The position numbers and the translations under genes were made by a program. A stretch of DNA of 64,000 bases from an uncultured Planctomycetaceae bacterium (GTDB taxonomy: Bacteria; Planctomycetota; Phycisphaerae; SM23-33), in NCBI GenBank assembly GCA_964605095.1, contig CAZSBS010000001.1, forward strand, positions 4,790 through 68,789, in the 5' to 3' direction. Shown in pieces: positions 1 through 64,000 of the stretch (position 1 is its first letter; each line of letters starts with the position of its first letter). The notes beneath the pieces were generated by a model. That model saw nothing but the letters and a program-made list of their open reading frames with translations. It was not told the origin of the DNA and searched no databases.

Positions 1-1
1 G

Positions 2-1774
2 GCGGTCTTCTGCGGGGTTGGCGGCGTCGAGGCCCAGAGCGAGACCGTCTGGCGCCAGGCCGAACATTACCGTGTGCCGCGCCTGTGCTTCATCAACAAG
101 ATGGACCGGATCGGGGCGGACTTCGAGATGGTTGTCAGTAAGATTCGCGAGCGCCTGGCCGCCAACCCGATAGTGATGCAAATCCCTATGGGCAGCGGAG
201 ATGACTTCGTCGGCCAGATCGATCTGCTTGCCCGCAAGGCATATTTCTACGATCCGGCCGAGATCGCCACCACCCTGCGCGTCGAGTGCATTCCGGACGA
301 ATACGCCGACCACGCGGAACTCGCCCGCCACGACCTTATCGAGCAGGCCGCGGAGTACGACGACGACCTGATGGCCAAGTTCATCGAGGATAAGCCCGTC
401 GAGGCCGAGGATCTCCTGCGGGCGCTGCGGATCGGCACGATCCACAACAAGTGCCAGCCGGTCTTCTGCGGCTCGGCCCTGCGGCACATGGGCGTCCGCC
501 CGCTGCTTGACGCGGTGGTCCACCTGCTGCCCAGCCCGCTCGACGTGCCACCGGTTCAAGGCCACGCCTCCCTGACAAGCCAGGAGGCAATCACCCGCCG
601 TTGCGACCCGGAGGAGCCGTTCTCGGCCCTGGTCTTCAAGATCACCTCGGACCAGCACGGCGACCTGAGTTTCATCCGCGTTTACAGCGGCACGCTGCTG
701 CCGGGCACCCGTGTCCTCAACAGCACGCGGAACATCAAGGAGAACATCACCCGCCTGTGGGAGATGCATGCCAAGCAGCGCAACCGCCGTGACGACGCCA
801 AGGCGGGCGACATCGTGGCGGTAGTGGGGCTAAAGGGCTCATTGACGGGCGACACGCTGTGCGACACGCGGCACCAGATCGTGCTGGAGCGGCTGGAGTT
901 CCCGGAGCCGGTGATCACCATGTCCATCGAACCGCGGACCAACGCCGAGAAGCAGCGGATGGTCGACGCCCTCAACACGCTGCGGCGTGAGGATCCGACG
1001 TTCAAGTACAATTACAACCCCGAGACCGGCCAGACCACCATCAGTGGGATGGGTGAGTTGCACCTGGAGATTATTCACCATAAGTTGATGCGTGACATGG
1101 GCTTGGATGTCCGCGTCGGCAAGCCGTCGGTGGCGTACAAAGAGACCATTCGCGCAGCGGCCCAGGCGGAGGGGCGGTTCATCCACCAGACCGGCGGGCG
1201 AGGCCAGTTCGCCGTGGTCCAACTCCGGCTGGAGCCGTACACGCCGGCAGCCGGGACCGAGCCGATCATCTTCGAGGACAAGACCAAGGGCGGGGTGATC
1301 CCGCGTGAGTTTGTCGCAGCCGTAGCCGAGGGCGTCAACGACGCGGCGACTTCAGGCCCGCTGGCTGGCTACCCTATGCTGAACATCCGGGCGACGCTGC
1401 TGGACGGCGAGACGCATCCTGTTGACAGTTCTGCACTTGCGTTCCAGCAGGCGGCGGTGATGGCCTTTCGGGAAGCCAGCGAGCAGGCCCACCCGATTTT
1501 CCTGGAGCCGATCATGCTCTTGCAGGTGACGGTTCCGGATGAATATCTCGGCGCGGTTACGGGCGACCTGAACAGCCGGCGCGCCGCGATTCGGGAAATG
1601 GAACAGCGTGGTTCGTTCCGGGTTCTTTCAGCCGATGCGCCGCTGGCTGAGATGTTCGGCTACTCGACCCAGTTGCGGTCTTTGACGCAGGGTCGGGGCA
1701 CCAGCACGATGGAGCCGCGGACATACGCGGCCGTGCCGGCACAGGTTGCCGAGAGCATTTTGAAGTATTATTAG
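2..1774 (+). CDS. fusA: elongation factor G, 5'-truncated at window edge
   Basis: In-frame translation from pos 2 (AVFCGVGGVEAQSETVWRQAEHYRVPRLCFINKMDRIGADF...) continues the EF-G G-domain into domains II-V; stop at 1774; ORF track 74..1774 is the same frame. Confidence 0.93.
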   Translation, partial: AVFCGVGGVEAQSETVWRQAEHYRVPRLCFINKMDRIGADFEMVVSKIRERLAANPIVMQIPMGSGDDFVGQIDLLARKAYFYDPAEIATTLRVECIPDEYADHAELARHDLIEQAAEYDDDLMAKFIEDKPVEAEDLLRALRIGTIHNKCQPVFCGSALRHMGVRPLLDAVVHLLPSPLDVPPVQGHASLTSQEAITRRCDPEEPFSALVFKITSDQHGDLSFIRVYSGTLLPGTRVLNSTRNIKENITRLWEMHAKQRNRRDDAKAGDIVAVVGLKGSLTGDTLCDTRHQIVLERLEFPEPVITMSIEPRTNAEKQRMVDALNTLRREDPTFKYNYNPETGQTTISGMGELHLEIIHHKLMRDMGLDVRVGKPSVAYKETIRAAAQAEGRFIHQTGGRGQFAVVQLRLEPYTPAAGTEPIIFEDKTKGGVIPREFVAAVAEGVNDAATSGPLAGYPMLNIRATLLDGETHPVDSSALAFQQAAVMAFREASEQAHPIFLEPIMLLQVTVPDEYLGAVTGDLNSRRAAIREMEQRGSFRVLSADAPLAEMFGYSTQLRSLTQGRGTSTMEPRTYAAVPAQVAESILKYY

Positions 1775-1837
1775 TGCTCGAAGATGGGCTTTTTTGCCCA
1801 ACTTGCGGAAAAACTTAAGAAAATTCGGCACAGGTAA

Positions 1838-1865
1838 TTGACAGACCGCGAAAAAACCGTAGATT
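1838..1865 (+). promoter_or_regulatory. candidate sigma70-like promoter TTGACA-16nt-TAGATT upstream of rpsJ
   Basis: ttgaca at 1838-1843 and tagatt at 1860-1865 in the 150-bp fusA-rpsJ spacer, preceded by small hairpin tgggcttttttgccca (1785-1800). Confidence 0.3.
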
Positions 1866-1924
1866 AAGACGACTCGGCGCTATCGAGTGATGTTCCCGTT
1901 ATTATCGGACTGGAGTCTTTCTCC

Positions 1925-2233
1925 ATGACGCAGGACAAGATACGAATAAGAATGGAAGCCTACGATCACCGGGCTCTTGATTCCTCGGCGAAGGAGATAG
2001 TGGATCACGCCGAGCGGACGGGTGCCCGAGTTTGCGGGCCGATCCCACTGCCGACGCGGATCGAGCGGTACACGGTGCTTCGAAGCCCGTTCGTGGACAA
2101 GAAGTCCCGCGAGCAGTTCGAGATGCGGACGCACAAGCGGATCATTGACATTTACGAGCCGACCGTTCGGACCATCGAGGCGTTGAACCGCCTGATCGTC
2201 CCGGCCGGCGTGTTCATCAAGATCAAGGCCTAG
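1925..2233 (+). CDS. rpsJ: 30S ribosomal protein S10
   Basis: 102 aa, [19 protein letters not shown]... canonical S10; first gene of S10 operon order. Confidence 0.95.
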
Positions 2234-2235
2234 GT

Positions 2236-2901
2236 GTGACCATGCAGCCTGCGATTCTGGGCAAAAAAATTGGCATGACGCAGGTCTACGACGACGGCGG
2301 GGTATTGCACCCCGTGACGGTCGTCCAGGCCGGCCCGTGCAGCGTCCTTCAGGTCAAGAGCGCCAAGACGGACGGATACGAGTCCGTCCAACTCGGCTTT
2401 GGGGACGTAAAGGCTCACCGTGCGACCAAGCCGCAGATCGGGCACGCCGCCAAGGCGAAGTCCGGCCCCAAGCAGTTCGTTCGGGAGGCTCGCCTGACAG
2501 TTCCGGCCGACGGGGTCGAGGCGGGCCAGAGCATCACAGTGGATGCCTTCGACGGCGTCGTTTTCGTGGACGTCATCGGCACGACCAAGGGTCGCGGCTT
2601 CCAGGGCGGCATGAAGCGTTACGGATTCAAGGGCCTCGGCGCCAGCCACGGCGTGGAGCGCAAGCACCGCAGCCCTGGCTCGATTTGCTCTCACGGCACC
2701 AACCGCGGCACTGGCGCGAAGGTTCGCAAGGGCAAGAGGATGGCTGGGCACATGGGAGCGGCCAGGCAGACCAGCCGAAACCATCGGCTCATCGGAGTTG
2801 ACAAGGAAAACAACCTTCTGTTGATCAAGGGCGCGTTGCCCGGCGCAAACGGCGGGTTCCTGTTCATTCGCAAGAGCAAGACGGCCAAGGCCGGCGCATA
2901 G
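2236..2901 (+). CDS. rplC: 50S ribosomal protein L3
   Basis: 221 aa, ...GKKIGMTQVYDDGG...; position after rpsJ. Confidence 0.95.
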   Translation: MTMQPAILGKKIGMTQVYDDGGVLHPVTVVQAGPCSVLQVKSAKTDGYESVQLGFGDVKAHRATKPQIGHAAKAKSGPKQFVREARLTVPADGVEAGQSITVDAFDGVVFVDVIGTTKGRGFQGGMKRYGFKGLGASHGVERKHRSPGSICSHGTNRGTGAKVRKGKRMAGHMGAARQTSRNHRLIGVDKENNLLLIKGALPGANGGFLFIRKSKTAKAGA

Positions 2902-2909
2902 TTCACGGG

Positions 2910-3545
2910 ATGGCAACAATGTTGGAAGTTCCAGTATACGACATCGAAGGCAAGCAGGTTGAGACGCTCCAGGTCGACGAGAACGACTTTGGCGGCTTCG
3001 TCAACGAGGACCTGCTCAAGCAGGCCATCGTGGCTTACCACGCCAACAAGCGGCAGGGATCGGCGTCCGGCCTGACTCGCGGCATGGTCGCGGGCTCGAC
3101 AGCCAAGGCCTTCAAGCAGAAGGGCACCGGCCGGGCCAGGCGAGGCGACATGCGGACGCCGCTCATTCGCGGCGGCGGCAACGCCTTTGCCAAGGCGCCT
3201 CGCGACTTCCGCAAGAAGCTGCCCCGCAAGATGCGCCGGCGGGCACTTCAGTCGGCGATCCTGGCCAAGATGCTCGGGCAGGACCTCATGGTCCTCAAGG
3301 GCCTGGCTGTCAGCGAGCCCAAGACCAAGACCCTCGTCGGAATCCTCAAGAACCTCAAGATCAACCGCTCCTGCCTTCTCGCCCTGGCCGATCGCGACCA
3401 CAACGTTCACCTCAGCTCACGGAACATCGCGGACCTCACCGTTCGCACGGCCGGCGAGCTCAACGCGTTCGACGTGGTCACCCGCCAGAAGATGATTGTC
3501 ACGAGCGAGGCCATGAGTGCCCTTTCGACTCGGGAGTCTGAGTGA
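2910..3545 (+). CDS. rplD: 50S ribosomal protein L4
   Basis: 211 aa; operon position; L4-like composition. Confidence 0.92.
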   Translation: MATMLEVPVYDIEGKQVETLQVDENDFGGFVNEDLLKQAIVAYHANKRQGSASGLTRGMVAGSTAKAFKQKGTGRARRGDMRTPLIRGGGNAFAKAPRDFRKKLPRKMRRRALQSAILAKMLGQDLMVLKGLAVSEPKTKTLVGILKNLKINRSCLLALADRDHNVHLSSRNIADLTVRTAGELNAFDVVTRQKMIVTSEAMSALSTRESE

Positions 3546-3835
3546 TGAAGAAGGACAAAACCTACACCGTGGTCATCAAGCCGCTGGTGACCGAGAAGGG
3601 CACCTTCCAGGCGACGGCGATGAACGCATATCCGTTCGAAGTGGCCACGTGGGCCAATAAGACCCAGATCAAGCTGGCAATAGAGCACATTTACAACGTG
3701 AAGGTCCTGTCAGTGCGGACGTCGTTTCGTCACGGCAAGCCGCGGCGGACCCGCACTAACCGCATGAGCGCGACCAAGCACTGGAAGAAGGCTGTTGTGG
3801 TTCTCCACGGGGAATACCACATCGACCTGTTCTAG
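3542..3835 (+). CDS. rplW: 50S ribosomal protein L23
   Basis: 97 aa; 4-bp overlap with rplD; L23-like. Confidence 0.92.
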
Positions 3836-3855
3836 CAAACCGCGGGACGAGCACG

Positions 3856-4710
3856 ATGGCAATAAAAACATACAAACCGACATCGGCAGGCCGGCGGAAC
3901 AGCACGGTCAACACGCACGAGGAAGTGACCACCACCACTCCCGAGAAGTCGCTGCTCCGCCCGCAGAAGAAGCACGGCGGGCGCAACTTCAGCGGCAAGA
4001 TCACCTGTCGGCACAAGGGCGGCGGCAACAAGCAGCACTACCGCCTGATCGACTTTAAGCGGACCAAGGATGCTCAGGCAGCGGAGGTCATGACGATCGA
4101 GTACGATCCCAACCGCACATGCCACATCGCCCTGGTCCGATACCCCGACGGCGAGAAGCGATACATCCTTGCCCCGCAGGGCCTTAAGGTCGGCAGCAAG
4201 CTCTATTCCGGCGACGACGGCGTCGAGCCGAGGCTGGGCAACTGCATGCCCCTGGCGAAGATCCCCGCCGGCTTGGAAGTACACAACATCGAGATGATTC
4301 CCGGCCAGGGCGGCAAGATGGTTCGCACGGCTGGGGCCGCGGCGCGCTTGGCGGCCAAGGATGCCGGGATGGCCCACCTGGTGCTGCCGTCTGGCGAGAC
4401 CCGCATGGTCAACGCCAAGTGCCGCGCGACGATCGGCCGCGTGGGCAACATGGAAAACCAGGGCGTTCGTGTTGGCAAGGCTGGGCGGAACCGTCACCGT
4501 GGCGTTCGGCCGTCGGTTCGCGGCTCCGCGATGAACCCGGTCGCACACCCGATGGGTGGCGGCGAGGGTCGGCGCAGCGGCGGGCGTCACCCGACCAGCC
4601 CGACGGGCAAGCTTTCCAAGGGCGGCAAGACGCGCAATCGCCGCAAGACTTCCAGCAGGCTTATCATGCGGCGCCGCAAAAATGGTCGCGGTTTGCAACT
4701 GGTTCTGTAA
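3856..4710 (+). CDS. rplB: 50S ribosomal protein L2
   Basis: 284 aa with conserved L2 C-terminal region (...[19 protein letters not shown]...). Confidence 0.95.
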
Positions 4711-4728
4711 CGCAGGAGCGAGCAGGCA

Positions 4729-5007
4729 ATGACTCGTAGCGCAAAAAAAGGTCCATACGTGGACGAGAAGCTTTACAAGAAGGTCCAACTGGCCGAGGAG
4801 CGTGGCCAGAGGGATCCGATCAAGACCTGGGCCAGGGCTTGCACGATTGTGCCGGAGTTTATCGGCCGAAACTTCCTGGTCCACAACGGCAAGATGTTCC
4901 ACAAGGTGTTCGTCACCGAGGACATGGTCGGGCACAAGCTTGGAGAGTTCAGCCCGACACGGATGTTCCGTGGCCACAGTGGCGGTCGAAGGGCCGCGGC
5001 CAAGTAA
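4729..5007 (+). CDS. rpsS: 30S ribosomal protein S19
   Basis: 92 aa, [15 protein letters not shown]... canonical S19. Confidence 0.95.
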
Positions 5008-5022
5008 GCTTAGGCGCCGCTC

Positions 5023-5379
5023 TTGCGAATGACAATGGAGCAAGCAATGGCTTGGAGAGCAATACATAAATACGCCCGCATCAGCCCCCGTAAGGTGCGG
5101 CTGGTTGCGGACCTGATTCGCGGACGTGGCGTTCAGGACGCCCTTAACCTCCTGAAGTTCAGCCCTAACAGGGCGGCGGTCATGGTCTCGAAGGTCCTGA
5201 CCAGCGCGATCGCCAACGCCAACGAGGCCGAGGCCAACGTGGAGGACCTGATCGTCGACCGGGCGTTCGTGGACGAGGGTCCGACGATCAAACGGTTTCA
5301 GCCCAAGGACCGTGGCAGGGCGAATCCGATCATGAAACGCACCAGCCACATTACCGTCGTGGTCGAGCAGGAAGAATAA
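5023..5379 (+). CDS. rplV: 50S ribosomal protein L22 (true start may be 5038 or 5047)
   Basis: 118 aa, ...[24 protein letters not shown]... L22 signature. Confidence 0.92.
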
Positions 5380-5407
5380 GCCGCTAGGCAAGCACAACGA
5401 GGCAGGT

Positions 5408-6244
5408 ATGGGTCAGAAAGTATCACCAATCGGATTCAGGACTGGCATAACGCTCGGCTGGAAGAGCCGCTGGTTCGCTCCCAAGAGCAACTTCGGCGAG
5501 TTCCTGGTCGAGGACGCCAAGATCCGAAAATTCGTGGACGCCAAGCTCAACCGCCAGCCGCCCTACGCGGCCGTCAGCGAGATCCAGATCGAGCGGACCC
5601 GCGAAGAAGTGAAGATCTTCCTGAAGACCGCCCGCCCTGGCTTGGTCATCGGCCCCAAGGGCGCGGAAGTGGACAAGCTTCGAGGTGCTCTGGAGAACCT
5701 GACCAACCGGCGCGTGAGCATCAACATCATCGAGATCAAGAACCCCGACCTCGACGCGCAGTTGGTGGCCGAGGGAATCGCCGAACAGCTCAAGCGGCGG
5801 ACCAGCTTCCGCCGGGCGATGAAGATGCGTGCCGAGACGACGATGCAGGCCGGCGCTCGCGGCGTGAAGATCACGGTTTCAGGCCGGCTCGGCGGGGCGG
5901 AGATGAGCCGCACCGAGACGCAGTTGACAGGTTCGATTCCGCTTCACACGCTGGACGCCGACGTTGACTACGGCTTTACGCCTTGCGTGACGACTTACGG
6001 CACTATCGGCGTGAAGGTGTGGATTTATCGCGGCAAGTTCGGTGAGGAGCCGCTGGTTGTCAAGCCGGAAGACCGGCCCGGCGGCGCTCGCGGGCGTCGT
6101 GGGCCGGGCCGAGGTTTCGGCGGTCCCGGTGGCCCCGGTGGCCGCGGCGGTGCCGGTGGTCGTCGTGGCCCAGGTGGGCCGAGGAGCGATCGGCCACAGG
6201 GCCAGGCAGGTGGCGCCCAGCCGGCGACCGGCTCCGAGGCGTAA
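5408..6244 (+). CDS. rpsC: 30S ribosomal protein S3 with ~58-aa Gly/Arg-rich C-terminal tail
   Basis: 278 aa, MGQKVSPIGFR...KH-domain region; tail RPGGARGRRGPGRGFGGPGGPGGRGGAGGRRGPGGPR. Confidence 0.94.
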   Translation: MGQKVSPIGFRTGITLGWKSRWFAPKSNFGEFLVEDAKIRKFVDAKLNRQPPYAAVSEIQIERTREEVKIFLKTARPGLVIGPKGAEVDKLRGALENLTNRRVSINIIEIKNPDLDAQLVAEGIAEQLKRRTSFRRAMKMRAETTMQAGARGVKITVSGRLGGAEMSRTETQLTGSIPLHTLDADVDYGFTPCVTTYGTIGVKVWIYRGKFGEEPLVVKPEDRPGGARGRRGPGRGFGGPGGPGGRGGAGGRRGPGGPRSDRPQGQAGGAQPATGSEA

Positions 6245-6292
6245 ACGGAAGATTCAGGCAATACGTTTCAGGTATAGATCACAGGTGCCATT

Positions 6293-6712
6293 ATGGCGTT
6301 GATGCCCAAAAGAATTAAGCATCGCAAGCAGATGCGAGGCAAGATCCGAGGCGAAGCGACTCGCGGCAACACGGTCGCCTTCGGGGACTTCGGGATTCAG
6401 ACGAAGGATCCGGGCTGGATTACCGGCCGGCAACTCGAGGCTGGGCGTGTCGCGGCGACTCACTACCTCCACCGTGAGGGCCGCGTGTACATTCGGGTTT
6501 TCCCGGACAAGCCCGTCAGCGCCAAGCCTCTGGAGACCCGCATGGGCAAGGGTAAGGGCGAGCCGGAGGCCTGGGTGGCGGTTGTAAAGCCAGGCACGGT
6601 CCTCTTCGAGGTAGGCGGCGTGGACGAGGTGACAGCCAAAGGCGCGCTTCGTAGGATTGCCGCGAAGATGCCCGTGCGTTGCCGAATGGCCTACCGTCGG
6701 CACGGTTTGTAA
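6293..6712 (+). CDS. rplP: 50S ribosomal protein L16
   Basis: 139 aa, M(A)[10 protein letters not shown]... canonical L16. Confidence 0.94.
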
Positions 6713-6724
6713 GGAAACGCAGCG

Positions 6725-6931
6725 ATGAAGGTGAAAGATATTCGCCAGTTGAGCGACGAGGAACTTGGGATGGAACTGGAGCGTGTCCGTCGGCACCTGT
6801 TCGACGTTCGCACCCAGGCCGTCACCGAGAAACTGGAAGACCCCAGCATGCTTACCAAGGCCAGGAAAGACATTGCGATGATCCTGACGGTCATGCGTGA
6901 GCGGCAACTTTCGGCTGAGGCCAAGGGCTAA
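6725..6931 (+). CDS. rpmC: 50S ribosomal protein L29
   Basis: 68 aa; operon position after rplP. Confidence 0.9.
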   Translation: MKVKDIRQLSDEELGMELERVRRHLFDVRTQAVTEKLEDPSMLTKARKDIAMILTVMRERQLSAEAKG

Positions 6932-6940
6932 CGGGACAAA

Positions 6941-7246
6941 GTGATGGCAGAACAACAGAAACAAGCTGGCGCTCGCAGGCAGATCAAGACGGGAACCGTC
7001 ATGTCGGCCAAGGGCGAGAAGACAATTCTGGTGCAGATCAGCAGCATGGTTAAGCATCCGGTGTACGGCAAGTACATCAAGCAGCGGACGAAGCTTGCCG
7101 CTCACGACCCGCTCAACGACGCGAAGGTCGGCGACGTGGTGGACATCGGGCTTTGTCGGCGAATGAGCAAGACCAAGAGTTGGCGGTTGGTTCGGATCGT
7201 CCGTCGCGGCGATTCGCCCATGGCCACAGGCGTGAAAGAGGAATAG
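6941..7246 (+). CDS. rpsQ: 30S ribosomal protein S17 (short C-terminal extension)
   Basis: 101 aa, ...[30 protein letters not shown]... S17. Confidence 0.93.
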
Positions 7247-7250
7247 GACC

Positions 7251-7637
7251 GTGATCCAGCAGGAAACGCGAATGGCAGTGGCTGATAACACGGGCGCCCG
7301 GGTTGTCTACTGCATCAGGGTTCTGGGCGGCTCGACGCATCGCGGCAATTTCACGCGGCGTACGGCCTCGCTGGGCGACATCATCGTCTGCTCGGTCAAG
7401 AAAGCCCAGTCCGGCGGCGAGGTCAAGCCGGGCGACATCGTAAAGTGCGTCGTCGTGCGGACCACCACTGCGGTCCGGCGATCCGACGGAAGTTACGTGA
7501 AGTTCGACAACAACGCGGCCGTAATCATCGACGCCAACAACAACCCGCGTGGTACGCGGATTTTTGGAGCCGTCGCCCGCGAGTTGCGCGAGAAGAACTT
7601 CATGAAGATAGTTTCTCTTGCGGCCGAGGTGGTGTGA
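7251..7637 (+). CDS. rplN: 50S ribosomal protein L14
   Basis: 128 aa, [17 protein letters not shown]... canonical L14. Confidence 0.95.
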
Positions 7638-7639
7638 GT

Positions 7640-7978
7640 ATGGCAATGCACGTTAAGAAAGGCGACACGGTGGTCGTGATCGCCGGTGACGACAGGGGCA
7701 AGACCGGCGAGATCATTCGTGTCGACGCCGCCAAGGGCAAGGTCCTGATCCAGGGCGTTAACCGGGTGTACCGTCACCTTCGCCCCAGCCGCCAGCACCC
7801 CCAGGGCGGCCGCATTCAGAAGGAGATGCCGATAAACATCTCGAATGTTCTGCCTCTGGACCCCAAGACGAACCAGGCGACGCGGGTGGGTTTCCGCACA
7901 GGTTCGGACGGCGCCAAGCAGCGCTACGCCAAGAAGAGCGGCGAGACGCTCGGGACCGTAAAGAAAGTAACAAGGTAA
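7640..7978 (+). CDS. rplX: 50S ribosomal protein L24
   Basis: ATG at 7640 immediately after rplN stop; MAMHVKKGDTVVVIAGDDRGKTGEII... (KOW motif); hidden in track inside longer ORF 7445..7978. Confidence 0.92.
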   Translation: MAMHVKKGDTVVVIAGDDRGKTGEIIRVDAAKGKVLIQGVNRVYRHLRPSRQHPQGGRIQKEMPINISNVLPLDPKTNQATRVGFRTGSDGAKQRYAKKSGETLGTVKKVTR

Positions 7979-7979
7979 G

Positions 7980-8534
7980 GTGCAGTCAATGCAGGCACGC
8001 CTTCACGAAAAGTACACTAAGGATGTGGCGCCGGGCCTGGTGTCGCGGTTTGGTTACACCAACCCGATGTCCGTGCCGAGGCTCGGCAAGATCGTGGTCT
8101 CGATGGGCATCGGCGACGCGCAGACGAACCAGGCTCGCCTGGAAATGGCCGTCAAGCACTTGGCCCAGATTACCGGCCAGCAGCCGGTGACGGTCAAGGC
8201 CAAGAAGTCCATCAGCAACTTCAAGCTTCGCGAGGGCTATCCTGTCGGCGTGAAGGTCACCCTGCGTGGCAAGCGGATGTGGGAGTTCCTGGACCGGCTG
8301 ATCAGCCTGGCCATTCCGCGTGTCAAGGACTTCCGCGGGCTCAACGCCTCGGGTTTCGACGGGCGTGGCAACTACAACATGGGCCTGGCTGAGCAGAGCG
8401 TCTTTCCGGAGATCGATACGGCAAGCCTGACCAGCACGCAGGGCATGAACATCGCCATGCAGACCACGGCCAGGACCGACGAAGAAGCGAGAGAACTGCT
8501 GAGCGGCCTGGGCATGCCGTTCCGCAAGAATTAA
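7980..8534 (+). CDS. rplE: 50S ribosomal protein L5
   Basis: 184 aa; L5-like; operon position. Confidence 0.93.
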   Translation: MQSMQARLHEKYTKDVAPGLVSRFGYTNPMSVPRLGKIVVSMGIGDAQTNQARLEMAVKHLAQITGQQPVTVKAKKSISNFKLREGYPVGVKVTLRGKRMWEFLDRLISLAIPRVKDFRGLNASGFDGRGNYNMGLAEQSVFPEIDTASLTSTQGMNIAMQTTARTDEEARELLSGLGMPFRKN

Positions 8535-8552
8535 ACAGAAGGTGCTTGAGGC

Positions 8553-8738
8553 ATGGCAACCAAAGCGCAAGTAGTAAAATCAAATAAGAAGCCGAAGTTC
8601 TCCACGAGGATCATCCGGCGCTGCCAGCTTTGCGGCCGGCCGCGAAGCGTTTACCAGAAGTTCCGCATTTGCCGCATCTGCCTGCGGACGCTGGCGAACG
8701 AAGGCAAGATCCCCGGGATGAGGAAGGCAAGCTGGTAA
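8553..8738 (+). CDS. rpsN: 30S ribosomal protein S14 type Z (zinc-ribbon form)
   Basis: 61 aa with CQLCGRP...CRIC two CxxC pairs. Confidence 0.93.
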
Positions 8739-8755
8739 CGTAAGGAAGCTAGACT

Positions 8756-9154
8756 ATGAGTCTGTCCGACCCAATTGCCGACATGTTGACCCGAGTCCGC
8801 AATGCATACCGCGTGCGGCAGCAGGTGGTCAACATCCGGGCGTCGAAGATCTGCGAGGGCATCAGCCGGGTGCTCAAGGACGAAGGGTACATAGCCGACT
8901 ATGCCCGCGTCGAGGACGGCAAGCAGGGCATCCTGCGGGTGTACCTGAAGTACGGCCCTCGCGGCGAGAAGGTGATGGTCGAGCTCAATCGAGTCAGCAC
9001 TCCAGGCCGGCGGGTGTATTGCGACGTGGAGCGTCTGCCTCGCCCGCTTGGCGGGATGGGAATCTCGATTATCTCGACGTCAAGGGGCGTCATGAGCGAT
9101 CGGCAGTGCCGCCAGGAGAACGTCGGCGGCGAAGTCCTCTGTACCGTCTGCTAA
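8756..9154 (+). CDS. rpsH: 30S ribosomal protein S8
   Basis: 132 aa, MSLSDPIADMLTRVRNA... canonical S8. Confidence 0.95.
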   Translation: MSLSDPIADMLTRVRNAYRVRQQVVNIRASKICEGISRVLKDEGYIADYARVEDGKQGILRVYLKYGPRGEKVMVELNRVSTPGRRVYCDVERLPRPLGGMGISIISTSRGVMSDRQCRQENVGGEVLCTVC

Positions 9155-9309
9155 GCTGCATGCATCAGCGTGCAGCTAGAGCAGGAGAAAGTAGAGAGTG
9201 GAAACAGAAATCGAGCCCGCAATTGAGGCTGGAGCAGTTTCCTTGCGGTCTACTCTCTCCTCTGAGAACTGAAAAAGAGCGCGAAGGCGGCGTAAAGCGG
9301 AATATTGAT

Positions 9310-9891
9310 ATGTCACGCATAGGAAAACAACCTGTTTCCATCCCCGACGGCATAAAGGTCGCCATCAAGGACCGCTGTGTTTCCGTCGAGGGGCCCCTGG
9401 GAAAACTCCAGTGGACGCACCGGCCTGAAATCGAGGTCCAACTCAGCCCCGACGGCAAGAGCATCGTGGTCAGCCGCAAGAGCGAGGACCGGCTCAGCCG
9501 GAGCCTTCACGGCCTGACGCGCAGCCTGATCGCGAACATGGTTCTGGGCTGCAAGACGGGTTATCTAAAGGCGATGGAGATTTACGGCGTCGGCTACGGC
9601 GTTCAGTGCCAGGCCGGCAAGTTGACGTTGAACGTGGGCAAGAGCCATCCGGTGGTGTTCGATGTCCCGGCGGGCCTGACTGTGGAAGTGCAGACTCCGC
9701 AAGCCCGCGGAGAGACCGAGCCGGCACGGTTTACCGTCAAGGGCCCCGACAAGCAGGCCGTAGGCGAGTTGGCGGCCCGTGTCCGCAAAAGCCGTCCGCC
9801 GGAGCCTTACAAGGGCAAGGGCGTCCGGTATGCGGGCGAGTACATTCGTCGCAAGACTGGCAAGGCCTTTGCGGGTGCCGGCGGCGCCTGA
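9310..9891 (+). CDS. rplF: 50S ribosomal protein L6
   Basis: ATG at 9310; MSRIGKQPVSIPDGIKV... canonical L6 (193 aa); track shows it only as part of spurious 9019..9891 ORF. Confidence 0.92.
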   Translation: MSRIGKQPVSIPDGIKVAIKDRCVSVEGPLGKLQWTHRPEIEVQLSPDGKSIVVSRKSEDRLSRSLHGLTRSLIANMVLGCKTGYLKAMEIYGVGYGVQCQAGKLTLNVGKSHPVVFDVPAGLTVEVQTPQARGETEPARFTVKGPDKQAVGELAARVRKSRPPEPYKGKGVRYAGEYIRRKTGKAFAGAGGA

Positions 9892-9932
9892 TCCAGAGTA
9901 CGCCTGGTGGCGGTTTAGCAGGATCCAAGATC

Positions 9933-10301
9933 ATGAAGCCAAGTGTCAAGAAACATGTTCGGCGGCTGCGGCGCAAGAGCCACGTTCGCAAGACGGTCTC
10001 CGGGACGCCAGACAGGCCCCGGCTGACCATCTTCCGCAGCCAGAAGAACATCTACGTGCAGATAGTGGACGACATGGCCGGACGGACGCTGGTGGCCGCG
10101 TCCAGCCAGGAAAAGCCCCTGCGGGAGAAGCTGACCCGCGGCGGCAACAGGGCCGCGGCCGAGGCGGTCGGGACCTTCCTGGCGGAAAAGGCGGTTCAGG
10201 CCGGCATAAAGAAGGTCGTCTTCGACCGCAACGGTTACCCGTTCCACGGGCGCATCAAGGAACTGGCCGAAGCCGCCCGCAAAGGCGGGCTGGAGTTTTA
10301 A
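9933..10301 (+). CDS. rplR: 50S ribosomal protein L18
   Basis: ATG at 9933; 122 aa MKPSVKKHVRRLRRKSHVRKTVSGTPDRPRLTIFRSQKNIYVQIVDD... L18; embedded in track ORF 9606..10301. Confidence 0.92.
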   Translation: MKPSVKKHVRRLRRKSHVRKTVSGTPDRPRLTIFRSQKNIYVQIVDDMAGRTLVAASSQEKPLREKLTRGGNRAAAEAVGTFLAEKAVQAGIKKVVFDRNGYPFHGRIKELAEAARKGGLEF

Positions 10302-10316
10302 ACAGGAGCACGCATC

Positions 10317-10835
10317 GTGGCGCTTGAAAGACGTCCAAGCCGTAGAGGTCGCGAAGATTTCGCCGAAGAGGGCGGACTGGAAGACAATGTCGTCCAGATC
10401 TACCGCTGCTCGAAGGTCGTAAAGGGTGGCCGGCGGTTTAGCTTCGCGGCGCTCGTCGTCGTCGGAGACCGCAACGGCACCGTCGGCATCGGCTACGGAA
10501 AGGCCAAGGAAGTGCCCGTCGCAGTCGAGAAGGGCATTGCCGACGCCAAGAAAAACATGCAGATCCTGCGCCTGAAGGGCCGGAGTATTCCGCACAAGGT
10601 CATCGGCAAGCACGGCGCCAGTTCCGTGGTGCTGGTCCCGGCCTCGGATGGCACGGGCGTGATTGCCGGCAAGAAGCTCCGCCCGCTGTTGGAGTTGGCA
10701 GGTATACACGACGTTTTGACAAAGGCCTACGGCTCGACCTCGGCCAAGAACCTGCTCAAGGCGGGGCTCAAGGCCCTCAAGCAGCTTCGAACCGCCGAGG
10801 ACATCGCCGAACTGCGAGGAGTGATCTTCTCATGA
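10317..10835 (+). CDS. rpsE: 30S ribosomal protein S5
   Basis: 172 aa; S5-like; operon position. Confidence 0.93.
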   Translation: MALERRPSRRGREDFAEEGGLEDNVVQIYRCSKVVKGGRRFSFAALVVVGDRNGTVGIGYGKAKEVPVAVEKGIADAKKNMQILRLKGRSIPHKVIGKHGASSVVLVPASDGTGVIAGKKLRPLLELAGIHDVLTKAYGSTSAKNLLKAGLKALKQLRTAEDIAELRGVIFS

Positions 10836-11278
10836 AACTCGACGATATCCTCAGCGCAGCCGGGAAGTACAAGGCCCGCACCCGCGTCGGCCGAGGCACA
10901 GGCTCCGGCCAGGGCAAGACGTCAGGCCGGGGCAGCAAGGGCTACCACTCGCGTCCGGGCAGCAACCGCGCCTTCGGCTTCGAGGGCGGGCAAAACCCGA
11001 TGCTCAAGCGCATCCCCAAGCGTGGCTTCAGCAACGAGAATTTCCGGGTGGAATACGAGGTCGTCAACCTTGCGTGCCTCCAGGAAAAGTTCGAAGACGG
11101 CGCCCGCGTTGACGCCGCCGCCCTTGTCAAGGCCCGGCTGATAAGTGGCCCGGCCGCACTTGTGAAAATCCTCGGCACCGGCGAGTTGACCAAGAAGCTC
11201 ACCGTGGCCGCCAAGAAGTTCTCGAAGTCCGCCGCCGAGAAGATCGCGCAGGCTGGCGGATCGGTGGAGTTGGTATAG
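10832..11278 (+). CDS. rplO: 50S ribosomal protein L15
   Basis: 148 aa Gly/Arg-rich N-terminus typical of L15; 4-bp overlap with rpsE. Confidence 0.92.
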   Translation: MKLDDILSAAGKYKARTRVGRGTGSGQGKTSGRGSKGYHSRPGSNRAFGFEGGQNPMLKRIPKRGFSNENFRVEYEVVNLACLQEKFEDGARVDAAALVKARLISGPAALVKILGTGELTKKLTVAAKKFSKSAAEKIAQAGGSVELV

Positions 11279-11315
11279 CGAGCAGTCCGGCATGTGCCGA
11301 TAAGGATTCGCGAAT

Positions 11316-12913
<1,598 letters not shown>

Positions 12914-12914
<1 letters not shown>

Positions 12915-13582
12915 TGAGCATGAGAATTGTGCTGATGGGTCCTCCAGGCGCGGGCAAGGGCACGCAGGCCAAGCGGCTTGTGGATAAGTTCGGCTTCGTG
13001 CATCTGTCCAGCGGCGACATCTTCCGGGCTGAGAAGGCCGGCGGATCGGACCTGGGCCGGAAACTGGCTGAGTACATGAATGCCGGCAAGCTTGTCCCGG
13101 ACGACGTCGTCGTGGAGATGATGGCCAAGGCCATCACCGCCGCGGATTCGCGCGGCGCAGGGCTGATGCTCGACGGGTTCCCGCGGACGGTCCCCCAGGC
13201 CGAGGCGTTGGATAAGCAGTTGTCGGCGGCTGGCAAACCGCTGGACGGCGTGGTGGTGATAACCTGCGACGACGAGCCGATCGTGTCGCGGATAACAGGG
13301 CGGCGTAGCTGCCCCAAGTGCGGGCGCGTTTACCACGTGAAGTACATGCCGCCCAAGAACGACAAAATGTGCGATGACTGTGCGGGCACCAAGCTGGTGC
13401 AGCGGTTGGATGACAAAGAAGAAGTTGTCCGCGACCGGCTTAAGGCTTATTATGGCCAAACTCAACCAGTGGTCGGGTACTATCGTGAGTCCGGCAAGGT
13501 CAAGGTCGTCGAGGTTGACGGCAACGGTTCGCCTGACAGCGTGACAGCCTCGCTGGCTGAGGCAGTTGGTGCTCTGGGCTAG
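12914..13582 (+). CDS. adk: adenylate kinase (zinc-lid form); start may be ATG 12920
   Basis: MRIVLMGPPGAGKGTQA P-loop; lid CPKCGRVYH...CDDC; ATG overlaps secY TGA. Confidence 0.93.
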
Positions 13583-13601
13583 GCGCCGGGATGGCGAGAT
13601 T

Positions 13602-14381
13602 GTGGCTATAAGGCTTAAAACGCCGGAGCAGATAGAGAAGATGCGGCTGGCTGGGCGGCTGGTGCATGATGTGCTCCAGCAGCTCGGAAAGCTGGCGGCT
13701 CCGGGCGTCACGACGCTGGAGCTTGACAAGGAAGCCGAGCGGCTGACGCTAGCCGCCGGTGCCCAGTGCCTGTTCAAGGGCGTGCCCGGGCGGTATGGCG
13801 CCGGGCCGTTTCCGGGCGCTACCTGCATCTCGATAAACGAGCAGGTGGTGCATGGGATACCGTCGCCGCGGAAGATTCGCGACGGCGACATAGTCAGCAT
13901 CGACTTTGGCGTGCGGCTGAACGGATGGTGCGGCGATGCGGCCGACACGTTTATTGTCGGCGAGGCGCCGACGGACGTGCGGCGGCTGGTTGGCGTGACG
14001 CGGAACTCTCTGGCGATCGCGTTGGAGATGGTCCGGCCTGGCGAGAAGTGGTCTAATATCGCCCGGGCCATGCAGGAATATGTAGAAAGCGAAGGTTTCG
14101 CCGTGGTTCGCGAGTTTGTTGGCCACGGCATTGGCACGGAGATGCACGAGGACCCGAAGGTCCCGAATTTCGTCTCTCCGGAGTTGCGTGCCAGGGACAT
14201 CGTGTTGAAGGAAGGTATGGTCCTGGCGATCGAGCCTATGGTGAACATGGGCTCCTGTGCGGTTGAGTTGGCGGCTGACCGGTGGACGGTTGTGACCAAG
14301 GATCGTCGGCCATCGGCCCATTACGAGCATAGCGTCGCGGTTCGCTCCGGCGGGGCCGATGCGCTTACCGACGGACGGTAA
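13602..14381 (+). CDS. map: methionine aminopeptidase type I (GTG start 13602 inferred; track ORF begins 13566)
   Basis: (M)AIRLKTPEQIEKMRLAGRLVHDVL...; metal ligands pattern D..D..H..E..E consistent; avoids overlap with adk. Confidence 0.85.
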   Translation: MAIRLKTPEQIEKMRLAGRLVHDVLQQLGKLAAPGVTTLELDKEAERLTLAAGAQCLFKGVPGRYGAGPFPGATCISINEQVVHGIPSPRKIRDGDIVSIDFGVRLNGWCGDAADTFIVGEAPTDVRRLVGVTRNSLAIALEMVRPGEKWSNIARAMQEYVESEGFAVVREFVGHGIGTEMHEDPKVPNFVSPELRARDIVLKEGMVLAIEPMVNMGSCAVELAADRWTVVTKDRRPSAHYEHSVAVRSGGADALTDGR

Positions 14382-14399
14382 GGTCCAGCGAGGTGTGAA

Positions 14400-14513
14400 A
14401 TGAAAGTTCGCTCATCAGTAAAGCGGATGTGTGAGAATTGCAAGGTGATCAGGCGTCGCGGGATAGTGCGCGTGATCTGCACGAACCCCAAGCACAAGCA
14501 GCGCCAGGGATAA
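14400..14513 (+). CDS. rpmJ: 50S ribosomal protein L36
   Basis: 37 aa [37 protein letters not shown]; below ORF-track length cutoff. Confidence 0.92.
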
Positions 14514-14535
14514 CAACCTGGGCAGGAGAGAGCGT

Positions 14536-14919
14536 ATGCCACGTGTGGCAGGTGTTGACATTCCTAACGACAAGCCGACGCTTTATGCGTTGCAGTACAT
14601 TTACGGCATCGGCAAGAAGTTCGCCTCTGATATCTGCAAGAAGGCCCAGGTGGAGCCGACCCGTCGAGCCAAGGAGCTGACGGAAGGCGAGCTCTCGAAG
14701 ATTGCTGGTGTTCTGGACAGCGATTACGTGATCGAGGGCCAGCTTCGCCGGCAGATATCACAGAACATTTCGCGTCTGCGCGACATAGGCTGCTATCGCG
14801 GGTTCCGCCATCGCCGCGGGTTGCCGGTTCGCGGGCAGCGCACGAAGACCAACGCCCGGACCCGCAAGGGCCCGCGAAAGACGGTTGCCGGCAAGAAGTC
14901 GGTCAAGGAGATGCGGTAA
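14536..14919 (+). CDS. rpsM: 30S ribosomal protein S13
   Basis: 127 aa [26 protein letters not shown]... Confidence 0.95.
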
Positions 14920-14922
14920 GCC

Positions 14923-15306
14923 ATGGCCCAGACACGCAAAGTCAAGAAGGTCCGTCGCAACGTCGCCCGCGGCGTGGTGTATATCAAGGCGACTTTCAAC
15001 AACACGCTGGTCGCCATCACCGACACCAGCGGCGACACGTTGGCGACCGCCTCGGGCGGGACGATTGGTTTCAAGGGTTCCCGCAAGAGCACGCCGTTCG
15101 CGGCGACGCGGGCTGCTCGCACCGCGGCCGACAAGGCCAAGAAAATGGGCCTCCACGAGGTGGAGGTCCGGGTCAACGGCCCCGGCAGCGGCCGGGAAAG
15201 CGCGATAAGCGCGCTCCAGGCGGCAGGGTTGAAGATCCTGTCGATCGAGGACGTGACCCCAATACCGCACAATGGTTGCCGCCCGCGCAAGAGACGCCGC
15301 GTGTAG
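14923..15306 (+). CDS. rpsK: 30S ribosomal protein S11
   Basis: 127 aa; S11-like ...[25 protein letters not shown]... Confidence 0.95.
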
Positions 15307-15340
15307 GCTGCGTAACAAGGCTTAAGGAGCATAACTAACG

Positions 15341-15973
15341 ATGGGACGCTATACGGGACCTGTTTGCAGGCGATGCCGCCGCGAGGGGATCAAACTGATG
15401 CTCAAGGGCACGCGGTGCGAAACCGCCAAGTGCCCGATGGAGCGCCAGTGGCGTTCCTCGCCGCCCGGCCAGCATAGCTGGCATCGCGGCAGAGGCAGCG
15501 AGTACCGCCTGCGCCTGCGCGAGAAGCAGAAGGTCAAACGATATTACGGAGTCTTCGAGCGCCAGTTCATGCGCTACTTCCATCGCGCCGAGCGCCAGAA
15601 GGGCAACACGGGCGCTGCCCTGCTGAGCCTGCTGGAGCGGCGGCTGGACAACGTCTTCTGCAAGCTGGGCTTCGCGCCGTCGCGGGCCAGCGCCCGCCAG
15701 ACCATCAGCCACGGGCACGTCCACGTAAACGGCAGGCCCGTCAGCGTGTCCAGCTACCTGGTCAAGGTTGGCGACAAGATTGCGATCAAGGATTCCGAGC
15801 GGTCAAAGAAGCTCGTACGCGTCTGGCTGGAAGAGCTTGGTGAGCCGCACTTGCAGAACTGGCTCAAGCTCGACCTGACCAAGCTTGAAGCGGAGATACT
15901 GGCCGTCCCGACTCGCGAGGACGTCCAGATCCCCGTAGAGGAACAGCTCATCGTGGAGCTCTGCGGCCAGTAA
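15341..15973 (+). CDS. rpsD: 30S ribosomal protein S4
   Basis: 210 aa MGRYTGPVCRRCRREG... zinc-finger N-term and S4 domain. Confidence 0.95.
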   Translation: MGRYTGPVCRRCRREGIKLMLKGTRCETAKCPMERQWRSSPPGQHSWHRGRGSEYRLRLREKQKVKRYYGVFERQFMRYFHRAERQKGNTGAALLSLLERRLDNVFCKLGFAPSRASARQTISHGHVHVNGRPVSVSSYLVKVGDKIAIKDSERSKKLVRVWLEELGEPHLQNWLKLDLTKLEAEILAVPTREDVQIPVEEQLIVELCGQ

Positions 15974-16037
15974 GCCGCAGCCGGATGGCCAAACGGCACC
16001 AACTGTAGAATGCCCCGAAGGATACGGAGATAGGCGA

Positions 16038-17057
16038 ATGCGAATCAGGTGGCGCGGTCTGGAATTGCCCACGCGGGTTGTGAACGATCAAGAGGTGTCC
16101 ACGCCGATGTACGGGAGGTTCTCTATAGAACCTTTCGAACGCGGCTTCGGCATCACCGTGGGAAACTCAATCAGGCGGATTCTGCTCAGCAGCCTTCAAG
16201 GCGCGGCGATCACCAGCATCAAGATCGTCGGGGCCGAGCACGAGTTCACCAGCCTGCCCGGAGTGCTGGAGGATGTCACCGACATCATCCTTAACATCAA
16301 GAACCTCGTGGTCAAGAGCCACAATGAGGAGCCCAGGGCCCTGCGCCTGCACAGCGAGGTCAAGGGCCCCGTCAAGGCTGGAATGATCGAGTGTGATCCG
16401 TCGATCGAGATAATCAACAGGGACCTCGTGCTGGCGACGCTGACCGACAACGTCCCGTTCAACATGGAACTGATCGCCGAGACCGGGCGCGGGTTCCTGC
16501 CGGCCGATGAAATGATCGACCCCGACTCCGACCAGGAGGCCGGGCGGATTTTCGTCGATGCGTCGTTCTCGCCGGTTACCCGGGTGCGATACCGCACCGA
16601 GGACACCCGCGTCGGCCAGAGGACCAACTACGACCGCCTGGTGATGGAGATCTGGACCAACGGCACGATCACGCCGGAGATGGCGATGGTCGAGGCGGGC
16701 AAGATTCTCCGCAAGCACCTCAACCCGTTCGTCCAGTACTTCGAGCTCGGCGAGCAGATCGTCGAGTCCGGCACGCCCGAGGTGGTGCAGGATGTGGATA
16801 CCGAACTGGACCGCAAGCTTCACATGCCGACCCACGAGTTGGAACTTTCGGTCCGCGCCAACAACTGCCTCGAGGCAGTCAAGATCGAGTTCGTCGGGCA
16901 ACTGGTCCAGTTGGCCGAGGTGGACCTGCTGAAGATCCGCAGTTTCGGCAAGACATCCCTCCGCGAGATCAAGAGGAAGCTCCAGGACATCGGGCTGTCG
17001 CTGGGGATGACCGTGAAGTTCGATATCCCCGTGCCGGAGATTCCGGACGACGAATAG
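16038..17057 (+). CDS. rpoA: DNA-directed RNA polymerase alpha subunit
   Basis: 339 aa ...FSIEPFERGFGITVGNSIRRILLSSLQGAAITSIKI... alpha NTD and CTD. Confidence 0.94.
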   Translation: MRIRWRGLELPTRVVNDQEVSTPMYGRFSIEPFERGFGITVGNSIRRILLSSLQGAAITSIKIVGAEHEFTSLPGVLEDVTDIILNIKNLVVKSHNEEPRALRLHSEVKGPVKAGMIECDPSIEIINRDLVLATLTDNVPFNMELIAETGRGFLPADEMIDPDSDQEAGRIFVDASFSPVTRVRYRTEDTRVGQRTNYDRLVMEIWTNGTITPEMAMVEAGKILRKHLNPFVQYFELGEQIVESGTPEVVQDVDTELDRKLHMPTHELELSVRANNCLEAVKIEFVGQLVQLAEVDLLKIRSFGKTSLREIKRKLQDIGLSLGMTVKFDIPVPEIPDDE

Positions 17058-17103
17058 CCCACGGGCAACCGGGAAAACCGACAAATAAGAAAGTCCCCAG
17101 ATT

Positions 17104-17688
17104 ATGCGTCATCGTGTTTCAGGCAGAAACCTCAGCCGCAGCAGCAGCCATCGCAGTTCGCTGCGTCGTAACATGGCCGCGTCACTTTTCCAGTACGGCG
17201 CGATTCGCACCACAGCCCCAAAGGCCAAGGAGCTGCGCCGCTTCGTCGAGAAGCTCATTACGCACGCCAAGAAGAACACGCTTCACGCCCGGCGGATGGT
17301 GATCTCCGCGCTGGGCCGCGACAGGGCCATGTTCGGCGTCGACGAGGAGCGGATGGACAAGACCATCGTGCAGAAGCTCTTCGACGAGATCGCCCCGAGT
17401 TATGCCGAGCGCCCCGGCGGGTACACCCGCATCATCCGCCTGGCTGAACGGCGGATCGGCGACGCCGGCGAGCAGGTGATACTCCAGTTGGTTGAGGAAG
17501 GCAAGGCCGCCCCGACCGCCGCGGCCGCCGGCACATCACGCCGCCGACGCCGCGCCACCAAACGCCACGCAGCCGCCACCGACGCTGCCGCCCAAACCGC
17601 CCAGGCCACAACCGCCAAGGCCGATGAGGCACAGGCGGAGGAAGCACCAGCCGATGAGGCCGACGCCGGCGAGAAGACTCAAGAGTAA
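17104..17688 (+). CDS. rplQ: 50S ribosomal protein L17 with ~60-aa Ala/Thr/Glu-rich C-terminal tail
   Basis: 194 aa MRHRVSGRNLSRSSSHRSSLRRNMAASLF... L17 core then low-complexity tail. Confidence 0.93.
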   Translation: MRHRVSGRNLSRSSSHRSSLRRNMAASLFQYGAIRTTAPKAKELRRFVEKLITHAKKNTLHARRMVISALGRDRAMFGVDEERMDKTIVQKLFDEIAPSYAERPGGYTRIIRLAERRIGDAGEQVILQLVEEGKAAPTAAAAGTSRRRRRATKRHAAATDAAAQTAQATTAKADEAQAEEAPADEADAGEKTQE

Positions 17689-17712
17689 CAAGAACAGCCT
17701 TTCGTACTAACA

Positions 17713-17805
17713 GGCGGCAGCCATGGCGCTGCCGAGATCGAAACACACGGCGGCTTGGGATGCCCGCAAGGGCGAGTGAATCCCAAGCCGCCGTTCTATT
17801 GCGTT
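17713..17805 (+). terminator. two stem-loops downstream of rplQ; second followed by T-rich run
   Basis: cggcagc-catggc-gctgccg (17715-17734) and acggcggcttggga-20nt-tcccaagccgccgt (17747-17794) then tctattgcgtttgt. Confidence 0.5.
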
Positions 17806-17894
17806 TGTAGTGACGCCGTAAGGCGTTATGTTTATTTGCAATGTCTGCCGCGCGAGGTCCATTCGGGTCGCGCATAACGCCGGCCTGGGCGATG

Positions 17895-18290
17895 TCAGAT
17901 GATTCCCACGGGCACGGCGTCCACGTCCTGGGCAAGGGGTGTGGTTTGCTTGCAGAGGCACAGGACCGCTCCCTGGCCGATGGGCATCTTCAATCGCTCC
18001 AGGGCCTTGAACGGCTCAACCAACTCTCGTCTGGGACTGGCCGTCTTCTTCACCTCGGCCGGATAGAAGACCTGGTCCTGCTGGAACAGGAAATCGACTT
18101 CTGTTCCATCCCGGTCACGGTAGTAATAGAGTTGAGGCGTCTTGCCGCGGTGCCACCAGCTCTTGAGCAATTCACATAGCACGTGCGTCTCAAGGATGGC
18201 TCCGGACATGGCCACGATCAGCCTTGATGACCTGAAGGAATTGCTTACCGTCGAGTCGATCTTGCTGTATCTGAAGGACAAACTCAGCAA
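17895..18290 (-). pseudogene. DUF4143-family (AAA+ ATPase-associated) C-terminal gene fragment
   Basis: 131-aa ORF ...GAILETHVLCELLKS...LYYYRDRDGTEVDFLF...PAEVKKTASP... resembles only the C-terminal DUF4143 domain; no ATPase N-domain; abuts inverted-repeat element. Confidence 0.45.
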
Positions 18291-18310
18291 GACCGCCGGC
18301 TAGCCTCTCT

Positions 18311-18578
18311 AGCCCCGTTCACGGGGCTTCGCCCCCGCGACAGCGGGGGTCTAGACCAGGCCTTTTAGGCCTGGGTAGGCGTCTACGCGCCACCCCTTCT
18401 TTTTGTTTTTCCCTTAGCCCGCTTCAGCGGGCTTACAGGCTCTCGAAAGCCTTCAGGCTAAAGCCGCGCAGAAAGCACGCCGAGGCGTGCTAAACAGAAA
18501 CAACAGGGGTGGGCTGACTCCCCAGGGCTGGAAGCCCTGGTCTATACCCCTTCGGGGCGAAGCCCCGTGAACGGGGCT
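18311..18578. repeat. 268-bp element bounded by ~45-bp imperfect terminal inverted repeats, internal perfect hairpins (MITE-like or structured RNA)
   Basis: left agccccgttcacggggcttcgcccc...ggggtctagaccagg vs right cctggtctataccccttcggggcgaagccccgtgaacggggct; internal gcacgccgaggcgtgc, ccagggctggaagccctgg, caggccttttaggcctg. Confidence 0.55.
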
Positions 18579-18636
18579 GAAAAGCATGGCGGCTAGGGCG
18601 GGAATCTGGTATAAACTTACGCATCATGCATAGGGC

Positions 18637-19113
18637 ATGATGCTGGTCCGGCTTTTCAGGCTCCGAGAAAGTTCCGCTTTGGCGCAAAGGCCCATGAGAG
18701 ACCCCAACTGCATATTCTGCAAGATTATCGACGGTAAGATTCCTGCCGTGAAGGTTCTGGAAACGCCCGAGTTCCTGGCCTTCATGGACATTGGCCCGCT
18801 TGCCGAGGGGCATGTGCTGCTGATCCCGGCTGGGCATTATGAGACGATCGACCAGATGCCGGCCGAGCTGGCCGGGGCAATGCTGGCCCAACTGCCGCGG
18901 CTGGTTCGCGGCGTCCGGGCCGCGACGCTCTGCCAGGGCGTGAACATCCTCCAGAACAACGGCGCAGTCGCCCACCAGGAAGTCATGCACGTACACTTCC
19001 ACATCATCCCCCGCAAGGCCGGCGACGCGTTCAGGTTCAACTGGCCGGCTGGGAAATATCCCCATGGGCGGATCGAGGAGATTGCCGAAGCTATCCGCCA
19101 GAAGCTGGATTGA
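18637..19113 (+). CDS. HIT-family (histidine triad) hydrolase; likely start Met 18694
   Basis: ...CIFCKIIDGKIPA... and HVHFHIIPR histidine-triad motif. Confidence 0.85.
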   Translation: MMLVRLFRLRESSALAQRPMRDPNCIFCKIIDGKIPAVKVLETPEFLAFMDIGPLAEGHVLLIPAGHYETIDQMPAELAGAMLAQLPRLVRGVRAATLCQGVNILQNNGAVAHQEVMHVHFHIIPRKAGDAFRFNWPAGKYPHGRIEEIAEAIRQKLD

Positions 19114-19172
19114 TTGGTCGGGTAGCGCCGGCGGTGCGTGGCACGCCCGTAAGCGACCGCTAATCGGAAAGG

Positions 19173-19356
19173 CAATCTCGAATCTCGAAATACGAAACAA
19201 ATCCCAAATTCCAAATTCAAATGTTCAAAACGCCGGGAGATGGCGTCATACTTGCCTGTGAGGGATCTGAGCGCCGCCTTGGAGCTTTTGTTTTGGTTTT
19301 TGTATTTTGAGATTGTTTCGGATTTCGTGCTTCGGATTTCGGATTTTTCTGTTTCG
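19173..19356. repeat. long imperfect inverted repeat of simple-sequence arms (A/C-rich then G/T-rich)
   Basis: caatctcgaatctcgaaatacgaaacaaatcccaaattccaaattcaaatgttcaaaac ... cttttgttttggtttttgtattttgagattgtttcggatttcgtgcttcggatttcggattttt. Confidence 0.6.
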
Positions 19357-19369
19357 CAAGGAGCAACAT

Positions 19370-20017
19370 ATGCGCATCTGGACAAATGCAGGCAGGATCG
19401 CGGCCCTGGCCGTCGCGTCGGCAGCCTTGGTGCTGGGCGGGTGTGATAAGTACGGTGCCGGCCGGTCCGGCAGCTTCCCGGTGGTGGATATCGTTACCTC
19501 GGCCGGGACAATCCGGGCCGAGCTCTGGCCTGACAAGGCCCCGAATACCGTCGCCAACTTCCTCCAATACGCCGATGGGGGGTTCTACGACAACACGATC
19601 TTCCATCGGTGCATCGTTGGGTTCATGATCCAGGGCGGGGGGCTTACGCCGGACTGGAAGGAAAAGCCCGCCCGGGCCGCCATCCGCAACGAGGCGGACA
19701 GCGGCCTGCGGAACGTTCGCGGCACGCTGTCGATGGCCCGCACAAGCGATCCTCACAGCGCCACCTGCCAGTTCTTCATCAACACGGCCGACAACTCCAA
19801 GCTCGACCACGAGGGTAAAACCGACGCAGGCTGGGGCTACTGCGTGTTCGGGCAGGTCACATCCGGCATGGAGGTTGTCGACGCCATCGTACAAGCCCCG
19901 ACGGTGGGTCCCGAGCAGAACGGTCGGCCCGCCAAGCCCGTGGTTATCAAGTCTATCCGGCGCGTGGGCGGCCCGAAGCCCGCCCCGGCCAAGGCCAAGG
20001 CGGGCAGTAAGGGATAG
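19370..20017 (+). CDS. cyclophilin-type peptidyl-prolyl isomerase, lipoprotein (periplasmic)
   Basis: RBS aaggag 19358; MRIWTNAGRIAALAVASAALVLGGC lipobox; ...FHRCIVGFMIQGGG... cyclophilin core. Confidence 0.88.
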   Translation: MRIWTNAGRIAALAVASAALVLGGCDKYGAGRSGSFPVVDIVTSAGTIRAELWPDKAPNTVANFLQYADGGFYDNTIFHRCIVGFMIQGGGLTPDWKEKPARAAIRNEADSGLRNVRGTLSMARTSDPHSATCQFFINTADNSKLDHEGKTDAGWGYCVFGQVTSGMEVVDAIVQAPTVGPEQNGRPAKPVVIKSIRRVGGPKPAPAKAKAGSKG

Positions 20018-20132
20018 CTATTGTTTCCTGCTCGCCGAAGCGAGCAGGCCTGCCGGCTTCGCCTTCCCCGGCGCGCCGGGGCGGCAAGCCCGGCTACCGT
20101 CTACCGTCTACTGATGACCAAGAAAGGACTAC

Positions 20133-20633
20133 ATGCTGATAACGATCCAGACATCCGAAGGGACCATCAAGGCCGAGCTCGACGAGGAGAAGGCCCCCGT
20201 AACGGTTGAAAACTTCATGCTTTACGTAGACGATGGCCAGTATGACGGCACGATCTTCCACCGCGTGATCCCCAGTTTCATGATCCAGGGCGGCGGATTC
20301 TTGCCCGACATGAAGCAGAAGCCCACCAAGGCGCCGATCCGCAACGAGGCCGGCAACGGTCTGACCAACGACCGTGGCACGCTGGCGATGGCGAGGACCA
20401 GCGTTGTCGACAGCGCCACCAGCCAGTTCTTCATCAACACCGCCGACAATGGTTTCCTCAACCACCGCGGCGAGACGCCAGACGCCTTCGGCTACGCGGT
20501 GTTCGGTAAGGTCGTCGATGGCATGGACGTGGTTGACCGCATCGAGAAGCTGCCCACCGGCCGGGCCGGGCACCACGACGACGTGCCCGTCAAGCCGGTG
20601 GTGATCCAGTCCATCCGGCGGGCCGAGGACTAA
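20133..20633 (+). CDS. cyclophilin-type peptidyl-prolyl isomerase (cytoplasmic, PpiB-like)
   Basis: 166 aa ...[15 protein letters not shown]... Confidence 0.9.
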
Positions 20634-20776
20634 GCGCCGCGCCCGACGGCGAAACATCCGCATCCCGGGCGCGACTTATCCCGCGAGTCCGGCGGCGGCG
20701 ATTCGGCAATGCCTGTTCAGCCAAGCAGTTGCCTTCGGTCGTAGGTTTGTGTACGATCTTCGCTCAAGGAGGCAGG

Positions 20777-21178
20777 ATGGCCACGAAAAAGCAAACAACC
20801 GGCACCTTGCAAGACAGATGCGCCTGTGAAGGCGGGAGCTTGGATCGGCTTATCCAACCGGCGGTCCTGGCAGCCTTGGCCAAAGAACCCCTTCATGGCT
20901 ACGCGCTGGTTATGCGCCTCAGCGAAATGCCGACGTTCGCAGGGCAGTCGCCCGACACGTCGGGGGTCTATCGCGTGCTGACCTGGCTTGAGTCGCGCGG
21001 CATGGTCACCTCTTCCTGGGACACGTCAAGTTCCGGACCGGCGAAGAAGACCTACCATATCACTGACAAAGGGCGCCTATGCCTTCGCACCTGGGTGAAG
21101 ACTCTCCGCGGATACTCCCTGGCAATCGAGGAACTCATCGAGATCACCAGCCAGGCCGCCAGCCGCGGCAAGGGCTGA
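20777..21178 (+). CDS. PadR-family transcriptional regulator
   Basis: ...PLHGYALVMRLSE...SGVYRVLTWLESRGMV...KKTYHITDKGR winged-helix PadR pattern. Confidence 0.7.
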   Translation: MATKKQTTGTLQDRCACEGGSLDRLIQPAVLAALAKEPLHGYALVMRLSEMPTFAGQSPDTSGVYRVLTWLESRGMVTSSWDTSSSGPAKKTYHITDKGRLCLRTWVKTLRGYSLAIEELIEITSQAASRGKG

Positions 21179-21368
21179 GAACGGATCGCCCGGCTGAGGT
21201 CTGTTTGCTCATTGGCCAGGGGTTTTCCAGCTTGACAGTTTTCAGACCGCCAGTAGGATTGCGGCGGTAGCTGACACTCTCCTGTATATGAGGCCATCCT
21301 ATATCGGCCCTGGAAGCCCGCAGGAGTTGGCTGCCAACAGGTGTGAGCGCTTACAGGAAGGTCAAAGC

Positions 21369-22829
21369 ATGATGATAAGGCGGGGTGTTTGGCGGGCGGC
21401 CTGGGCTTCCGTAATCCTCCCAGTGATGCTTCTCTCGTCAACCTGCCTGGCTGCGGCCAATGGCGCCACGACGGCTCCAGCCGGTGAGGCAGCCAAGCCA
21501 GCCGAGACGCCGGGTTCGGTCGGGAAGCCTTCGACCGAGCCGCACGACTGGTTCAAGCCTCTCAAGGATATTCCCGCTGGGCCTGGCCTTCTCAGCGTGG
21601 ACATGAACGTTCGGACGCGCTACGAGTGGCAGGACAATTTCAACATCAAGGGCTACGGCACGGACACCAGGGACGACCTGCTGATGATGCGTACTCAGTT
21701 GGGCCTGGACTATCGCCTTGTGTGCCCGTCGGGCGCGACTGCCCCGCACTTCTACGTGCAGGCTCAGGACAGCCGGTACTGGCTCAGCGAGCTGGCGCGG
21801 GATGGTTTTCCGACCAACTGCCCGCATTTCGACCAGTTCGACCTCCGCCAGGCGTACGCCGAGTGGCGGCGTATCGCCGGCAGCCCGGTAGGCTTCAAAG
21901 TCGGGCGGCAGTCGATATTCTATCGCGATAAGCGGGTTTTTGGCCCAGGGGACTGGGGCAACGTGGGCGGGTACTGGTGGGACGCTGCCAAGCTCTACAT
22001 CGAGACAGAGGCCGTGGACGTTGACCTGATCTACGGCAAGAGGATCATCAGCGAGCAGACACGCTTCAACGACGAGTGGTACGACTTCGACATGGCCGCC
22101 GCATACGTCCAGATCAAGAACCTCCCGTTCATACTGGACCTCTTCTACCTGCTCAAGTACGACGACGAGGGGAAGGTTTCCGGCGAGACGGGCACGGGCG
22201 ACGAGAAACGCCACACCTTCGGCCTGCACGCCGAGGGCAAAGTCGAGCGGTGGGATTACGCGACGACCCTGGCCTGGCAGACCGGCGAGATTGGGCCCGA
22301 CGAGATCTGCGCGTTCGGCGGTAATGCGGGCGCCGGCTACACGTTCGACGCCCCATGGAAGCCGCGCGTCGGCGCGGCCTTCGCCTACGCCTCCGGCGAC
22401 CGTAAGCCTCATGACGGCAGGTCTAACACCTTCGACGGCATGTTCGCAGGCGTGGGAGGAGTCTACGGGTGGATGAACCTCGTCTCGTTGAAGAATATCG
22501 AGGACTACGAGATCAAGTTCAGCGTTCAGCCGTGCAAGAATCTGACCTTGGCGATGGAGTACCACATATTCCACTTGGCCTCAGACACGGACGGTTGGTA
22601 CTGGTGCAATGGCAAGAGCATCCGCCGAGACTCCGGCGGCGACAGTGGAAACAACATCGGCAACGAGATCGACATTTACGCGAAGTGGAAGATCTGCGCG
22701 AACCTGGAATTGCAGGCCGGCTACAGCCATTTCTGCGCCGGCTCGTTTGTAAGCGGCACCAGCCCCAACAAAATGGGCGGCAACGACAACGCCGATTGGG
22801 TCTACACCCAGTTGACCTTCAAGTTCTGA
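21369..22829 (+). CDS. outer-membrane beta-barrel protein (alginate-export/porin-like), signal peptide, C-terminal Phe
   Basis: MMIRRGVWRAAWASVILPVMLLSSTCLAAANG signal; alternating amphipathic strands; ends ...YTQLTFKF. Confidence 0.6.
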   Translation: MMIRRGVWRAAWASVILPVMLLSSTCLAAANGATTAPAGEAAKPAETPGSVGKPSTEPHDWFKPLKDIPAGPGLLSVDMNVRTRYEWQDNFNIKGYGTDTRDDLLMMRTQLGLDYRLVCPSGATAPHFYVQAQDSRYWLSELARDGFPTNCPHFDQFDLRQAYAEWRRIAGSPVGFKVGRQSIFYRDKRVFGPGDWGNVGGYWWDAAKLYIETEAVDVDLIYGKRIISEQTRFNDEWYDFDMAAAYVQIKNLPFILDLFYLLKYDDEGKVSGETGTGDEKRHTFGLHAEGKVERWDYATTLAWQTGEIGPDEICAFGGNAGAGYTFDAPWKPRVGAAFAYASGDRKPHDGRSNTFDGMFAGVGGVYGWMNLVSLKNIEDYEIKFSVQPCKNLTLAMEYHIFHLASDTDGWYWCNGKSIRRDSGGDSGNNIGNEIDIYAKWKICANLELQAGYSHFCAGSFVSGTSPNKMGGNDNADWVYTQLTFKF

Positions 22830-22842
22830 AAACGGGCAAGGT

Positions 22843-24021
22843 GTGACCATGAGACACATGACAAGGGCTATGCGGGTTTGGCTGTTTGCCTTTCTGGCGG
22901 CGGTCCTTGCCACCCCAGGCTGCCGCGACCAAAGCACCACAAGTAAAAGCAATTCGGTACCCGCAACCATAAAGGTGGGCCACGCGGGACACGACCACCA
23001 GCTCGCGTTGTACGTCGCAGCCCTCGAGGGCGAGAGGTTCCGGCAGCGAGGTTGCCCGTACCTCCGCGAGGTTAAGCAGTTCGAGATCTACGACCTCGTC
23101 GAGGGCGAGAAGGTTCTGGCCAGATTGCAGTTCATCAAGATGGGCGGTGGGAGTAATATTCCGGCCGCCCTGAGCCGTGGCGAGATCGATATCGGCTTTG
23201 GCGGGGTCACGTCGGCCGCCAAGTTCGCCGACGAGGGTCAGCCATTCAAGATCATCTGCCCGCTTCAGACCGACGGCGACATGCTCGTGATGCACAAGGA
23301 CTCTCCGGTGACCGACTGGGCGTCGTTTGTAGCGGCCGCCAGGTCCGGACCCAGGCCGCTACGGATCGGTTACAAGGCCCCGATGGCCGTGGCAAAGGCG
23401 GTATTCGAGGGCGGCCTGCTTGCCGAGGGCGTGAGTTTCGGGCCGAGCCTCGACGAAGGCCAAACTGGCGTGATAATGGTCAACTTCGGCTCGGAAAAAG
23501 GCCCCATCCCCTTGCTGGACAGCAAGTCGCTCGACGGGTTCGTCATGAACCAGCCCGGCCCCGCCCTGGCCGTCAACAAGGGCGTTGGCAAGATCATCTG
23601 CCACCTTCGCGATCTTCCCCCGGCCGGCAAGTGGATTGACCATCCCTGCTGCTGTGTGATGACACGCGAGCAGACAATTGCGTCGAGTCCAGAGGCGATC
23701 AAGGCCCTGCTCAAGACGATCCACCTCGGCACCCGGGAGATTCGCGACAATGTCGAGCTCGGCATCGACTGCGCCCACCGCTGGGCGAAGTATCCGCTGG
23801 AGGTCGAGAAGGCATCCGTACCGACTGTGACTTACGTCAGCGAGCCGTCGGAGACGTGGATCGAGGGCCTCAAGACCTGGCTGCCGATTGCGCAGAGTCA
23901 GAACTACTTCACGGGCAAGTACAAACAGGCCTCCGGCGAGCAGTTCGTGCAGGACCTCTGCTCGCTTGATCTCTGTCGCCAGGCTGCGGCGGAACTGCGA
24001 GATAAGGGCCTGCTCAAGTAG
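22843..24021 (+). CDS. ABC transporter substrate-binding lipoprotein (NMT1/SsuA/NrtA-like)
   Basis: 392 aa, lipobox LATPGC; adjacent permease and ATPase. Confidence 0.7.
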   Translation: MTMRHMTRAMRVWLFAFLAAVLATPGCRDQSTTSKSNSVPATIKVGHAGHDHQLALYVAALEGERFRQRGCPYLREVKQFEIYDLVEGEKVLARLQFIKMGGGSNIPAALSRGEIDIGFGGVTSAAKFADEGQPFKIICPLQTDGDMLVMHKDSPVTDWASFVAAARSGPRPLRIGYKAPMAVAKAVFEGGLLAEGVSFGPSLDEGQTGVIMVNFGSEKGPIPLLDSKSLDGFVMNQPGPALAVNKGVGKIICHLRDLPPAGKWIDHPCCCVMTREQTIASSPEAIKALLKTIHLGTREIRDNVELGIDCAHRWAKYPLEVEKASVPTVTYVSEPSETWIEGLKTWLPIAQSQNYFTGKYKQASGEQFVQDLCSLDLCRQAAAELRDKGLLK

Positions 24022-24038
24022 CCGGTGACGAAAGCACT

Positions 24039-24884
24039 ATGGCCGTGCCGTTGTCAAAGACGCTTAAGAAACTTGCACTGGGCGCCATCGTCCCGCTGGC
24101 GATCCTGGCACTCTGGCACTGGGCGTCTTCGGCGAGCGTTGTCGTCCCTTCGATCTCGCGGGTGGCTGACGTGTTGGCACACCCACTCCGCAGGCCGCCC
24201 GACCTCGACGCCACCAGCCTGGCTGACGGACTGACCGTCAGCGTGCTCCGGGTCGCCCTGGGCTTCGGCTTGGCGGCCCTGACGGCCATCCCGGCCGGGC
24301 TGCTCATCGGGCGGTGCGCCGCCGCCAGGGCGATTTTTCAGCCGACTATTTCCGCGGCGATGTCCATCAGCCCCATCGCCTGGATGCCTATCGCGATCAT
24401 AACCTTCGGTCTGGCAAGCCCGGCTACCGTAGCTTACGGCGACGGCGCGTGGCGCCACGATGTGCTGGACCAACTCCGCTTCGCCGTCGTTGCCGTGATC
24501 TGGCTGGCGTCGTTTTTCCCGATCGTTGTCAACACGGCCGCGGGCGCCGGCGGGGTCAAACAAGCCCACTTGGAGGCGGCGCGGGTGCTGGGTGCGAGTC
24601 GGAGGGCGCTGCTGACGAAGGTCGTCATTCCTTCGGCCGTGCCGTCAATTGTGACCGGGCTGCGGCTTGGCGCGGGAATCGCCTGGCGGGTGATCGTGGC
24701 GGCGGAGATCTTTCCGGGCACGCGCAGTGGGCTCGGCTACATGATCGCCACGTCTCACGAGCAGGCCAGCTACGAGTACGCCTTCGCGGCCATCATCGTC
24801 ATCGGGGCCATCGGCATCAGCCTGGACGGCGTCTTTCGCCTCCTGGCCAGCCGCGTCGGCCACTGGCAGAGCAAGGAAAGGTGA
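24039..24884 (+). CDS. ABC transporter permease (SsuC/TauC/NrtB family)
   Basis: 281 aa, 6 TM segments, EAA-like loop ...GASRRALLTKVVIPSAVPSIVTGLRLGAGIAW... Confidence 0.85.
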   Translation: MAVPLSKTLKKLALGAIVPLAILALWHWASSASVVVPSISRVADVLAHPLRRPPDLDATSLADGLTVSVLRVALGFGLAALTAIPAGLLIGRCAAARAIFQPTISAAMSISPIAWMPIAIITFGLASPATVAYGDGAWRHDVLDQLRFAVVAVIWLASFFPIVVNTAAGAGGVKQAHLEAARVLGASRRALLTKVVIPSAVPSIVTGLRLGAGIAWRVIVAAEIFPGTRSGLGYMIATSHEQASYEYAFAAIIVIGAIGISLDGVFRLLASRVGHWQSKER

Positions 24885-24886
24885 CC

Positions 24887-25648
24887 ATGCCGGAGCCAGA
24901 CGAGGCCATCCGCTTCGAGTCTGTCAGCAAGTGTTTCCTCGCGCCCGTCCGTGGCGAGGTCTGGGCACTGCGGGACATCGACCTGGCCTGCGAGGCCGGC
25001 AAGTTAACCTGCGTTCTCGGACCCTCCGGGTGCGGCAAGACGACGCTGCTTCGCATCGCGGCAGGGCTTGACCAGCCGACGTCGGGGCAGGTGCTGGTGA
25101 ATTGCCGCTGCCGTGCAGGCCGGCCCGGGCTGGTCAGCCAGGAAGGCGACCTGCTGCCCTGGCGAAGGGCACTGGCGAACGTTTTGCTCGGGCTGGAAGT
25201 CCAAAGCGTGCCCAGGGCTCAGAGGAAAGCCCGGGCAAGGGCCGCGCTGCGGCGAGTCGGGCTGGGAGAGGAACTCGAGGAGTGCTTCCCCCACGAGCTG
25301 TCCGGCGGGATGAGGCAGCGGGTCGCCATCGCCCGCGCCCTTTGCCCCAACCCCAGGATCATCTTGATGGATGAACCTTTCGCCAGCCTGGACGAGCCCA
25401 TGCGATACAGGCTCCAGGAAGAGCTGCTGGCCCTGTGGGCCCAAGACCCGCGGACCATCGTGTTCGTCACGCACAGCATTGAGGAGGCGGTCTTCCTGGC
25501 CGACCGAATCGTCATCCTGGCCGAAGGCCGAAAAGTCCGGGAGTTCGCCATTGAGTTGCCGCGCCCGCGCGATCGCCTCGCTGCGGAGTTCGCACGACTG
25601 CTCTTGGACGTCCGACGAAGCGTGGCAATTAGAGCATTTCACGCTTGA
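24887..25648 (+). CDS. ABC transporter ATP-binding protein
   Basis: ATG 24887 (track ORF starts spuriously at 24314); Walker A GPSGCGKTT, signature LSGGMRQR, Walker B IILMDEP. Confidence 0.9.
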   Translation: MPEPDEAIRFESVSKCFLAPVRGEVWALRDIDLACEAGKLTCVLGPSGCGKTTLLRIAAGLDQPTSGQVLVNCRCRAGRPGLVSQEGDLLPWRRALANVLLGLEVQSVPRAQRKARARAALRRVGLGEELEECFPHELSGGMRQRVAIARALCPNPRIILMDEPFASLDEPMRYRLQEELLALWAQDPRTIVFVTHSIEEAVFLADRIVILAEGRKVREFAIELPRPRDRLAAEFARLLLDVRRSVAIRAFHA

Positions 25649-25857
25649 ATGTATCCGCACGACTGGAACCAATTGCGGGCGTCGGAGCCGAACACTTCCT
25701 GCAGCGCGACCTTGATGGCTGCCAAGAGAGCCTCCCATGTTCGGGCCTGGCTTTTTGTAGGAACGTTTCGATTTTAGACCACATCGATTCGCCAAAGCCT
25801 TGACTGTTTACTGGTTCCCGGCATAAGATAGTCGTTAGTCTGCAAGAGCGACTGGCG

Positions 25858-27447
25858 TTGTTGGCGAAGTTTCCGTCGTTGGCGTCGTTGAAAAACTCTC
25901 ATCGAGCGAGCCTTATGGACTGGTCGGACCTGGTAAGCACGATCTTCATGACGATTTACACCTTCAGCCTCGTGATGGTGTCGGCTTACGGTCTGCACAG
26001 GTACGTGATCGTCTATCTTTATTACAAGAACCGTCGCAAGGCCCCTCAGGCGCCGGGCCGGTTCGAAGACCTGCCGCCAGTGACGGTCCAGCTTCCGATG
26101 TACAATGAGCAGCACGTGGCGCGGCGGATCATCGAAGGCGCCTGCCGCATCGACTACCCCAAAGACAAGCTCCAGATACAGGTGCTTGACGACAGTATCG
26201 ACGAGACCTGTCAGTACGCCCAGGCCGCGGTGAGCGAGGCTCGGGCCAAGGGGTTCGACATCGAGTACATCCACCGCGGCGACCGCACCGGCTACAAGGC
26301 CGGGGCGCTGGAGAACGGCCTCAAGACCGCCAAGGGCGAGTTCGTCACGATCTTCGACGCCGACTTCGTGCCCGCGACGGACATCCTCCAGCGGTCGATC
26401 CACTACTTCACCGATCCCAAGGTCTGCGTCGTCCAGACGCGGTGGGATCACATCAACCGCAACGACAACATGCTGACCCGCACCCAGGCCATCCTTCTGG
26501 ACGGGCACTTCGCCATCGAGCACGTGGCACGCAATCGCAGCAACCGGTTCATGAGCTTCAACGGCACGGCTGGAACGTGGCGGAGAACGGCAATCGCCGA
26601 TGCCGGCGGCTGGCAGCACGACACGCTGACGGAGGACTTGGATCTTTCCTACCGCGCGCAGATGCGTGGCTGGAAGTTCGTCTTTCTGCCGGAGTTGACG
26701 GCCCCGGCTGAGCTGCCGCCGGAGATGACGGCCTTCAAGGCCCAGCAGTTCCGCTGGACCAAGGGCGGTGCGCAGACCACCATCAAATTGCTGCCCAAGG
26801 TTCTGCTCAGCAAACTGCCGCTGAAGGTCAAGATCGAGGCGTTTTTCCACCTGACCGGCTTCACGATGCACATATACATGTTTACGCTTGTGGTGCTGAT
26901 GTACCCGGCGATGGTCCTCCAAACCGTTCCGCTGGAGAGCGGCTCGATGTGGCGTGGCGTGTTCGACCTGGGTGTGTTCACCTTGGCAACGCTGTCGGCC
27001 AGCGTGTTCTACGTCGCCAGCCAGATCGAGTTGTTCGGCAACTGGCGGCAGGTTGTCAAATACTTGCCCGTGCTGATGGCGGTAGGGGTGGGCCTTAGCG
27101 TCTCAAACGCCAAGGCGGTCCTGGAGGCGGTCTTTGGCCGGAAAAGCGAGTTCATCCGCACGCCCAAGTACGGCGGGTGCTCCACGGGCCTGCACCTGTC
27201 CGCGCCGCTGTCCAGCCGCGGCCGAAAGAAAAGAAGCCTGCTCCCGTACGTCGAACTGCTGTTCGGCGTCTACATGGCCGGCTGCACGATCCACAGCCTG
27301 ATGCACATAAAGGCGGCGCTGACGGCGCCGTTCCTGGTGATCTTCACGTTCGGCTTCTTCTACGTGGCGGTAACGAGCTTCATTTCCCAGCGGGTTGTTG
27401 CCCCCGCGGCGTCGGCTGAGCCGGCAGCGGCGCCGGCACGCGACTGA
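25858..27447 (+). CDS. family-2 glycosyltransferase, cellulose-synthase-like processive type (start may be 25918)
   Basis: DDS, DAD and QQFRWTKG (QxxRW) motifs; N- and C-terminal TM segments. Confidence 0.85.
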   Translation: MLAKFPSLASLKNSHRASLMDWSDLVSTIFMTIYTFSLVMVSAYGLHRYVIVYLYYKNRRKAPQAPGRFEDLPPVTVQLPMYNEQHVARRIIEGACRIDYPKDKLQIQVLDDSIDETCQYAQAAVSEARAKGFDIEYIHRGDRTGYKAGALENGLKTAKGEFVTIFDADFVPATDILQRSIHYFTDPKVCVVQTRWDHINRNDNMLTRTQAILLDGHFAIEHVARNRSNRFMSFNGTAGTWRRTAIADAGGWQHDTLTEDLDLSYRAQMRGWKFVFLPELTAPAELPPEMTAFKAQQFRWTKGGAQTTIKLLPKVLLSKLPLKVKIEAFFHLTGFTMHIYMFTLVVLMYPAMVLQTVPLESGSMWRGVFDLGVFTLATLSASVFYVASQIELFGNWRQVVKYLPVLMAVGVGLSVSNAKAVLEAVFGRKSEFIRTPKYGGCSTGLHLSAPLSSRGRKKRSLLPYVELLFGVYMAGCTIHSLMHIKAALTAPFLVIFTFGFFYVAVTSFISQRVVAPAASAEPAAAPARD

Positions 27448-27502
27448 CCTTTCCGGACGTCATGACGTCGGGCTTTCGCCCCGACGCCTCTTCTAATGGC
27501 AA

Positions 27503-27584
27503 TGCGAGAGGCGGGACTCGAACCCGCACCCCTTTCGGGACCAGGACCTAAACCTGGCGCGTCTGCCAATTCCGCCACCCTCGC
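27503..27584 (-). tRNA. tRNA-Leu (anticodon TAG), type II with long variable arm
   Basis: rc: GCGAGGGTGGCGGAATTGGCAGACGCGCCAGGTTTAGGTCCTGGTCCCGAAAGGGGTGCGGGTTCGAGTCCCGCCTCTCGCA; TPsiC-loop TTCGAGT; anticodon loop TTTAGGT. Confidence 0.85.
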
Positions 27585-27661
27585 GCGACCGCTGCCGCTC
27601 ACGGCGGAACATTGTCGCTTATAGAACTTATAGAAAAAGCCGGCCCGCCTTGCCAGCGTAT

Positions 27662-27706
27662 TCCGCCTTTTCCAGGTTCCGCCTTTTCCAGGTTCCGCCT
27701 TGTCTT
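27662..27706. repeat. tandem direct repeat of 16-mer ccgccttttccaggtt (2.7 copies)
   Basis: ttccgccttttccaggttccgccttttccaggttccgccttgtc in 690-bp noncoding region. Confidence 0.7.
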
Positions 27707-28151
27707 TTCCGTCGTTTCCCGAGTTCCGAGGGGCCTCCAGGGCTTCATTGTCCCCTGAAACTTGCAAAAACCCGACAATAAGAACGAGAATTACCATTGT
27801 CTTACACGGGGCGCCACGTTATGATTAGGTTAAGAGGCTGGATGTTTGGCTGCTCAGGCTTGATGGCAGGCCGGTTGCGTGAGCACATCGTCGGTGGCCC
27901 TGCGGCGCCGTACGAAAATATAAGTGAATGTTCGAATCTGGTTCTAGCTCTCCGGGCGAGCCGTTTCCAGGCTTGCCCAAGCGGGTCCACATCGGGCGGC
28001 CGCAAGGCGCCTTGGCCCGTCATGCCGATGGAGTACGTCTGGGCGATTTGGCCCGGCCGTACGTTTGCAAAGTGCCGCGTGCTCGGGTAATGCCTCCGGC
28101 GGGAGCACAGTTGCTTTTCCGTCGCGGCGCGAAGGTCGGGCATTGGCTCTC

Positions 28152-28276
28152 TTTTGCCGATTGCAACGGGCGCGACAGGCAGGTGGAAATGCGGTTCTCC
28201 GACAGGCCAGGCCTTTCGTGTCGGTAGGGACGCCCCGTTGCCGACGCCGAGGCCGCAGCGATGAGGAGATGCAATC
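28152..28276 (+). promoter_or_regulatory. conserved leader upstream of vWA paralog 1 (copy 1 of duplicated ~130-nt leader)
   Basis: ~80% identity over ~130 nt with 29527..29657 incl. shared RBS context gcgatgaggagatgcaaNcATGACC. Confidence 0.5.
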
Positions 28277-29491
28277 ATGACCATTGATTTCCGATGCGAA
28301 AACTGCGGGAAGCTGTTGAGTGTCGACGATCAGACCGGCAGCGCGGCGCGATGTCCGCATTGCCGCAAGAAAGTCACGGTCCCGGCCGCCCTGGCCGCAT
28401 TGCCCCGTCCGCACGTGCCGCCCACCGCCAGGTGCGCCACTGCTGGCTTGCCCGCCGTCGCGCAGGCGTCTGGCCAGGCTGATGGCCGGCCGGGGGAGCA
28501 AGAGCCCGTCGAGGGCGAGGCCGTCGCCGGCGCCATGGCCACGGCCATGCCATGGGTAATCAGCGCCTTCATGCACCTGGGCGTGTTCCTGGTCATGATC
28601 TTCTTCGTCATGGTGACGGTGGTCACCAAGATTCCGATTACTATCGACATACCTGAGGGGGTGAATGTCCATGAGAATCCTGGGGGCGTGATGAACCCCA
28701 AGACCGAGACGGTCTCCAAGATCGAAAGTGATCGACGGAGAGTCGTCAAGCGGGACGACCCCAAGCGGGAGGAACAGGTCGAGAGGGGCAAGACCGGCAA
28801 GAGGGTTGATCTTCTTGCTCCCTCGTCGGGTGGTGCCCGGGGCGGGGCGGCCGAATTGGGCCTGGACAACAGCGACGCGACGGGGGGGCCAGAGAGCACG
28901 TTCATCGGCGGTGGCGGCAGCGGTTTCCACATCGTGTTTGTGGTTGACCGTTCTGGCTCGATGGCTCCGACTTTCGAGCGAGTCAGGTTCGAGATGCTCA
29001 AGACCATCGCCCACTTTAAGAAGGAACAGGACTTTACGATCATCCTCTTCTCCGACAACCAGTACATCGAAGGGCCGCAGAAGCGCCTGGTCTTGGCGAC
29101 TGATGAGATCAAGGACGCGGCGACCGATTTTCTCAAGGACATAACCGCCAGCAACACGACCACGGTTTTACCAGCCCTGAAACGCGCGTTCGAGGTCCTC
29201 AAGTATGCCGACAAGGAGAAACCCGGCCGGCTCGTTTACCTGCTGAGCGACGGCGACTTTGCGGGCATGTCCGGCGGCTCGACATACACCGGCGCCGATG
29301 GCAGGGTCCTTAACGGCAACGAGGCCGTGGTCCAGTGGCTGCGGGACAACAACCCCAAGGATGAGGCGAAGGGCAGGATGCACGTTCACACGTTCCTCTA
29401 CCTCAGCAAAGACGAAGAGGCCATGAAGGTAATGAGAACCATCGCCCATGAGAACGGCGGGTGGTTCAAGCCAATTAGCGCCGATGAGTGA
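28277..29491 (+). CDS. zinc-ribbon / single-TM / periplasmic vWA-domain protein (paralog 1)
   Basis: FRCENCGKLL...CPHCRKKV C4 ribbon; TM WVISAFMHLGVFLVMIFFVMVTVV; vWA MIDAS VFVVDRSGSM...TT...LLSDGDF. Confidence 0.85.
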   Translation: MTIDFRCENCGKLLSVDDQTGSAARCPHCRKKVTVPAALAALPRPHVPPTARCATAGLPAVAQASGQADGRPGEQEPVEGEAVAGAMATAMPWVISAFMHLGVFLVMIFFVMVTVVTKIPITIDIPEGVNVHENPGGVMNPKTETVSKIESDRRRVVKRDDPKREEQVERGKTGKRVDLLAPSSGGARGGAAELGLDNSDATGGPESTFIGGGGSGFHIVFVVDRSGSMAPTFERVRFEMLKTIAHFKKEQDFTIILFSDNQYIEGPQKRLVLATDEIKDAATDFLKDITASNTTTVLPALKRAFEVLKYADKEKPGRLVYLLSDGDFAGMSGGSTYTGADGRVLNGNEAVVQWLRDNNPKDEAKGRMHVHTFLYLSKDEEAMKVMRTIAHENGGWFKPISADE

Positions 29492-29505
29492 TTCCGAGAA
29501 AACGC

Positions 29506-29661
29506 ATGTGTCAGACAAATGACTTTTTTGCCGATTGCCACCAGCGCGACGGGCTGGTAAAAATACGGTTCTCTGACAGGCAAGGGCTTTTGGCTTTTGT
29601 GTCGGCCGGGATGCCCCGTAGCCGACGGCGCCAGCGCAGCGATGAGGAGATGCAAGCATGA
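29506..29661 (+). CDS. 51-codon upstream ORF in leader of paralog 2; stop overlaps main ATG (ATGA)
   Basis: MCQTNDFFADCHQRDGLVKIRFSDRQGLLAFVSAGMPRSRRRQRSDEEMQA; homologous in-frame to 5' end of gene 30890 (MRQTTVIFAGICLAGG). Confidence 0.4.
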   Translation: MCQTNDFFADCHQRDGLVKIRFSDRQGLLAFVSAGMPRSRRRQRSDEEMQA

Positions 29662-30875
29662 CCGTTGATTTCCGATGCGAGAACTGCGGGAAGATGTTGA
29701 GTGTCGACGATCAGCCCGGCAACGCGGTTCGTTGTCCACATTGCCGCAAGAAAGTCACGGTGCCCGCGGTCCTGGCCGCGTTGCCCCGTCCGCACGTGCC
29801 CCCGAACGCCAGGCATGCCGGCTCTCATTCCGGCGGGCAGTCGCAAGGCCAGGCCGATGGCGAGCAGGACGAGCAGGGCGAGGAAGAGCCCGAAGAGGAG
29901 GGCCAGGCTGTAATGGGCGCCATGGCAACGATCATGCCCTGGGTCATCAGCGTCTTCCTGCACTTGGGCGTGTTCCTGGTCATGCTCTTCTTCGTCATGG
30001 TCGTGGTGAACACCAAGATTCCGCCGGAGATCATCATTCCGGACGCCGCGCTGAGCCTGGACAATCCCGGCGGCGTGATGGACCCCAAGACCGCGACGGT
30101 TTCCAAGAGCGAGAATGATCGGCGGACGGTCGTCAAGCGGTACACCAAGCGGGAGGACCAGGTCGACAAGGGCAAGACCGAGCAGACGGTTCAGCTTCTC
30201 GCGGCCTCATCGGACGGCGCTCACGGCGGCGCGGCCGACCTGGGCCTGACCAACAGTGACGCCGCCGGCGGACCCAAGAGCCGGTTCTTCGGCTCCGGCG
30301 GCAACGCATACCACATCGCGTACGTGGTGGACCGTTCGGGCTCGATGGCCCCGACGTTCGAGCAAGTCCGTATCGAGATGCTCAAGTCCATCAGCGGCCT
30401 TAAGGCGGTGCAGGACTTCACGATCATCCTTTTCTCCGACAACCAGTTCATCGAGGGTCCGCAGAAGCGGCTGGTCTCGGCGGAGCTTGAGAACAAGCTC
30501 GCGGCGAACAATTTCCTCAAGGACATAACCGCCCAGAGTTCGACCACGGTTTTGCCGGCCCTGAAGCGGGCGTTCCAGGTCCTCAAGTATGCCGACGCCA
30601 GCAAGCCAGGCCGGCTGGTTTACCTGCTGAGCGACGGCGACTTCGCGGGCATGTCCGGCGGCTCGACGTACACCAGCGCCGACGGCAGGGCCCTTAACGG
30701 CAACGAGGCCGTGATTCAGTGGCTGCGGGACAACAACCCCAAGGATGAGAAGAAGGGGCTGGTTCACGTCAACACGTTCCTCTACCTCAACAAGGACGAG
30801 GACGCCATGAAGGTAATGAAAACCATCGCCAAAGAGAACGCCGGCCGGTTCAAGCTCATCAGCTCCGACGAGTGA
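29658..30875 (+). CDS. zinc-ribbon / single-TM / periplasmic vWA-domain protein (paralog 2)
   Basis: 405 aa, ~70% identical to paralog 1; same C4 ribbon, TM and MIDAS motifs. Confidence 0.85.
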   Translation: MTVDFRCENCGKMLSVDDQPGNAVRCPHCRKKVTVPAVLAALPRPHVPPNARHAGSHSGGQSQGQADGEQDEQGEEEPEEEGQAVMGAMATIMPWVISVFLHLGVFLVMLFFVMVVVNTKIPPEIIIPDAALSLDNPGGVMDPKTATVSKSENDRRTVVKRYTKREDQVDKGKTEQTVQLLAASSDGAHGGAADLGLTNSDAAGGPKSRFFGSGGNAYHIAYVVDRSGSMAPTFEQVRIEMLKSISGLKAVQDFTIILFSDNQFIEGPQKRLVSAELENKLAANNFLKDITAQSSTTVLPALKRAFQVLKYADASKPGRLVYLLSDGDFAGMSGGSTYTSADGRALNGNEAVIQWLRDNNPKDEKKGLVHVNTFLYLNKDEDAMKVMKTIAKENAGRFKLISSDE

Positions 30876-30889
30876 TTCCGGGAGATAGC

Positions 30890-31963
30890 ATGCGTCAGAC
30901 AACTGTCATTTTCGCGGGGATATGCCTGGCCGGCGGGCTGGCCTTTGCGGACTCGCTGACCATCAACAACCTCCCGTATGACAATGTGCGCGTCACCGAC
31001 GTTTCCAAAGGCACGATAACCTACGAGCTTAGCGGGCGCAGGTACGACAAGCCTCTGGCCGAAGTCAGCCGCGTGGTGCTGAGCGGCCAGAGGGACTTCA
31101 ACAAGGCCGAGGACGCCTTCAAGGCCGGCAAGTTTGCCGATGCCGTCGCGGCCTACACCGAGGCTGAAAAGTCCACCGATAAGCTCGACTGGCTGCGTCG
31201 GCTGATCCGCTATCGCCGCATTCCCGCGGCCGACGCGGCGAAAATGCCGGGCCAGGCCGTCGCGGACTGGTTGAGCGTCGTCGACGACGCCGGTGCCAGC
31301 CGGGCCGTGATAGCCATGGCCCCGGAAGCGGTCGCCCCCAAGGGCTCGCCCGATAACGCCTTGGCGATGGAGCTGCTGAAAAAACGCCTCGGCAAGGGCG
31401 ATCCGATATTCCGCGCCAAGGTCAAGGACCTGCTGCTTAATCTCTATGCTGCCGAGGACCTCAAAGACAAGGCGATGCTGCTCCAGGGCGAAGGGCCGGC
31501 CACCGCCCCCGGCGGCGAGCAGGCGCCCCCGCCGCTGGTGGTCTCGGTCGAGCAGGTCTCCAGGCAGTTGCAGGAGGCCGCCAGCCAGATCAAGCTCGGC
31601 CAGTACGACGCCGCGGCTGAGAGCATAAAGGCGAAGCTTAACCGGTTTACCAGCAGTGAGCTTCCAGGCGCGCTGGTGCTTCGGGGCAAGGCGCTTCAGT
31701 TGTCATACGAGAAGGGCGGCTCCAAGGATGTCAAGAAGCTCAAGGAGGCTGGGCTGTGCTTCATGCGCGTTGCGGCATGTTGCGACCCTACCACCCCGCA
31801 GGTGCCGGAGGCCCTTTACCTCGCGGCGATGGTCGAGCGTGTACTGGGCAACCATGTCGCGGCCGCCAATGCGATGCGGATGTTGATCGCCCGGTACGCC
31901 GCGAGCGAGTGGGCCCAGAGGGCCCAGACCGCGTTGGGCGGTGCCGCCGGGCCGGAGAAGTAA
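30890..31963 (+). CDS. secreted alpha-helical protein of unknown function
   Basis: RBS ggaga 30881; signal peptide MRQTTVIFAGICLAGGLAFA; Ala/Lys-rich helical composition. Confidence 0.65.
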   Translation: MRQTTVIFAGICLAGGLAFADSLTINNLPYDNVRVTDVSKGTITYELSGRRYDKPLAEVSRVVLSGQRDFNKAEDAFKAGKFADAVAAYTEAEKSTDKLDWLRRLIRYRRIPAADAAKMPGQAVADWLSVVDDAGASRAVIAMAPEAVAPKGSPDNALAMELLKKRLGKGDPIFRAKVKDLLLNLYAAEDLKDKAMLLQGEGPATAPGGEQAPPPLVVSVEQVSRQLQEAASQIKLGQYDAAAESIKAKLNRFTSSELPGALVLRGKALQLSYEKGGSKDVKKLKEAGLCFMRVAACCDPTTPQVPEALYLAAMVERVLGNHVAAANAMRMLIARYAASEWAQRAQTALGGAAGPEK

Positions 31964-32085
31964 GAGTTGCCGCGCGGTTTTTGGGACTATCGAGTACAAT
32001 CCCCGGCCGGGCCGGCCAGGGTTGAAAAGGACACTTAAGGCAGGCAGCGAGACAGGAACCCTGTAGAACAGAGGAGATCGAGAGC

Positions 32086-32763
32086 ATGTGGGATTTTCAA
32101 TGGGCGACATTGGCGCAGATACAGCCCTCCGGCAATCTGGACTACTTCGAGATGCTGGTCTGGCCGGGCGGCGGGAGTATCGGCATTCTGCTGTGGCTGT
32201 TGAGCGTCGTGCTGGTTGCGCTGTGCATCCAGTTCTTCATCACGATCCGCCAGGGCAACATCATGCCCGACCTGGTCAAGCAGCAGATACAGACTCTTTT
32301 CGACAATAAGCAGTACCGCGAAGCGATCGAGGTGACGGCCACCGAGCCGAGCATGCTCAGCTACGTGGTTCATGCGGCGCTATCAGAGGCGGCGCACGGA
32401 TACGCCTCGATGGAGCGCGCCATGGAAGAGTCGGCCGAGGAAAAAAGCTCGGGCATGCTCCGCAAGATCGAGTGGCTGAATCTGCTGGGCAACATCAGCC
32501 CGATGCTTGGCCTGTTGGGAACCGTCTGGGGCATGATCCTGGCCTTCATGGCGATCGTCGCGGCCAAGGGCATCCCCTCGCCGGACGCGCTGGCTAAATC
32601 GATCGGCATCGCGCTGGTGACGACCCTGCTGGGCCTTATGGTGGCGATTCCGGCGCTAGGGGTCTTTGCCATTCTGCGCAACCGCATCGATGCGCTGAGC
32701 AACCAGGTGATCATGCAGTCGCAGGAGTTGATTTCGACGTTTCGCCCGGCCCCCAAGGGCTGA
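32086..32763 (+). CDS. MotA/TolQ/ExbB-family proton-channel stator subunit
   Basis: 225 aa; three TM helices; C-terminal MotA_ExbB region ...ISPMLGLLGTVWGMILAFMAI... Confidence 0.85.
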   Translation: MWDFQWATLAQIQPSGNLDYFEMLVWPGGGSIGILLWLLSVVLVALCIQFFITIRQGNIMPDLVKQQIQTLFDNKQYREAIEVTATEPSMLSYVVHAALSEAAHGYASMERAMEESAEEKSSGMLRKIEWLNLLGNISPMLGLLGTVWGMILAFMAIVAAKGIPSPDALAKSIGIALVTTLLGLMVAIPALGVFAILRNRIDALSNQVIMQSQELISTFRPAPKG

Positions 32764-32814
32764 TCGGCGCGGGCGTCATTAGACATTGCAGTCGCCAGGA
32801 CGGGTAAGGAGTAC

Positions 32815-33375
32815 ATGACAATGGCAACGAAAAAGTTTCGTTCATGCAGTGACGTCGGGTTCAACATGACCCCCATGATCGACTGCACGTTCCAGTTGAT
32901 CATCTTCTTCATCCTTGTCGGCCAGGTTGCCAACGAAACCTATGCCAAGAACGTGAAGCTCGTCAGGCCGGTCGACAGCCAGGCCATACCGTCGTCGGTG
33001 GCCAAGTTCACCAACAAGGTGACGGTGAACGTTGTCTCGGCCGCGGCCGGGGAGTTGAACCCGGACCCTGCCACGGCTTCGGAGTTGAAGTTCTACCAGA
33101 TTCTCACCGTGAAGTACCATGTCGGCGAGATTGACCGGATGATCGACGTAATCAAGAAACTCAGGAGCGACTACGAGAAGCAATTCGGCACGACCGTTTC
33201 GCCAACGGCAGGCGCAGGCGGCAAGGAAGGCGATGACAACCGGATGTTCTTCCTTGAGATCCGTGCCGACGAGCGCGTCAACTGGCAGGATGTGGCGCCC
33301 GTCATCCGTGCCGGCGTCGAGGCCGGCATCAACAAGATGAACATCACCGCCCTGACGGCACGGATCGGAGACTAA
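32815..33375 (+). CDS. ExbD/TolR-family protein (paralog 1)
   Basis: N-terminal MTPMIDCTFQLIIFFILV single TM typical of ExbD/TolR. Confidence 0.75.
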   Translation: MTMATKKFRSCSDVGFNMTPMIDCTFQLIIFFILVGQVANETYAKNVKLVRPVDSQAIPSSVAKFTNKVTVNVVSAAAGELNPDPATASELKFYQILTVKYHVGEIDRMIDVIKKLRSDYEKQFGTTVSPTAGAGGKEGDDNRMFFLEIRADERVNWQDVAPVIRAGVEAGINKMNITALTARIGD

Positions 33376-33376
33376 C

Positions 33377-33883
33377 ATGGCTATTACAGCAAACAAACCG
33401 GTGGAAGGCGACGAGACAGTCCACCATGTATCGCCCAGCAAGGAAAAGGACAAGCCGAAGGCGAGCATGCAGCCGCCGATGACGCCGATGATCGACGTCA
33501 CGTTCCAGTTGCTGCTGTTCTTCATCCTCACGTTCGAGTTCCGCGAGTCGGAAGGCATGATCCCGGGCACGCTGCCGAACAAGGGCTCCATTGCCCAGTC
33601 GGTCACCGACACTCCGCCGCCGGACCCGATCCAGATCCGCGTGATCCCCTCGGCAAACAAGGAAACCGCCAGCTACGAGATGACCGGAATCGGCGTGGCG
33701 ATTGCGACCCCGCACGATCTCGGTGAGCTTCTCAAGCAGCGGCGGGAGCAGATAGGCAGCACGGAAGTGCCCATAGTGATATTTCCCAGCCAGGACGTGC
33801 CCTGGGGGTTCGTCGTCGAGGCGTTCAACCAGGCCAAGAGGGCGAATTTCCAGAAGATCGGTTTTGCCCAGCAGATAATGTGA
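33377..33883 (+). CDS. ExbD/TolR-family protein (paralog 2)
   Basis: ...QPPMTPMIDVTFQLLLFFILTFEF... ; C-term ...VPWGFVVEAFNQAKRANFQKIGFAQ. Confidence 0.78.
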   Translation: MAITANKPVEGDETVHHVSPSKEKDKPKASMQPPMTPMIDVTFQLLLFFILTFEFRESEGMIPGTLPNKGSIAQSVTDTPPPDPIQIRVIPSANKETASYEMTGIGVAIATPHDLGELLKQRREQIGSTEVPIVIFPSQDVPWGFVVEAFNQAKRANFQKIGFAQQIM

Positions 33884-33985
33884 CTTATCCGCGCCGGGCG
33901 GGTGATGCCGCGGCAGGCTGGGCATGAGAAGAATGAGCGACATCGCCCGTTTGGATGGCGAAAGGCTCTGCCAAGGGAGACTATC

Positions 33986-34492
33986 ATGGCGATTTCTACA
34001 AGCAGGACGGTAGAAGGCGACGAGAAAGTCCACCATAAGGCGCCCGCCGGAAAGCCAAAGGGCTCAGCCAACCTCCAGCCGCCCATGACCCCGATGATCG
34101 ACGTGACGTTCCAACTGCTGCTGTTCTTCCTGCTGACCTGCGAGTTCCGAGAGTCCGAAGGGGCGATACCCGGCACGCTGCCCCGGATCGACAATGGGCT
34201 GGTTGTTAGGCCTCCAGTTCCGCCCCAGTCGGACCCGATCGAGATCCGGCTGCGTCCCTCCGCCGACCGGCAGTCGGCAAGTTACCAACTGACCGGAGTG
34301 GCCACGGTTATCACGAGCGTCCGTGAGTTGGGCGACCTGCTCCGGGTTCGCCAGGAGCAGCTTGGCAGCGGGGAGGTGCCGGTGGTGATATACCCCAACC
34401 CGGATGTGCCCTGGGGGTTTGTCGTTGAGGCGTTCAACCAGGCCAAGAGGGCGAGGTTCAGCAAGATCGGCTTTGCCCAGGGAATACTGTAA
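33986..34492 (+). CDS. ExbD/TolR-family protein (paralog 3, recent duplicate of paralog 2)
   Basis: ATG 33986; ...QPPMTPMIDVTFQLLLFFLLTCEF...VPWGFVVEAFNQAKRARFSKIGFAQ near-identical blocks to paralog 2. Confidence 0.78.
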   Translation: MAISTSRTVEGDEKVHHKAPAGKPKGSANLQPPMTPMIDVTFQLLLFFLLTCEFRESEGAIPGTLPRIDNGLVVRPPVPPQSDPIEIRLRPSADRQSASYQLTGVATVITSVRELGDLLRVRQEQLGSGEVPVVIYPNPDVPWGFVVEAFNQAKRARFSKIGFAQGIL

Positions 34493-34545
34493 GCCAGCCG
34501 GTCCGCGGCGGGCAAGTGATAAGCTAGAGCGAGTGTGAGATAGGT

Positions 34546-37500
34546 ATGACGAAGATTCGCATCGGCCTGCCCAAGCTGGCTGCAATCGGCATAATCGCGG
34601 TGGCGAGCCTGTCGTGCGCGGCTGTGGCGCAAGAAAAGAAGATACCCAGCGCCTACGAGCAACTGCCGATAGACAGGCTCATCAAGCAGCTTTCGCAGTT
34701 GGGGATGACCGAACTGTTGCAGGCCATCGAGGACGATATTCCGGCCGAGGACAAGTCCTTCCGGGCTCTGACGCTCCGCGGCCGCGTCCGCATGGGTCAG
34801 GCCAACGCCATGGCCAAGCCGGAAGACCAGAACGCGAAGATGGACGAGGCCATCGTGATTCTGCGTGCCGCGGTTAAGAAGGGCCAAGAGGAGGACAGCG
34901 CCGACGCCGGCGACCAGCTCGAGTTGTATCGGGTCATGTTGGAGTTGGCGACGGCGGAGGGGCGGTACCGCATTGAAAGCCCGCACATTCTCCGCCTGCG
35001 AATGCTGCTGGGCAACGACGCCGACCGCAAGATTATACTCCGATTCACCAAGGAGGCCGTGGAACTGTCCTACATCCTTGAGGACAAGATCTCCCGCGCG
35101 CTTACGGGGTTGCGGTCGAACATGGGCGATTACATGCGATACGGACCCGCAATGGAGGACCTCCAGCGGGAGATGCGCTACAACTCCGGATGGATCCGCC
35201 TGCACCGCGCCATGGCCCTGCCAGCCGGGAGCGAGCGGGCTGAACTCTGCCGCAACGTCATCGCCGACATGAAGGAGTTCTCCGAAGACCCCGACAGCGG
35301 CGTTATGGGCTGGGCCATGTTTGCCACGGGAGCCGCCCAACGCATGCTGGGCAATTGGGCCGATGCCGATGATGTGCTCAAGAAGGTCGCCGAAAACCCC
35401 AACGAGGACAAGGAACTGCGCCAGCGGGCGTGGTTCGAACGGGTTCGAAACTGCATCGACGAGGGTGCCGACGCGAAGATCGACCGCGCCCTGGCTGATT
35501 TCGAGGCCGGCTCCCTGGCCATCTGGGGCGAGGAAAAACGGGTCATCGTCGATCTGCGTCTGGTGCTGCTGCGGAGCTATCGAGTCGAGTTGGCGGCAGT
35601 CAAGGAAACCAACGCCGCCAAGAGGAAGGCCCTGTTCGCCCAGGCCCAGGCCGAACTGCTGAAGTTCGTCGAGAAGTACGCCGACCGCCCGGACCTGATC
35701 AGGCCCTTCCTTGAAATGGTCAATACCAAGTTCGCGGGCGACGACGACCTGACCAACGCTAGCGCCATCGTCTGCATGGCAAGGGCCTATGCCAAGCTCG
35801 CCAGCGAGAAGCCCCAGGACAAGGCCGAGGGGGAAAAGCTCCTGCTGAGGGTGCTGAATCACAAGGACCTCGACAACCCCAAGATCGCCCAGGCTATCGA
35901 GCCCGGTGTGCTCTACGAGCTTGCCTTCATAATGAACCAGCGCAAGCTCAACGTCGAGGCGTCCAAGTACTTCGTCAGGCTTGCCCGCAAGTATCCCAAG
36001 CACGACCTGGCCGAGAAGTCAGCCATGTTCGCGGTCCGAAGCCTCTACGGCGTTTTAGCCGAACGCCAGGAAAAGGGCGAGGAGATTTCCCCGAGCCTTC
36101 GCCTGGAATACATCCGCGCCCTGGAAACGTTGCTGGGAAACTGGTCAACCGCGAAAGACGCCGTCAAGTGGAACTTCGACCTTGCCGCCCAGTGCATCAA
36201 GCTGGCCGGGCAGTCCGAGGAACCAGCCGTCAAGTTCTACTGGCAGGTCCGGGCAATCGCCGCCAACGAGAAGATCCCCCTGGCGATGCTGGAGTACATG
36301 GAGGCTCAGCATGCCGCCCTGGAAATGCGATACCAGATCGTGCTGAACCGCGACGAGTTGGCCGAGGTGCTCGGCGGCGGCCCCGAGCGGCTCAAGCAGT
36401 CTCTGGGCCGGCTGGCCGAGACGCTTGTGGAGCTGGACAACGTCGTCCTGCCGCCGGAGGCGTCCGCGACGTCGGCCCCGGCCGAGGACGCCGAGGTGAA
36501 GGTCTCCGCGGAAGCCCGCGACAAGAAGATCACCGAGACGGGCAAGCTGCTCAACGACAGCCTCAAGACGTACTCGGACCCGACAGCCCTTGTCGAGCAA
36601 CTCAAGAAGTACTCCGTCGACGCCCTGGCCGAGAGCAAGAAGGCGGCTGAGAAGGCCGCGTCGGTTGGGGGCGAGGAGAAGGCGCAGTTCCAGGCCAACG
36701 CCGATGGGCTCAAGGAGTGGTCCGCCCAGGCCGAATACCAGGCCGCTGTCATCAAGTACGAGCAGTTTCCCAAACTGCTCTCCAAGGACAATGCCGAGGG
36801 GCGACAGAAGATCGAACAGGAGGCCCTGGGGGATCTGCGGGCGCTGATAGCCAGGCTGACGGCCGAGGGAAAGTCCAATGGCGCCTCGGCCCGCGAGCAT
36901 TCGCCGGTCCTGCCGATGGCCCACGAGTTCGAGATACGCAAGCTCATCGAACTCGGGCGGACCGACGAGGCGATCGCCAAGATCCAGGATTTCAAGAAGT
37001 CCTTCCCCGATCAGGCCAAGCAACTTATTCAGTTGCTGGTCCAGCAGATTCAGGAGCAGATCATCCGGCTGGAGAAGCGCCTCAAGAGTGCCGTGACCCA
37101 GGCCCAGGCCGATGAGGTCCGCCAGGCGCTGGATCGCTACCAGACGGCTTACGTGAACTTCGCCAAGGACCTGTATGACCCCGTGGCAGGCAAGCCTCTC
37201 AAACTGCCTGAGTTGGAAGCCATGCGGCGCGATCTGCGGGCACTGGAGCAGAAGCGCGATTTTGACGGCCTGTTGGCAAAGGCCCAGGGCCTGCCCGCTC
37301 TGGCGGCCGAGAACGACGTGAAGCTCGAGGACCTCAAGGGCAAGGAAGTGCTGGATAGCTGGATTGCCGGCGCAAAGGCGCCGGGCGCCGACCGCAACAA
37401 CATCCTGCCCAAGCTGGCCGCGGCCACGATGAACATGGTGCTGAACATCCGCGACGTTGTCATGGAACGCTACGGACTCGTCCAGATGTACGCCGACTCG

Positions 37501-38226
37501 CTTCTGAACAGGGGCAAGGCCGAACATTTGGCCAAGCGGGACGACTCGTCCAAGGCTGCCTACAAGGAGGCCCTGGACCTGTTCAAGAAGTGCTTCGATC
37601 TGGACGACGCCTGCCGCAAGGGCGAGGCTGCATGGCTGGCCAAGAAGTACAGCCCGTTCATCGAGGACGTCAAGGCCAACGCCAAGAGCATGGGCGCCGT
37701 CAGCAGGATGGTCGAGGCCTTCCGGAAGGAGTTGAAGGACGCCGAGCAGATCCAGGCCATGTCCGCGGACATGTCGTCGATGGAGTATGCCGATAAGTAT
37801 GTCCGCGGCGCAGCCAATCAGCAGCAGGAGCAGGAGCGGCTGCCGCGTGCGGTGGAGATGCTGGTTCGCGGGTGGAACAACCTGGTGCGGACATTGCAGA
37901 ACCAGACCATTATTGACCACCTGAACATTATCGGCATGGCCCGGGCGCAGCGTGGGCTGGGCAACTATGGCGAGGCAATGGCGCTGTATCGCCGTTACAC
38001 CGAGGGTCTCCCCAGAGACAAGTTCCCCTCGAAATACTGGCATGCCGAACTGGAGCGGTGCCAGTGCAACCTGGACGGCTACCTGAGCAACCCCGAGGCC
38101 ATGAAGAACTTGGTGATCCAGATAAACTCCCTGAGGATCAAGGACAAGGAAATGGGAGGCATGGCTGCCGAGTTTGAGCAGATAAAGAAGACGGCAGGCG
38201 GCAAGGCCGGCCAGGGCGGCAAGTGA
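34546..38226 (+). CDS. 1226-aa secreted all-alpha (TPR/coiled-coil-like) protein of unknown function
   Basis: signal peptide MTKIRIGLPKLAAIGIIAVASLSCAAVA; uninterrupted ORF with protein-like K/E/A/L composition; antisense ORFs are GC-artifacts. Confidence 0.8.
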   Translation: MTKIRIGLPKLAAIGIIAVASLSCAAVAQEKKIPSAYEQLPIDRLIKQLSQLGMTELLQAIEDDIPAEDKSFRALTLRGRVRMGQANAMAKPEDQNAKMDEAIVILRAAVKKGQEEDSADAGDQLELYRVMLELATAEGRYRIESPHILRLRMLLGNDADRKIILRFTKEAVELSYILEDKISRALTGLRSNMGDYMRYGPAMEDLQREMRYNSGWIRLHRAMALPAGSERAELCRNVIADMKEFSEDPDSGVMGWAMFATGAAQRMLGNWADADDVLKKVAENPNEDKELRQRAWFERVRNCIDEGADAKIDRALADFEAGSLAIWGEEKRVIVDLRLVLLRSYRVELAAVKETNAAKRKALFAQAQAELLKFVEKYADRPDLIRPFLEMVNTKFAGDDDLTNASAIVCMARAYAKLASEKPQDKAEGEKLLLRVLNHKDLDNPKIAQAIEPGVLYELAFIMNQRKLNVEASKYFVRLARKYPKHDLAEKSAMFAVRSLYGVLAERQEKGEEISPSLRLEYIRALETLLGNWSTAKDAVKWNFDLAAQCIKLAGQSEEPAVKFYWQVRAIAANEKIPLAMLEYMEAQHAALEMRYQIVLNRDELAEVLGGGPERLKQSLGRLAETLVELDNVVLPPEASATSAPAEDAEVKVSAEARDKKITETGKLLNDSLKTYSDPTALVEQLKKYSVDALAESKKAAEKAASVGGEEKAQFQANADGLKEWSAQAEYQAAVIKYEQFPKLLSKDNAEGRQKIEQEALGDLRALIARLTAEGKSNGASAREHSPVLPMAHEFEIRKLIELGRTDEAIAKIQDFKKSFPDQAKQLIQLLVQQIQEQIIRLEKRLKSAVTQAQADEVRQALDRYQTAYVNFAKDLYDPVAGKPLKLPELEAMRRDLRALEQKRDFDGLLAKAQGLPALAAENDVKLEDLKGKEVLDSWIAGAKAPGADRNNILPKLAAATMNMVLNIRDVVMERYGLVQMYADSLLNRGKAEHLAKRDDSSKAAYKEALDLFKKCFDLDDACRKGEAAWLAKKYSPFIEDVKANAKSMGAVSRMVEAFRKELKDAEQIQAMSADMSSMEYADKYVRGAANQQQEQERLPRAVEMLVRGWNNLVRTLQNQTIIDHLNIIGMARAQRGLGNYGEAMALYRRYTEGLPRDKFPSKYWHAELERCQCNLDGYLSNPEAMKNLVIQINSLRIKDKEMGGMAAEFEQIKKTAGGKAGQGGK

Positions 38227-38314
38227 TCCGGCGCCGGAGAACATTGCCGGACAGATGTTTGAAAACCAGCGGTTGACGCGGGATTGCCTGATACTATACT
38301 GGCGCGGACAAAAC

Positions 38315-38388
38315 GGCGGCGTAGCCAAGCGGACCAAGGCGACGGATTGCAAATCCGTTATTCGTGGGTTCGAATCCCACCGCCGCCT
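38315..38388 (+). tRNA. tRNA-Cys (anticodon GCA)
   Basis: GGCGGCGTAGCCAAGCGGACCAAGGCGACGGATTGCAAATCCGTTATTCGTGGGTTCGAATCCCACCGCCGCCT; 7-bp acceptor stem, TTCGAAT T-loop. Confidence 0.88.
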
Positions 38389-38424
38389 GTTGATAGCCCT
38401 TAAGGCTTTTATCCGAGGTGAATT

Positions 38425-39681
38425 ATGCTGAAGCACGCGTATCTTTCCATGCTGTGCTGCCTCTTGCTGGCTTGCGGTTATTGCTTTGCCGAGAAAAAGC
38501 AGATCAAGCTCAAGAGCGGCGAGACCATCATTGGCGAGGTTGTCGAGCAGACTCCCGAGGGGATAAAAGTCAAGCGCCCCCTGGCGACGGTGTTCTATCC
38601 GAAGGACCAGATCGTCTCGATCGAGCCGGTATACGACGTTAAGGAAGATTACGCGAATCGTCTGTCCAAGCTCAAGAAGGACGACTTCGAGGGCCAGTTG
38701 GCACTTGGGCAGTGGGCCTTGGAGAACAAGCTCTATCCCGAGGCCGTCAAGCACCTTGAAGAGGCCGTGAAGCTCAAGAACGAGGAGCGCGCCCGCTTGC
38801 TGCTTCGCCAGGCCCAGGCCAGGCTCGAGGATGCCGAGAAAGCCAAGGAGACTCCCTCCAAGGGCGGCGACAAGTCGGGGTCCTCGGCAGGCGGCGATGG
38901 TGCCACGTTCAGCATGAAGCAAATGGTCAGCGACGATGACATCCAGCGGATTCGCATGGCGGAACTCTCGGATGACGACCGGGTGAAAGTCGAGTTTCGC
39001 AAGGACGTGGTCGACAGGTTCTTGGAGCAGGTTCGTGGGCGGGGCAAATTCGCGGAGGAAACCGACGTCGCCAAGTTCCGCCGCCTGCCGGCCTTGCGCC
39101 AGGCCAAGATCATCATCGAGGAAGTCGGCCCCGGCGACCCACTCAGGAACGACATCATCATCAAGTCGGACCCGGCTTCAATGCGCGAGTTCCACTCGGG
39201 CGTCTGGCGGTGGGTTTCGACCAGTTGTGCCGCGGCGACCTGTCACGGCTCGGCCAAGGGTCAGGGCGGGCTGAAGCTCTGGAACGTTACCGCCCGAAGC
39301 GACAACGTGGACTACACCAACTTCCTGATCCTCGACGCGTTTCACACCAAGGGCGGCCTTCAGGTGATCCGGCGCGATGAGCCGGAAGAGTCGCTGCTGT
39401 TGCAGTTCGGCCTGCCGGACAACCAGGCCAAGCACCGTCATCCGAAGGAGAAACGCCCGCCGTTTTCCAGCAAGACCTCGCCGCTCTACAAGCAGACGCT
39501 GGATTGGATTCTGTCTTTGAAGCGCCCGCTGCACCCGGAGTACGGCCTCAAGAGCATTCCGCCGCACGTGATGAAGCGAATCGACCCGTTGTTCGGGCTG
39601 CCCACTTCACCGGTGCCCAAGGATAAGGGCGCCAAGGACAAGTCTGGCAAGTCTGATAAGTCAAGCAAGCCGCCTTTCTGA
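38425..39681 (+). CDS. secreted protein with C-terminal PSCyt1-like (planctomycete cytochrome-c-like) region carrying a CX4CH motif
   Basis: signal peptide MLKHAYLSMLCCLLLACGYCFA; ...WRWVSTSCAAATCHGSAKGQGGLKLWN... Confidence 0.55.
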   Translation: MLKHAYLSMLCCLLLACGYCFAEKKQIKLKSGETIIGEVVEQTPEGIKVKRPLATVFYPKDQIVSIEPVYDVKEDYANRLSKLKKDDFEGQLALGQWALENKLYPEAVKHLEEAVKLKNEERARLLLRQAQARLEDAEKAKETPSKGGDKSGSSAGGDGATFSMKQMVSDDDIQRIRMAELSDDDRVKVEFRKDVVDRFLEQVRGRGKFAEETDVAKFRRLPALRQAKIIIEEVGPGDPLRNDIIIKSDPASMREFHSGVWRWVSTSCAAATCHGSAKGQGGLKLWNVTARSDNVDYTNFLILDAFHTKGGLQVIRRDEPEESLLLQFGLPDNQAKHRHPKEKRPPFSSKTSPLYKQTLDWILSLKRPLHPEYGLKSIPPHVMKRIDPLFGLPTSPVPKDKGAKDKSGKSDKSSKPPF

Positions 39682-39712
39682 ACCGTGCGGCTTTCCTGGC
39701 CGCGGCGAGGCT

Positions 39713-40378
39713 TTGGCGATGGAGCAGATTCAATACGCCTTCGTGGCTGTGCTGGTCGGCGTGCTGGTCGCCGCCAGCGTTTCTTTCGCGGTGATGGGCC
39801 TGGGCAAGGTTCTTCGGCGTCGCCGGTTGGCTCGCGACGCCCACCAGCGCGGGCTGAGGTTCTTTCCTGACGATCCTTACGACGTGCCGAGGCGTTATGC
39901 GGACTTCGCGGTGATATCCTCCGGGCACAGCCCGTGCGCTAACAACGTAACTGCCGGCGGGATAGTCGGCAGGACGGTGCGAGCATTCGATTTTCGCTGC
40001 GAGTTGGGCCACGGAACTCGCAGGCTCACGCGGCGCTATAGCGTGGCCATTGCCGAGACTCGCCTGAGTCAGCCGAGCCTGCTGATGTGGCACACGGGCG
40101 ACGGCGAGTTGGCCCCGCTGGCGGCAAGGGATGTCCAGGGCCGGGTCGGACAGTGGAGTTTCCGCGGGTCGCGGGAGTTGGCTGAGACTGTCGAGGCCGC
40201 GTGCCGACATCTCGGCCCGGCCCAGCCGAGCGTCGAGATTCGCGGCTCGGTCGTCCTGATAGCCGTGTCGGTGCGGCGGGCCATTCGCCAGTACGCCCTT
40301 GCCTTGGACGAAGTTTCGGGCATTATAGAGGCCCTGGACGGCCCCCGTGGCCCCAGGCCACCCGCGGTGGGGGCCTGA
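39713..40378 (+). CDS. hypothetical membrane-anchored protein
   Basis: 221 aa; N-terminal TM FVAVLVGVLVAASVSFAVMGL; coding-like GC3. Confidence 0.5.
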   Translation: MAMEQIQYAFVAVLVGVLVAASVSFAVMGLGKVLRRRRLARDAHQRGLRFFPDDPYDVPRRYADFAVISSGHSPCANNVTAGGIVGRTVRAFDFRCELGHGTRRLTRRYSVAIAETRLSQPSLLMWHTGDGELAPLAARDVQGRVGQWSFRGSRELAETVEAACRHLGPAQPSVEIRGSVVLIAVSVRRAIRQYALALDEVSGIIEALDGPRGPRPPAVGA

Positions 40379-40549
40379 CCGTGGGCCGGGCCGCCGGGCA
40401 GTCGGCGAGAATCGAGAATATCGCGTCGAAGTTGTTGGACAAGATGTATGCAGGCCGTTGCAAACGGCCCTCCGGTGTGTTAGAAAGTTGCTTGCGAGAT
40501 TCCACTGGCCGTGCCAATGCCGGCTGCGGACATATTGGGAGAGGACATC

Positions 40550-42205
40550 GTGCAAAAGGACAAACGTTTCGGTTGCGTCGCGCTGAGCTTGGTCTGCCTG
40601 TCCGCGGCGCTACTCGCGGGATGCCGCAGCACCGCCAGCCCACTGGCAGAAGCCACCGCCCGCGCTGGTCGGCTCTATGATCGGGCGTGCAGCCTGCTTA
40701 ACGACACGCCCTACATGGTCCGCCAGCAGTATGCGCCCTTCGCCAAGCCGATCGAGCTGCCCTCGGATCCCAATGCGGCGGTAAAGCTGGTCCAGCTTAC
40801 CGCGCTGGGGCAGATCAACCCGCGGGCCGACAAGACGCTCAACGAGGCCATCGACGGCCTGACCAAGGCCCTGGCTGGGGCCGAAGGCCGGCCGGAGATC
40901 GAAAAAGTCAACGCGCAGGCTGTCTTGGCCCGGCTGTACGCTCTGCGCGGCTACCGCATGTCGATCGAGGCCGGCCTGAGGTGCCGACAGGCATGGGACC
41001 TCGCCGGCCTGGTGGAAAGCGACGCAGTCCGCATCAGCGGGTTGGGCAAGCGGATCGCCAGCTACGACCAGATCCTTAGCGTCACGGACGAGTCGCTCGG
41101 CAAGATGGCCGAGGCCGCCAAGACGCAGCAGTCGGCCGCCGAGGATAAGATCGCCGAGGCCAACACGAAAATCGCGGCCCTGGACAAGGAAGAGGCGGAC
41201 CTGAAGGCTGCAAACGTCACAATCTCCGAGGAGTCGCGAAAGCTTCTCACTGAAAGCCAGATTGCTGACCCGATCAAGGGCGTCGCGATTTATGACGAGG
41301 CCAAGACTAAGGAAGACAAGGCCAGCGTGAACTCCGCCCGCATAGCGCAGATCGAAGAGGCCATGCAGACCATCAAGTCACAGGTGGCGGAGTTCGAGGT
41401 GGTTCGGGTGGCCGCGGTTAATCAGGCGAAAGTGGCTGGCGATATGGCCGATACCCGCCAGAAGAGCCGCTCCGAAACCGATCAGGCGCGGAAGGCCCAG
41501 ATTGACAAGTTGACCGAGGCCCAGAAGCAGGCGGAGACGCTGGCGGGGCAGGTCGTCGAGGTATCCAAGGCCGCCGCCGCCGCCGAGGCCAAGGCCCTGG
41601 GCGACTACGACAAGGCTGTCAAGACCTACGAGACCTATGGGCAAATCACGGAATCGTACGCCAAGGATCCAGGCGCCGATGCCTTCCTCAAGCCCGACCC
41701 CGCCATTATTGCGATGCTTGGCGACGTGCAAATGGCGCGGGCGGACCTCAGGGTCCAGGCCCTCCTGCTTCAGCATCGCCTGCAAACCGTCGTCGCGGAG
41801 ACATCCGGCATATGGTCCAGCCTGCCGACGCAGAACACCACGCCCGCGGTTATCGGACAGATGAAGGATTACGTCCCCAATCCGGGCAAGCTTAAGGAAG
41901 ATGCCCAGCGCGACTTCAGTTGGGCCGCGAGGGCCTACGAGAAGGCCAAAGAGGCTGTTATTGACCCGAAGCTCAAGTGGGCCTACGTGCTCCAGCAGTC
42001 GGCCGCGAACGTCAGCCTCTACCGCCTGTCCGGCGACGCCGACGCCAAACAGAAGGCGACAGCGGAACTGGACTCCCTCGGCACAGAGGAAGCCTCGCCC
42101 CTGATCGCCCCAACGGCTGACGGTTTCCGCAAGCTGCTGGCCGCCCCGGCCCTGCTTGGCTCCGAGGCGCCTTTCAGCCCGGCGCCCACCCAGCCCGCGC
42201 CGTGA
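40550..42205 (+). CDS. coiled-coil lipoprotein of unknown function (GTG start after RBS gggagagga)
   Basis: (M)QKDKRFGCVALSLVCLSAALLAGC lipobox; long Ala/Lys/Glu-rich coiled-coil segments. Confidence 0.6.
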   Translation: MQKDKRFGCVALSLVCLSAALLAGCRSTASPLAEATARAGRLYDRACSLLNDTPYMVRQQYAPFAKPIELPSDPNAAVKLVQLTALGQINPRADKTLNEAIDGLTKALAGAEGRPEIEKVNAQAVLARLYALRGYRMSIEAGLRCRQAWDLAGLVESDAVRISGLGKRIASYDQILSVTDESLGKMAEAAKTQQSAAEDKIAEANTKIAALDKEEADLKAANVTISEESRKLLTESQIADPIKGVAIYDEAKTKEDKASVNSARIAQIEEAMQTIKSQVAEFEVVRVAAVNQAKVAGDMADTRQKSRSETDQARKAQIDKLTEAQKQAETLAGQVVEVSKAAAAAEAKALGDYDKAVKTYETYGQITESYAKDPGADAFLKPDPAIIAMLGDVQMARADLRVQALLLQHRLQTVVAETSGIWSSLPTQNTTPAVIGQMKDYVPNPGKLKEDAQRDFSWAARAYEKAKEAVIDPKLKWAYVLQQSAANVSLYRLSGDADAKQKATAELDSLGTEEASPLIAPTADGFRKLLAAPALLGSEAPFSPAPTQPAP

Positions 42206-42416
42206 CTTGGCCGGGCCAGGCCCCGGCGTAATTCATCCATGCACCACCCACCGGCTCCGGCCGCCGGGGCGCATGCGCCTTGGCCGCGAACCGGTGCCGA
42301 TTCCCTCGGAGAAGCCCTTGTCAACTTCAGCATCAGGGGGCATACTGTATAAATAACCGGTGGCGTTATCGGCTCGATTGGGCCCGGCCGTGGTCGTCGG
42401 ATGAGGGCGGCGCCGA

Positions 42417-44108
42417 ATGCGTAAGTATGCGAATAAGTCCATGGAGGCGCTGGCTGCGGAGTTGACCGCAGGCCTCAAGAGGCTCCGCAAGGGGTATGCG
42501 GACGCGGCCGAGGGGCTGCTTGAAATCCTCGACCCGCACAGGGAGTATCCTTACGAGTTCGTCGTCTATCGCCTGACGGGCTATCGCCCGCCGACGGGCA
42601 TCGCGGGCGAGCCGATGTCTTACAAGTCGCTGGGCGGGGACCTGCTCCTGCTCATCCTGGACATCTGCGACAGCACGAACCTGTCCACGGAGGACTATCC
42701 CGAGAGTGTCTACGACACGCCGGCGCTAGCGCAAAGGTTCAACGTTTCATCCAAGACGATCCAGCGATGGTGCCGCGGCGGGCTCGTGGCCAGGCGGCTT
42801 GTCTTTCCGGACGGGCGGCGGCGTGTGGCGTTCCTGGAAAGCTCCGTGCGGCGCTTCTCGCACGACCGGCGAGGGCAGCTCACCCGGTCAGGGCGGTTCA
42901 CGCAAATGACGGAGGGCCAGCGGCAGGACATCATCCGCCGCGCCCGGCGGATGGCGGAGTTTTGCCCATGCACCCTCAGCGACGTTGTGCGGCGTCTGGC
43001 CGGGCGGATCGGCAGGGCCAAGGAGACCATCCGCCACACCATCCGCAAGCATGACGCCGAGCATCCGGACCAGGCGATCTTCCCGCGGCTCGCCAGGGCG
43101 CGCAGGCTTAGCGACCAGGAGAAGCTCGCCATCTACCGCGGGTTCCTGCGAGGCGTGCCGGCCCAGGCCCTTGCAATGCGGTATCATCGCACCCGGGGCA
43201 GCGTCTATCGGGTCATCAACGACATGCGGGCCCAGCGCCTGCTCGAGCGCCCGATACGGTACGTCCACAACCCGCAGTTTGACCTGCCCAATGCCGACGA
43301 GCAGATCATCAACTCGGCCGCGGACGCCGGCTTTGCCGACGGGCATACGTCAGACGAGCTTGCCCACGCCGAGATGCCCAAGAACCTGCCGCCTTACCTC
43401 AAAACGCTCTACGAGGTCCCGCTGCTGTCGGCGGCGCAGGAGCGCGACCTGTTTCGGCTGTACAACTACCTCAAGTACAAGGCCGACAAACTCCGCGGCA
43501 AGCTGGACCTCAATCGCATACGCACCACGCAGCTTCGCGAGATCGAGCAACTTCTGCTCCAGGCCAACGTGGCCAAGAACAAAATGGTCCGCGCCAACCT
43601 CAGGCTGGTCGTCTCCATCGCCAAGAAACACGTTGGCGGCGTGCAGAACCTCTTCGAGCTCATAAGCGACGGCAATGTATCGCTGATGATGGCCGTCGAG
43701 AAGTTCGACTACTCTCGTGGCAACCGCTTCTCGACCTACGCCTCGTGGGCGATCATCCGCAATTTCGCCCGATCAGTGCCGCGGGAACGCTATCAACTCG
43801 ACCGTTTCGCCACCGGCCACGATGGTATCCTCGACGTCGCCGCGGGTATGCAGACTTATGACCCTAACGACGTCAACCCGTCAGAGTTGCGAGAGAGCAT
43901 CGACGTCGTCCTGGCGCAACTAAACCCGCGGGAACGGGCCGTACTTATCGAACATTACGGCCTGGACGAGCGCAACACGCCGTTCACGTTCGACCAACTC
44001 GGACGCCACATGGGCATCTCCAAGGAGCGAGTCCGCCAGATCGAAATCCAGGCCCTTAAGAAACTCCGAAGCATACTTCGCCCAAAGAGGGCGGACCTGA
44101 TGTGGTGA
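42417..44108 (+). CDS. sigma-70 family RNA polymerase sigma factor with ~325-aa N-terminal extension
   Basis: regions 2-4: ...LISDGNVSLMMAVEKFDYSRGNRFSTYASWAIIRNF... and ...FDQLGRHMGISKERVRQIEIQALKKLR; N-terminal part has HTH-like TPALAQRFNVSSKTIQRWCRGG. Confidence 0.85.
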   Translation: MRKYANKSMEALAAELTAGLKRLRKGYADAAEGLLEILDPHREYPYEFVVYRLTGYRPPTGIAGEPMSYKSLGGDLLLLILDICDSTNLSTEDYPESVYDTPALAQRFNVSSKTIQRWCRGGLVARRLVFPDGRRRVAFLESSVRRFSHDRRGQLTRSGRFTQMTEGQRQDIIRRARRMAEFCPCTLSDVVRRLAGRIGRAKETIRHTIRKHDAEHPDQAIFPRLARARRLSDQEKLAIYRGFLRGVPAQALAMRYHRTRGSVYRVINDMRAQRLLERPIRYVHNPQFDLPNADEQIINSAADAGFADGHTSDELAHAEMPKNLPPYLKTLYEVPLLSAAQERDLFRLYNYLKYKADKLRGKLDLNRIRTTQLREIEQLLLQANVAKNKMVRANLRLVVSIAKKHVGGVQNLFELISDGNVSLMMAVEKFDYSRGNRFSTYASWAIIRNFARSVPRERYQLDRFATGHDGILDVAAGMQTYDPNDVNPSELRESIDVVLAQLNPRERAVLIEHYGLDERNTPFTFDQLGRHMGISKERVRQIEIQALKKLRSILRPKRADLMW

Positions 44109-44122
44109 ACCGATTGCGGATT

Positions 44123-44140
44123 GTCCCGGCGCGCCGGGAC
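44123..44140 (+). terminator. perfect 18-bp palindrome hairpin just after sigma gene stop, flanked by ggattgcggattg direct repeats
   Basis: gtcccggcgcgccgggac; flanks cgattgcggattg / ggattgcggattgcggattg. Confidence 0.45.
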
Positions 44141-44339
44141 GGATTGCGGATTGCGGATTGTCCCTGGAGCAAGCTGACGTTCTGAACGCGACGCCTGATG
44201 GGAAATGGTTCTGAAGCCCAGGGACCCCTTGGGGGCAGGTAGCAATCCCTGGGTGCAGCGCAATCTTTCCGATCCGCGATCGACTAAAACGCGGAACCAA
44301 TCGCTCATGCGGTGCGTCAAACGGGCAGAGGTGGTGGTC

Positions 44340-45422
44340 ATGAAGCGATGGATTCTATATGTGGCCGGGATGGTGGCGGCAGGGTTTGTTCTTGGGGTCG
44401 TGCTTGGCAACGGGTTCTCGCAACCGTTGCCCGCGGCCGCCGCCGTGGGTGCGGCGGATCCCAATAACAAACCAGCCATGGCCGGCGGCGCCAGCCCGTC
44501 GGCCCAGCCCGCTGCCGCGCGCCCGCAGGCAACCCAGGCGCCAGCGCCGGTTCGAGACGCCCGCGCGCCTCAATCGCCGCTCCGGAAAGCGGCTTCCGCA
44601 AATGCCCCGACCGCTGCCGCCGCGGCCCCGGAATATCCCCCGGTCGAACTGGTCGCCGCCTGCGGCCGAAAGGCGGCGGAAATCCGCGGGCAGTATGGCG
44701 CCAAGCTCAACGTGGTCGCTCATCCGCCGTTCGTGATCGCCGGCGACATGAGCGTCTCACGGCTTGAATCCTACGCCAAGGCCTCCGTGGTTCGCCCGGC
44801 CAGGGCGATGTGGGCGGCCTATTTCGACAAGAAGCCCGACCAGGTGATAACCACTTTCCTTTTCGCCGGCCAGGACAACTACAAGCTGCACGCCCGCAAG
44901 GACTATCCCGACGGGGGCGCGCCGTATTACGGGTACTACAGCCCGGCGGGGCGGACGATGGTGATGAACATCAATACCGGCACGGGCACGCTGGTCCACG
45001 AGCTTACGCACGCGCTGATAGTCTACGATTTCCCGAATCTGCCGACGTGGTTCAACGAGGGGCTCGCCAGCCTGCACGAGCAGTGCAACGTCGAGGAAGA
45101 TGGCATCACGGGCCTGCCCAACTGGCGCCTGCCGGGCCTCCAGGCCGCCATCAGCGCCGGTAAGCTTCGCCCGCTGGTGGAGCTCGTAACCAGGCGGGAC
45201 TTCTACGGCCCGGCCCAGGGGATCAACTACGCCCAGGCCCGGTACTTCGTGATGTACATGCAGCACAAGGGGCTGCTGCGCGAGTTCTACCGCTACTTCC
45301 GCGGCCACGCCGATGGCGACGCCGCGGACGTCCGCGCGATCGAACACGTCTTCGGACGGAAGATCACGGAGATCGAGCCCGCCTTCATTGCGTGGGTCAA
45401 GACGCTCAAGTTCGAGCGGTAA
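44340..45422 (+). CDS. DUF1570-like putative zinc metallopeptidase (HEXXH), N-terminal TM, Ala/Pro-rich linker
   Basis: MKRWILYVAGMVAAGFVLGVVLG TM; ...TGTLVHELTHALIVYDF... HEXXH. Confidence 0.6.
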   Translation: MKRWILYVAGMVAAGFVLGVVLGNGFSQPLPAAAAVGAADPNNKPAMAGGASPSAQPAAARPQATQAPAPVRDARAPQSPLRKAASANAPTAAAAAPEYPPVELVAACGRKAAEIRGQYGAKLNVVAHPPFVIAGDMSVSRLESYAKASVVRPARAMWAAYFDKKPDQVITTFLFAGQDNYKLHARKDYPDGGAPYYGYYSPAGRTMVMNINTGTGTLVHELTHALIVYDFPNLPTWFNEGLASLHEQCNVEEDGITGLPNWRLPGLQAAISAGKLRPLVELVTRRDFYGPAQGINYAQARYFVMYMQHKGLLREFYRYFRGHADGDAADVRAIEHVFGRKITEIEPAFIAWVKTLKFER

Positions 45423-45490
45423 GGAAGAGGAAAGACAAGGCCTTACGCGGAGGACGCAGAGGAGAAGAAAGAGAAGAAGAGTAAGCAATG

Positions 45491-45585
45491 ATAAACGCAG
45501 ACCCACGGTCCCTTCGGGATAAACGCAGATGAAAACTATCCTCTCATCCGCGTTCATCCCGAAGGGACCGTGGGTCTGCGTTTAT
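45491..45585. terminator. 28-bp perfect inverted repeat (bidirectional terminator-like) between convergent genes, embedded in purine-rich/pyrimidine-rich symmetric flanks
   Basis: ataaacgcagacccacggtcccttcggg ... cccgaagggaccgtgggtctgcgtttat. Confidence 0.6.
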
Positions 45586-45619
45586 CGCTGCAGAGAACTC
45601 TTTAGTCTCTTATTTCTTG

Positions 45620-46507
45620 TTACTTGCCGGATCCTGCGGCGATTTCCTTGGCGGTGTCGTTGAAGAACTTCACGCACGCGGCCAGGTCGGCCAGGGTGAA
45701 CTGGTGCTCGTACTCGATGGAGAACACACCCTTGAAGCCCTGGGCGTGGAGTTCCGCCAGCACGGCCTTGACGTCGCCCTTGCCGGTGCCCCAGGGCACG
45801 TCATGGCCGTTTCCGAACTCGTTGAGATCCTTGAAGTGCAGGCTTACGATCCGGCCCTTGAGCATCTTGATGGCGTCAAGGGGCTTGATGTTGCGGCGCA
45901 TCCAGTGCCCGGTGTCGGAGCAGGAGCCTATGCGTTTGCTCTTGCCCTCGCAGGCGGCCAGGACCTTTTCCGGCGGCCAGGAGTTCGGGTGGTTGTGCAG
46001 GGCCGCGTTGATGCCGTACTCGTTGCAGAGCTTGTCGAGGAACGGCGGGGTGGATTCGGTAACGATGGTTTCCAGGCCCATTACCTTGGCCCAGTCGAAC
46101 AGCTTGCGGGCGTCGGCCTCGTTGCCCGGAATGCCCGTGACGCCGAAGTTCACCAGCGTGACGCCCTTTTCCTTGAGCTTGGCCTTGACGGCGGCGATGG
46201 TCTCCTTCTTCATTTCCGGGCCCATCTTTTCGTCGATGTCCTTGCTGACCTTTTGGCCCGGGTAGGCCTCGATGTACTTCACACCGATGGCGGCTGTCTT
46301 GTCGATGGCCTCGAAGAACGTCCCGCCGCGGAACGTGTATGCCTGCGTCGCCAGGCGCCAGCCGAGCTTCTCGGCGTCCGGCGAGCCCATGGCCTGGAAC
46401 GCCGGCCCTGGCACATCCTTCGCCGCATTCGCGACGGCGGTGCCGATAAACCACAATGCCGCGGCCAAAACAGCGCCAACTGCGATTCTGCTCTTGCTCA
46501 TCTTCAT
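45620..46507 (-). CDS. secreted sugar-phosphate isomerase/epimerase (xylose-isomerase-like TIM barrel)
   Basis: signal peptide MKMSKSRIAVGAVLAAALWFIGTAVANA; TIM-barrel family pattern ...FKGVFSIEYEH... Confidence 0.7.
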   Translation of the reverse strand: MKMSKSRIAVGAVLAAALWFIGTAVANAAKDVPGPAFQAMGSPDAEKLGWRLATQAYTFRGGTFFEAIDKTAAIGVKYIEAYPGQKVSKDIDEKMGPEMKKETIAAVKAKLKEKGVTLVNFGVTGIPGNEADARKLFDWAKVMGLETIVTESTPPFLDKLCNEYGINAALHNHPNSWPPEKVLAACEGKSKRIGSCSDTGHWMRRNIKPLDAIKMLKGRIVSLHFKDLNEFGNGHDVPWGTGKGDVKAVLAELHAQGFKGVFSIEYEHQFTLADLAACVKFFNDTAKEIAAGSGK

Positions 46508-46823
46508 TCTCCAGTAACGGTAGGTAAGTTAGGTCGAGGCCATCATATCAGCAGCTAGCCCGGCAGCACAATAGTGCGGGTGTTTCGCAATCCGCGCGGC
46601 GCGGATCATTCGCTTGCGGGTTCCACCAAGAGGCGGCATAGTGCAACCGAGCCGCGCCAACAAGGCTTGAACAGTCCGGCAGGTCAACAGGTTACGGCAG
46701 GCGAGCGGATTGTGTTTTGCGATGTCCGGGCGGATATTGTGGCCCGGGTGTTTCCTATGTTCCGCAGTTTTGCCGCCCGCCCGGCTTGGGCGGCGGTGGG
46801 TCCTTGATTAATGACGAGCAGAA

Positions 46824-47576
46824 ATGGCGAAATCCGATAAGGCAACCCCGCAGCTTTCCATCATCATTCCGGCCTACAACGAGGGCCGCAGGCTGGGTCC
46901 GGCCCTGGAGCAGATCAGGCGGCACTTCGAGTCGTCGGACATGTCGGCGGAGGTGATCGTTGTCGATGACGGCTCGTCGGACGACACGGCCGCGGTGGCT
47001 CTGGCGTTCGATCCCGGCCCGCTTGCGTTTCGGCTGATCCGCAACCGCACCAACCAGGGCAAGGGCTTCAGCGTGCGGCGGGGGATGCGCAAGGCAGCCG
47101 GGGCGATGATGCTCATGACTGATGCCGACCAGTCCACGCCGATCTACGAACTTGCCAAGGCCCTGCCGTATCTCAACGACGGCTTCGACGTGGTCATCGG
47201 CTCGCGCGACCTGGCCGAGTCGGTCATCTCCAAGCGCCAGCCGGGGTATCGCCACGGCCTGGGGCTGATAATGCGCGGCCTGCGGCGGATGCTGATGCTG
47301 CGGGACATCAAGGACACACAGTGCGGCTTCAAGCTTTTCAGCCGGCGTGCGGCGAAGGCGATTTTTCCTCGCGTGCGCGAGCGTGGCTTCGCGTTCGACT
47401 GCGAGGCGCTCCTGGTGGCCCGGCAGATGGGCTGCCGGATCAAGGAAATCGGCGTGCTGTGGTGCAACGACCCCGATAGCCGGGTGCGCCCGGTCCGCGA
47501 CTCGCTGGGCATGCTCATCGCCCTGGCGAGGATCCACTGGCGGATCAGGCATGTGAAGCATCCGCAGAATTGCTAG
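46824..47576 (+). CDS. family-2 glycosyltransferase (dolichyl/polyprenyl-phosphate mannose synthase-like)
   Basis: LSIIIPAYNE...VIVVDDGSSDDT...DADQS GT-A fold motifs. Confidence 0.8.
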   Translation: MAKSDKATPQLSIIIPAYNEGRRLGPALEQIRRHFESSDMSAEVIVVDDGSSDDTAAVALAFDPGPLAFRLIRNRTNQGKGFSVRRGMRKAAGAMMLMTDADQSTPIYELAKALPYLNDGFDVVIGSRDLAESVISKRQPGYRHGLGLIMRGLRRMLMLRDIKDTQCGFKLFSRRAAKAIFPRVRERGFAFDCEALLVARQMGCRIKEIGVLWCNDPDSRVRPVRDSLGMLIALARIHWRIRHVKHPQNC

Positions 47577-47914
47577 CCCCCGCCCAGAATTCCCTGTAGC
47601 GACACGATCAAAGGTGGCAGGTCCTCTTTCACCGTGCGTCGGAGCAAGTCCAGATCAATAACATCGTAGCCGTGAACGAGACGGTTCCGCATGCCGATAA
47701 TCTGAGGCCAGGGAATACCTGTGATTCTCTGCCGCGCCTCAGGCGAAACACGATTTGCCGCCTCTCCCACAATTTCCACCAGCCGTGTCAGCGCCAACTG
47801 AATCACGCGGTTTTGCCCCAAATCTTCCAGGCTCAAATCCCCCAACAACTCCGCCGCTTCGCGAGAGTGGCTGAGCATGTCCGTCAGGCTCACCCGGTCG
47901 TCATGCAGCGTCAT
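47573..47914 (-). CDS. HepT-like (DUF86) toxin of HepT/MNT toxin-antitoxin pair
   Basis: RNRLVHGY (Rx4HxY) motif; overlaps upstream MNT gene. Confidence 0.7.
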   Translation of the reverse strand: MTLHDDRVSLTDMLSHSREAAELLGDLSLEDLGQNRVIQLALTRLVEIVGEAANRVSPEARQRITGIPWPQIIGMRNRLVHGYDVIDLDLLRRTVKEDLPPLIVSLQGILGGG

Positions 47915-48236
47915 ACAACACCTCCGCTTCACCCAACACCCGGTCCCGGAAGAGCGGATTAAGCCCCCGGTACGTGTGTATTTCCGCCTTTCGCTCTAGG
48001 ATTCGGCTTAATTCAATCTCCATTCCCGCCAGAGCGATCATCCCTACTCCGCAATCCGGATCGAACTCCACCAGTAGGTCCACATCGCTCTCTGGCGAGA
48101 AATCGTCCCGCACGACCGACCCGAAGACCGCCAGCCGGCGAATTCGGTTGCGGCGGCAGAATTGGTCAATCTTCTCTTTCGATATCGATATCTTGACGCT
48201 CATGCCTGCATCTCCAGAAAGCACAGATAGCGGCAA
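47901..48236 (-). CDS. MNT-type nucleotidyltransferase antitoxin (start may be 48203)
   Basis: ...LAVFGSVVRDDFSPESDVDLLVEF... minimal nucleotidyltransferase motif GSxxR..D..SDxDL. Confidence 0.7.
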   Translation of the reverse strand: MPLSVLSGDAGMSVKISISKEKIDQFCRRNRIRRLAVFGSVVRDDFSPESDVDLLVEFDPDCGVGMIALAGMEIELSRILERKAEIHTYRGLNPLFRDRVLGEAEVLYDAA

Positions 48237-48391
48237 ACGTGCTGAAAATCAAGACTAAACGGACAGGCCTGCCTGCTGCCCATGGCCGAAGGCCGCAGCC
48301 CAACAAAAGGGCCGCGACCGGTTGATCCGATCGCGGCCCTTGTTTGCTTTTTGTGCGACGCCGAACTTTTTCGGGCCTTGGCCTGTCGGCC

Positions 48392-49801
48392 TCAGGCCTG
48401 GGCGGGCATATCGAGCTTCTTGCTCTGGAGGCCTATGGCGGCCAGGATGATGTAGAGCACGAAGCCGACGATGAAAGCCGCCACCGGCGGGCAGGGCACC
48501 TTGTCGGCGATGTCTTTCATGCGTTCTATGCGCCCGATGAACGGGGCGGCGCCGACGGCGAAGCCGACGATCCAGGAGATCCATCCAGCCATGTTGAACC
48601 CGGCTCGCGGGCCGGGCCACTTGCGGCCGGCCAGGAGGTAGTCGGCCATCATGGCGCCGCAGACCGGGCCGAATGAAGCGCCGATGAGGGTGAACACGTC
48701 GGCAGCCTGGCCGGCCCAGCCGCTGATGGCCAGGGCGATGGCGACGGCGGTGCCAATGCCGCAGGAGATCAGCGGGTTGACCTTCGGCAGGGTGGTCTTG
48801 AAGCTGTTTGCGGCGATGAAGGCTGAGAAGCAGGCAGCCGGGAAAGCCGCGATGGCCAGCAGGTACATGAACACTACCCCGACCTTGGAACCCATGATCG
48901 CGCCCATCATCTCAGTGGGATTGAGGCCCTTGAGGCCGGTCGGATACATTCCGTAGGCGCCGGCGACGATCAGCAGGGCCAGTCCGCCGGCGAAGATGGT
49001 GGAAAGCGCCACACCGAAGAGCCCACCGAGCTGGACATCCTTGCCGTTGCGGTTGTTCATGGCGATGTCAACGCCCGCTGCCCCGGCCGTCGCGAAGAAG
49101 CCGACGACGTAAGCGATCATCAGGGCGAAGATGGCGAACGTCGACAGCGGCGAGGCCGCCCCGGCCGCCTGGGCCGAGGTCACCAGGGCGTTGGCGTCGA
49201 ACTTGCCCAGCCCGCCGACCGTCGCGACGAAGAGCACTATCAGGATGACAAACGGGATCAGCGGCAGGAAGGTGGCCACGCGGGCGACGTACTTGATGCC
49301 CTTGAGGCCCATGAATGCCCCGAGGATGGCCCACAAGGCCGCCACGATCATGTGCGGCACCGAATTCATCGCGTCAGCGGCCTTCTCGAAAAAGGGCATG
49401 ACCAGCAGCAAAGCGGAGAAGTACGCGTTGACGGCGAGCCATCCGAACTGGAGCACGCCCATCAGGAAGCCCGGCATCAGGAACCCGCCCTGCACGCCGT
49501 AGGTGCTCGTGCCGACGATGTACAGCGGCAGGCCCGTCTTCATGCCCATCAAGCCCGGCACGAGGTAGAACAGGAAGTGGCAGATCAGTGCCGCCGCGAC
49601 GAGGGCCAGAATCGCCGTGCCCAGGCCGTGGGCCAGAAAGCCGCCGGGCGCCGCGCTGCTACCGAAGGGAACCTGCTGCCAGAAAACAAACCACAGCATG
49701 ATGCCCGCGTACGTCTGGGCCGTGCTCTTGTACCACGGCACCCTGGCAGTCATCGGCAGGGGCTTGGCTGACGCGACATAATCCGGCAAGTTCGAAGCCA
49801 T
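48392..49801 (-). CDS. NCS1-family nucleobase (cytosine/purine-like) permease; track ORF N-terminus to 49945 is likely spurious
   Basis: 12 TM; ...GMKTGLPLYIVGTSTYGVQGGFLMPGFLMGVLQFGWLAVNAYF... resembles CodB-type core. Confidence 0.55.
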   Translation of the reverse strand: MASNLPDYVASAKPLPMTARVPWYKSTAQTYAGIMLWFVFWQQVPFGSSAAPGGFLAHGLGTAILALVAAALICHFLFYLVPGLMGMKTGLPLYIVGTSTYGVQGGFLMPGFLMGVLQFGWLAVNAYFSALLLVMPFFEKAADAMNSVPHMIVAALWAILGAFMGLKGIKYVARVATFLPLIPFVILIVLFVATVGGLGKFDANALVTSAQAAGAASPLSTFAIFALMIAYVVGFFATAGAAGVDIAMNNRNGKDVQLGGLFGVALSTIFAGGLALLIVAGAYGMYPTGLKGLNPTEMMGAIMGSKVGVVFMYLLAIAAFPAACFSAFIAANSFKTTLPKVNPLISCGIGTAVAIALAISGWAGQAADVFTLIGASFGPVCGAMMADYLLAGRKWPGPRAGFNMAGWISWIVGFAVGAAPFIGRIERMKDIADKVPCPPVAAFIVGFVLYIILAAIGLQSKKLDMPAQA

Positions 49802-50179
49802 GCGTGTTCTCCTTAATTCAGGGCTTCCTACTACGACTGGTCGCTTGGCCAGTCGCTCCTGCGCCACCGCTACCGGCTTGGCGCCGCGCGGCGGCAAGCC
49901 ATAACACGATCCTGAACCGCGCCCAGGCCGCTGCGGAACCGCCAATTCACGTGCAAAACTCTTGCGATGTGCGGTTCGCCAACCGATCCGACGCGAACAG
50001 TCAGGCCAACGGGTGCCGGCCGGACTTGAAACAATCTACCAGAGGTCCATAACGTTCCGCAAGTCCCTATCCGGGCAAATCATCCGGCGAATTGTCGATT
50101 TCCCAGCCGGCGGCCTTCTTGACCAAGGCCGTCCAATAGCGAAATCGTCTTCCCATTCTACTGCGATTGGGTACTCTGT

Positions 50180-51433
50180 ATGCCCATGCAAGCGATTATA
50201 TACGAGGTCAATCCGGTGGGCTGGGCAACGTGCAAGTGGCTTCGGTACTTCTGGCCCGGATGCCTGCTTTCGCGGCTTGCGGGCCTGAGCCTCCGGCACG
50301 TCGAGCCGCCGAGCCTTCCCGCCGACGACTGGGTCCGCGTTCGGACCCTTATGGCAGGCATCTGCGGGACGGACCTGTCGCTGCTGGCCCAGAAGCAGCC
50401 GCCGAACTCGCTGCTCCAGGCGTTCAGTTCCATGCCGATGGTCCTCGGGCACGAGGCGCTCGGCGAGGTCGTCGAGGTCGGCCCGGCGGTCGATCGCACC
50501 TGGCTGGGTCGCCGCGTATGCGTCGATCCGACGCTTGCCTGTGAGGCCCGGGGCATCGCTCCGCCATGCCCGCGCTGCATGGAGGGGCTCTACGGCGCCT
50601 GCCAGAACTTCGGGGCTTCTGGCCTGGGGCGCTCGAAGCTGCCTCCGGGCACGAGCATCGGCTACAACAGCCGGACCGGAGGGGCGTTCGCGGAAAACTT
50701 CGTCGCCCACGTCAGCCAGCTCGTCGCCGTTCCCGAAGGCGTGCCCGACGAACAGGCCGTACTTACCGACCCGGTGGCGTGCAGCCTGCACGCGGTGCTA
50801 CGCCTGGACCTGTCCCGCGTACGCAACCTGCTTATCTACGGCACCGGCGTGCTGGGCCTGGGGGCGGTGGCGGCGCTGCGGGCCGTCGGCTATGCCGGCC
50901 GGATCGACACGCTCGACATCTGCGCGTACCTCGGGGCGCTGGCGGGGGCTTTCGGGGCCGACGAGATGCTCCATCTTCCTGGCGACAGCCGCGAGCGGTT
51001 CGAGATTATCGCCCGGCGCACGGGCGGCACCGTGCAGCGAGCCCGGTTCGGCAACTACATGCTCTCCGGCGGCTACGATGCTGTGATAGACTGCGTGGGC
51101 TCGAAGCGGTCCATAACCGAATCGCTCAAGTGGACCACCAGCCGCGGGCAGATGGTTATGCTGGCCACCGGTCACGGACGAGGCGTGGACCTCACGCCGA
51201 TCTGGTTCACCGAACTGACTGTTCTTGGTACCTACGGCCGGCAGATTGAGAACTGGCAGGGCAGGCGGATTGGAACGTACCAACTCGTGCATGAGTTGAT
51301 GGCCGTGGGAAAGCTGAACGTCTCGGCGATGCTGACGCACAAGTTCCCCCTGGCCGAGTACCGCAGGGCGCTGGAGACGGGCATGTACAAGTCCGCCCAC
51401 AAGGCGGTGAAGGTGGCTTTTGACATGCGGTGA
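50180..51433 (+). CDS. zinc-dependent alcohol/threonine dehydrogenase-like (MDR superfamily)
   Basis: ...MAGICGTDLS...GHEALGEVVEVG...; Cys cluster CPRC...C for structural zinc. Confidence 0.75.
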   Translation: MPMQAIIYEVNPVGWATCKWLRYFWPGCLLSRLAGLSLRHVEPPSLPADDWVRVRTLMAGICGTDLSLLAQKQPPNSLLQAFSSMPMVLGHEALGEVVEVGPAVDRTWLGRRVCVDPTLACEARGIAPPCPRCMEGLYGACQNFGASGLGRSKLPPGTSIGYNSRTGGAFAENFVAHVSQLVAVPEGVPDEQAVLTDPVACSLHAVLRLDLSRVRNLLIYGTGVLGLGAVAALRAVGYAGRIDTLDICAYLGALAGAFGADEMLHLPGDSRERFEIIARRTGGTVQRARFGNYMLSGGYDAVIDCVGSKRSITESLKWTTSRGQMVMLATGHGRGVDLTPIWFTELTVLGTYGRQIENWQGRRIGTYQLVHELMAVGKLNVSAMLTHKFPLAEYRRALETGMYKSAHKAVKVAFDMR

Positions 51434-51454
51434 ACGTGAGACAATGCCGAGCCG

Positions 51455-51617
51455 AATGTTCAATACTCAATGCTCAATGTTCAATGAAGAGCTCCTTGTA
51501 GCAGTAGGTTGGAGAGTCCGGATGAGCGGTAAGAACGCGTGAAACGGCTGATGCCAGTTGAACATTTGAGATTGAACATTGAATTGAGCATTGAACATTG
51601 AGCATTGGACATTCGAC
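51455..51617. repeat. inverted repeat built from caatgttcaatgctcaat units flanking ~70-bp spacer
   Basis: aatgttcaatactcaatgctcaatgttcaatg ... gttgaacatttgagattgaacattgaattgagcattgaacattgagcattggacattcgac. Confidence 0.65.
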
Positions 51618-51644
51618 AGGCACCATATAAGGAAGGCACGAATA

Positions 51645-52172
51645 ATGGCTAAGACCGTCATGAAGAAGGCAAAGCCAGTGTGTTCGGTCGGTGTGGTTAT
51701 GGGCAGTGACAGCGACCTGCCAGTCATGCAGCGGTGCCTGGAGACTCTGGAGTCGTTTGGCATCGGCTACGAGGTGCGGATAATCTCCGCCCATCGGACG
51801 CCGGAGATCGCCCACGAGTACGCCGTGACGGCGGCGGCAAGGGGCCTGAAGGTGCTGATAGCCGCGGCTGGAATGAGTGCGGCCCTTGGCGGGGTGTTGG
51901 CGGCCGGGACCACGTTGCCCGTTATCGGCGTGCCGATGGCCAGCGGGCCGCTTGCGGGCATGGACGCCGCCATTAGCACCATGCAGATGCCGCCCGGCGT
52001 GCCGGTCGCCTGCATGGCAATCGACAAGGCCGGGGCGACCAACGCCGGCATATTCGCCGCCCAGATTCTCGCCGTCGCCGACAAGTCCGTCGCGGCAAGG
52101 CTGGTGGAGTTCAAGAAAGACCAGGCCCGCAAGGTCGTAGATCAAGACCAAGCGCTGAAACCTAAGGCGTGA
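51645..52172 (+). CDS. purE: N5-carboxyaminoimidazole ribonucleotide mutase
   Basis: RBS aaggaagg; VGVVMGSDSDLPVM...IAAAGMSAALGGVLAAGTTLPVIGVP PurE signature. Confidence 0.9.
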   Translation: MAKTVMKKAKPVCSVGVVMGSDSDLPVMQRCLETLESFGIGYEVRIISAHRTPEIAHEYAVTAAARGLKVLIAAAGMSAALGGVLAAGTTLPVIGVPMASGPLAGMDAAISTMQMPPGVPVACMAIDKAGATNAGIFAAQILAVADKSVAARLVEFKKDQARKVVDQDQALKPKA

Positions 52173-52737
52173 TTATGCTCTTGCCCTTGCCGCCCGAAGG
52201 AGATACGGTCGGGTTTGCCGACTCCTCGGCCTGGCCGTCAGCCGCTGCGCCATCGGGATTGGGGTCCAGCTTCTCGCCGCCCTTGGCGGAGTTTGCGCTT
52301 ATCACGCAGGTGTTGGTGTTGTAATACCAGCTGGATGTGGAGTTGCGGGGTGGGGTGGTTTCTGTGCCGAATAGAACGGTCCCAGCCGTCCCGGCCGACG
52401 TGATGAACGGGTTTGTCGGCCAGTCCACCATGTACGGACCGCACGTGCCGTTGGGAGTGATCTTGCCGTCTGGGTTGGTCCGCCCGGTCAGGCGGGCCTG
52501 GAAGTTGGTCTTGTCCAGGTTGCCATCGGCGTCGAGGTGTGGCCCGTTTCCCCCATGGTGGACCTTGTAGACAAGTATTTGCCGGCGCATCATCTGGATG
52601 TCCGTTTCGATGGCCGATTCGCGGGCGTCATCCTGCGCGTTGACGATGTGCGGCACGATCATGGCCGCGAGAATCGCCAGCAGCATGATGACGATCATTA
52701 TCTCAATCAGTGTAAACCCGTGTTGGCGGTTTGTCAT
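52162..52737 (-). CDS. prepilin-type N-terminal cleavage/methylation domain protein (DUF1559-like pseudopilin)
   Basis: MTNRQHG/FTLIEIMIVIMLLAILAAMIVP class III signal; DUF1559-like C-terminus. Confidence 0.85.
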   Translation of the reverse strand: MTNRQHGFTLIEIMIVIMLLAILAAMIVPHIVNAQDDARESAIETDIQMMRRQILVYKVHHGGNGPHLDADGNLDKTNFQARLTGRTNPDGKITPNGTCGPYMVDWPTNPFITSAGTAGTVLFGTETTPPRNSTSSWYYNTNTCVISANSAKGGEKLDPNPDGAAADGQAEESANPTVSPSGGKGKSIITP

Positions 52738-52787
52738 ATTGGCGATCCCCTTATGTCCTGTCACTCAACGCCTGGAATCGATTTTCG

Positions 52788-53672
52788 TCATATCCGAATA
52801 GTGAACCGCTTTCCGTTGGCTGTCAGTTCCACTTCGTACTGGCCGATTTTCACTACTAGGGCGCCTTGTATGGTCTGGCCTTCCCTGTATAGTCCACCGT
52901 TGATCAGCGCCACGTTTCCGCCGGGGCCCCGCATTATCGCGGTGACGCGAAGTTTCGAGGGGTCCAGATTGTCCGAAGGCTCCGGCGCGGGTTTGGCTGG
53001 CGCGGTCGTGGCCGGTGGGGCGGCTGGCGCGGCGCTGGGCGGGGCCGAGGGCGGCTCGCCTGGCTGGGCTGGGTCAGTTGCGGGCGGGGTCGCCGAATCG
53101 CCCTGTTGCGGCCTGGCCGGAGATGGTTGACCGGTTTCGTCAGCCTGCGGCCCGGCCTTGGCCAGGCCCGCGGACTCGTCGGCCCGCTCATTCTGCCGGG
53201 CCTCCTGGAGCTTTCGCATCGCCGCCGTGAAGGCGTCCTTGACATTGCTCGCGACGATGCCGCCCTTGGTGCCGCCCTTTGCTGCGGCATTGTCACGGGC
53301 CTGGCTGTCAGTATTGTGCCCGTTGAGCGACGGGTCGGGCGCGGATCGCTCAGCCGCCGCTTGCATCTGCGCTGGCGTCATGGGCTTTTCTACATCTTGC
53401 ATCGACTCACCGGATGCGCTTGCCGGACCTACCTGCCCGGTGGACCGGCCCCAGAAATACCAGGCGGCGAAACACGCCGTCGCCACCAGTGCGAGCATCA
53501 GCAGCCTGGACGTCGGACGCCGCGGGCGGCGAGGTTCTTCAACCGTCGGCCTTGCGGGCGGGGGGACGTCGTCACCCTCAGGCATCATGACCGTCAGGTT
53601 GTTGAAGTAAGGCGAAGAGTTGCGGAGCTTGTCGCTCTCGGAACGCTTGAGCGCCTCGTTTATCAGGCTCAT
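52788..53672 (-). CDS. GspB/ExeB-like membrane protein with Pro/Ala-rich linker
   Basis: N-term cytoplasmic, TM LLMLALVATACFAAWYFW, Pro-rich PATDPAQPGEPPSAPPSAAPAAPPATTAP, C-terminal beta-rich domain; translationally coupled to exeA-like gene. Confidence 0.5.
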   Translation of the reverse strand: MSLINEALKRSESDKLRNSSPYFNNLTVMMPEGDDVPPPARPTVEEPRRPRRPTSRLLMLALVATACFAAWYFWGRSTGQVGPASASGESMQDVEKPMTPAQMQAAAERSAPDPSLNGHNTDSQARDNAAAKGGTKGGIVASNVKDAFTAAMRKLQEARQNERADESAGLAKAGPQADETGQPSPARPQQGDSATPPATDPAQPGEPPSAPPSAAPAAPPATTAPAKPAPEPSDNLDPSKLRVTAIMRGPGGNVALINGGLYREGQTIQGALVVKIGQYEVELTANGKRFTIRI

Positions 53673-54493
53673 CAGCCTGCCTCCTTAAGCTCGTTAAGCG
53701 CTAGCTGTACTATCCCGCGGTCTATCGTCGCGGTCCTGTAGACGTATCCGGCCAGCAGGGCCTTGTCGCTTATGGCGTTTATCATTCGCGGCGTGCCATT
53801 GGAGTACCTGAATATCTCGCGAACCGCGCCGTAATCGAAACGAACCGCGTTTTGGTCGCTGTCGTCCTGCCCCGCTATCTTCAAGCGGTGGCGGATATAC
53901 CCGGCCGTGTCCTCCGCGGACATCGTCTTGAGGTGATAACGGACGGTTATCCGCTGGGCCAACTGCCGCAGGGCGGGGTTGTTCAGCGTCGTGCGCAGCT
54001 CCGGCTGGCCTACAAGGACGATCTGCAACAGCTTCTGACGCTCCGTCTCGAGGTTGCTCAGAAGGCGGACCATCTCCAGGCCCTGGATCGTCATGTCCTG
54101 GGCCTCGTCGATTATCAGCACCGCGTCCTGCCCGTAAGAATTGATCCGCAGCAGGAACTCGTTGAGCAACTGGAGATACCCCAGGCGGTCCTTGCGATTG
54201 GTGTGGATGCCGAACTCGTCGACGATCGCGCGGATCATCTGCGTTTCGGTCAGCATCGGGTTTAGGATAAGGGCGGTCTGGCAGGTGTCGCCCAGTTCCT
54301 TGAGCAGCGCTCGGCAGAGTGTGGTCTTGCCCGCTCCGACCTCGCCGGTCAGGCAGATGAACCCCTTGCGTTGGCGTATTCCGTAGAGCAGGTGGTTCAT
54401 CGCCTCGCGATGCTGCTCCGTCAGGTACAGGTATCGCGGATCTGGTGTGATGGTGAAAGGCTCTTCCTGAAGCCGGTAGTAATCCCTGTACAT
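53672..54493 (-). CDS. ExeA/GspA-family AAA ATPase
   Basis: 273 aa; Walker A GEVGAGKTT; Walker B LIIDEAQ; ExeA-like flanks. Confidence 0.75.
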   Translation of the reverse strand: MYRDYYRLQEEPFTITPDPRYLYLTEQHREAMNHLLYGIRQRKGFICLTGEVGAGKTTLCRALLKELGDTCQTALILNPMLTETQMIRAIVDEFGIHTNRKDRLGYLQLLNEFLLRINSYGQDAVLIIDEAQDMTIQGLEMVRLLSNLETERQKLLQIVLVGQPELRTTLNNPALRQLAQRITVRYHLKTMSAEDTAGYIRHRLKIAGQDDSDQNAVRFDYGAVREIFRYSNGTPRMINAISDKALLAGYVYRTATIDRGIVQLALNELKEAG

Positions 54494-54753
54494 GGTCCTA
54501 TACCTTGCCTCTGCGGCATTGTGTGCCGGTCCCTGCTCCTTTCCAAAAGCGGCAGATGCCGCCGAACACCCGGCACCGGGTTAGCTCCATCATTCATTCG
54601 GCAGCCGGGAGGGTGTACTTAATCAACAAACCGGCAAAAACCACACCCCTCTGTCCAGTTTGACCGGCGGGGAAGAATCGTTTGCGCGCAGAAAAAGCCA
54701 CACTCGGATTCGCCCGACGATATAATGAATCGTAGCTTTCCAGGGAAGTCCCA

Positions 54754-55245
54754 ATGGGCGGCCGGCCAGCAACGAAAGCTCCGGCCAGATGGGACGCACT
54801 GGAGGCATTGGATAACATGCGGCGAATTATAGGATTAGCTTTGCTGATTGGCGTATTCCTGGGCGGTTACCACCTTGGCCGGCAAAAGGACAGCCCGGAC
54901 ATCGTCGGCTATGCGCGCCAGGCGGTGGTGGCTGTGGCGACCGTCGCCGGCGACATAGCCGAGTCATTCTCCACCAAAAACGCCGACCGCGGCGACCAGA
55001 CCGACCGCACCAGCCGTAGCGTAACACGCGCCGATAACCGCGCTGGTGTCGATCCCGCCGGCGACACGCGAGCCTATGTCAATCAGTACTACGCCCCCGG
55101 GCCCTCGCGCTACGCCCTGGCCGAGGACCAGCCGACGCCGTCCCAGGCGGATGCCCCGGCCGCCGCCCAGACGACAGCCCAGCCGGGCGTCGACTGGGTC
55201 GCCCGCGTCTGGCAGTCTCTCCAGCAGCCCAAACAAGAGAAATGA
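54754..55245 (+). CDS. hypothetical small membrane protein (start may be 54817)
   Basis: TM IIGLALLIGVFLGGYHL; coding-like GC3; tataat at 54722. Confidence 0.4.
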   Translation: MGGRPATKAPARWDALEALDNMRRIIGLALLIGVFLGGYHLGRQKDSPDIVGYARQAVVAVATVAGDIAESFSTKNADRGDQTDRTSRSVTRADNRAGVDPAGDTRAYVNQYYAPGPSRYALAEDQPTPSQADAPAAAQTTAQPGVDWVARVWQSLQQPKQEK

Positions 55246-55543
55246 AGCATTGATTCACGCTCCCGCCCGGGATGTGTTGTTTGCAGTTGTTTGCATAAGA
55301 CCATCAACCCCGCCAACGGAAGCCCCACATCCGATTCGACCTGAAAGTGTTATCCTGCCTTCGGGCCCCTTTCCCTCAGCCGGTCGTCATGCGTCGGCAG
55401 CCTAGCGCTATCGCCCGCGAGCTGATGGAAGTCCTTGCCAGAACTTCTTACAGAAAGACAGAAAGGCTTCACATAATAGCTTGCATACCTGTTCGTGTAG
55501 TATTACCATGCCTCCTATCTTATATCTTTGAAAGGAAACGAAT

Positions 55544-56272
55544 ATGCCACGGCCGAAGCTATCCAACATTCCTATTGAGACATTGAAGAAGGAACTAGAT
55601 CGCCGCATTGCCAGGGTTGAGGCACTCAAGGCCCAGCGCGACAAGCTGGACCGGGAGATAGCGAAACTAGAAGGGTTGGCGGTGCAAACTGTCAGTAAGC
55701 CGGGTCCCAAGCCGGGCCGCAAGCCGGGTCCGAAGCCGGGCCGCAAACGCGGCCCCAAGCCCGGCCGAAAGCCCAGGGCCGCCCGCGGCGGCGCCAAGCC
55801 GCTGGGACAGTACGTTCGTCAGGTTCTTGCCGGTGCGCCGGGCGGAATGAACATTGCCGCCATAGAAAAGGCCGTCATCGTCGCTGGTTATCAGACCAGG
55901 GCCGAGTCGATCTACAATCCCATCCTGAAGGTCATTCGCAAGGGCGGGTACAAGAAGGTCTCGCGCGGCGTGTACGCATTGAAGTCCGCGCTGACCGCCG
56001 CGAAGCCGGCAAAGAAGGCCGCGAAGAAGGCCCCCGCGCCCGCCAAGGCCAAGGGTGCTCGCAAACGCAAGAAATACGATCAGACAGCCGAGCAGTTCGT
56101 CCTCGGTCTCGTCAAGGACAAGGGCGATTCCTCGTCTGACATCAACAAGGCGTGGAAGGCTGCGGGCAGGACCGGCCGGGCCGACAACACGCTCAATAAG
56201 ATGCTCAAGGCCGGCAAGCTCAAGAGGCAGAAGATCGTGGGAACAAAGGGCAGCATGTACACCGTTGCCTGA
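55544..56272 (+). CDS. lysine-rich DNA-binding protein with AT-hook-like KPGRKPG repeats (histone-like)
   Basis: N-terminal coiled coil then GPKPGRKPGPKPGRKRGPKPGRKP; C-terminal Lys/Ala-rich tail; AT-rich upstream region. Confidence 0.6.
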   Translation: MPRPKLSNIPIETLKKELDRRIARVEALKAQRDKLDREIAKLEGLAVQTVSKPGPKPGRKPGPKPGRKRGPKPGRKPRAARGGAKPLGQYVRQVLAGAPGGMNIAAIEKAVIVAGYQTRAESIYNPILKVIRKGGYKKVSRGVYALKSALTAAKPAKKAAKKAPAPAKAKGARKRKKYDQTAEQFVLGLVKDKGDSSSDINKAWKAAGRTGRADNTLNKMLKAGKLKRQKIVGTKGSMYTVA

Positions 56273-56478
56273 GCCGAGTCGCCGCCGCGAGCGGCCACGG
56301 GCTCTCCCATAGCCAAACGTTGCCACCAAGCGGGCGGATGTCACTATCCGCCCGTTGGCATGCGCAATTGCACTTGCTGTGTGCTCATGTTCATCGGGTG
56401 TCGAACGGCATGTGGCTATTCGTCTTCGGGGCCTGTCGAGCACTTCCGGGAAACGCTCCAGCGGGCGATCGGGTTCTG

Positions 56479-57522
56479 TCAGGCGTTGTTTCCTTGTGCT
56501 TGGGCTTGTTCGGTGGGGCGCCTGGCGCCGGCTTTTCGGGCGACGAGGCGGACCGGGGCGTGGTAGGGGTTCTCGTGCGGTCGTTCGGCGGCGAACAAGC
56601 ACATGCCGCCCCAGCCCGCGCGGCAAGTTTCGCCCATGTCGCAGCCGGTGGATCGGCCCTGGGGTTGCATCGGGCGGACGCGGCGGCTGTAGGAGAACGC
56701 CCCCGGGCTTCGCCATATTTCGGCGAGCGTCTGGGTGTGCAGGTTGCCCTCGATGAACCGCTCGTCGGCGAGCGCCTGGCATCCCCTTACGTTGCCGGCG
56801 CTGTCGATGCCCACTCCGCGCAGTCCGGCCTGGCAGCCGATGTCGTTGGTCGCGTAGATGCTCATTTTGCCTTCGGCGCATTTTTCGGCGATGAATCGTG
56901 CTACCTCGGGCATCCGCCGGGGGCTAAGCGCTGGGTCCGACGGCGCGGCTTGGCTTGCCGCGGGCGCAGCGAACTGAATCTGCCAGAGTCCCACTCCCAG
57001 GCCCGCCAGCATGTCGTACATGGCGGGCAGGTCGCCGGCGTTGGATTCCAGCAGGCTCGTCACCACACCGACCGGGAACCCCTCGGCCCGTAGGCTGCCC
57101 ACCAGGTCACAGGCGCGCCGGAACGAGCCCGGCACGCCCCTGATGCTTTCGTGGCTGGCTTTCATGCCGTCAATGGCCACGCCGATGTTCGCCGGGCGGG
57201 CGCGGCGAAGCTGGTCGATCAGCTTCCGGCCGGACAGCAGGCCGTTGGTGATGACGTTCACCCGGACCTTGCCGTCGCCCAGCCGCCGGGCTATCCTGTC
57301 CCAGCCCTCGTACAGGAAGGCCTCCCCGCCGATAAGCGTAACCTGCCGGCAGCCCTGCTCGATAAGTTGCTCAGCCACTCGCAGGCATTCGTGCAAGGTC
57401 AACTCGCCCAGGGCGCTTGTGGCGCCGGGGGATTCGCAATTCAAGCACCGCATGTTGCAGCGCAGGGTCAGTTCCCAGACGCATTGCTCGATTTTGTATG
57501 GAAACTCGCTCATTGCGTACAT
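56479..57522 (-). CDS. radical SAM protein with C-terminal Cys-rich (SPASM-like) region; in-frame upstream extension to 57702 possible
   Basis: CNMRCLNC (Cx3Cx2C) near N-terminus; C-terminal cysteines ...GCQA...CDMGETC...C. Confidence 0.7.
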   Translation of the reverse strand: MYAMSEFPYKIEQCVWELTLRCNMRCLNCESPGATSALGELTLHECLRVAEQLIEQGCRQVTLIGGEAFLYEGWDRIARRLGDGKVRVNVITNGLLSGRKLIDQLRRARPANIGVAIDGMKASHESIRGVPGSFRRACDLVGSLRAEGFPVGVVTSLLESNAGDLPAMYDMLAGLGVGLWQIQFAAPAASQAAPSDPALSPRRMPEVARFIAEKCAEGKMSIYATNDIGCQAGLRGVGIDSAGNVRGCQALADERFIEGNLHTQTLAEIWRSPGAFSYSRRVRPMQPQGRSTGCDMGETCRAGWGGMCLFAAERPHENPYHAPVRLVARKAGARRPTEQAQAQGNNA

Positions 57523-57732
57523 GCTCCCAGGCGAAATGCCTCTAGAACAGAATTGTTTCCGGCCCTCTCGACGCGTCGTTCCGTCGCCCGGCAAGCCGCG
57601 CCCCGCCGTGGGCGGGCACATGAGTTGCAAACCGCCAGTAGATCTTAGTACTCTCCGGCCGATTTTGCCAAGAGGAATTGATGAATGAATTTGCCGGAGC
57701 ACTTGCGGGGCGAGGAATCGGGGCTGGCGGGA

Positions 57733-58155
57733 TCATTCCTCGCCGGCTGGTCTGCGGCGGAGGCGTTTGGTGTCGGAACGGGTGCGTTTGGTTTCGAGGC
57801 GTTTGGTTCGCGATGCGGCGGTGGGGGCGGTGGGCTTGCGGCATTTTGGTGGGCGGGCGGCCTGGCGGATGAGCTCGACGAGCCGCTCGATAGCGGCCTG
57901 GCGGTTGGCGGCCTGCGAGCGGGATTCGCGGGAGTCGAGGATCAGCTCTCCGTCGTCGGTCATGCGGGCGCCCGCGAGTTTGCCCAGGCGGGCCTTGACG
58001 GGCTCGGAAAGGCTTGGCGAGTTTCGCACGTCGAACCTCAACTGCACGGCCGTGGCGACCTTGTTGACGTGCTGGCCGCCGGGGCCGCCGGCGCGGATGA
58101 AGGACATGTGGATTTCGCTCTCGCCTATCGAGATGGATTGAGTTATCTGGATCAT
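57733..58155 (-). CDS. arfB: peptidyl-tRNA hydrolase ArfB (alternative ribosome-rescue factor B)
   Basis: MIQITQS...FIRAGGPGGQHVNKVATAVQLRFD GGQ motif; basic C-terminal tail. Confidence 0.85.
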   Translation of the reverse strand: MIQITQSISIGESEIHMSFIRAGGPGGQHVNKVATAVQLRFDVRNSPSLSEPVKARLGKLAGARMTDDGELILDSRESRSQAANRQAAIERLVELIRQAARPPKCRKPTAPTAASRTKRLETKRTRSDTKRLRRRPAGEE

Positions 58156-58170
58156 TCTTCCCAAGGCTCA

Positions 58171-58245
58171 CAGGACCCATGCCATAGGACCTACAAGACC
58201 TGTAGGACTCATAGGTCTCATAAGTCCCATAGGACCTATTCCATG
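58171..58245. repeat. simple-sequence block of ataggacct / aggtcctat-type palindromic units
   Basis: ccataggacctacaagacctgtaggactcataggtctcataagtcccataggacctattccatgg. Confidence 0.55.
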
Positions 58246-58255
58246 GGAGCATCTT

Positions 58256-59026
58256 TTACGTTTCAGCCTCCAACCCCCCGAAGCGGCGTTTTCTTCCCGC
58301 GTAGTCGCGCAGTGCCTTGTGGAGCTCTTCTTCGGTGAAGTCAGGCCAGTAGAGGTCGGTGACGTAGAACTCGGCGTATGACAGTTGCCAGAGCAGGAAG
58401 TTGCTGATTCTCAGTTCGCCGGAGGTTCGGATGAGCAGGTCCGGGTCGGGCACGCCGTGGGTGTCCAGCGACCGGGAGATGAGGTCCTCGTCGACGTCGT
58501 CGGGGGCGAGCTTGCCCTGTGCGACGGATCGTGCGATGTTGCGGATGGCGTCGGTCATCTCGACGCGGGCGGCGTAGTTCAGGGCCAGGCACAGGTACAT
58601 GCCCGTGCAGGCGGCGGTGGCTTCGGTGGAGGAGTCGATCTCGCGGAGCACGCCGTCGGGCAGGCCCGTGCGCCGGCCTATGTGGCGGAAGCGGATGTTA
58701 TGCTCCGACATCGTCTGGCGCTCGCGGGCGAGGTAGCGGGCGTAGAGGCTCATCAGGGCCGCGACTTCCTCAGCCGGGCGGTGCCAGTTCTCGATGGAGA
58801 AACTGTAGAGCGTAAGCGCGTCGAGCCCGATGTGGGCGGCCTCGGTCACGATTCTTCGGACGACCTCGGCCCCGGCAGCGTGCCCGGCTGTGCGAGGCAG
58901 GCCGCGCTGACGGGCCCATCGCCCGTTGCCGTCGAGGATGATGGCGACCGACCGCGGGATGTGCTCGACGCTCAACCCGAGCCTCGCGTGTGCGGCGGCG
59001 GTGGTTTGGGGCGTAACGCGGCTCAT
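58256..59026 (-). CDS. uppS: undecaprenyl-diphosphate synthase (cis-prenyltransferase)
   Basis: 256 aa; ...HIAIILDGNGRWA... and ...LTLYSFSIENWHRP..., ...RTSGELRISNFLLWQ... UppS signatures; track ORF N-terminus beyond 59026 spurious. Confidence 0.88.
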   Translation of the reverse strand: MSRVTPQTTAAAHARLGLSVEHIPRSVAIILDGNGRWARQRGLPRTAGHAAGAEVVRRIVTEAAHIGLDALTLYSFSIENWHRPAEEVAALMSLYARYLARERQTMSEHNIRFRHIGRRTGLPDGVLREIDSSTEATAACTGMYLCLALNYAARVEMTDAIRNIARSVAQGKLAPDDVDEDLISRSLDTHGVPDPDLLIRTSGELRISNFLLWQLSYAEFYVTDLYWPDFTEEELHKALRDYAGRKRRFGGLEAET

Positions 59027-60336
59027 TCCTTGAAGCCCCGGACCTGCGTGTTGTGGACGATTGTGGCCTCGCGGTCCGCCCCGACGCCGATGAATCCCAC
59101 GGGCCTGCCGATGAGGCCCTCGACGGCCTGGACGTACTCGCGGGCCTCGATGGGCAGATCCTCGAATCGTCGGGCGTCGGATATCTCCTGCTTCCAGCCC
59201 GGCAGGGTTTCGTAGACGCACTCGACGCCCTGAAGGGCCGTGGCGTCGAAGTCCAGCACGGCCTCTCCGGCGACGCGGTAGCCGGTGCATATTTTCAGTT
59301 CGTCGAATCCGCTGAGCACATCCAGCAGCGCCAGGGCCAGTTCGTTGGCGCCGGAGAGGTCCGCGGCGTACTTGACGGCGAATGCGTCGAACCATCCGCA
59401 GCGTCTGGGCCGGCCCGTGGTGGTGCCGTATTCGTGCCCCCGCTCGCGGATGCGGCAGCCGGAGGCGTTGTCCTGCTCGGTGGGCATAGGCCCGGCGCCG
59501 ACCCGCGTGGTGTAGGCCTTGACGAGCCCCACGACTCGCCCGACCGCCGACGGCGGCACGCCGGCGCCGGCGGGCACGCCGCAGGCCGTCACGGACGAGC
59601 TTGTTACGAACGGGTACGTGCCGTGATCGACATCCAGCAGGCTGCCCTGTCCGCCCTCGAAGAGGATCGGCTCGCGGACGGCGATGGCTCGGCGGAGCCT
59701 GGCGCCGGTGTTGGCGACCATGCCGGCAAGCTTTCGCCCGTAGTCGCAAAACTCCTGGACGATGGCTTCGACGTCCATCGGCTCGCTGGAGTAAAGGGCG
59801 GCGAAGGTGCGGTTCTTGATGTCGGCGATGCGGCGGATCTTCTCGCCCAGTTCGGCCTCATTCAGCAGATCGGCCACGCGGATGGCGGTCGATCGGCGGG
59901 CCTTGTCGGCGTAGCACGGGCCTATGCCGCGGGCGGTGGTGCCGATCTTGCCCTCGCCGAGGGAGCCTTCCGAGCCCGTGTCCTCGATTTTGTGCCACGG
60001 CATGACGACCTGGGCGGCGGCGCTTATCAGGAGGTTGCCGGGTCCGACGCTGACGCCGCGTTGCCGGAGGTGCTCGATCTCCTGCCAGGCGATGGTCGGG
60101 TCGAAGACCACGCCGTTGCCGATGACGTTCAGGACCTCCGGGCGGAGGATGCCGCAGGGGATCAGGTGCAGGGCGTACTTCTCGCCGCCGACGTGGACGG
60201 TGTGACCCGCGTTGGCGCCGCCGCAGAAGCGGACGACGTACTTGCAGACGCCCGAAAGGGCGTCAACCACCTTGCCTTTGCCCTCATCGCCCCACTGAAG
60301 GCCCACAACCGTGACGTTGACGTTCTGTGTGTCCAT
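59023..60336 (-). CDS. purA: adenylosuccinate synthetase
   Basis: MDTQNVNVTVVGLQWGDEGKGKVVD... P-loop and GNGVV...; 4-bp overlap with uppS. Confidence 0.9.
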   Translation of the reverse strand: MDTQNVNVTVVGLQWGDEGKGKVVDALSGVCKYVVRFCGGANAGHTVHVGGEKYALHLIPCGILRPEVLNVIGNGVVFDPTIAWQEIEHLRQRGVSVGPGNLLISAAAQVVMPWHKIEDTGSEGSLGEGKIGTTARGIGPCYADKARRSTAIRVADLLNEAELGEKIRRIADIKNRTFAALYSSEPMDVEAIVQEFCDYGRKLAGMVANTGARLRRAIAVREPILFEGGQGSLLDVDHGTYPFVTSSSVTACGVPAGAGVPPSAVGRVVGLVKAYTTRVGAGPMPTEQDNASGCRIRERGHEYGTTTGRPRRCGWFDAFAVKYAADLSGANELALALLDVLSGFDELKICTGYRVAGEAVLDFDATALQGVECVYETLPGWKQEISDARRFEDLPIEAREYVQAVEGLIGRPVGFIGVGADREATIVHNTQVRGFKE

Positions 60337-60493
60337 TACGCTACCATGAAAGGGGAGAAACTCCGCGGTCAACACAACCTGCTAAGGATAGCCCAAGCGG
60401 CGGGGCTGTCAAGTGGTTGGATTAAAACAGCCGGGAGCGCAGGGGCTCTCGCCAGGCCGCAAGCGACCGCCGCCGGTAAAGGATCCATTGGCA

Positions 60494-60794
60494 GACAAGG
60501 ACCAAATGACAAGCACCAAAATCCAAACAAGGACCAAGAAGATAAACAGCAAATCTCAAACAGGACAAAGAACCCCGGCGCCTTAAACCCCTAGGCCTTG
60601 CCGGGAGAGGTTTTTGACAGCCCGAAGGCCCGGGTCAGGGCGTCGCGGTTTGCCGAAGCCCTCTGGGCTGAGACACCATTGATGGGCGTCCTGTCTTTTC
60701 TTTGTTTCTTGTTTGGAATCTGCCTGCCGGCAGGTTTGCTGTTTTGCTGTTTGGTCCTTGTTTGTTCCTTGGTGCTTGCAACTTGGTCCTTGCC
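60494..60794. repeat. ~85-bp imperfect inverted repeat arms (A/C-rich vs G/T-rich) flanking ~110-bp GC-rich core
   Basis: gacaaggaccaaatgacaagcaccaaaatccaaacaaggaccaagaagataaacagcaaatc... vs rc of ...tttgctgttttgctgtttggtccttgtttgttccttggtgcttgcaacttggtccttgcc (~80% identical). Confidence 0.65.
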
Positions 60795-60974
60795 TAGAAG
60801 CGGCATCCCGCAGAGGTTTGTTGCACGCAACTTTGGATTTTGGCCACCCGTGCCGGCCCCGGCCGGGCGGCAAAAAAACTTGCTCGCGAAAAGGTGAAAT
60901 TGACTTTGTTCGCCCAGAGCGACTTGTATACAATACAGGCGTCGAATAATCATCTCTGCTTCAAGGAGTCGATC

Positions 60975-61241
60975 TTGGAAGCACCGCGCAGCAAGGCGAT
61001 GTTGTTAGGTTTGGGCCTGGACAATTATGACGGGCATACCCGCGTCACCCGCGGCGAGAACTTCCACCTGCTTGGCGGGTCGCAGGAGACCCACGAGGTC
61101 ATGCAGGACAAGTGCATCAGGTTTAACGAGAAGCTCCAGGCACGCGGCAAACACATGGGTGAGTTGGTGCGCCAGGAGTTTCTGGACATCGCGGCCGAGT
61201 GCGAGATGGCCGTCGCCACGCCGCGTCCCAGGCAGCCTTGA
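60975..61241 (+). CDS. hypothetical small protein (start uncertain: TTG 60975 after aaggag, or ATG 60999)
   Basis: ...MLLGLGLDNYDGHTRVTRGENFHLLGGSQETHEVMQDKCIRFNEKLQARGKHMGELVRQEFLDIAAECEMAVA; no family recognised. Confidence 0.35.
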   Translation: MEAPRSKAMLLGLGLDNYDGHTRVTRGENFHLLGGSQETHEVMQDKCIRFNEKLQARGKHMGELVRQEFLDIAAECEMAVATPRPRQP

Positions 61242-61398
61242 AACGGCCCCGGAAAAACATTTTTTTTGACTTGTCAGAAAACGCCAGAAGCTGCAAAATA
61301 TTGGTTGGCATATCGCATCGTCAGTAGTGGACAGGAGGTCCGGCAACACACCCAAGCGTTCCTGGGAGGGAACCTGGTTGTGCATATGGAGGCGGAGT

Positions 61399-61581
61399 AT
61401 GCGTGCATTTCGTCCGAGCCGGTTTGCGCCCGCGGAAGAATACGACGAGGATAACCAGCGGATCAAGGCCGCCAATCTCGAGCGCTACGTCAAGCGCGCC
61501 GAGAAGGGCACACCCCTCTTTGAAAGGGTGCGTTCAATGGCCGACATCAGGCGGGCTATCGATTTTTTCATGCGGGACTGA
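61399..61581 (+). CDS. hypothetical 60-aa protein
   Basis: RBS ggagg 61388; MRAFRPSRFAPAEEYDEDNQRIKAANLERYVKRAEKGTPLFERVRSMADIRRAIDFFMRD. Confidence 0.35.
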   Translation: MRAFRPSRFAPAEEYDEDNQRIKAANLERYVKRAEKGTPLFERVRSMADIRRAIDFFMRD

Positions 61582-61913
61582 GCTAGCAGGGCAGTGAACA
61601 AACTGTCTGTGCGCGTCCGGGCGTTTGCGGGTCCCCGGCCAGCCGCTGGACCGGTAGCGTTTTGGCCCGCCAAAGAGGCTGCGAACGCTCAGGTCGCAGT
61701 CTGGCGCCAAGGCGCAAACTCTTATTGCGGACTCGCTTCGGCACTGTCCTTCCCCCGTTTCCCGCTCGTTTTTTCGTTCCTGCCGATTCTTGTTATTGAC
61801 AAGTGGGTCCGCCTCCCGTAATAAGTTTCGAGCATAACGTATGCGCAGTGGCGGTCCTTGTCTCTCAGGCCACAGGGGTCGGATGGGCCGGATCGCCAAG
61901 GCGGCAGGAAAGG

Positions 61914-63221
61914 ATGAATCCAATGGATTTCACCAAAACCTTGTCGGGGCGAATGATTCCGCGGGCCATTCTGGCCGGCCTGTGCCTGGCTGGCGTCGCT
62001 GCTGGCGGACAGGAGCCAAACGCCCCGGCCCCCGCGGCAAACTGGCTGGAGGCCCTCGGTTCCCGCGAGTCCCTGACCGACGGCTTTGGTGGGGCAGCCC
62101 AGCCGCTCGAGGACCGGGGCATTCACTGGTGCCTGGCCGCGACGCAGGTCTACCAACTCAACCTCCACGGCGGCCAGGCCACGCACCGCCGGGCGGGGCG
62201 GTACGAAGGCAGCTACGACCTCGACCTCGAGTTCGACCTGGAGAAACTCGCCGCTCTTCGCGGCGGCAAGTTCTTCATGGGAGTCGAGGGAAGTTGGTCC
62301 GACGGGTTGGACGCATCGTCGATCGGCAGCCTTTTCGGCGTCAATGACGCCGCCGCCGGTGACGAGGCCGTCATGCTCAGCGAAGCATGGTACGAGCAGA
62401 GTTGGCTCGACGGGCGGATGTTGCTGCGCGTCGGCAAGGTGGACCTGACGGGCACGGTGCTGTGCCACAACTGCCCCGTGGCCTTCGACGGCAGCATGTA
62501 TGCCAACAACGAGACTGCCCAATTCCTCGATGGCGCCCTGGTAAACAACCCGACGATCCCGTTCCCGGACAATGGACTGGGCATGATGCTGCACACGGAG
62601 CCTCTGGAGGGGTTCTACATGTCGGCCGGCGTGGCCGACGCCCAGGGCGACGCCCGCGAAACCGGCTTCCGCACGGCCTTCCACGGGCCGGACAACTTCT
62701 TCGGGATATTCGAGACGGGCGTCGTTCCGCGTCTGGGCGGGATGGACGGCGCCTACCGCGCGGGCTTCTGGTACGATCCCCAGCCGAAGGACCGGCTGAC
62801 ACATGGAGTAAAGCGCGACGACATGGGCCTGTACGTCTCCTGCGACCAGATGGTCTACAAGGAGGTAAAGGACGACCCGAACGACAGCCAGGGCCTGGGC
62901 CTCTTCACTCGTTGGGGCTATGCCCATAGCGACGTGGCGGAGATCACGCACTTCTGGTCGGCGGGCGGGCAATACCAGGGCCTTCTGCCCGGCCGGGACA
63001 ACGACGTACTTGGCGTTGGTGTCGCCCAGGGCCTGCTTAGCGATTATGCCTCTCCGGCCGGGCGGGAAACCAACGAGACGGCCATCGAGGCCTACTATAA
63101 CGCGAGGGTCTGCCCCTGGCTGAACATCACGGGCGACGTGCAGTACATCATCCATCCCGGCGCCAATTCTGGCGAGGACGACGCCGTGGTAATTGGCGCA
63201 CGCGCGCAGATGAGTTTTTGA
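61914..63221 (+). CDS. carbohydrate-selective porin OprB family
   Basis: signal peptide MNPMDFTKTLSGRMIPRAILAGLCLAGVAAG; OprB-like beta-barrel; ends ...ARAQMSF. Confidence 0.7.
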   Translation: MNPMDFTKTLSGRMIPRAILAGLCLAGVAAGGQEPNAPAPAANWLEALGSRESLTDGFGGAAQPLEDRGIHWCLAATQVYQLNLHGGQATHRRAGRYEGSYDLDLEFDLEKLAALRGGKFFMGVEGSWSDGLDASSIGSLFGVNDAAAGDEAVMLSEAWYEQSWLDGRMLLRVGKVDLTGTVLCHNCPVAFDGSMYANNETAQFLDGALVNNPTIPFPDNGLGMMLHTEPLEGFYMSAGVADAQGDARETGFRTAFHGPDNFFGIFETGVVPRLGGMDGAYRAGFWYDPQPKDRLTHGVKRDDMGLYVSCDQMVYKEVKDDPNDSQGLGLFTRWGYAHSDVAEITHFWSAGGQYQGLLPGRDNDVLGVGVAQGLLSDYASPAGRETNETAIEAYYNARVCPWLNITGDVQYIIHPGANSGEDDAVVIGARAQMSF

Positions 63222-63296
63222 TGGCCGATAGGGCCGGCATTACCGCACTGTCCAGGAGAGCCCCACTCAATTTGGCTTGGTTCGGGACCGGGATTG

Positions 63297-63328
63297 TAGT
63301 ATTACGATATTTTGAGAACGTAATATTC
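63297..63328 (+). promoter_or_regulatory. dyad-symmetric candidate operator TATTACG-N12-CGTAATA upstream of cbiM
   Basis: agtattacgat attttgag aacgtaatatt, 22 bp upstream of cbiM ATG, overlapping -10-like taatat. Confidence 0.3.
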
Positions 63329-63349
63329 TCAGAGAAGAGGAGAGCAACG

Positions 63350-64000
63350 ATGCACATGGCTGACGCACTGATTTCGCCCGCGGTCGGCGGGACGATGTGG
63401 GCTGTTGCCGGCGGGCTGATCGGCTACAGCGCCCGGAAGATGCGGCACTGCCTCGACAGCAGCCGAGTTCCGCTGATGGGGGTGTTGGGCGCGTTCGTGT
63501 TCGCCGCCCAAATGGTGAACTTCTCCATTCCGGGCACCGGTTCCAGCGGGCACCTGGGCGGCGGGCTGTTGCTGGCGATCATGCTGGGTCCGCCAGCGGC
63601 GTTTATAACCATCGCATCCATCCTCACCGTGCAGGCGATGTTCTTCGCCGATGGCGGCCTGCTCGCGCTGGGATGCAACATCGTCAACATGGGCCTGATG
63701 CCATGCTTTATCGCGTATCCGCTGTTGTACCTGCCCCTGGTGGGCAAGAAGCCCACGCGGGGGCGCATCGCCCTGGCGGCGACAGTGGCGGCGGTGGTGG
63801 GCCTGCAACTCGGGGCACTGGGCGTGGTTTTCGAGACAACGATGTCGGGCATTTCCGATTTGCCGATCGGCAAGTTCATGCTCCTGATGCAGCCGATCCA
63901 TTTGGCGATCGGCCTGGTCGAGGGGCTGGTCACGACGGCGGTGGTGACCTTCATTTGGCAGGCCCGGCCGGAGGTGCTCGACCTTGCCGATTCTGTCGGC
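63350..64000 (+). CDS. cbiM: ECF-transporter substrate-specific component CbiM/NikM, 3'-truncated at window edge
   Basis: RBS agaagaggagag; MHMADALISPAVGGTMWAVAGGLIGYS... canonical CbiM N-terminus; ORF runs to window end (not in track). Confidence 0.8.
   Translation, partial: MHMADALISPAVGGTMWAVAGGLIGYSARKMRHCLDSSRVPLMGVLGAFVFAAQMVNFSIPGTGSSGHLGGGLLLAIMLGPPAAFITIASILTVQAMFFADGGLLALGCNIVNMGLMPCFIAYPLLYLPLVGKKPTRGRIALAATVAAVVGLQLGALGVVFETTMSGISDLPIGKFMLLMQPIHLAIGLVEGLVTTAVVTFIWQARPEVLDLADSVG

Follow-up and report, generated by a model that had tools for sequence, protein, structure and literature searches.

Motors of the 5:2 ExbB/TolQ/MotA type are known to drive Ton-dependent import, flagella and gliding, and in Tol-Pal they serve envelope integrity and division. 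Known transducers bind ExbB/TolQ by an N-terminal transmembrane (TM) helix with an S-x3-H motif, scaffolds of the PflA/PflB type are large periplasmic TPR proteins that position stator units of the MotA/ExbB family, and CpoB (YbgF) of the Tol-Pal system is a protein of ~260 aa that combines a coiled coil with TPR. In Myxococcus xanthus, the Agl-Glt core complex (aglRQS plus gltC/D/E/G) combines a motor of the TolQR type with the TonB-like GltG and with GltD (AgmU, MXAN_4870), an exported protein of 1191 aa that is weakly TPR; in non-myxobacterial genomes, the core genes form one operon of unknown function (PMC3169522; PMC11761067). GltD has been modelled as the 'central pillar' of the complex (PMC11761067). 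A further class, the 'vWA force transducers' with a TonB/TolA-like topology, was proposed in 2025 from genomics alone, without function or experiment (Williams-Jones et al. 2025, Mol Biol Evol msaf138; PMC12204202), and the corresponding vWA-motor systems were speculatively linked to gliding (PMC12204202).

The window, that is, the whole 64,000-nt stretch of planctomycete DNA analysed here, carries a string of vWA, ExbB and ExbD genes that ends with the gene of a 1226-aa exported helical protein, which we call BIG. Our favoured reading, to which we assign a probability of about 0.55, is that BIG is a soluble periplasmic TPR-type alpha-solenoid that serves as a scaffold or adaptor of a pmf-driven envelope machine of Phycisphaerae. 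The features of the locus are as follows.

27503-27584, minus strand: tRNA-Leu(TAG), upstream of vWA-1; 5' boundary in most relatives
28277-29491, plus strand: vWA-1, with Zn ribbon, TM helix (S-x3-H), linker and MIDAS vWA domain; candidate force transducer (Pfam VWA_2, 38 bits; motifs)
29658-30875, plus strand: vWA-2, tandem paralogue of vWA-1 (73% identity) with the same architecture (motifs, AF2, Foldseek)
30872-31963, plus strand: TPR363, 363-aa exported protein with a weak YbgF/TPR-like C-terminus
32086-32763, plus strand: ExbB/TolQ-type proton channel subunit (PF01618, 96 bits; best NCBIfam match tolQ)
32815-33375, plus strand: ExbD/TolR-1 (PF02472, 47.6 bits; TM Asp in MTPMIDC)
33377-33883, plus strand: ExbD/TolR-2 (PF02472, 56.6 bits; TM Asp in MTPMIDV)
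33902-34492, plus strand: ExbD/TolR-3 (PF02472, 54.1 bits)
34546-38226, plus strand: BIG, 1226-aa exported all-helical TPR-type solenoid protein, the feature under study (exact ORF)
34546-34629, plus strand: BIG Sec signal peptide, residues 1-28, predicted SPase I site AVA/Q (sole hydrophobic segment; A26 and Q29 invariant)
34630-36441, plus strand: N-terminal half of the BIG solenoid, residues 29-632, where the family is best conserved (profile, occupancy, AF2)
36442-36507, plus strand: BIG flexible inter-domain linker, residues 633-654, Pro/Ala/Ser/Glu-rich (AF2, occupancy)
36508-38223, plus strand: BIG C-terminal helical half, residues 655-1226 (AF2 and family alignment)
38315-38388, plus strand: tRNA-Cys(GCA), directly 3' of BIG; conserved 3' boundary of the string
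38425-39681, plus strand: 418-aa predicted lipoprotein (LLLAC); conserved neighbour, possible envelope partner and candidate member
39713-40378, plus strand: 221-aa membrane protein; conserved neighbour, candidate member
40511-42205, plus strand: 564-aa predicted lipoprotein (LLAGC), helix-rich and fast-evolving; conserved neighbour, candidate member

Compared by published description rather than by sequence, GltD would be the closest functional analogue of BIG. The two proteins are of similar size (1191 and 1226 aa), and both have a signal peptide, no TM segment, weak Pfam TPR matches and helical structure in which TPR regions are flanked by other helical parts; BIG thus shares with GltD a length of ~1200 aa, export, weak TPR character, the lack of a TM segment and linkage to a TolQR-type motor. 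The systems also resemble each other: each pairs a TolQ/TolR-type motor with a single-pass transducer whose periplasmic tether is long and disordered, a cytoplasmic Zn ribbon is present in GltJ as in the vWA proteins of the window, and each includes a second, smaller TPR protein (GltE, ~471 aa, and the 363-aa protein). However, the transducer head is a vWA domain in the window system and TonB_C in Agl-Glt, outer-membrane barrels of the GltA/B/H type are absent near BIG, and the taxa differ (Phycisphaerae for BIG; Proteobacteria, Myxococcota or Fibrobacter for Agl-Glt). Furthermore, GltD is apparently a lipoprotein, its mature chain being numbered from Cys1 (PMC11761067); in BIG, the SPase I site is conserved and a lipobox is not. 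BIG matched no gliding protein in NCBIfam, which counts only weakly against kinship with GltD.

As in the Tichowtungia vWA/TolQR cluster (PMC12204202), the window cluster encodes two transducer paralogues, and it contains a TPR gene adjacent to the vWA genes, a tolQ-like gene and at least two heterologous tolR-like genes. Here, vWA comes first, whereas it comes last in the published clusters, which belong to the PVC group; upstream of tolQ, that paper describes just 'an uncharacterized TPR gene', and we found in it no mention of a ~1200-aa TPR protein after the tolR genes (PMC12204202).

A conserved gene string around the motor

The preliminary description had placed a 1226-aa ORF at 34546-38226 on the plus strand, immediately downstream of ExbD genes. 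Both the coordinates and the placement hold exactly, with three ExbD genes and one ExbB gene directly upstream, and the GC3 of the BIG coding frame (0.846) lies within the range of neighbouring genes (0.78-0.86). The spacing from the ExbD-3 stop (34492) to the BIG ATG (34546) is 53 nt, rather than the 70 bp previously given. Judged by their parallel N-termini, ExbD-3 is a recent paralogue of ExbD-2, and its true start is probably the ATG at 33983.

The order vWA (one or two copies), ~360-aa TPR protein, ExbB, ExbD (two or three copies) and BIG recurs in 10 independent relatives that have the whole cluster on the contig and whose BIG identity ranges from 22 to 77%; TPR363 lies between vWA and ExbB in every case. 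BIG also directly follows ExbD in three shorter contigs. Across relatives, the ExbD-to-BIG spacing ranges from -4 to +87 nt. No terminator signal above background was detected between ExbD-3 and BIG, although the terminator scan count (19 versus a shuffled expectation of 15.1 +/- 3.7) is uninformative on the operon end. Because the linkage to ExbB/ExbD is tight and widespread and no such terminator signal is seen, co-transcription of ExbD-3 and BIG and a scaffold role for BIG are reasonable. Downstream, tRNA-Cys occupies the same position in all 10 relatives scanned with downstream DNA, and a promoter-like site precedes it at 38273-38300.

The synteny extends well past the motor genes: tRNA-Cys, two lipoproteins and a sigma-70 gene follow in all relatives with enough downstream DNA. 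Across the class, gene order is kept all the way from vWA to the sigma factor, in what is a core-genome neighbourhood (the window also contains rpoA, SecY and EF-G), so part of the linkage between BIG and the motor could be inherited gene order. BIG might then be a functionally unrelated neighbour, a generic TPR protein, periplasmic or secreted, such as a chaperone or an adhesin scaffold, whose place after ExbD is frozen ancestral order, and this would also suit its rapid evolution relative to the motor; BIG would in that case be an ordinary hypothetical TPR protein. We consider this quite unlikely. The adjacency survives at loci whose upstream flanks are rearranged relative to the window (L013, L017), the spacings are short and include one overlapping start/stop pair (L015), the genes are co-directional and bracketed by tRNA genes, and no BIG gene lies away from ExbD among the related loci examined.

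Among the cluster genes scanned, flagellar genes were absent. Anti-phage defence, in which MotAB-like motors occur (e.g. Zorya), was considered and dropped: PADLOC gave no match for BIG, vWA, TPR363, ExbB, ExbD or the downstream lipoproteins.

Export and fold of BIG

The signal peptide that had been proposed for BIG is well supported. It consists of an n-region MTKIRIGLPK, an h-region LAAIGIIAVASLS and a c-region CAAVA/QE; A26 and Q29 are invariant in 18 homologues, whereas Cys24 is not conserved in the 18 close homologues. Residues ~11-28 form the sole hydrophobic segment, and the C-terminus is a short Lys/Gly-rich tail without one. A hydrophobic stretch is present at the N-terminus of 142 of the 151 full-length family members, and TM-like segments further along the chain are absent from all 151. 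By sequence, BIG is an exported protein that retains no membrane anchor after the predicted cleavage.

A Sec signal alone cannot tell a periplasmic protein from an outer-membrane-associated or extracellular one. The same signal would also serve a cell-surface or extracellular protein located past the outer membrane, with the motor powering its secretion or movement; the fast evolution and large indel-rich regions of BIG are typical of exposed proteins, and vWA-motor systems have been speculatively tied to gliding (PMC12204202). Yet the C-terminal tail shows no evident PEP-CTERM-type sorting signal, the AF2 model is free of beta structure, barrels included, only 19 of the 151 full-length members have a lipobox-like motif, and the cluster genes scanned include none recognisable as part of a secretion system. 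A surface location is thus very unlikely in our view, and the periplasmic scaffold remains our preferred reading.

The AF2 model of residues 29-1226 (mean pLDDT 84) has 50 helices and no strands, folded as a helix-turn-helix repeat solenoid of the TPR/TPR-like alpha-solenoid superfamily, which agrees with the all-helical, TPR-like character suggested beforehand. In the N-terminal half, profile alignments are best over positions 1-570, column occupancy is 0.9-0.99 and pLDDT is mostly 85-95. The indel-rich linker region (column occupancy 0.27) lacks secondary structure at model residues 605-626, with pLDDT <50 at 611-622. The C-terminal half has conserved blocks at ~790-880 and ~1100-1226, which include TPR motifs and an MGG..F motif, with variable insertions between them.

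The helical repeats that had been expected are present as structural repeats in the model; internal sequence repeats are absent by self-BLAST at E<=10, and the long helices appear in the model to be antiparallel hairpins within the solenoid rather than a classical coiled coil. The DNA repeats found were trivial microrepeats only. The protein is rich in Ala (13.9%), Leu (11.2%), Glu (9.0%) and Lys (8.2%). Pro makes up 3.2%, and a composition scan found no Pro-rich 100-aa block; this, together with the absence of TonB_C and TolA_C matches at E<=0.01 in Pfam and NCBIfam and of beta strands in the model, agrees with the claim that BIG has neither a Pro-rich spacer nor a TonB/TolA C-terminal domain. 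The negative TonB_C/TolA_C result does not imply that BIG is a transducer.

No Pfam or NCBIfam model matched BIG above its cut-off. The best TPR profile was TPR_12 (24 bits, cut-off 30.1), and sub-threshold Pfam TPR matches lie at 982-1015 and 1130-1158; the relatives P0040, P0060 and P0151 pass TPR_6 (34.2, 32.4 and 29.4 bits against a cut-off of 26.3). A profile search of PDB sequences gave nothing meaningful (best E-value 0.14). Foldseek matches include 9hmf_K of the Campylobacter flagellar motor (PDB 9hmf, E 2.5e-3), but the resemblance to PflA/PflB is generic solenoid similarity only (TM 0.14-0.21), and the motor at BIG is of the ExbD/TolR type (PF02472), not the MotB type.

Another TPR protein of a Tol-like motor offers a different role: BIG could be a CpoB/YbgF-like regulator that ties peptidoglycan synthesis or remodelling to envelope constriction by the motor, without transmitting force. 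This appears unlikely, since BIG scores 17.1 bits with TIGR02795 (cut-off 90.1), is about five times as long as CpoB and stands outside a TolA/TolB/Pal context, with no tolB or pal among the cluster genes scanned in the window; the better YbgF-like match is that of TPR363 (30 bits).

The BIG family, comprising 361 representatives at 50% clustering, consists of exported TPR proteins of ~900-1240 aa. It is unannotated: all members that carry a name are listed as "hypothetical protein", and all of these come from MAGs of Phycisphaerae or Planctomycetota. A related-locus search by family alignment returned six loci, all from Planctomycetota MAGs, and a second, word-indexed search with a divergent alignment yielded no further family members. 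Among relatives, BIG identity is 22-30% where that of ExbB is ~60%; such fast evolution fits a scaffold, and also a surface-exposed or unrelated protein. By BLASTP, BIG and the 363-aa protein showed no significant similarity that would make them paralogues, nor did the 363-aa protein and the 418-aa lipoprotein.

Transducer candidates and the role of BIG

The preliminary description had cast BIG as the energy-receiving or scaffold element of the stator. The scaffold part of this proposal is supported by the exported TPR solenoid and its linkage to ExbB/ExbD. The energy-receiving part is unsupported, because after cleavage BIG has no membrane helix for docking on ExbB and its signal peptide lacks S-x3-H.

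Direct reception of energy would make BIG a replacement for TonB/TolA, pulled or rotated by the ExbB/ExbD stator itself. Like TonB/TolA, BIG is encoded next to exbB-exbD, directly downstream of three ExbD genes, and is long enough to cross the periplasm, and no canonical TonB or TolA gene was found among the cluster genes scanned. Unlike them, it lacks an SHLS-bearing TM anchor, a domain II that is Pro-rich or a single long helix, and a TonB_C or TolA_C domain; the one hydrophobic segment that it has, a short signal peptide, contains no His and is followed by a conserved AxA/Q site, and the vWA proteins of the same string carry an invariant S-x3-H and a TonB-like three-part topology. We therefore regard this role for BIG as highly improbable. 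The suggestion that BIG could span a periplasm many times over sets its length too high if it is folded as a solenoid: scaled from GltI (3822 aa, ~1100 Å; PMC11761067), its folded length would be ~350 Å at most.

The energy-receiving part of the motor is more likely to be the two membrane-anchored vWA proteins upstream. In their TM helix, M93-P94-W95-S98-H102 is invariant, and S98, H102 and the MIDAS DxSGS (D225-S227-G228-S229) are invariant in 27 vWA sequences; the TM segment and the MIDAS are ~110 residues apart in 15 copies from the loci. The AF2 model of vWA-2 comprises a Zn ribbon (3-34), a TM helix (83-119), a stretch with pLDDT <50 (119-203) and a vWA domain (207-401), and its Foldseek matches are vWA/integrin I domains. 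The S-x3-H TM helix, the ~100-residue disordered linker and the C-terminal vWA domain place the cluster, though not BIG itself, in the proposed vWA force-transducer class.

In the machine that we favour, which would be encoded as one gene string from the vWA genes through TPR363, ExbB/TolQ and ExbD/TolR to BIG, the ExbB-ExbD 5:2-type motor would convert proton flow into movement. The vWA proteins would dock on it via the S-x3-H transmembrane helix in the TonB/TolA manner and extend into the periplasm on their disordered tethers, and signal peptidase I would release BIG into the periplasm. We infer the contacts of BIG, the process that it serves and its final location as follows. On one side, its two long TPR surfaces, concave and connected by a hinge, may bind the vWA head or tether and/or the periplasmic domains of ExbD; on the other, they may bind partners in the outer membrane or cell wall, for which the conserved downstream lipoproteins are candidates. 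BIG would act as a periplasmic pillar that relays or positions force. A more specific version is possible, and we put it forward tentatively: BIG may span the periplasm as the pillar of a proton-driven trans-envelope machine that belongs neither to Ton nor to Tol-Pal but to a third class, in which the vWA transducers would clamp via their MIDAS onto BIG, itself linked to outer-membrane lipoproteins.

Significance for the Phycisphaerae envelope

The locus adds a class-wide partner to the vWA system, namely an unannotated exported TPR family encoded directly after the motor genes, and makes BIG a concrete candidate for the periplasmic link of that system. The interactions that we propose are those of the vWA MIDAS with BIG, of BIG with ExbD and of BIG with the downstream lipoproteins. 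The composition of the system parallels that of the ancient Agl-Glt 'core complex' of unknown function; should this parallel be real, a motor, a tethered transducer and a giant TPR pillar would constitute a recurrent design for conveying force across the periplasm. All Phycisphaerae loci examined contain the cluster, so if a third class of machine does exist, then it could play an important part in the envelope of these bacteria, for example in outer-membrane constriction or tethering, or in surface motility.

Export, fold and family of the 1226-aa protein

The open reading frame at 34546-38226 on the plus strand encodes a protein of 1226 aa (hereafter BIG), exactly as in the preliminary description, and its third-position GC of 0.846, similar to that of neighbouring genes (0.78-0.86), indicates a native coding gene. 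The N-terminus, MTKIRIGLPK-LAAIGIIAVASLS-CAAVA/QE, is indeed a standard Sec signal peptide and constitutes the sole hydrophobic segment of the whole protein; in 18 homologues, A26 and Q29 on either side of the predicted signal peptidase I site are invariant, and Cys24 varies. Also upheld was the absence of a Pro-rich spacer and of a TonB/TolA C-terminal domain: Pro accounts for 3.2% of residues without forming a Pro-rich block (Ala 13.9%, Leu 11.2%, Glu 9.0%, Lys 8.2%), and Pfam and NCBIfam returned neither TonB_C nor TolA_C.

The helical repeats attributed to BIG exist in the structure but not in the sequence; self-BLAST revealed no internal repeat, so that the repeats are structural only, and all Pfam and NCBIfam TPR matches were sub-threshold. 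An AlphaFold2 model of residues 29-1226 (alignment of 18 sequences; mean pLDDT 84, pTM 0.55) is all-helical, as expected, with 50 helices and zero strands, and belongs structurally to the TPR solenoid class; a disordered hinge at ~633-654 (full-length numbering) divides the protein into two halves. No sequence relatives of BIG were found in the PDB. Scaling from the published GltI estimate suggests that BIG probably reaches about one periplasm width, at most roughly 350 Å, and does not span the periplasm many times over as had been proposed.

A word-indexed search with BIG retrieved only 21 relatives, all full-length with identity down to 44%, plus one at 23%; an exhaustive profile search retrieved 361 representatives at E<=1e-3 (207 of them at E<=1e-30), mostly 900-1100 aa long. 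All members with a source name are 'hypothetical protein' from Phycisphaerae or Planctomycetes MAGs, and the six GTDB loci found for BIG are all in Planctomycetota MAGs. An N-terminal hydrophobic stretch is present in 142 of the 151 full-length members aligned, a lipobox-like motif in only 19, and a later TM-like segment in none. In this alignment, conserved modules (residues ~50-600, ~790-880 and ~1100-1226) alternate with indel-rich regions (601-780 and 881-1100), and the conserved residues are mainly TPR-signature Ala/Leu/Gly/Phe/Trp/Pro, with a few conserved charges (D160, R266, E298, D336, D401, D1124 and R1133).

The gene string and its boundaries

As first described, BIG lies downstream of the ExbD genes; there are three of these, and they and an ExbB gene are upstream of BIG on its strand.

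27503-27584, minus strand: tRNA-Leu(TAG), just upstream of the first vWA gene
28277-29491, plus strand: vWA-1, at the head of the string
29658-30875, plus strand: vWA-2, at the head of the string
upstream of BIG, plus strand: ExbB (PF01618, 96 bits)
upstream of BIG, plus strand: three ExbD genes (PF02472)
within 38273-38388: tRNA-Cys(GCA), 88 nt after the BIG stop

All three ExbD paralogues retain the TM aspartate, and the distance from the ExbD-3 stop to the BIG ATG is 53 nt, not 70 bp. ExbD-2 and ExbD-3 (33377-34492) look like recent paralogues; the true ExbD-3 start is probably ATG 33983, not the listed GTG 33902, given the parallel between MAISTSRTVEGDEKVHH and the N-terminus of ExbD-2, MAITANKPVEGDETVHH.

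The order tRNA-Leu (minus strand, where present), vWA (one or two), a ~360-aa protein (609 aa in L004), ExbB, ExbD (two or three) and BIG (1057-1243 aa) is common to the window and the 10 independent relatives with the whole cluster on one contig (L001, L002, L004-L007, L009-L011 and L013), and recurs in two loci found through vWA homologues (L017 and L018). In the shorter contigs L012, L015 and L016, the gene directly before BIG (879 aa in L016) is ExbD or an upstream gene that is cut off. ExbD and BIG overlap by 4 nt in L015 and are elsewhere up to 87 nt apart; in L002, only a 72-aa ORF is left of the third ExbD copy, and it overlaps the BIG start. The tRNA-Leu position is kept in most scanned relatives (absent in L013), and tRNA-Cys follows BIG in all 10 with downstream DNA, even at 22% BIG identity; two tRNA genes thus bracket the string. 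A strong sigma-70-like promoter site, TTGACG-16-TATACT, immediately precedes tRNA-Cys, and a terminator scan of the region gave counts not above background.

Upstream, the flank differs among loci (Alginate_exp/ABC/GT2 in the window, rpoA-L17-HIT-PPIase-GT2 in L001, GT4/FGE-sulfatase in L013, flagellar export genes in L017), which marks the 5' edge of the cluster as a real boundary. In the most divergent relatives, identity to the window is ~60% for ExbB, 60-65% for sigma, 35-42% for vWA, ~40% for ExbD and only 22-30% for BIG; within the string, BIG thus evolves fast yet is strictly retained. Since EF-G, SecY and rpoA in the window place the region in a core-genome neighbourhood, part of the long-range synteny may be inherited gene order; that BIG is an unrelated neighbour held in place by frozen synteny appears decidedly unlikely.

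Several flanking genes deserve mention. In the window, the gene for an outer-membrane porin of the Alginate_exp type precedes those for an NMT1-like binding protein and an ABC ATPase (21288-25648); this combination of porin and ABC importer lies upstream of the GT2 gene. In L017, positions 1-6302 match Bac_export_1, Bac_export_2, FHIPEP, an SRP54-type GTPase, a ParA-type ATPase and sigma-70 in Pfam, which we read as putative fliR, flhB, flhA, flhF, flhG and fliA; they precede the cluster by a few kb, with HIT and GT2 genes between, and at least some of these Phycisphaerae are thus flagellated. Downstream, contig permitting, tRNA-Cys is followed by a ~400-428-aa protein and usually by proteins of ~215 aa, ~520-670 aa, 560 aa (sigma-70) and ~316 aa. 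The window's 418-aa predicted lipoprotein (38425-39681) contains SCAAATCHGSAKGQGGLKLW, which we take to resemble the signature CxxCH-G...GGLRL of the cytochrome-c (PSCyt1) domains of planctomycetes, except that it has C-x4-CH; no PSCyt1-type match was found in Pfam at E<=0.01. The 564-aa predicted lipoprotein (40511-42205; Ala/Lys/Glu/Gln-rich, no Pfam match) diverges at a pace like that of BIG (in distant relatives, ~24% identity or no detectable match). The 563-aa sigma-70 family protein (42417-44108), with a ~380-residue N-terminal extension containing HTH-like matches, shows 60-72% identity to the window across compared relatives and is always downstream of the cluster.

Energy transfer and the proposed role of BIG

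Both vWA proteins comprise a cytoplasmic Zn ribbon (CxxC...CxxC), a TM helix in which MPW..S-x3-H is invariant, ~110 mostly predicted disordered residues between the TM segment and MIDAS, and a vWA domain with intact MIDAS (DRSGSM, plus T296 and D326). These TonB-like features hold in both sets checked, 15 copies from the loci and 27 database homologues. The AlphaFold2 model resolves the Zn ribbon (3-34), the TM helix (83-119) and the vWA domain (207-401, pLDDT ~90), with pLDDT < 50 across 119-203, and Foldseek confirmed the vWA fold. The tandem paralogues are 73% identical; L001 and L002 have one copy, and L010, L011, L013 and L017 have two more divergent ones. P0225, P0226, P0229 and other database proteins of ~259 aa match only about half of vWA-2 (65-78% identity) and could reflect gene calls cut short or a shorter paralogue at another site.

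BIG had been proposed as the energy-receiving or scaffold element of the stator. After signal-peptide cleavage, it has no helix for docking onto ExbB, and the vWA proteins are transducer-like, which supports the scaffold half of that proposal and not the energy-receiving half; that BIG is itself the direct transducer is extremely doubtful. We also regard it as very improbable that BIG acts at the surface or outside the cell.

We favour, at a probability of roughly 55%, BIG as a soluble periplasmic scaffold or adaptor of the vWA-TolQR machine. The analysis established the export signal, the fold, the missing anchor, the strict linkage of the genes and the TonB-like character of the vWA proteins; the contacts, any location more precise than exported, and the process served in the cell are inferred. 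Two concave TPR halves, with the hinge between them, would contact the vWA proteins (head or tether), the periplasmic domains of ExbD, or both, and BIG would connect these to outer-membrane or cell-wall partners, for which the conserved downstream lipoproteins (lipoboxes LLLAC at 38425-39681 and LLAGC at 40511-42205) are candidates.

Comparison with known systems

For 5:2 motors, periplasmic TPR partners have been described before, namely CpoB, GltC/D/E and PflA/B. We consider it unlikely that BIG is a CpoB-like regulator; in the Pfam/NCBIfam scan, it scores 17 bits against the YbgF model, with a cut-off of 90. When compared with established groups, BIG was assigned neither to TonB/TolA nor to CpoB, and its cluster was not assigned to defence-system motors.

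The nearest functional analogue, in the sense of working alike and not of membership, is GltD/AgmU of the Myxococcus Agl-Glt core complex. A protein of 1191 aa, GltD carries a signal peptide, lacks TM segments and matches TPR only weakly in Pfam; it is tied genetically to the TolQR-type motor aglRQS, the tethered transducer GltG and the smaller TPR protein GltE; outside Myxococcales, the core genes form one operon of unknown function (PMC3169522). GltD is modelled as a 'central pillar' that binds both GltC, the outer-membrane connector, and the C-terminal domains of the transducers (PMC11761067). GltJ has a cytoplasmic Zn ribbon, as do the window vWA proteins.

A computational study of 2025 (Williams-Jones et al.) had already noted this type of cluster, and the window vWA proteins share the architecture of the vWA force transducers proposed there. 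Our search of the accessible literature found no description of the BIG family; what is new is this large family of giant TPR proteins, which lacks annotation and has a fixed place at the 3' end of the motor genes in all Phycisphaerae loci examined. Judged from sequence, the BIG family may offer a useful handle on an uncharacterised machine.

Follow-up and report, generated by a model that had tools for sequence, protein, structure and literature searches.

The long inverted repeat upstream of purA in the window (the whole stretch of 64,000 nt that was analysed) is best explained as a dispersed, non-autonomous repeat that resembles MITEs or foldback elements, a reading that we consider reasonably probable. 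Since copies of the same family occupy many intergenic sites and the closest relatives do not have the element at the purA site, it probably represents selfish or mobile DNA and not a purA regulator. The hosts of the family are a group of uncultured, high-GC Planctomycetota. Its copies are built of three parts, namely a C/A-rich 5' arm of reiterated 14–18-nt units centred on CAAG[G/C]ACCAA, a variable core and an imperfectly reverse-complementary G/T-rich 3' arm.

Structure of the inverted repeat

An inverted repeat with arms of about 85 bp, roughly 80% complementarity and a GC-rich 110-bp core between the arms had been described upstream of purA in the first-pass annotation, with formal self-alignment named as the check. 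The inverted repeat is real and is the longest of the whole 64-kb window. Gapped local alignment of the left arm with the reverse-complemented right arm gave a score of 65, far above shuffled controls (19.2 ± 3.3 for 500 shuffles, maximum 33). The inverted-repeat search of the window found ungapped arms at 60493–60556 and 60732–60795, i.e. 64 nt with the described complementarity of 80% and 175 nt between them. The arm length had been overstated, as the strings given for the two arms comprise 77 nt (60494–60570) and 61 nt (60733–60793). A GC-rich core is indeed present, with 120 nt (60571–60690), but the arms lie 163–175 nt apart. The pair ccggcaggcagattcc / ggaatctgcctgccgg, which had been assigned to this core, turned out to be a single site (60715–60730) read on both strands. 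The true palindrome, CCTGCCGGCAGG, is located in the inner right arm rather than inside the core. The features of the locus are compiled in the table.

Table. Features of the purA locus and of a second family member in the window (window coordinates).
Feature	Position	Strand	Remarks
Second C/A–G/T family member	19174..19348	none	CGAAAT/CCAAAT-type arms; between tandem genes
purA, adenylosuccinate synthetase	59023..60336	minus	Pfam PF00709 Adenylsucc_synt, E = 3e-163
Promoter-like site of purA (TTGACA, 16 nt, TATCCT)	60385..60412	minus	Outside the element
Segment missing from the orthologous spacer of relatives	60442..60810	none	About 369 nt; from alignments with L089, L095, L096 and L217–219
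Whole foldback element (arms and core), hairpin-capable	60481..60808	none	RNA and DNA folds; BLAST with family elements
Left arm	60494..60570	plus	C/A-rich, 40% GC; 77 nt
GC-rich core	60571..60690	none	120 nt, 65% GC; own small hairpins
Right arm	60691..60795	plus	G/T-rich, 47% GC
Mini-palindrome CCTGCCGGCAGG, 12-mer	60723..60734	none	Nested in the inner right arm
Conserved block AAATTGACTT...TGTATACAAT, presumed promoter	60897..60934	plus	Upstream of the 88-aa ORF, outside the element
Conserved 88-aa ORF, the other flanking gene	60975..61241	plus	Syntenic in relatives

The whole foldback has a length of ~330 nt and, read 5' to 3', consists of the C/A-rich arm, the core with 65% GC and the G/T-rich arm. 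Its ends at ~60481 and ~60808 are paired in the folds, and BLAST with family elements of other contigs matched the window at 60467–60796. RNA folding of 60480–60810 gave −156.7 kcal/mol for the plus strand (z = −9.5) and −162.3 kcal/mol for the minus strand (z = −10.1), and DNA folding of the same segment gave −85.7 kcal/mol (z = −8.5). No shuffle was as good in any of these folds. The RNA folds of the two strands contain 4 and 7 wobble pairs, respectively, and are nearly equal in energy; the predicted fold energies are not decisive for the strand on which the purA-site copy would act.

Within the left arm CAAG[G/C]ACCAA units are repeated in the order CAAGGACCAA (at 60496), CAAGCACCAA (at 60510) and CAAGGACCAA (at 60528), followed by the inner part AAGAAGATAAACAGCAAATCTCAAACAGGAC. 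The right arm carries the reverse complement of these units, TTGGT[C/G]CTTG, at 60751–60792. By reading, the arms are identical at 34 of 42 nt in the pattern CAAGGACCAA-N4-CAAGCACCAA-N4-CAAACAAGGACCAA, and the mismatches are concentrated in both 4-nt spacers. Tandem-repeat analysis (TRF) of the element gave periods of 14 and 32 nt. The element sequence is identical across 8 independent assemblies or contigs and is thus no assembly artefact; since these 8 contigs do not differ across the element, the purA locus offers no strain-level covariation to use.

Presence and absence at the purA site

The divergent context had been described correctly, with purA on the minus strand and a conserved 88-aa ORF, which has no Pfam match, on the plus strand from 60975. 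The foldback lies between two divergent promoter blocks, upstream of both and inside neither predicted transcript. The block upstream of the 88-aa ORF is conserved in L089, L092, L095 and L096, and the purA promoter block is conserved in relatives without the element. That the former block (60897–60934) is a promoter is presumed; the consensus scan made no call there, and the block was used as an anchor for distances.

PurA homologs of 83–93% identity were followed to their contigs, and the spacing between the −35 block of purA and the block of the small ORF was compared. The window has 476 nt between the promoter blocks and the full element. In six related lineages (PurA 86–93%) both blocks lie ~60–110 nt apart and the element is absent. 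The distance is 102–110 nt in L089, L096, L217–219 and L095 (PurA 89–93%) and ~60–70 nt, as read from the sequence, in L221 (PurA 86%). The limits of the segment that these relatives lack (60442–60810) are approximate because the spacer has diverged, and at these diverged boundaries the imperfect 8-nt direct repeat CGCAGGGG / CGCAGAGG is the sole candidate for a target duplication. L220 (PurA 90%) carries an unrelated GC-rich insertion at this spot; its contig ends, and the distance is not measurable. The best PurA among GTDB species representatives is only 73% identical and belongs to a 'Planctomycetaceae' MAG without the element. The next-best representatives by PurA are Tepidisphaeraceae.

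An intermediate situation is found in L092–094 (PurA 90%), where the blocks are 187 nt apart and only a homolog of the right arm is present. This homolog is ~75 nt long and GC-enriched, and its right-hand junction (...GAAGCNGCATCCCGC...) is common with the window. From its sequence the residual arm looks like a decayed remnant. The element in the window had itself been named as a possible remnant mobile element. A mobile or dispersed nature is supported, since it is absent from the relatives' spacer and both its arms and the whole element occur elsewhere. A remnant it is not, since the window holds an intact member; the real remnant of the family is the decayed solo arm in L092. On the PurA tree this pattern is not parsimonious, because L092 (90%) has an arm and the closer L089 (93%) has none. 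Hence, the pattern calls for a loss that was precise or for a hot spot that received insertions repeatedly. Since relatives conserve the promoter blocks and can dispense with the element, the purA spacer appears to be a hot spot of insertion and turnover.

A dispersed family of foldbacks

A search for further copies had been suggested as a second check. A metagenome collection was scanned with CAAGGACCAANNNNCAAGCACCAA (arm motif CAAGGACCAA-N4-CAAGCACCAA, 20 specified bases), and the arm pattern was found on at least 120 metagenome contigs. The matches listed comprise high-GC contigs (0.60–0.67) mostly from freshwater sediment (group A), high-GC soil contigs with arrays of a GGACCAA heptamer (group B) and low-GC contigs of marine phage-like type, in which CAAGC repeats precede promoters (group C). 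Group A shares the architecture of the window element, i.e. a C/A-rich run followed 10–370 nt downstream by its G/T-rich reverse complement. Clustering by flanks yielded 50 foldbacks at 38 distinct loci in group A among the matches listed, counts that rest on contigs rather than on closed genomes and imply no per-genome copy number. Several group A contigs bear two foldbacks.

All but one of these foldbacks are intergenic (49/50 among the matches listed). The flanking genes are arranged in tandem in 21 cases, convergently in 10 and divergently in 8, thus without orientation bias among the matches listed. The polarity of the arms is nearly fixed: within the listed matches of group A the C/A arm comes first 34 times and the reverse order occurs twice, whereas the listed matches of group B have the opposite polarity (0 vs 6). 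An arm has between 1 and 26 units, often unequal in number between the two arms of a copy, again among the matches listed. Family members measure 130–520 nt, and many copies start 1–50 nt past a stop codon. In L187 the TRF period is 96 nt, i.e. three 32-nt units. One locus was recovered from two samples (L121 and L168), and a 46-nt tandem duplication in a single arm distinguishes the two. The second family member within the window (see table) has a homolog in L118 (6148–6315) with 75.6% identity.

The whole purA-site element recurs at a non-orthologous locus, L160, with 82% identity over 301 nt including both arms and the core. The core alone is 84% identical over 121 nt (L160 1451–1569), and this is its sole homolog among the fetched loci. 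The L160 copy lies between two convergent genes, and its flanks have no match to the window. The left arm of the window element shares 91% identity over 80 nt with an arm of L121/L168, and 80–87% with arms at other loci. In L121/L168 both window arms are present and the core is unrelated; the cores of other members are unrelated as well. Relative to L160 the window copy differs by a 16-nt insertion with the mini-palindrome CCTGCCGGCAGG. This module is present in L106 and absent from the contigs of the same locus L173, L200 and L216; it was also seen in L117, L182 and L185.

A second sub-family of ~190 nt has its own core (...AAGAGCCCAYCTTCGGGTCCC...) and is 78–88% identical at 8–9 loci with unrelated flanking proteins. 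Its arms consist of conserved complementary blocks parted by free 2–3-nt spacers. Variable columns amount to 13 of 84 predicted paired columns of the arms and 21 of 31 unpaired ones (Fisher p = 2e-7, a test that is partly circular because this alignment also served to predict the structure), and to 25 of 39 columns of the core. None of the 42 predicted pairs in this sub-family has a compensatory double change, and one strand conserves five G.U positions. In close species, orthologous copies are 94–98% identical and their flanks 90–98%, i.e. both change at a similar rate. Orthologous copies persist in species whose flanks have diverged by 10–15%; at a flank divergence of 12–15% the element that occupies the site has a different length and a different core. 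The sub-families have no terminal nucleotides in common and look mosaic.

Candidates rejected

Rfam searches gave no match at E ≤ 1 in 59800–61600, only two tRNAs at the gathering threshold in the whole window, and nothing at the elements of seven family loci. A coding function of the element was rejected on several grounds. Copies do not agree in reading frame (L118/L214 against L173, and a stop in L166), the 32-nt tandem arrays must run into a TAA, and the variable columns are not 3-periodic. Furthermore, the 71-aa ORF predicted within the element matched nothing but itself among 5.8 billion proteins. Translation of the C/A arm would give a K/Q/T/N-rich peptide and that of the G/T arm a hydrophobic one.

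A viral origin was discarded, as the 7 matches on viral contigs all belong to the low-GC marine phage contigs of group C and are unrelated. A composite transposon was discarded as well: the ORFs between paired elements look like housekeeping genes, and no transposase was seen beside or between paired copies (ORF translations read by eye in both cases). An IS1595 partner was considered in L231, but its end sequence is unrelated. This IS1595 copy is strain-specific and lies ~10 kb away. No target-site duplication is visible at the L160 copy or at the 50 flank pairs. The elements are not REP elements, since their arms have 40–47% GC, measure at least 60–100 nt and consist of CAAG[G/C]ACCAA units, and their ends have no GTAG/CGTC tag. 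A CsrA/Rsm sponge RNA was rejected because the GGA units lie within the predicted long stem and neither promoter nor terminator delimits an sRNA.

Proposed mechanism and alternative explanations

We propose that the copies spread as non-autonomous mobile DNA with a recombinase or transposase supplied in trans, which would recognise either the reiterated arm units or the folded arms. The arms would be the part required in cis, and the cores could be swapped. The lower variability of the paired arm blocks compared with the spacers and cores is expected if the arms are required in cis. The arm arrays may lengthen and shorten through replication slippage, and copies may be lost by hairpin-promoted deletion, as presumably occurred in L092. 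The copy at the purA site would then be recent or specific to the lineage and would serve no dedicated regulatory purpose; its effect on purA expression is presumably nil or close to it. It may do no more than displace upstream DNA from the −35 box and add a bidirectional barrier of hairpin plus T-tract. At the level of the locus this reading is deflationary, because the most striking inverted repeat of the window would be no purine regulator. Several observations weigh against it: apart from the imperfect 8-nt candidate no target-site duplication was found, no autonomous partner with the same arms turned up in the contigs examined, the sub-families lack common termini, the distribution on the PurA tree is not parsimonious, and orthologous copies change about as slowly as their flanks. 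The conservation of the paired blocks would also fit a selected structure, such as an RNA or a protein-binding array.

Possible, if rather doubtful, is a more far-reaching reading in which the arms are reiterated recognition sites for a protein (transposase, recombinase or host factor) or act as single-stranded DNA or RNA, so that the family would represent an undescribed class of bacterial foldbacks. Such a class would be characterized by strand-asymmetric (C/A vs G/T) arrays of 14–18-nt units and by a telomere-like polarity, in which the G/T strand on either side points away from the core in the 5' to 3' direction. Selection on that structure would then explain the conserved paired blocks. 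If the arms are indeed reiterated protein-binding sites or a single-strand structure, a new mobilisation system would be at hand, and if the class as a whole is real, its mechanism, of mobilisation or of regulation, would be new and would set the family apart from ordinary MITEs.

We judge it unlikely that the family is a structured nucleic acid under selection for a role in the host, be it a long-hairpin ncRNA, a protein-binding RNA or arrayed DNA sites bound by a regulatory or nucleoid protein; its copies would then be genes or sites and not selfish DNA. In favour of such a function, paired arm blocks are far more conserved than spacers and cores at independent loci, and orthologous copies are kept despite a flank divergence of 10–15%. 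The five G.U positions on one strand hint at a strand-specific single-stranded form, and the fixed polarity places T/U-rich tracts after GC hairpins on both strands. The CsrA core derived by SELEX is ACARGGA, and ACAAGGA of the arm unit may resemble CsrA/Rsm sites; however, the GGA motifs lie in the predicted stem and not in loops. Further points against a host function are the lack of compensatory double changes in the 42 predicted pairs, the random orientation to neighbouring genes without any favoured type of intergenic region, and the exchange of cores between copies. Moreover, no conserved promoter was recognised, no Rfam family matched, and six related lineages dispense with the copy at the purA site.

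A bidirectional intrinsic terminator or transcriptional insulator, original or exapted, is distinctly unlikely. According to this explanation, polymerase on either strand would meet the C/A arm, the hairpins of the GC-rich core and finally the U-rich G/U arm. The fixed polarity fits, as it places the T-rich arm 3' on both strands, and so does the position of many copies 1–50 nt after a stop codon. Inside the right arm four terminator-like sites, each a hairpin plus T-run, were found, compared with 1.9 ± 1.6 in shuffles, but this excess is weak. For the purA-site copy an intrinsic terminator was rejected in spite of these motifs, because its position upstream of the two divergent promoters leaves nothing to terminate. 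In addition, convergent contexts are not enriched (10 vs 8 divergent among the matches listed), and close relatives do without the element.

Very unlikely is a local origin, by slippage in an AT-rich spacer and a template switch that afterwards duplicated the sequence in inverted orientation. On this view, similarity between loci would stem from convergent low-complexity sequence or from gene conversion of arms. The arms are tandem low-complexity arrays whose length differs between strains, neither a clear target-site duplication nor defined termini were found, and several unrelated low-complexity foldbacks occur in the genome. The solo arm in L092 with its common right-hand junction also suggests long residence. 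Against this origin, the non-repetitive 120-nt GC-rich core is 84% alike at two loci with unrelated flanks, the ~190-nt sub-family keeps imperfect arms and core at 78–88% identity at 8–9 loci with unrelated flanks, and the exact pattern of 20 specified bases occurs on at least 120 contigs.

Control of purA or of the divergent gene pair by an operator or by a regulatory cruciform, the latter an option raised in the first-pass annotation, is extremely improbable: the very strong self-complementarity of the element, its position in a divergent promoter region 30–80 nt upstream of the purA −35 box, and a different low-complexity foldback upstream of purE (51457–51618) speak for it, but the element includes neither promoter block and both blocks are kept in the six related lineages without it, dozens of unrelated loci carry the same arms in every type of intergenic region with no preference for promoter regions, and the purE foldback is built of an unrelated repeat unit of a type that recurs elsewhere. 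The arms are also 163–175 nt apart, and an arm separation of more than 160 nt disfavours cruciform extrusion.

Comparison with known elements

The preferred reading as a dispersed, MITE- or foldback-like repeat was compared with the features of both element types. The element is non-coding and shorter than ~600 bp, has dispersed copies, and ends in inverted repeats of 64–77 nt, which are atypical for MITEs in being tandem sub-repeat arrays. The long arms of tandem sub-repeats, their unequal and variable lengths and the variable loop correspond to a foldback-type architecture. Like the bacterial MITEs Correia/NEMIS, ERIC, RUP and Nezha, the family members are short non-coding sequences (130–520 nt) that occur between genes in many copies and can form one long hairpin; inverted-repeat ends, a variable interior and presence/absence between close relatives are further common traits. 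MITEs, however, have a fixed short terminal inverted repeat, whereas the arms described here are arrays of 14–18-nt tandem sub-repeats with variable copy number. A convincing target-site duplication, common terminal nucleotides and a cognate insertion sequence, as would be expected for MITEs, were not found in the contigs examined.

REPs are GC-rich imperfect palindromes of 20–40 nt tagged by GTAG or CGTC, and REP/BIME/REPIN elements are mobilised by RAYT tyrosine transposases (PMC3733652). Both they and the present family are dispersed extragenic hairpin repeats with a mosaic and modular structure. Mobilisation as single strands may be a further similarity, one strand here having conserved G.U (G.T) positions. 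In contrast to REPs, the arms of the present family are 60–400 nt long, AT-rich, strand-asymmetric (C/A vs G/T) and untagged, and no RAYT was seen in the sequence at hand (64 kb plus contigs).

The closest architectural match is provided by eukaryotic Foldback transposons of the FB/Galileo type, an analogy of form without demonstrated homology. They likewise possess long inverted arms of short tandem sub-repeats with variable and unequal lengths, a variable loop and many non-coding copies. Unlike the present elements, they are eukaryotic and kilobase-sized, and have defined target duplications and P/MULE-type transposases.

Small dispersed repeats also occur in cyanobacteria. Repetitive hairpin-forming elements have been described in organelle genomes (PMC2800124). 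Both resemble the present family as small selfish hairpins that invade intergenic DNA without a recognisable transposase, and the nested 12–20-nt palindrome CCTGCC(TGCC)GGCAGG behaves like such repeats. They differ in hosts, sizes and sequences and have no strand-asymmetric tandem-repeat arms. With bidirectional intrinsic terminators the element shares the succession of A-rich tract, GC hairpin and T-rich tract, readable from both strands; it is ten times longer, is located between divergent promoters, and belongs to a family that is not enriched between convergent genes.

A literature search gave no match for bacterial foldback or tandem-repeat-arm elements or for MITEs of Planctomycetes, and the family appears to be undescribed so far. 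It represents a widespread repeat family of uncultured Planctomycetota with an architecture better known from eukaryotic foldback transposons. Such elements break metagenome assemblies, make insertion hot spots beside promoters and could mark strain-level variation. Annotation pipelines also miscall a 71-aa ORF inside the purA-site element.

Further copies of the foldback family and a probable false gene call

The metagenome gene callers place a 71-aa protein wholly within the purA-site foldback, the inverted repeat of roughly 330 nt upstream of purA. No homologs of this protein were found, and the call is almost certainly a false gene produced by the repeat. Besides the purA-site element, the window carries one more member of the C/A-G/T foldback family, the dispersed non-coding inverted repeats to which both belong. 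A segment of another metagenome contig, L118, is 75.6% identical to this second member.

Inverted repeats and small ORFs in the window and on other metagenome contigs
Feature	Position	Strand	Details
GC-rich element	window 18305-18581		~277 nt, roughly nine short hairpins; perfect 25-nt inverted arms close it (18311-18335 / 18554-18578)
Second C/A-G/T foldback	window 19174-19348		arms of CGAAAT/CCAAAT type, core ~50 nt; flanking genes end at ~19113 and start at 19371
L118 segment	L118 6148-6315		
Long hairpin	window 45415-45640		48-nt arms, 92% complementary, 11-nt loop
TTCAATG/CTCAATG foldback	window 51457-51618		arms of these heptamer repeats; just upstream of purE
Its further copy	L230 660-750		~10 kb past window end
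71-aa call	window 60591-60806	-	
Mini-palindrome	window 60723-60734		CCTGCC(TGCC)GGCAGG(CAGA)
88-aa ORF	window 60975-61241		conserved, near purA
60-aa ORF	window 61399-61581		conserved, near purA
Insertion in purA-upstream spacer of a relative	L220 100-300		GC-rich, hairpin-rich
Acido-Lenti-1 motif	L187 5204-5249	-	
Acido-Lenti-1 motif	L187 5365-5410	+	

Otherwise near-identical foldback copies differ in the presence or absence of a mini-palindrome. It is present in the window copy and absent from L160, a copy of the whole element at a non-orthologous locus; likewise, L106 carries it and L173, L200 and L216, which represent the same locus as L106, lack it. The mini-palindrome behaves like an independently inserting nano-element. 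It also occurs in L117, L182 and L185.

The purA-upstream spacer

The relative L220 (PurA 90% identical) has an insertion in its purA-upstream spacer, at the same position as the window foldback and unrelated to it; the contig stops within this insertion. Because unrelated insertions occupy the same position, we regard the purA-upstream spacer as an insertion hot spot. Two conserved small ORFs, for neither of which a Pfam match was found, keep their synteny with purA in most of the relatives compared, whose PurA identity goes down to 73%; in one relative, L222, the 88-aa ORF is absent.

Other inverted repeats

Homologs of the GC-rich element, with 74–77% identity over ~290 nt, were found on L102, L140 (three matches), L149, L185, L187 and L211, and a match in Rfam was not obtained. 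Two readings fit this element: a second dispersed repeat, or a candidate family of structured RNAs. Upstream of purE lies a different, low-complexity foldback, of which another copy is located beyond the window. The left arm of that other copy is interrupted in strain variant L231 by the gene of an IS1595-family transposase. The long hairpin, with purine-rich and pyrimidine-rich outer extensions, sits between two apparently convergent genes and looks like an oversized bidirectional terminator.

Unrelated repeats matching the arm pattern

Among the matches listed, the 24-nt pattern derived from the family arms also recovers two repeat types that are unrelated to the foldback family. One comprises GGACCAA heptamer arrays from soil bacteria (L100, L105, L116, L119, L152 and others), which often form inverted pairs of the opposite polarity to the family, i.e. 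with the G/T-rich part first. The other comprises CAAGC-repeat arrays on low-GC marine phage contigs (marine and viral contigs L097, L103, L110 and L223–L229), directly 5' of TTGACA...TATAAT promoters.

On L187, presumably from a planctomycete, two oppositely oriented Acido-Lenti-1 RNA motifs (RF01687) adjoin a foldback arm, with scores of 42.7 and 52.6 bits against a gathering threshold of 37 bits.
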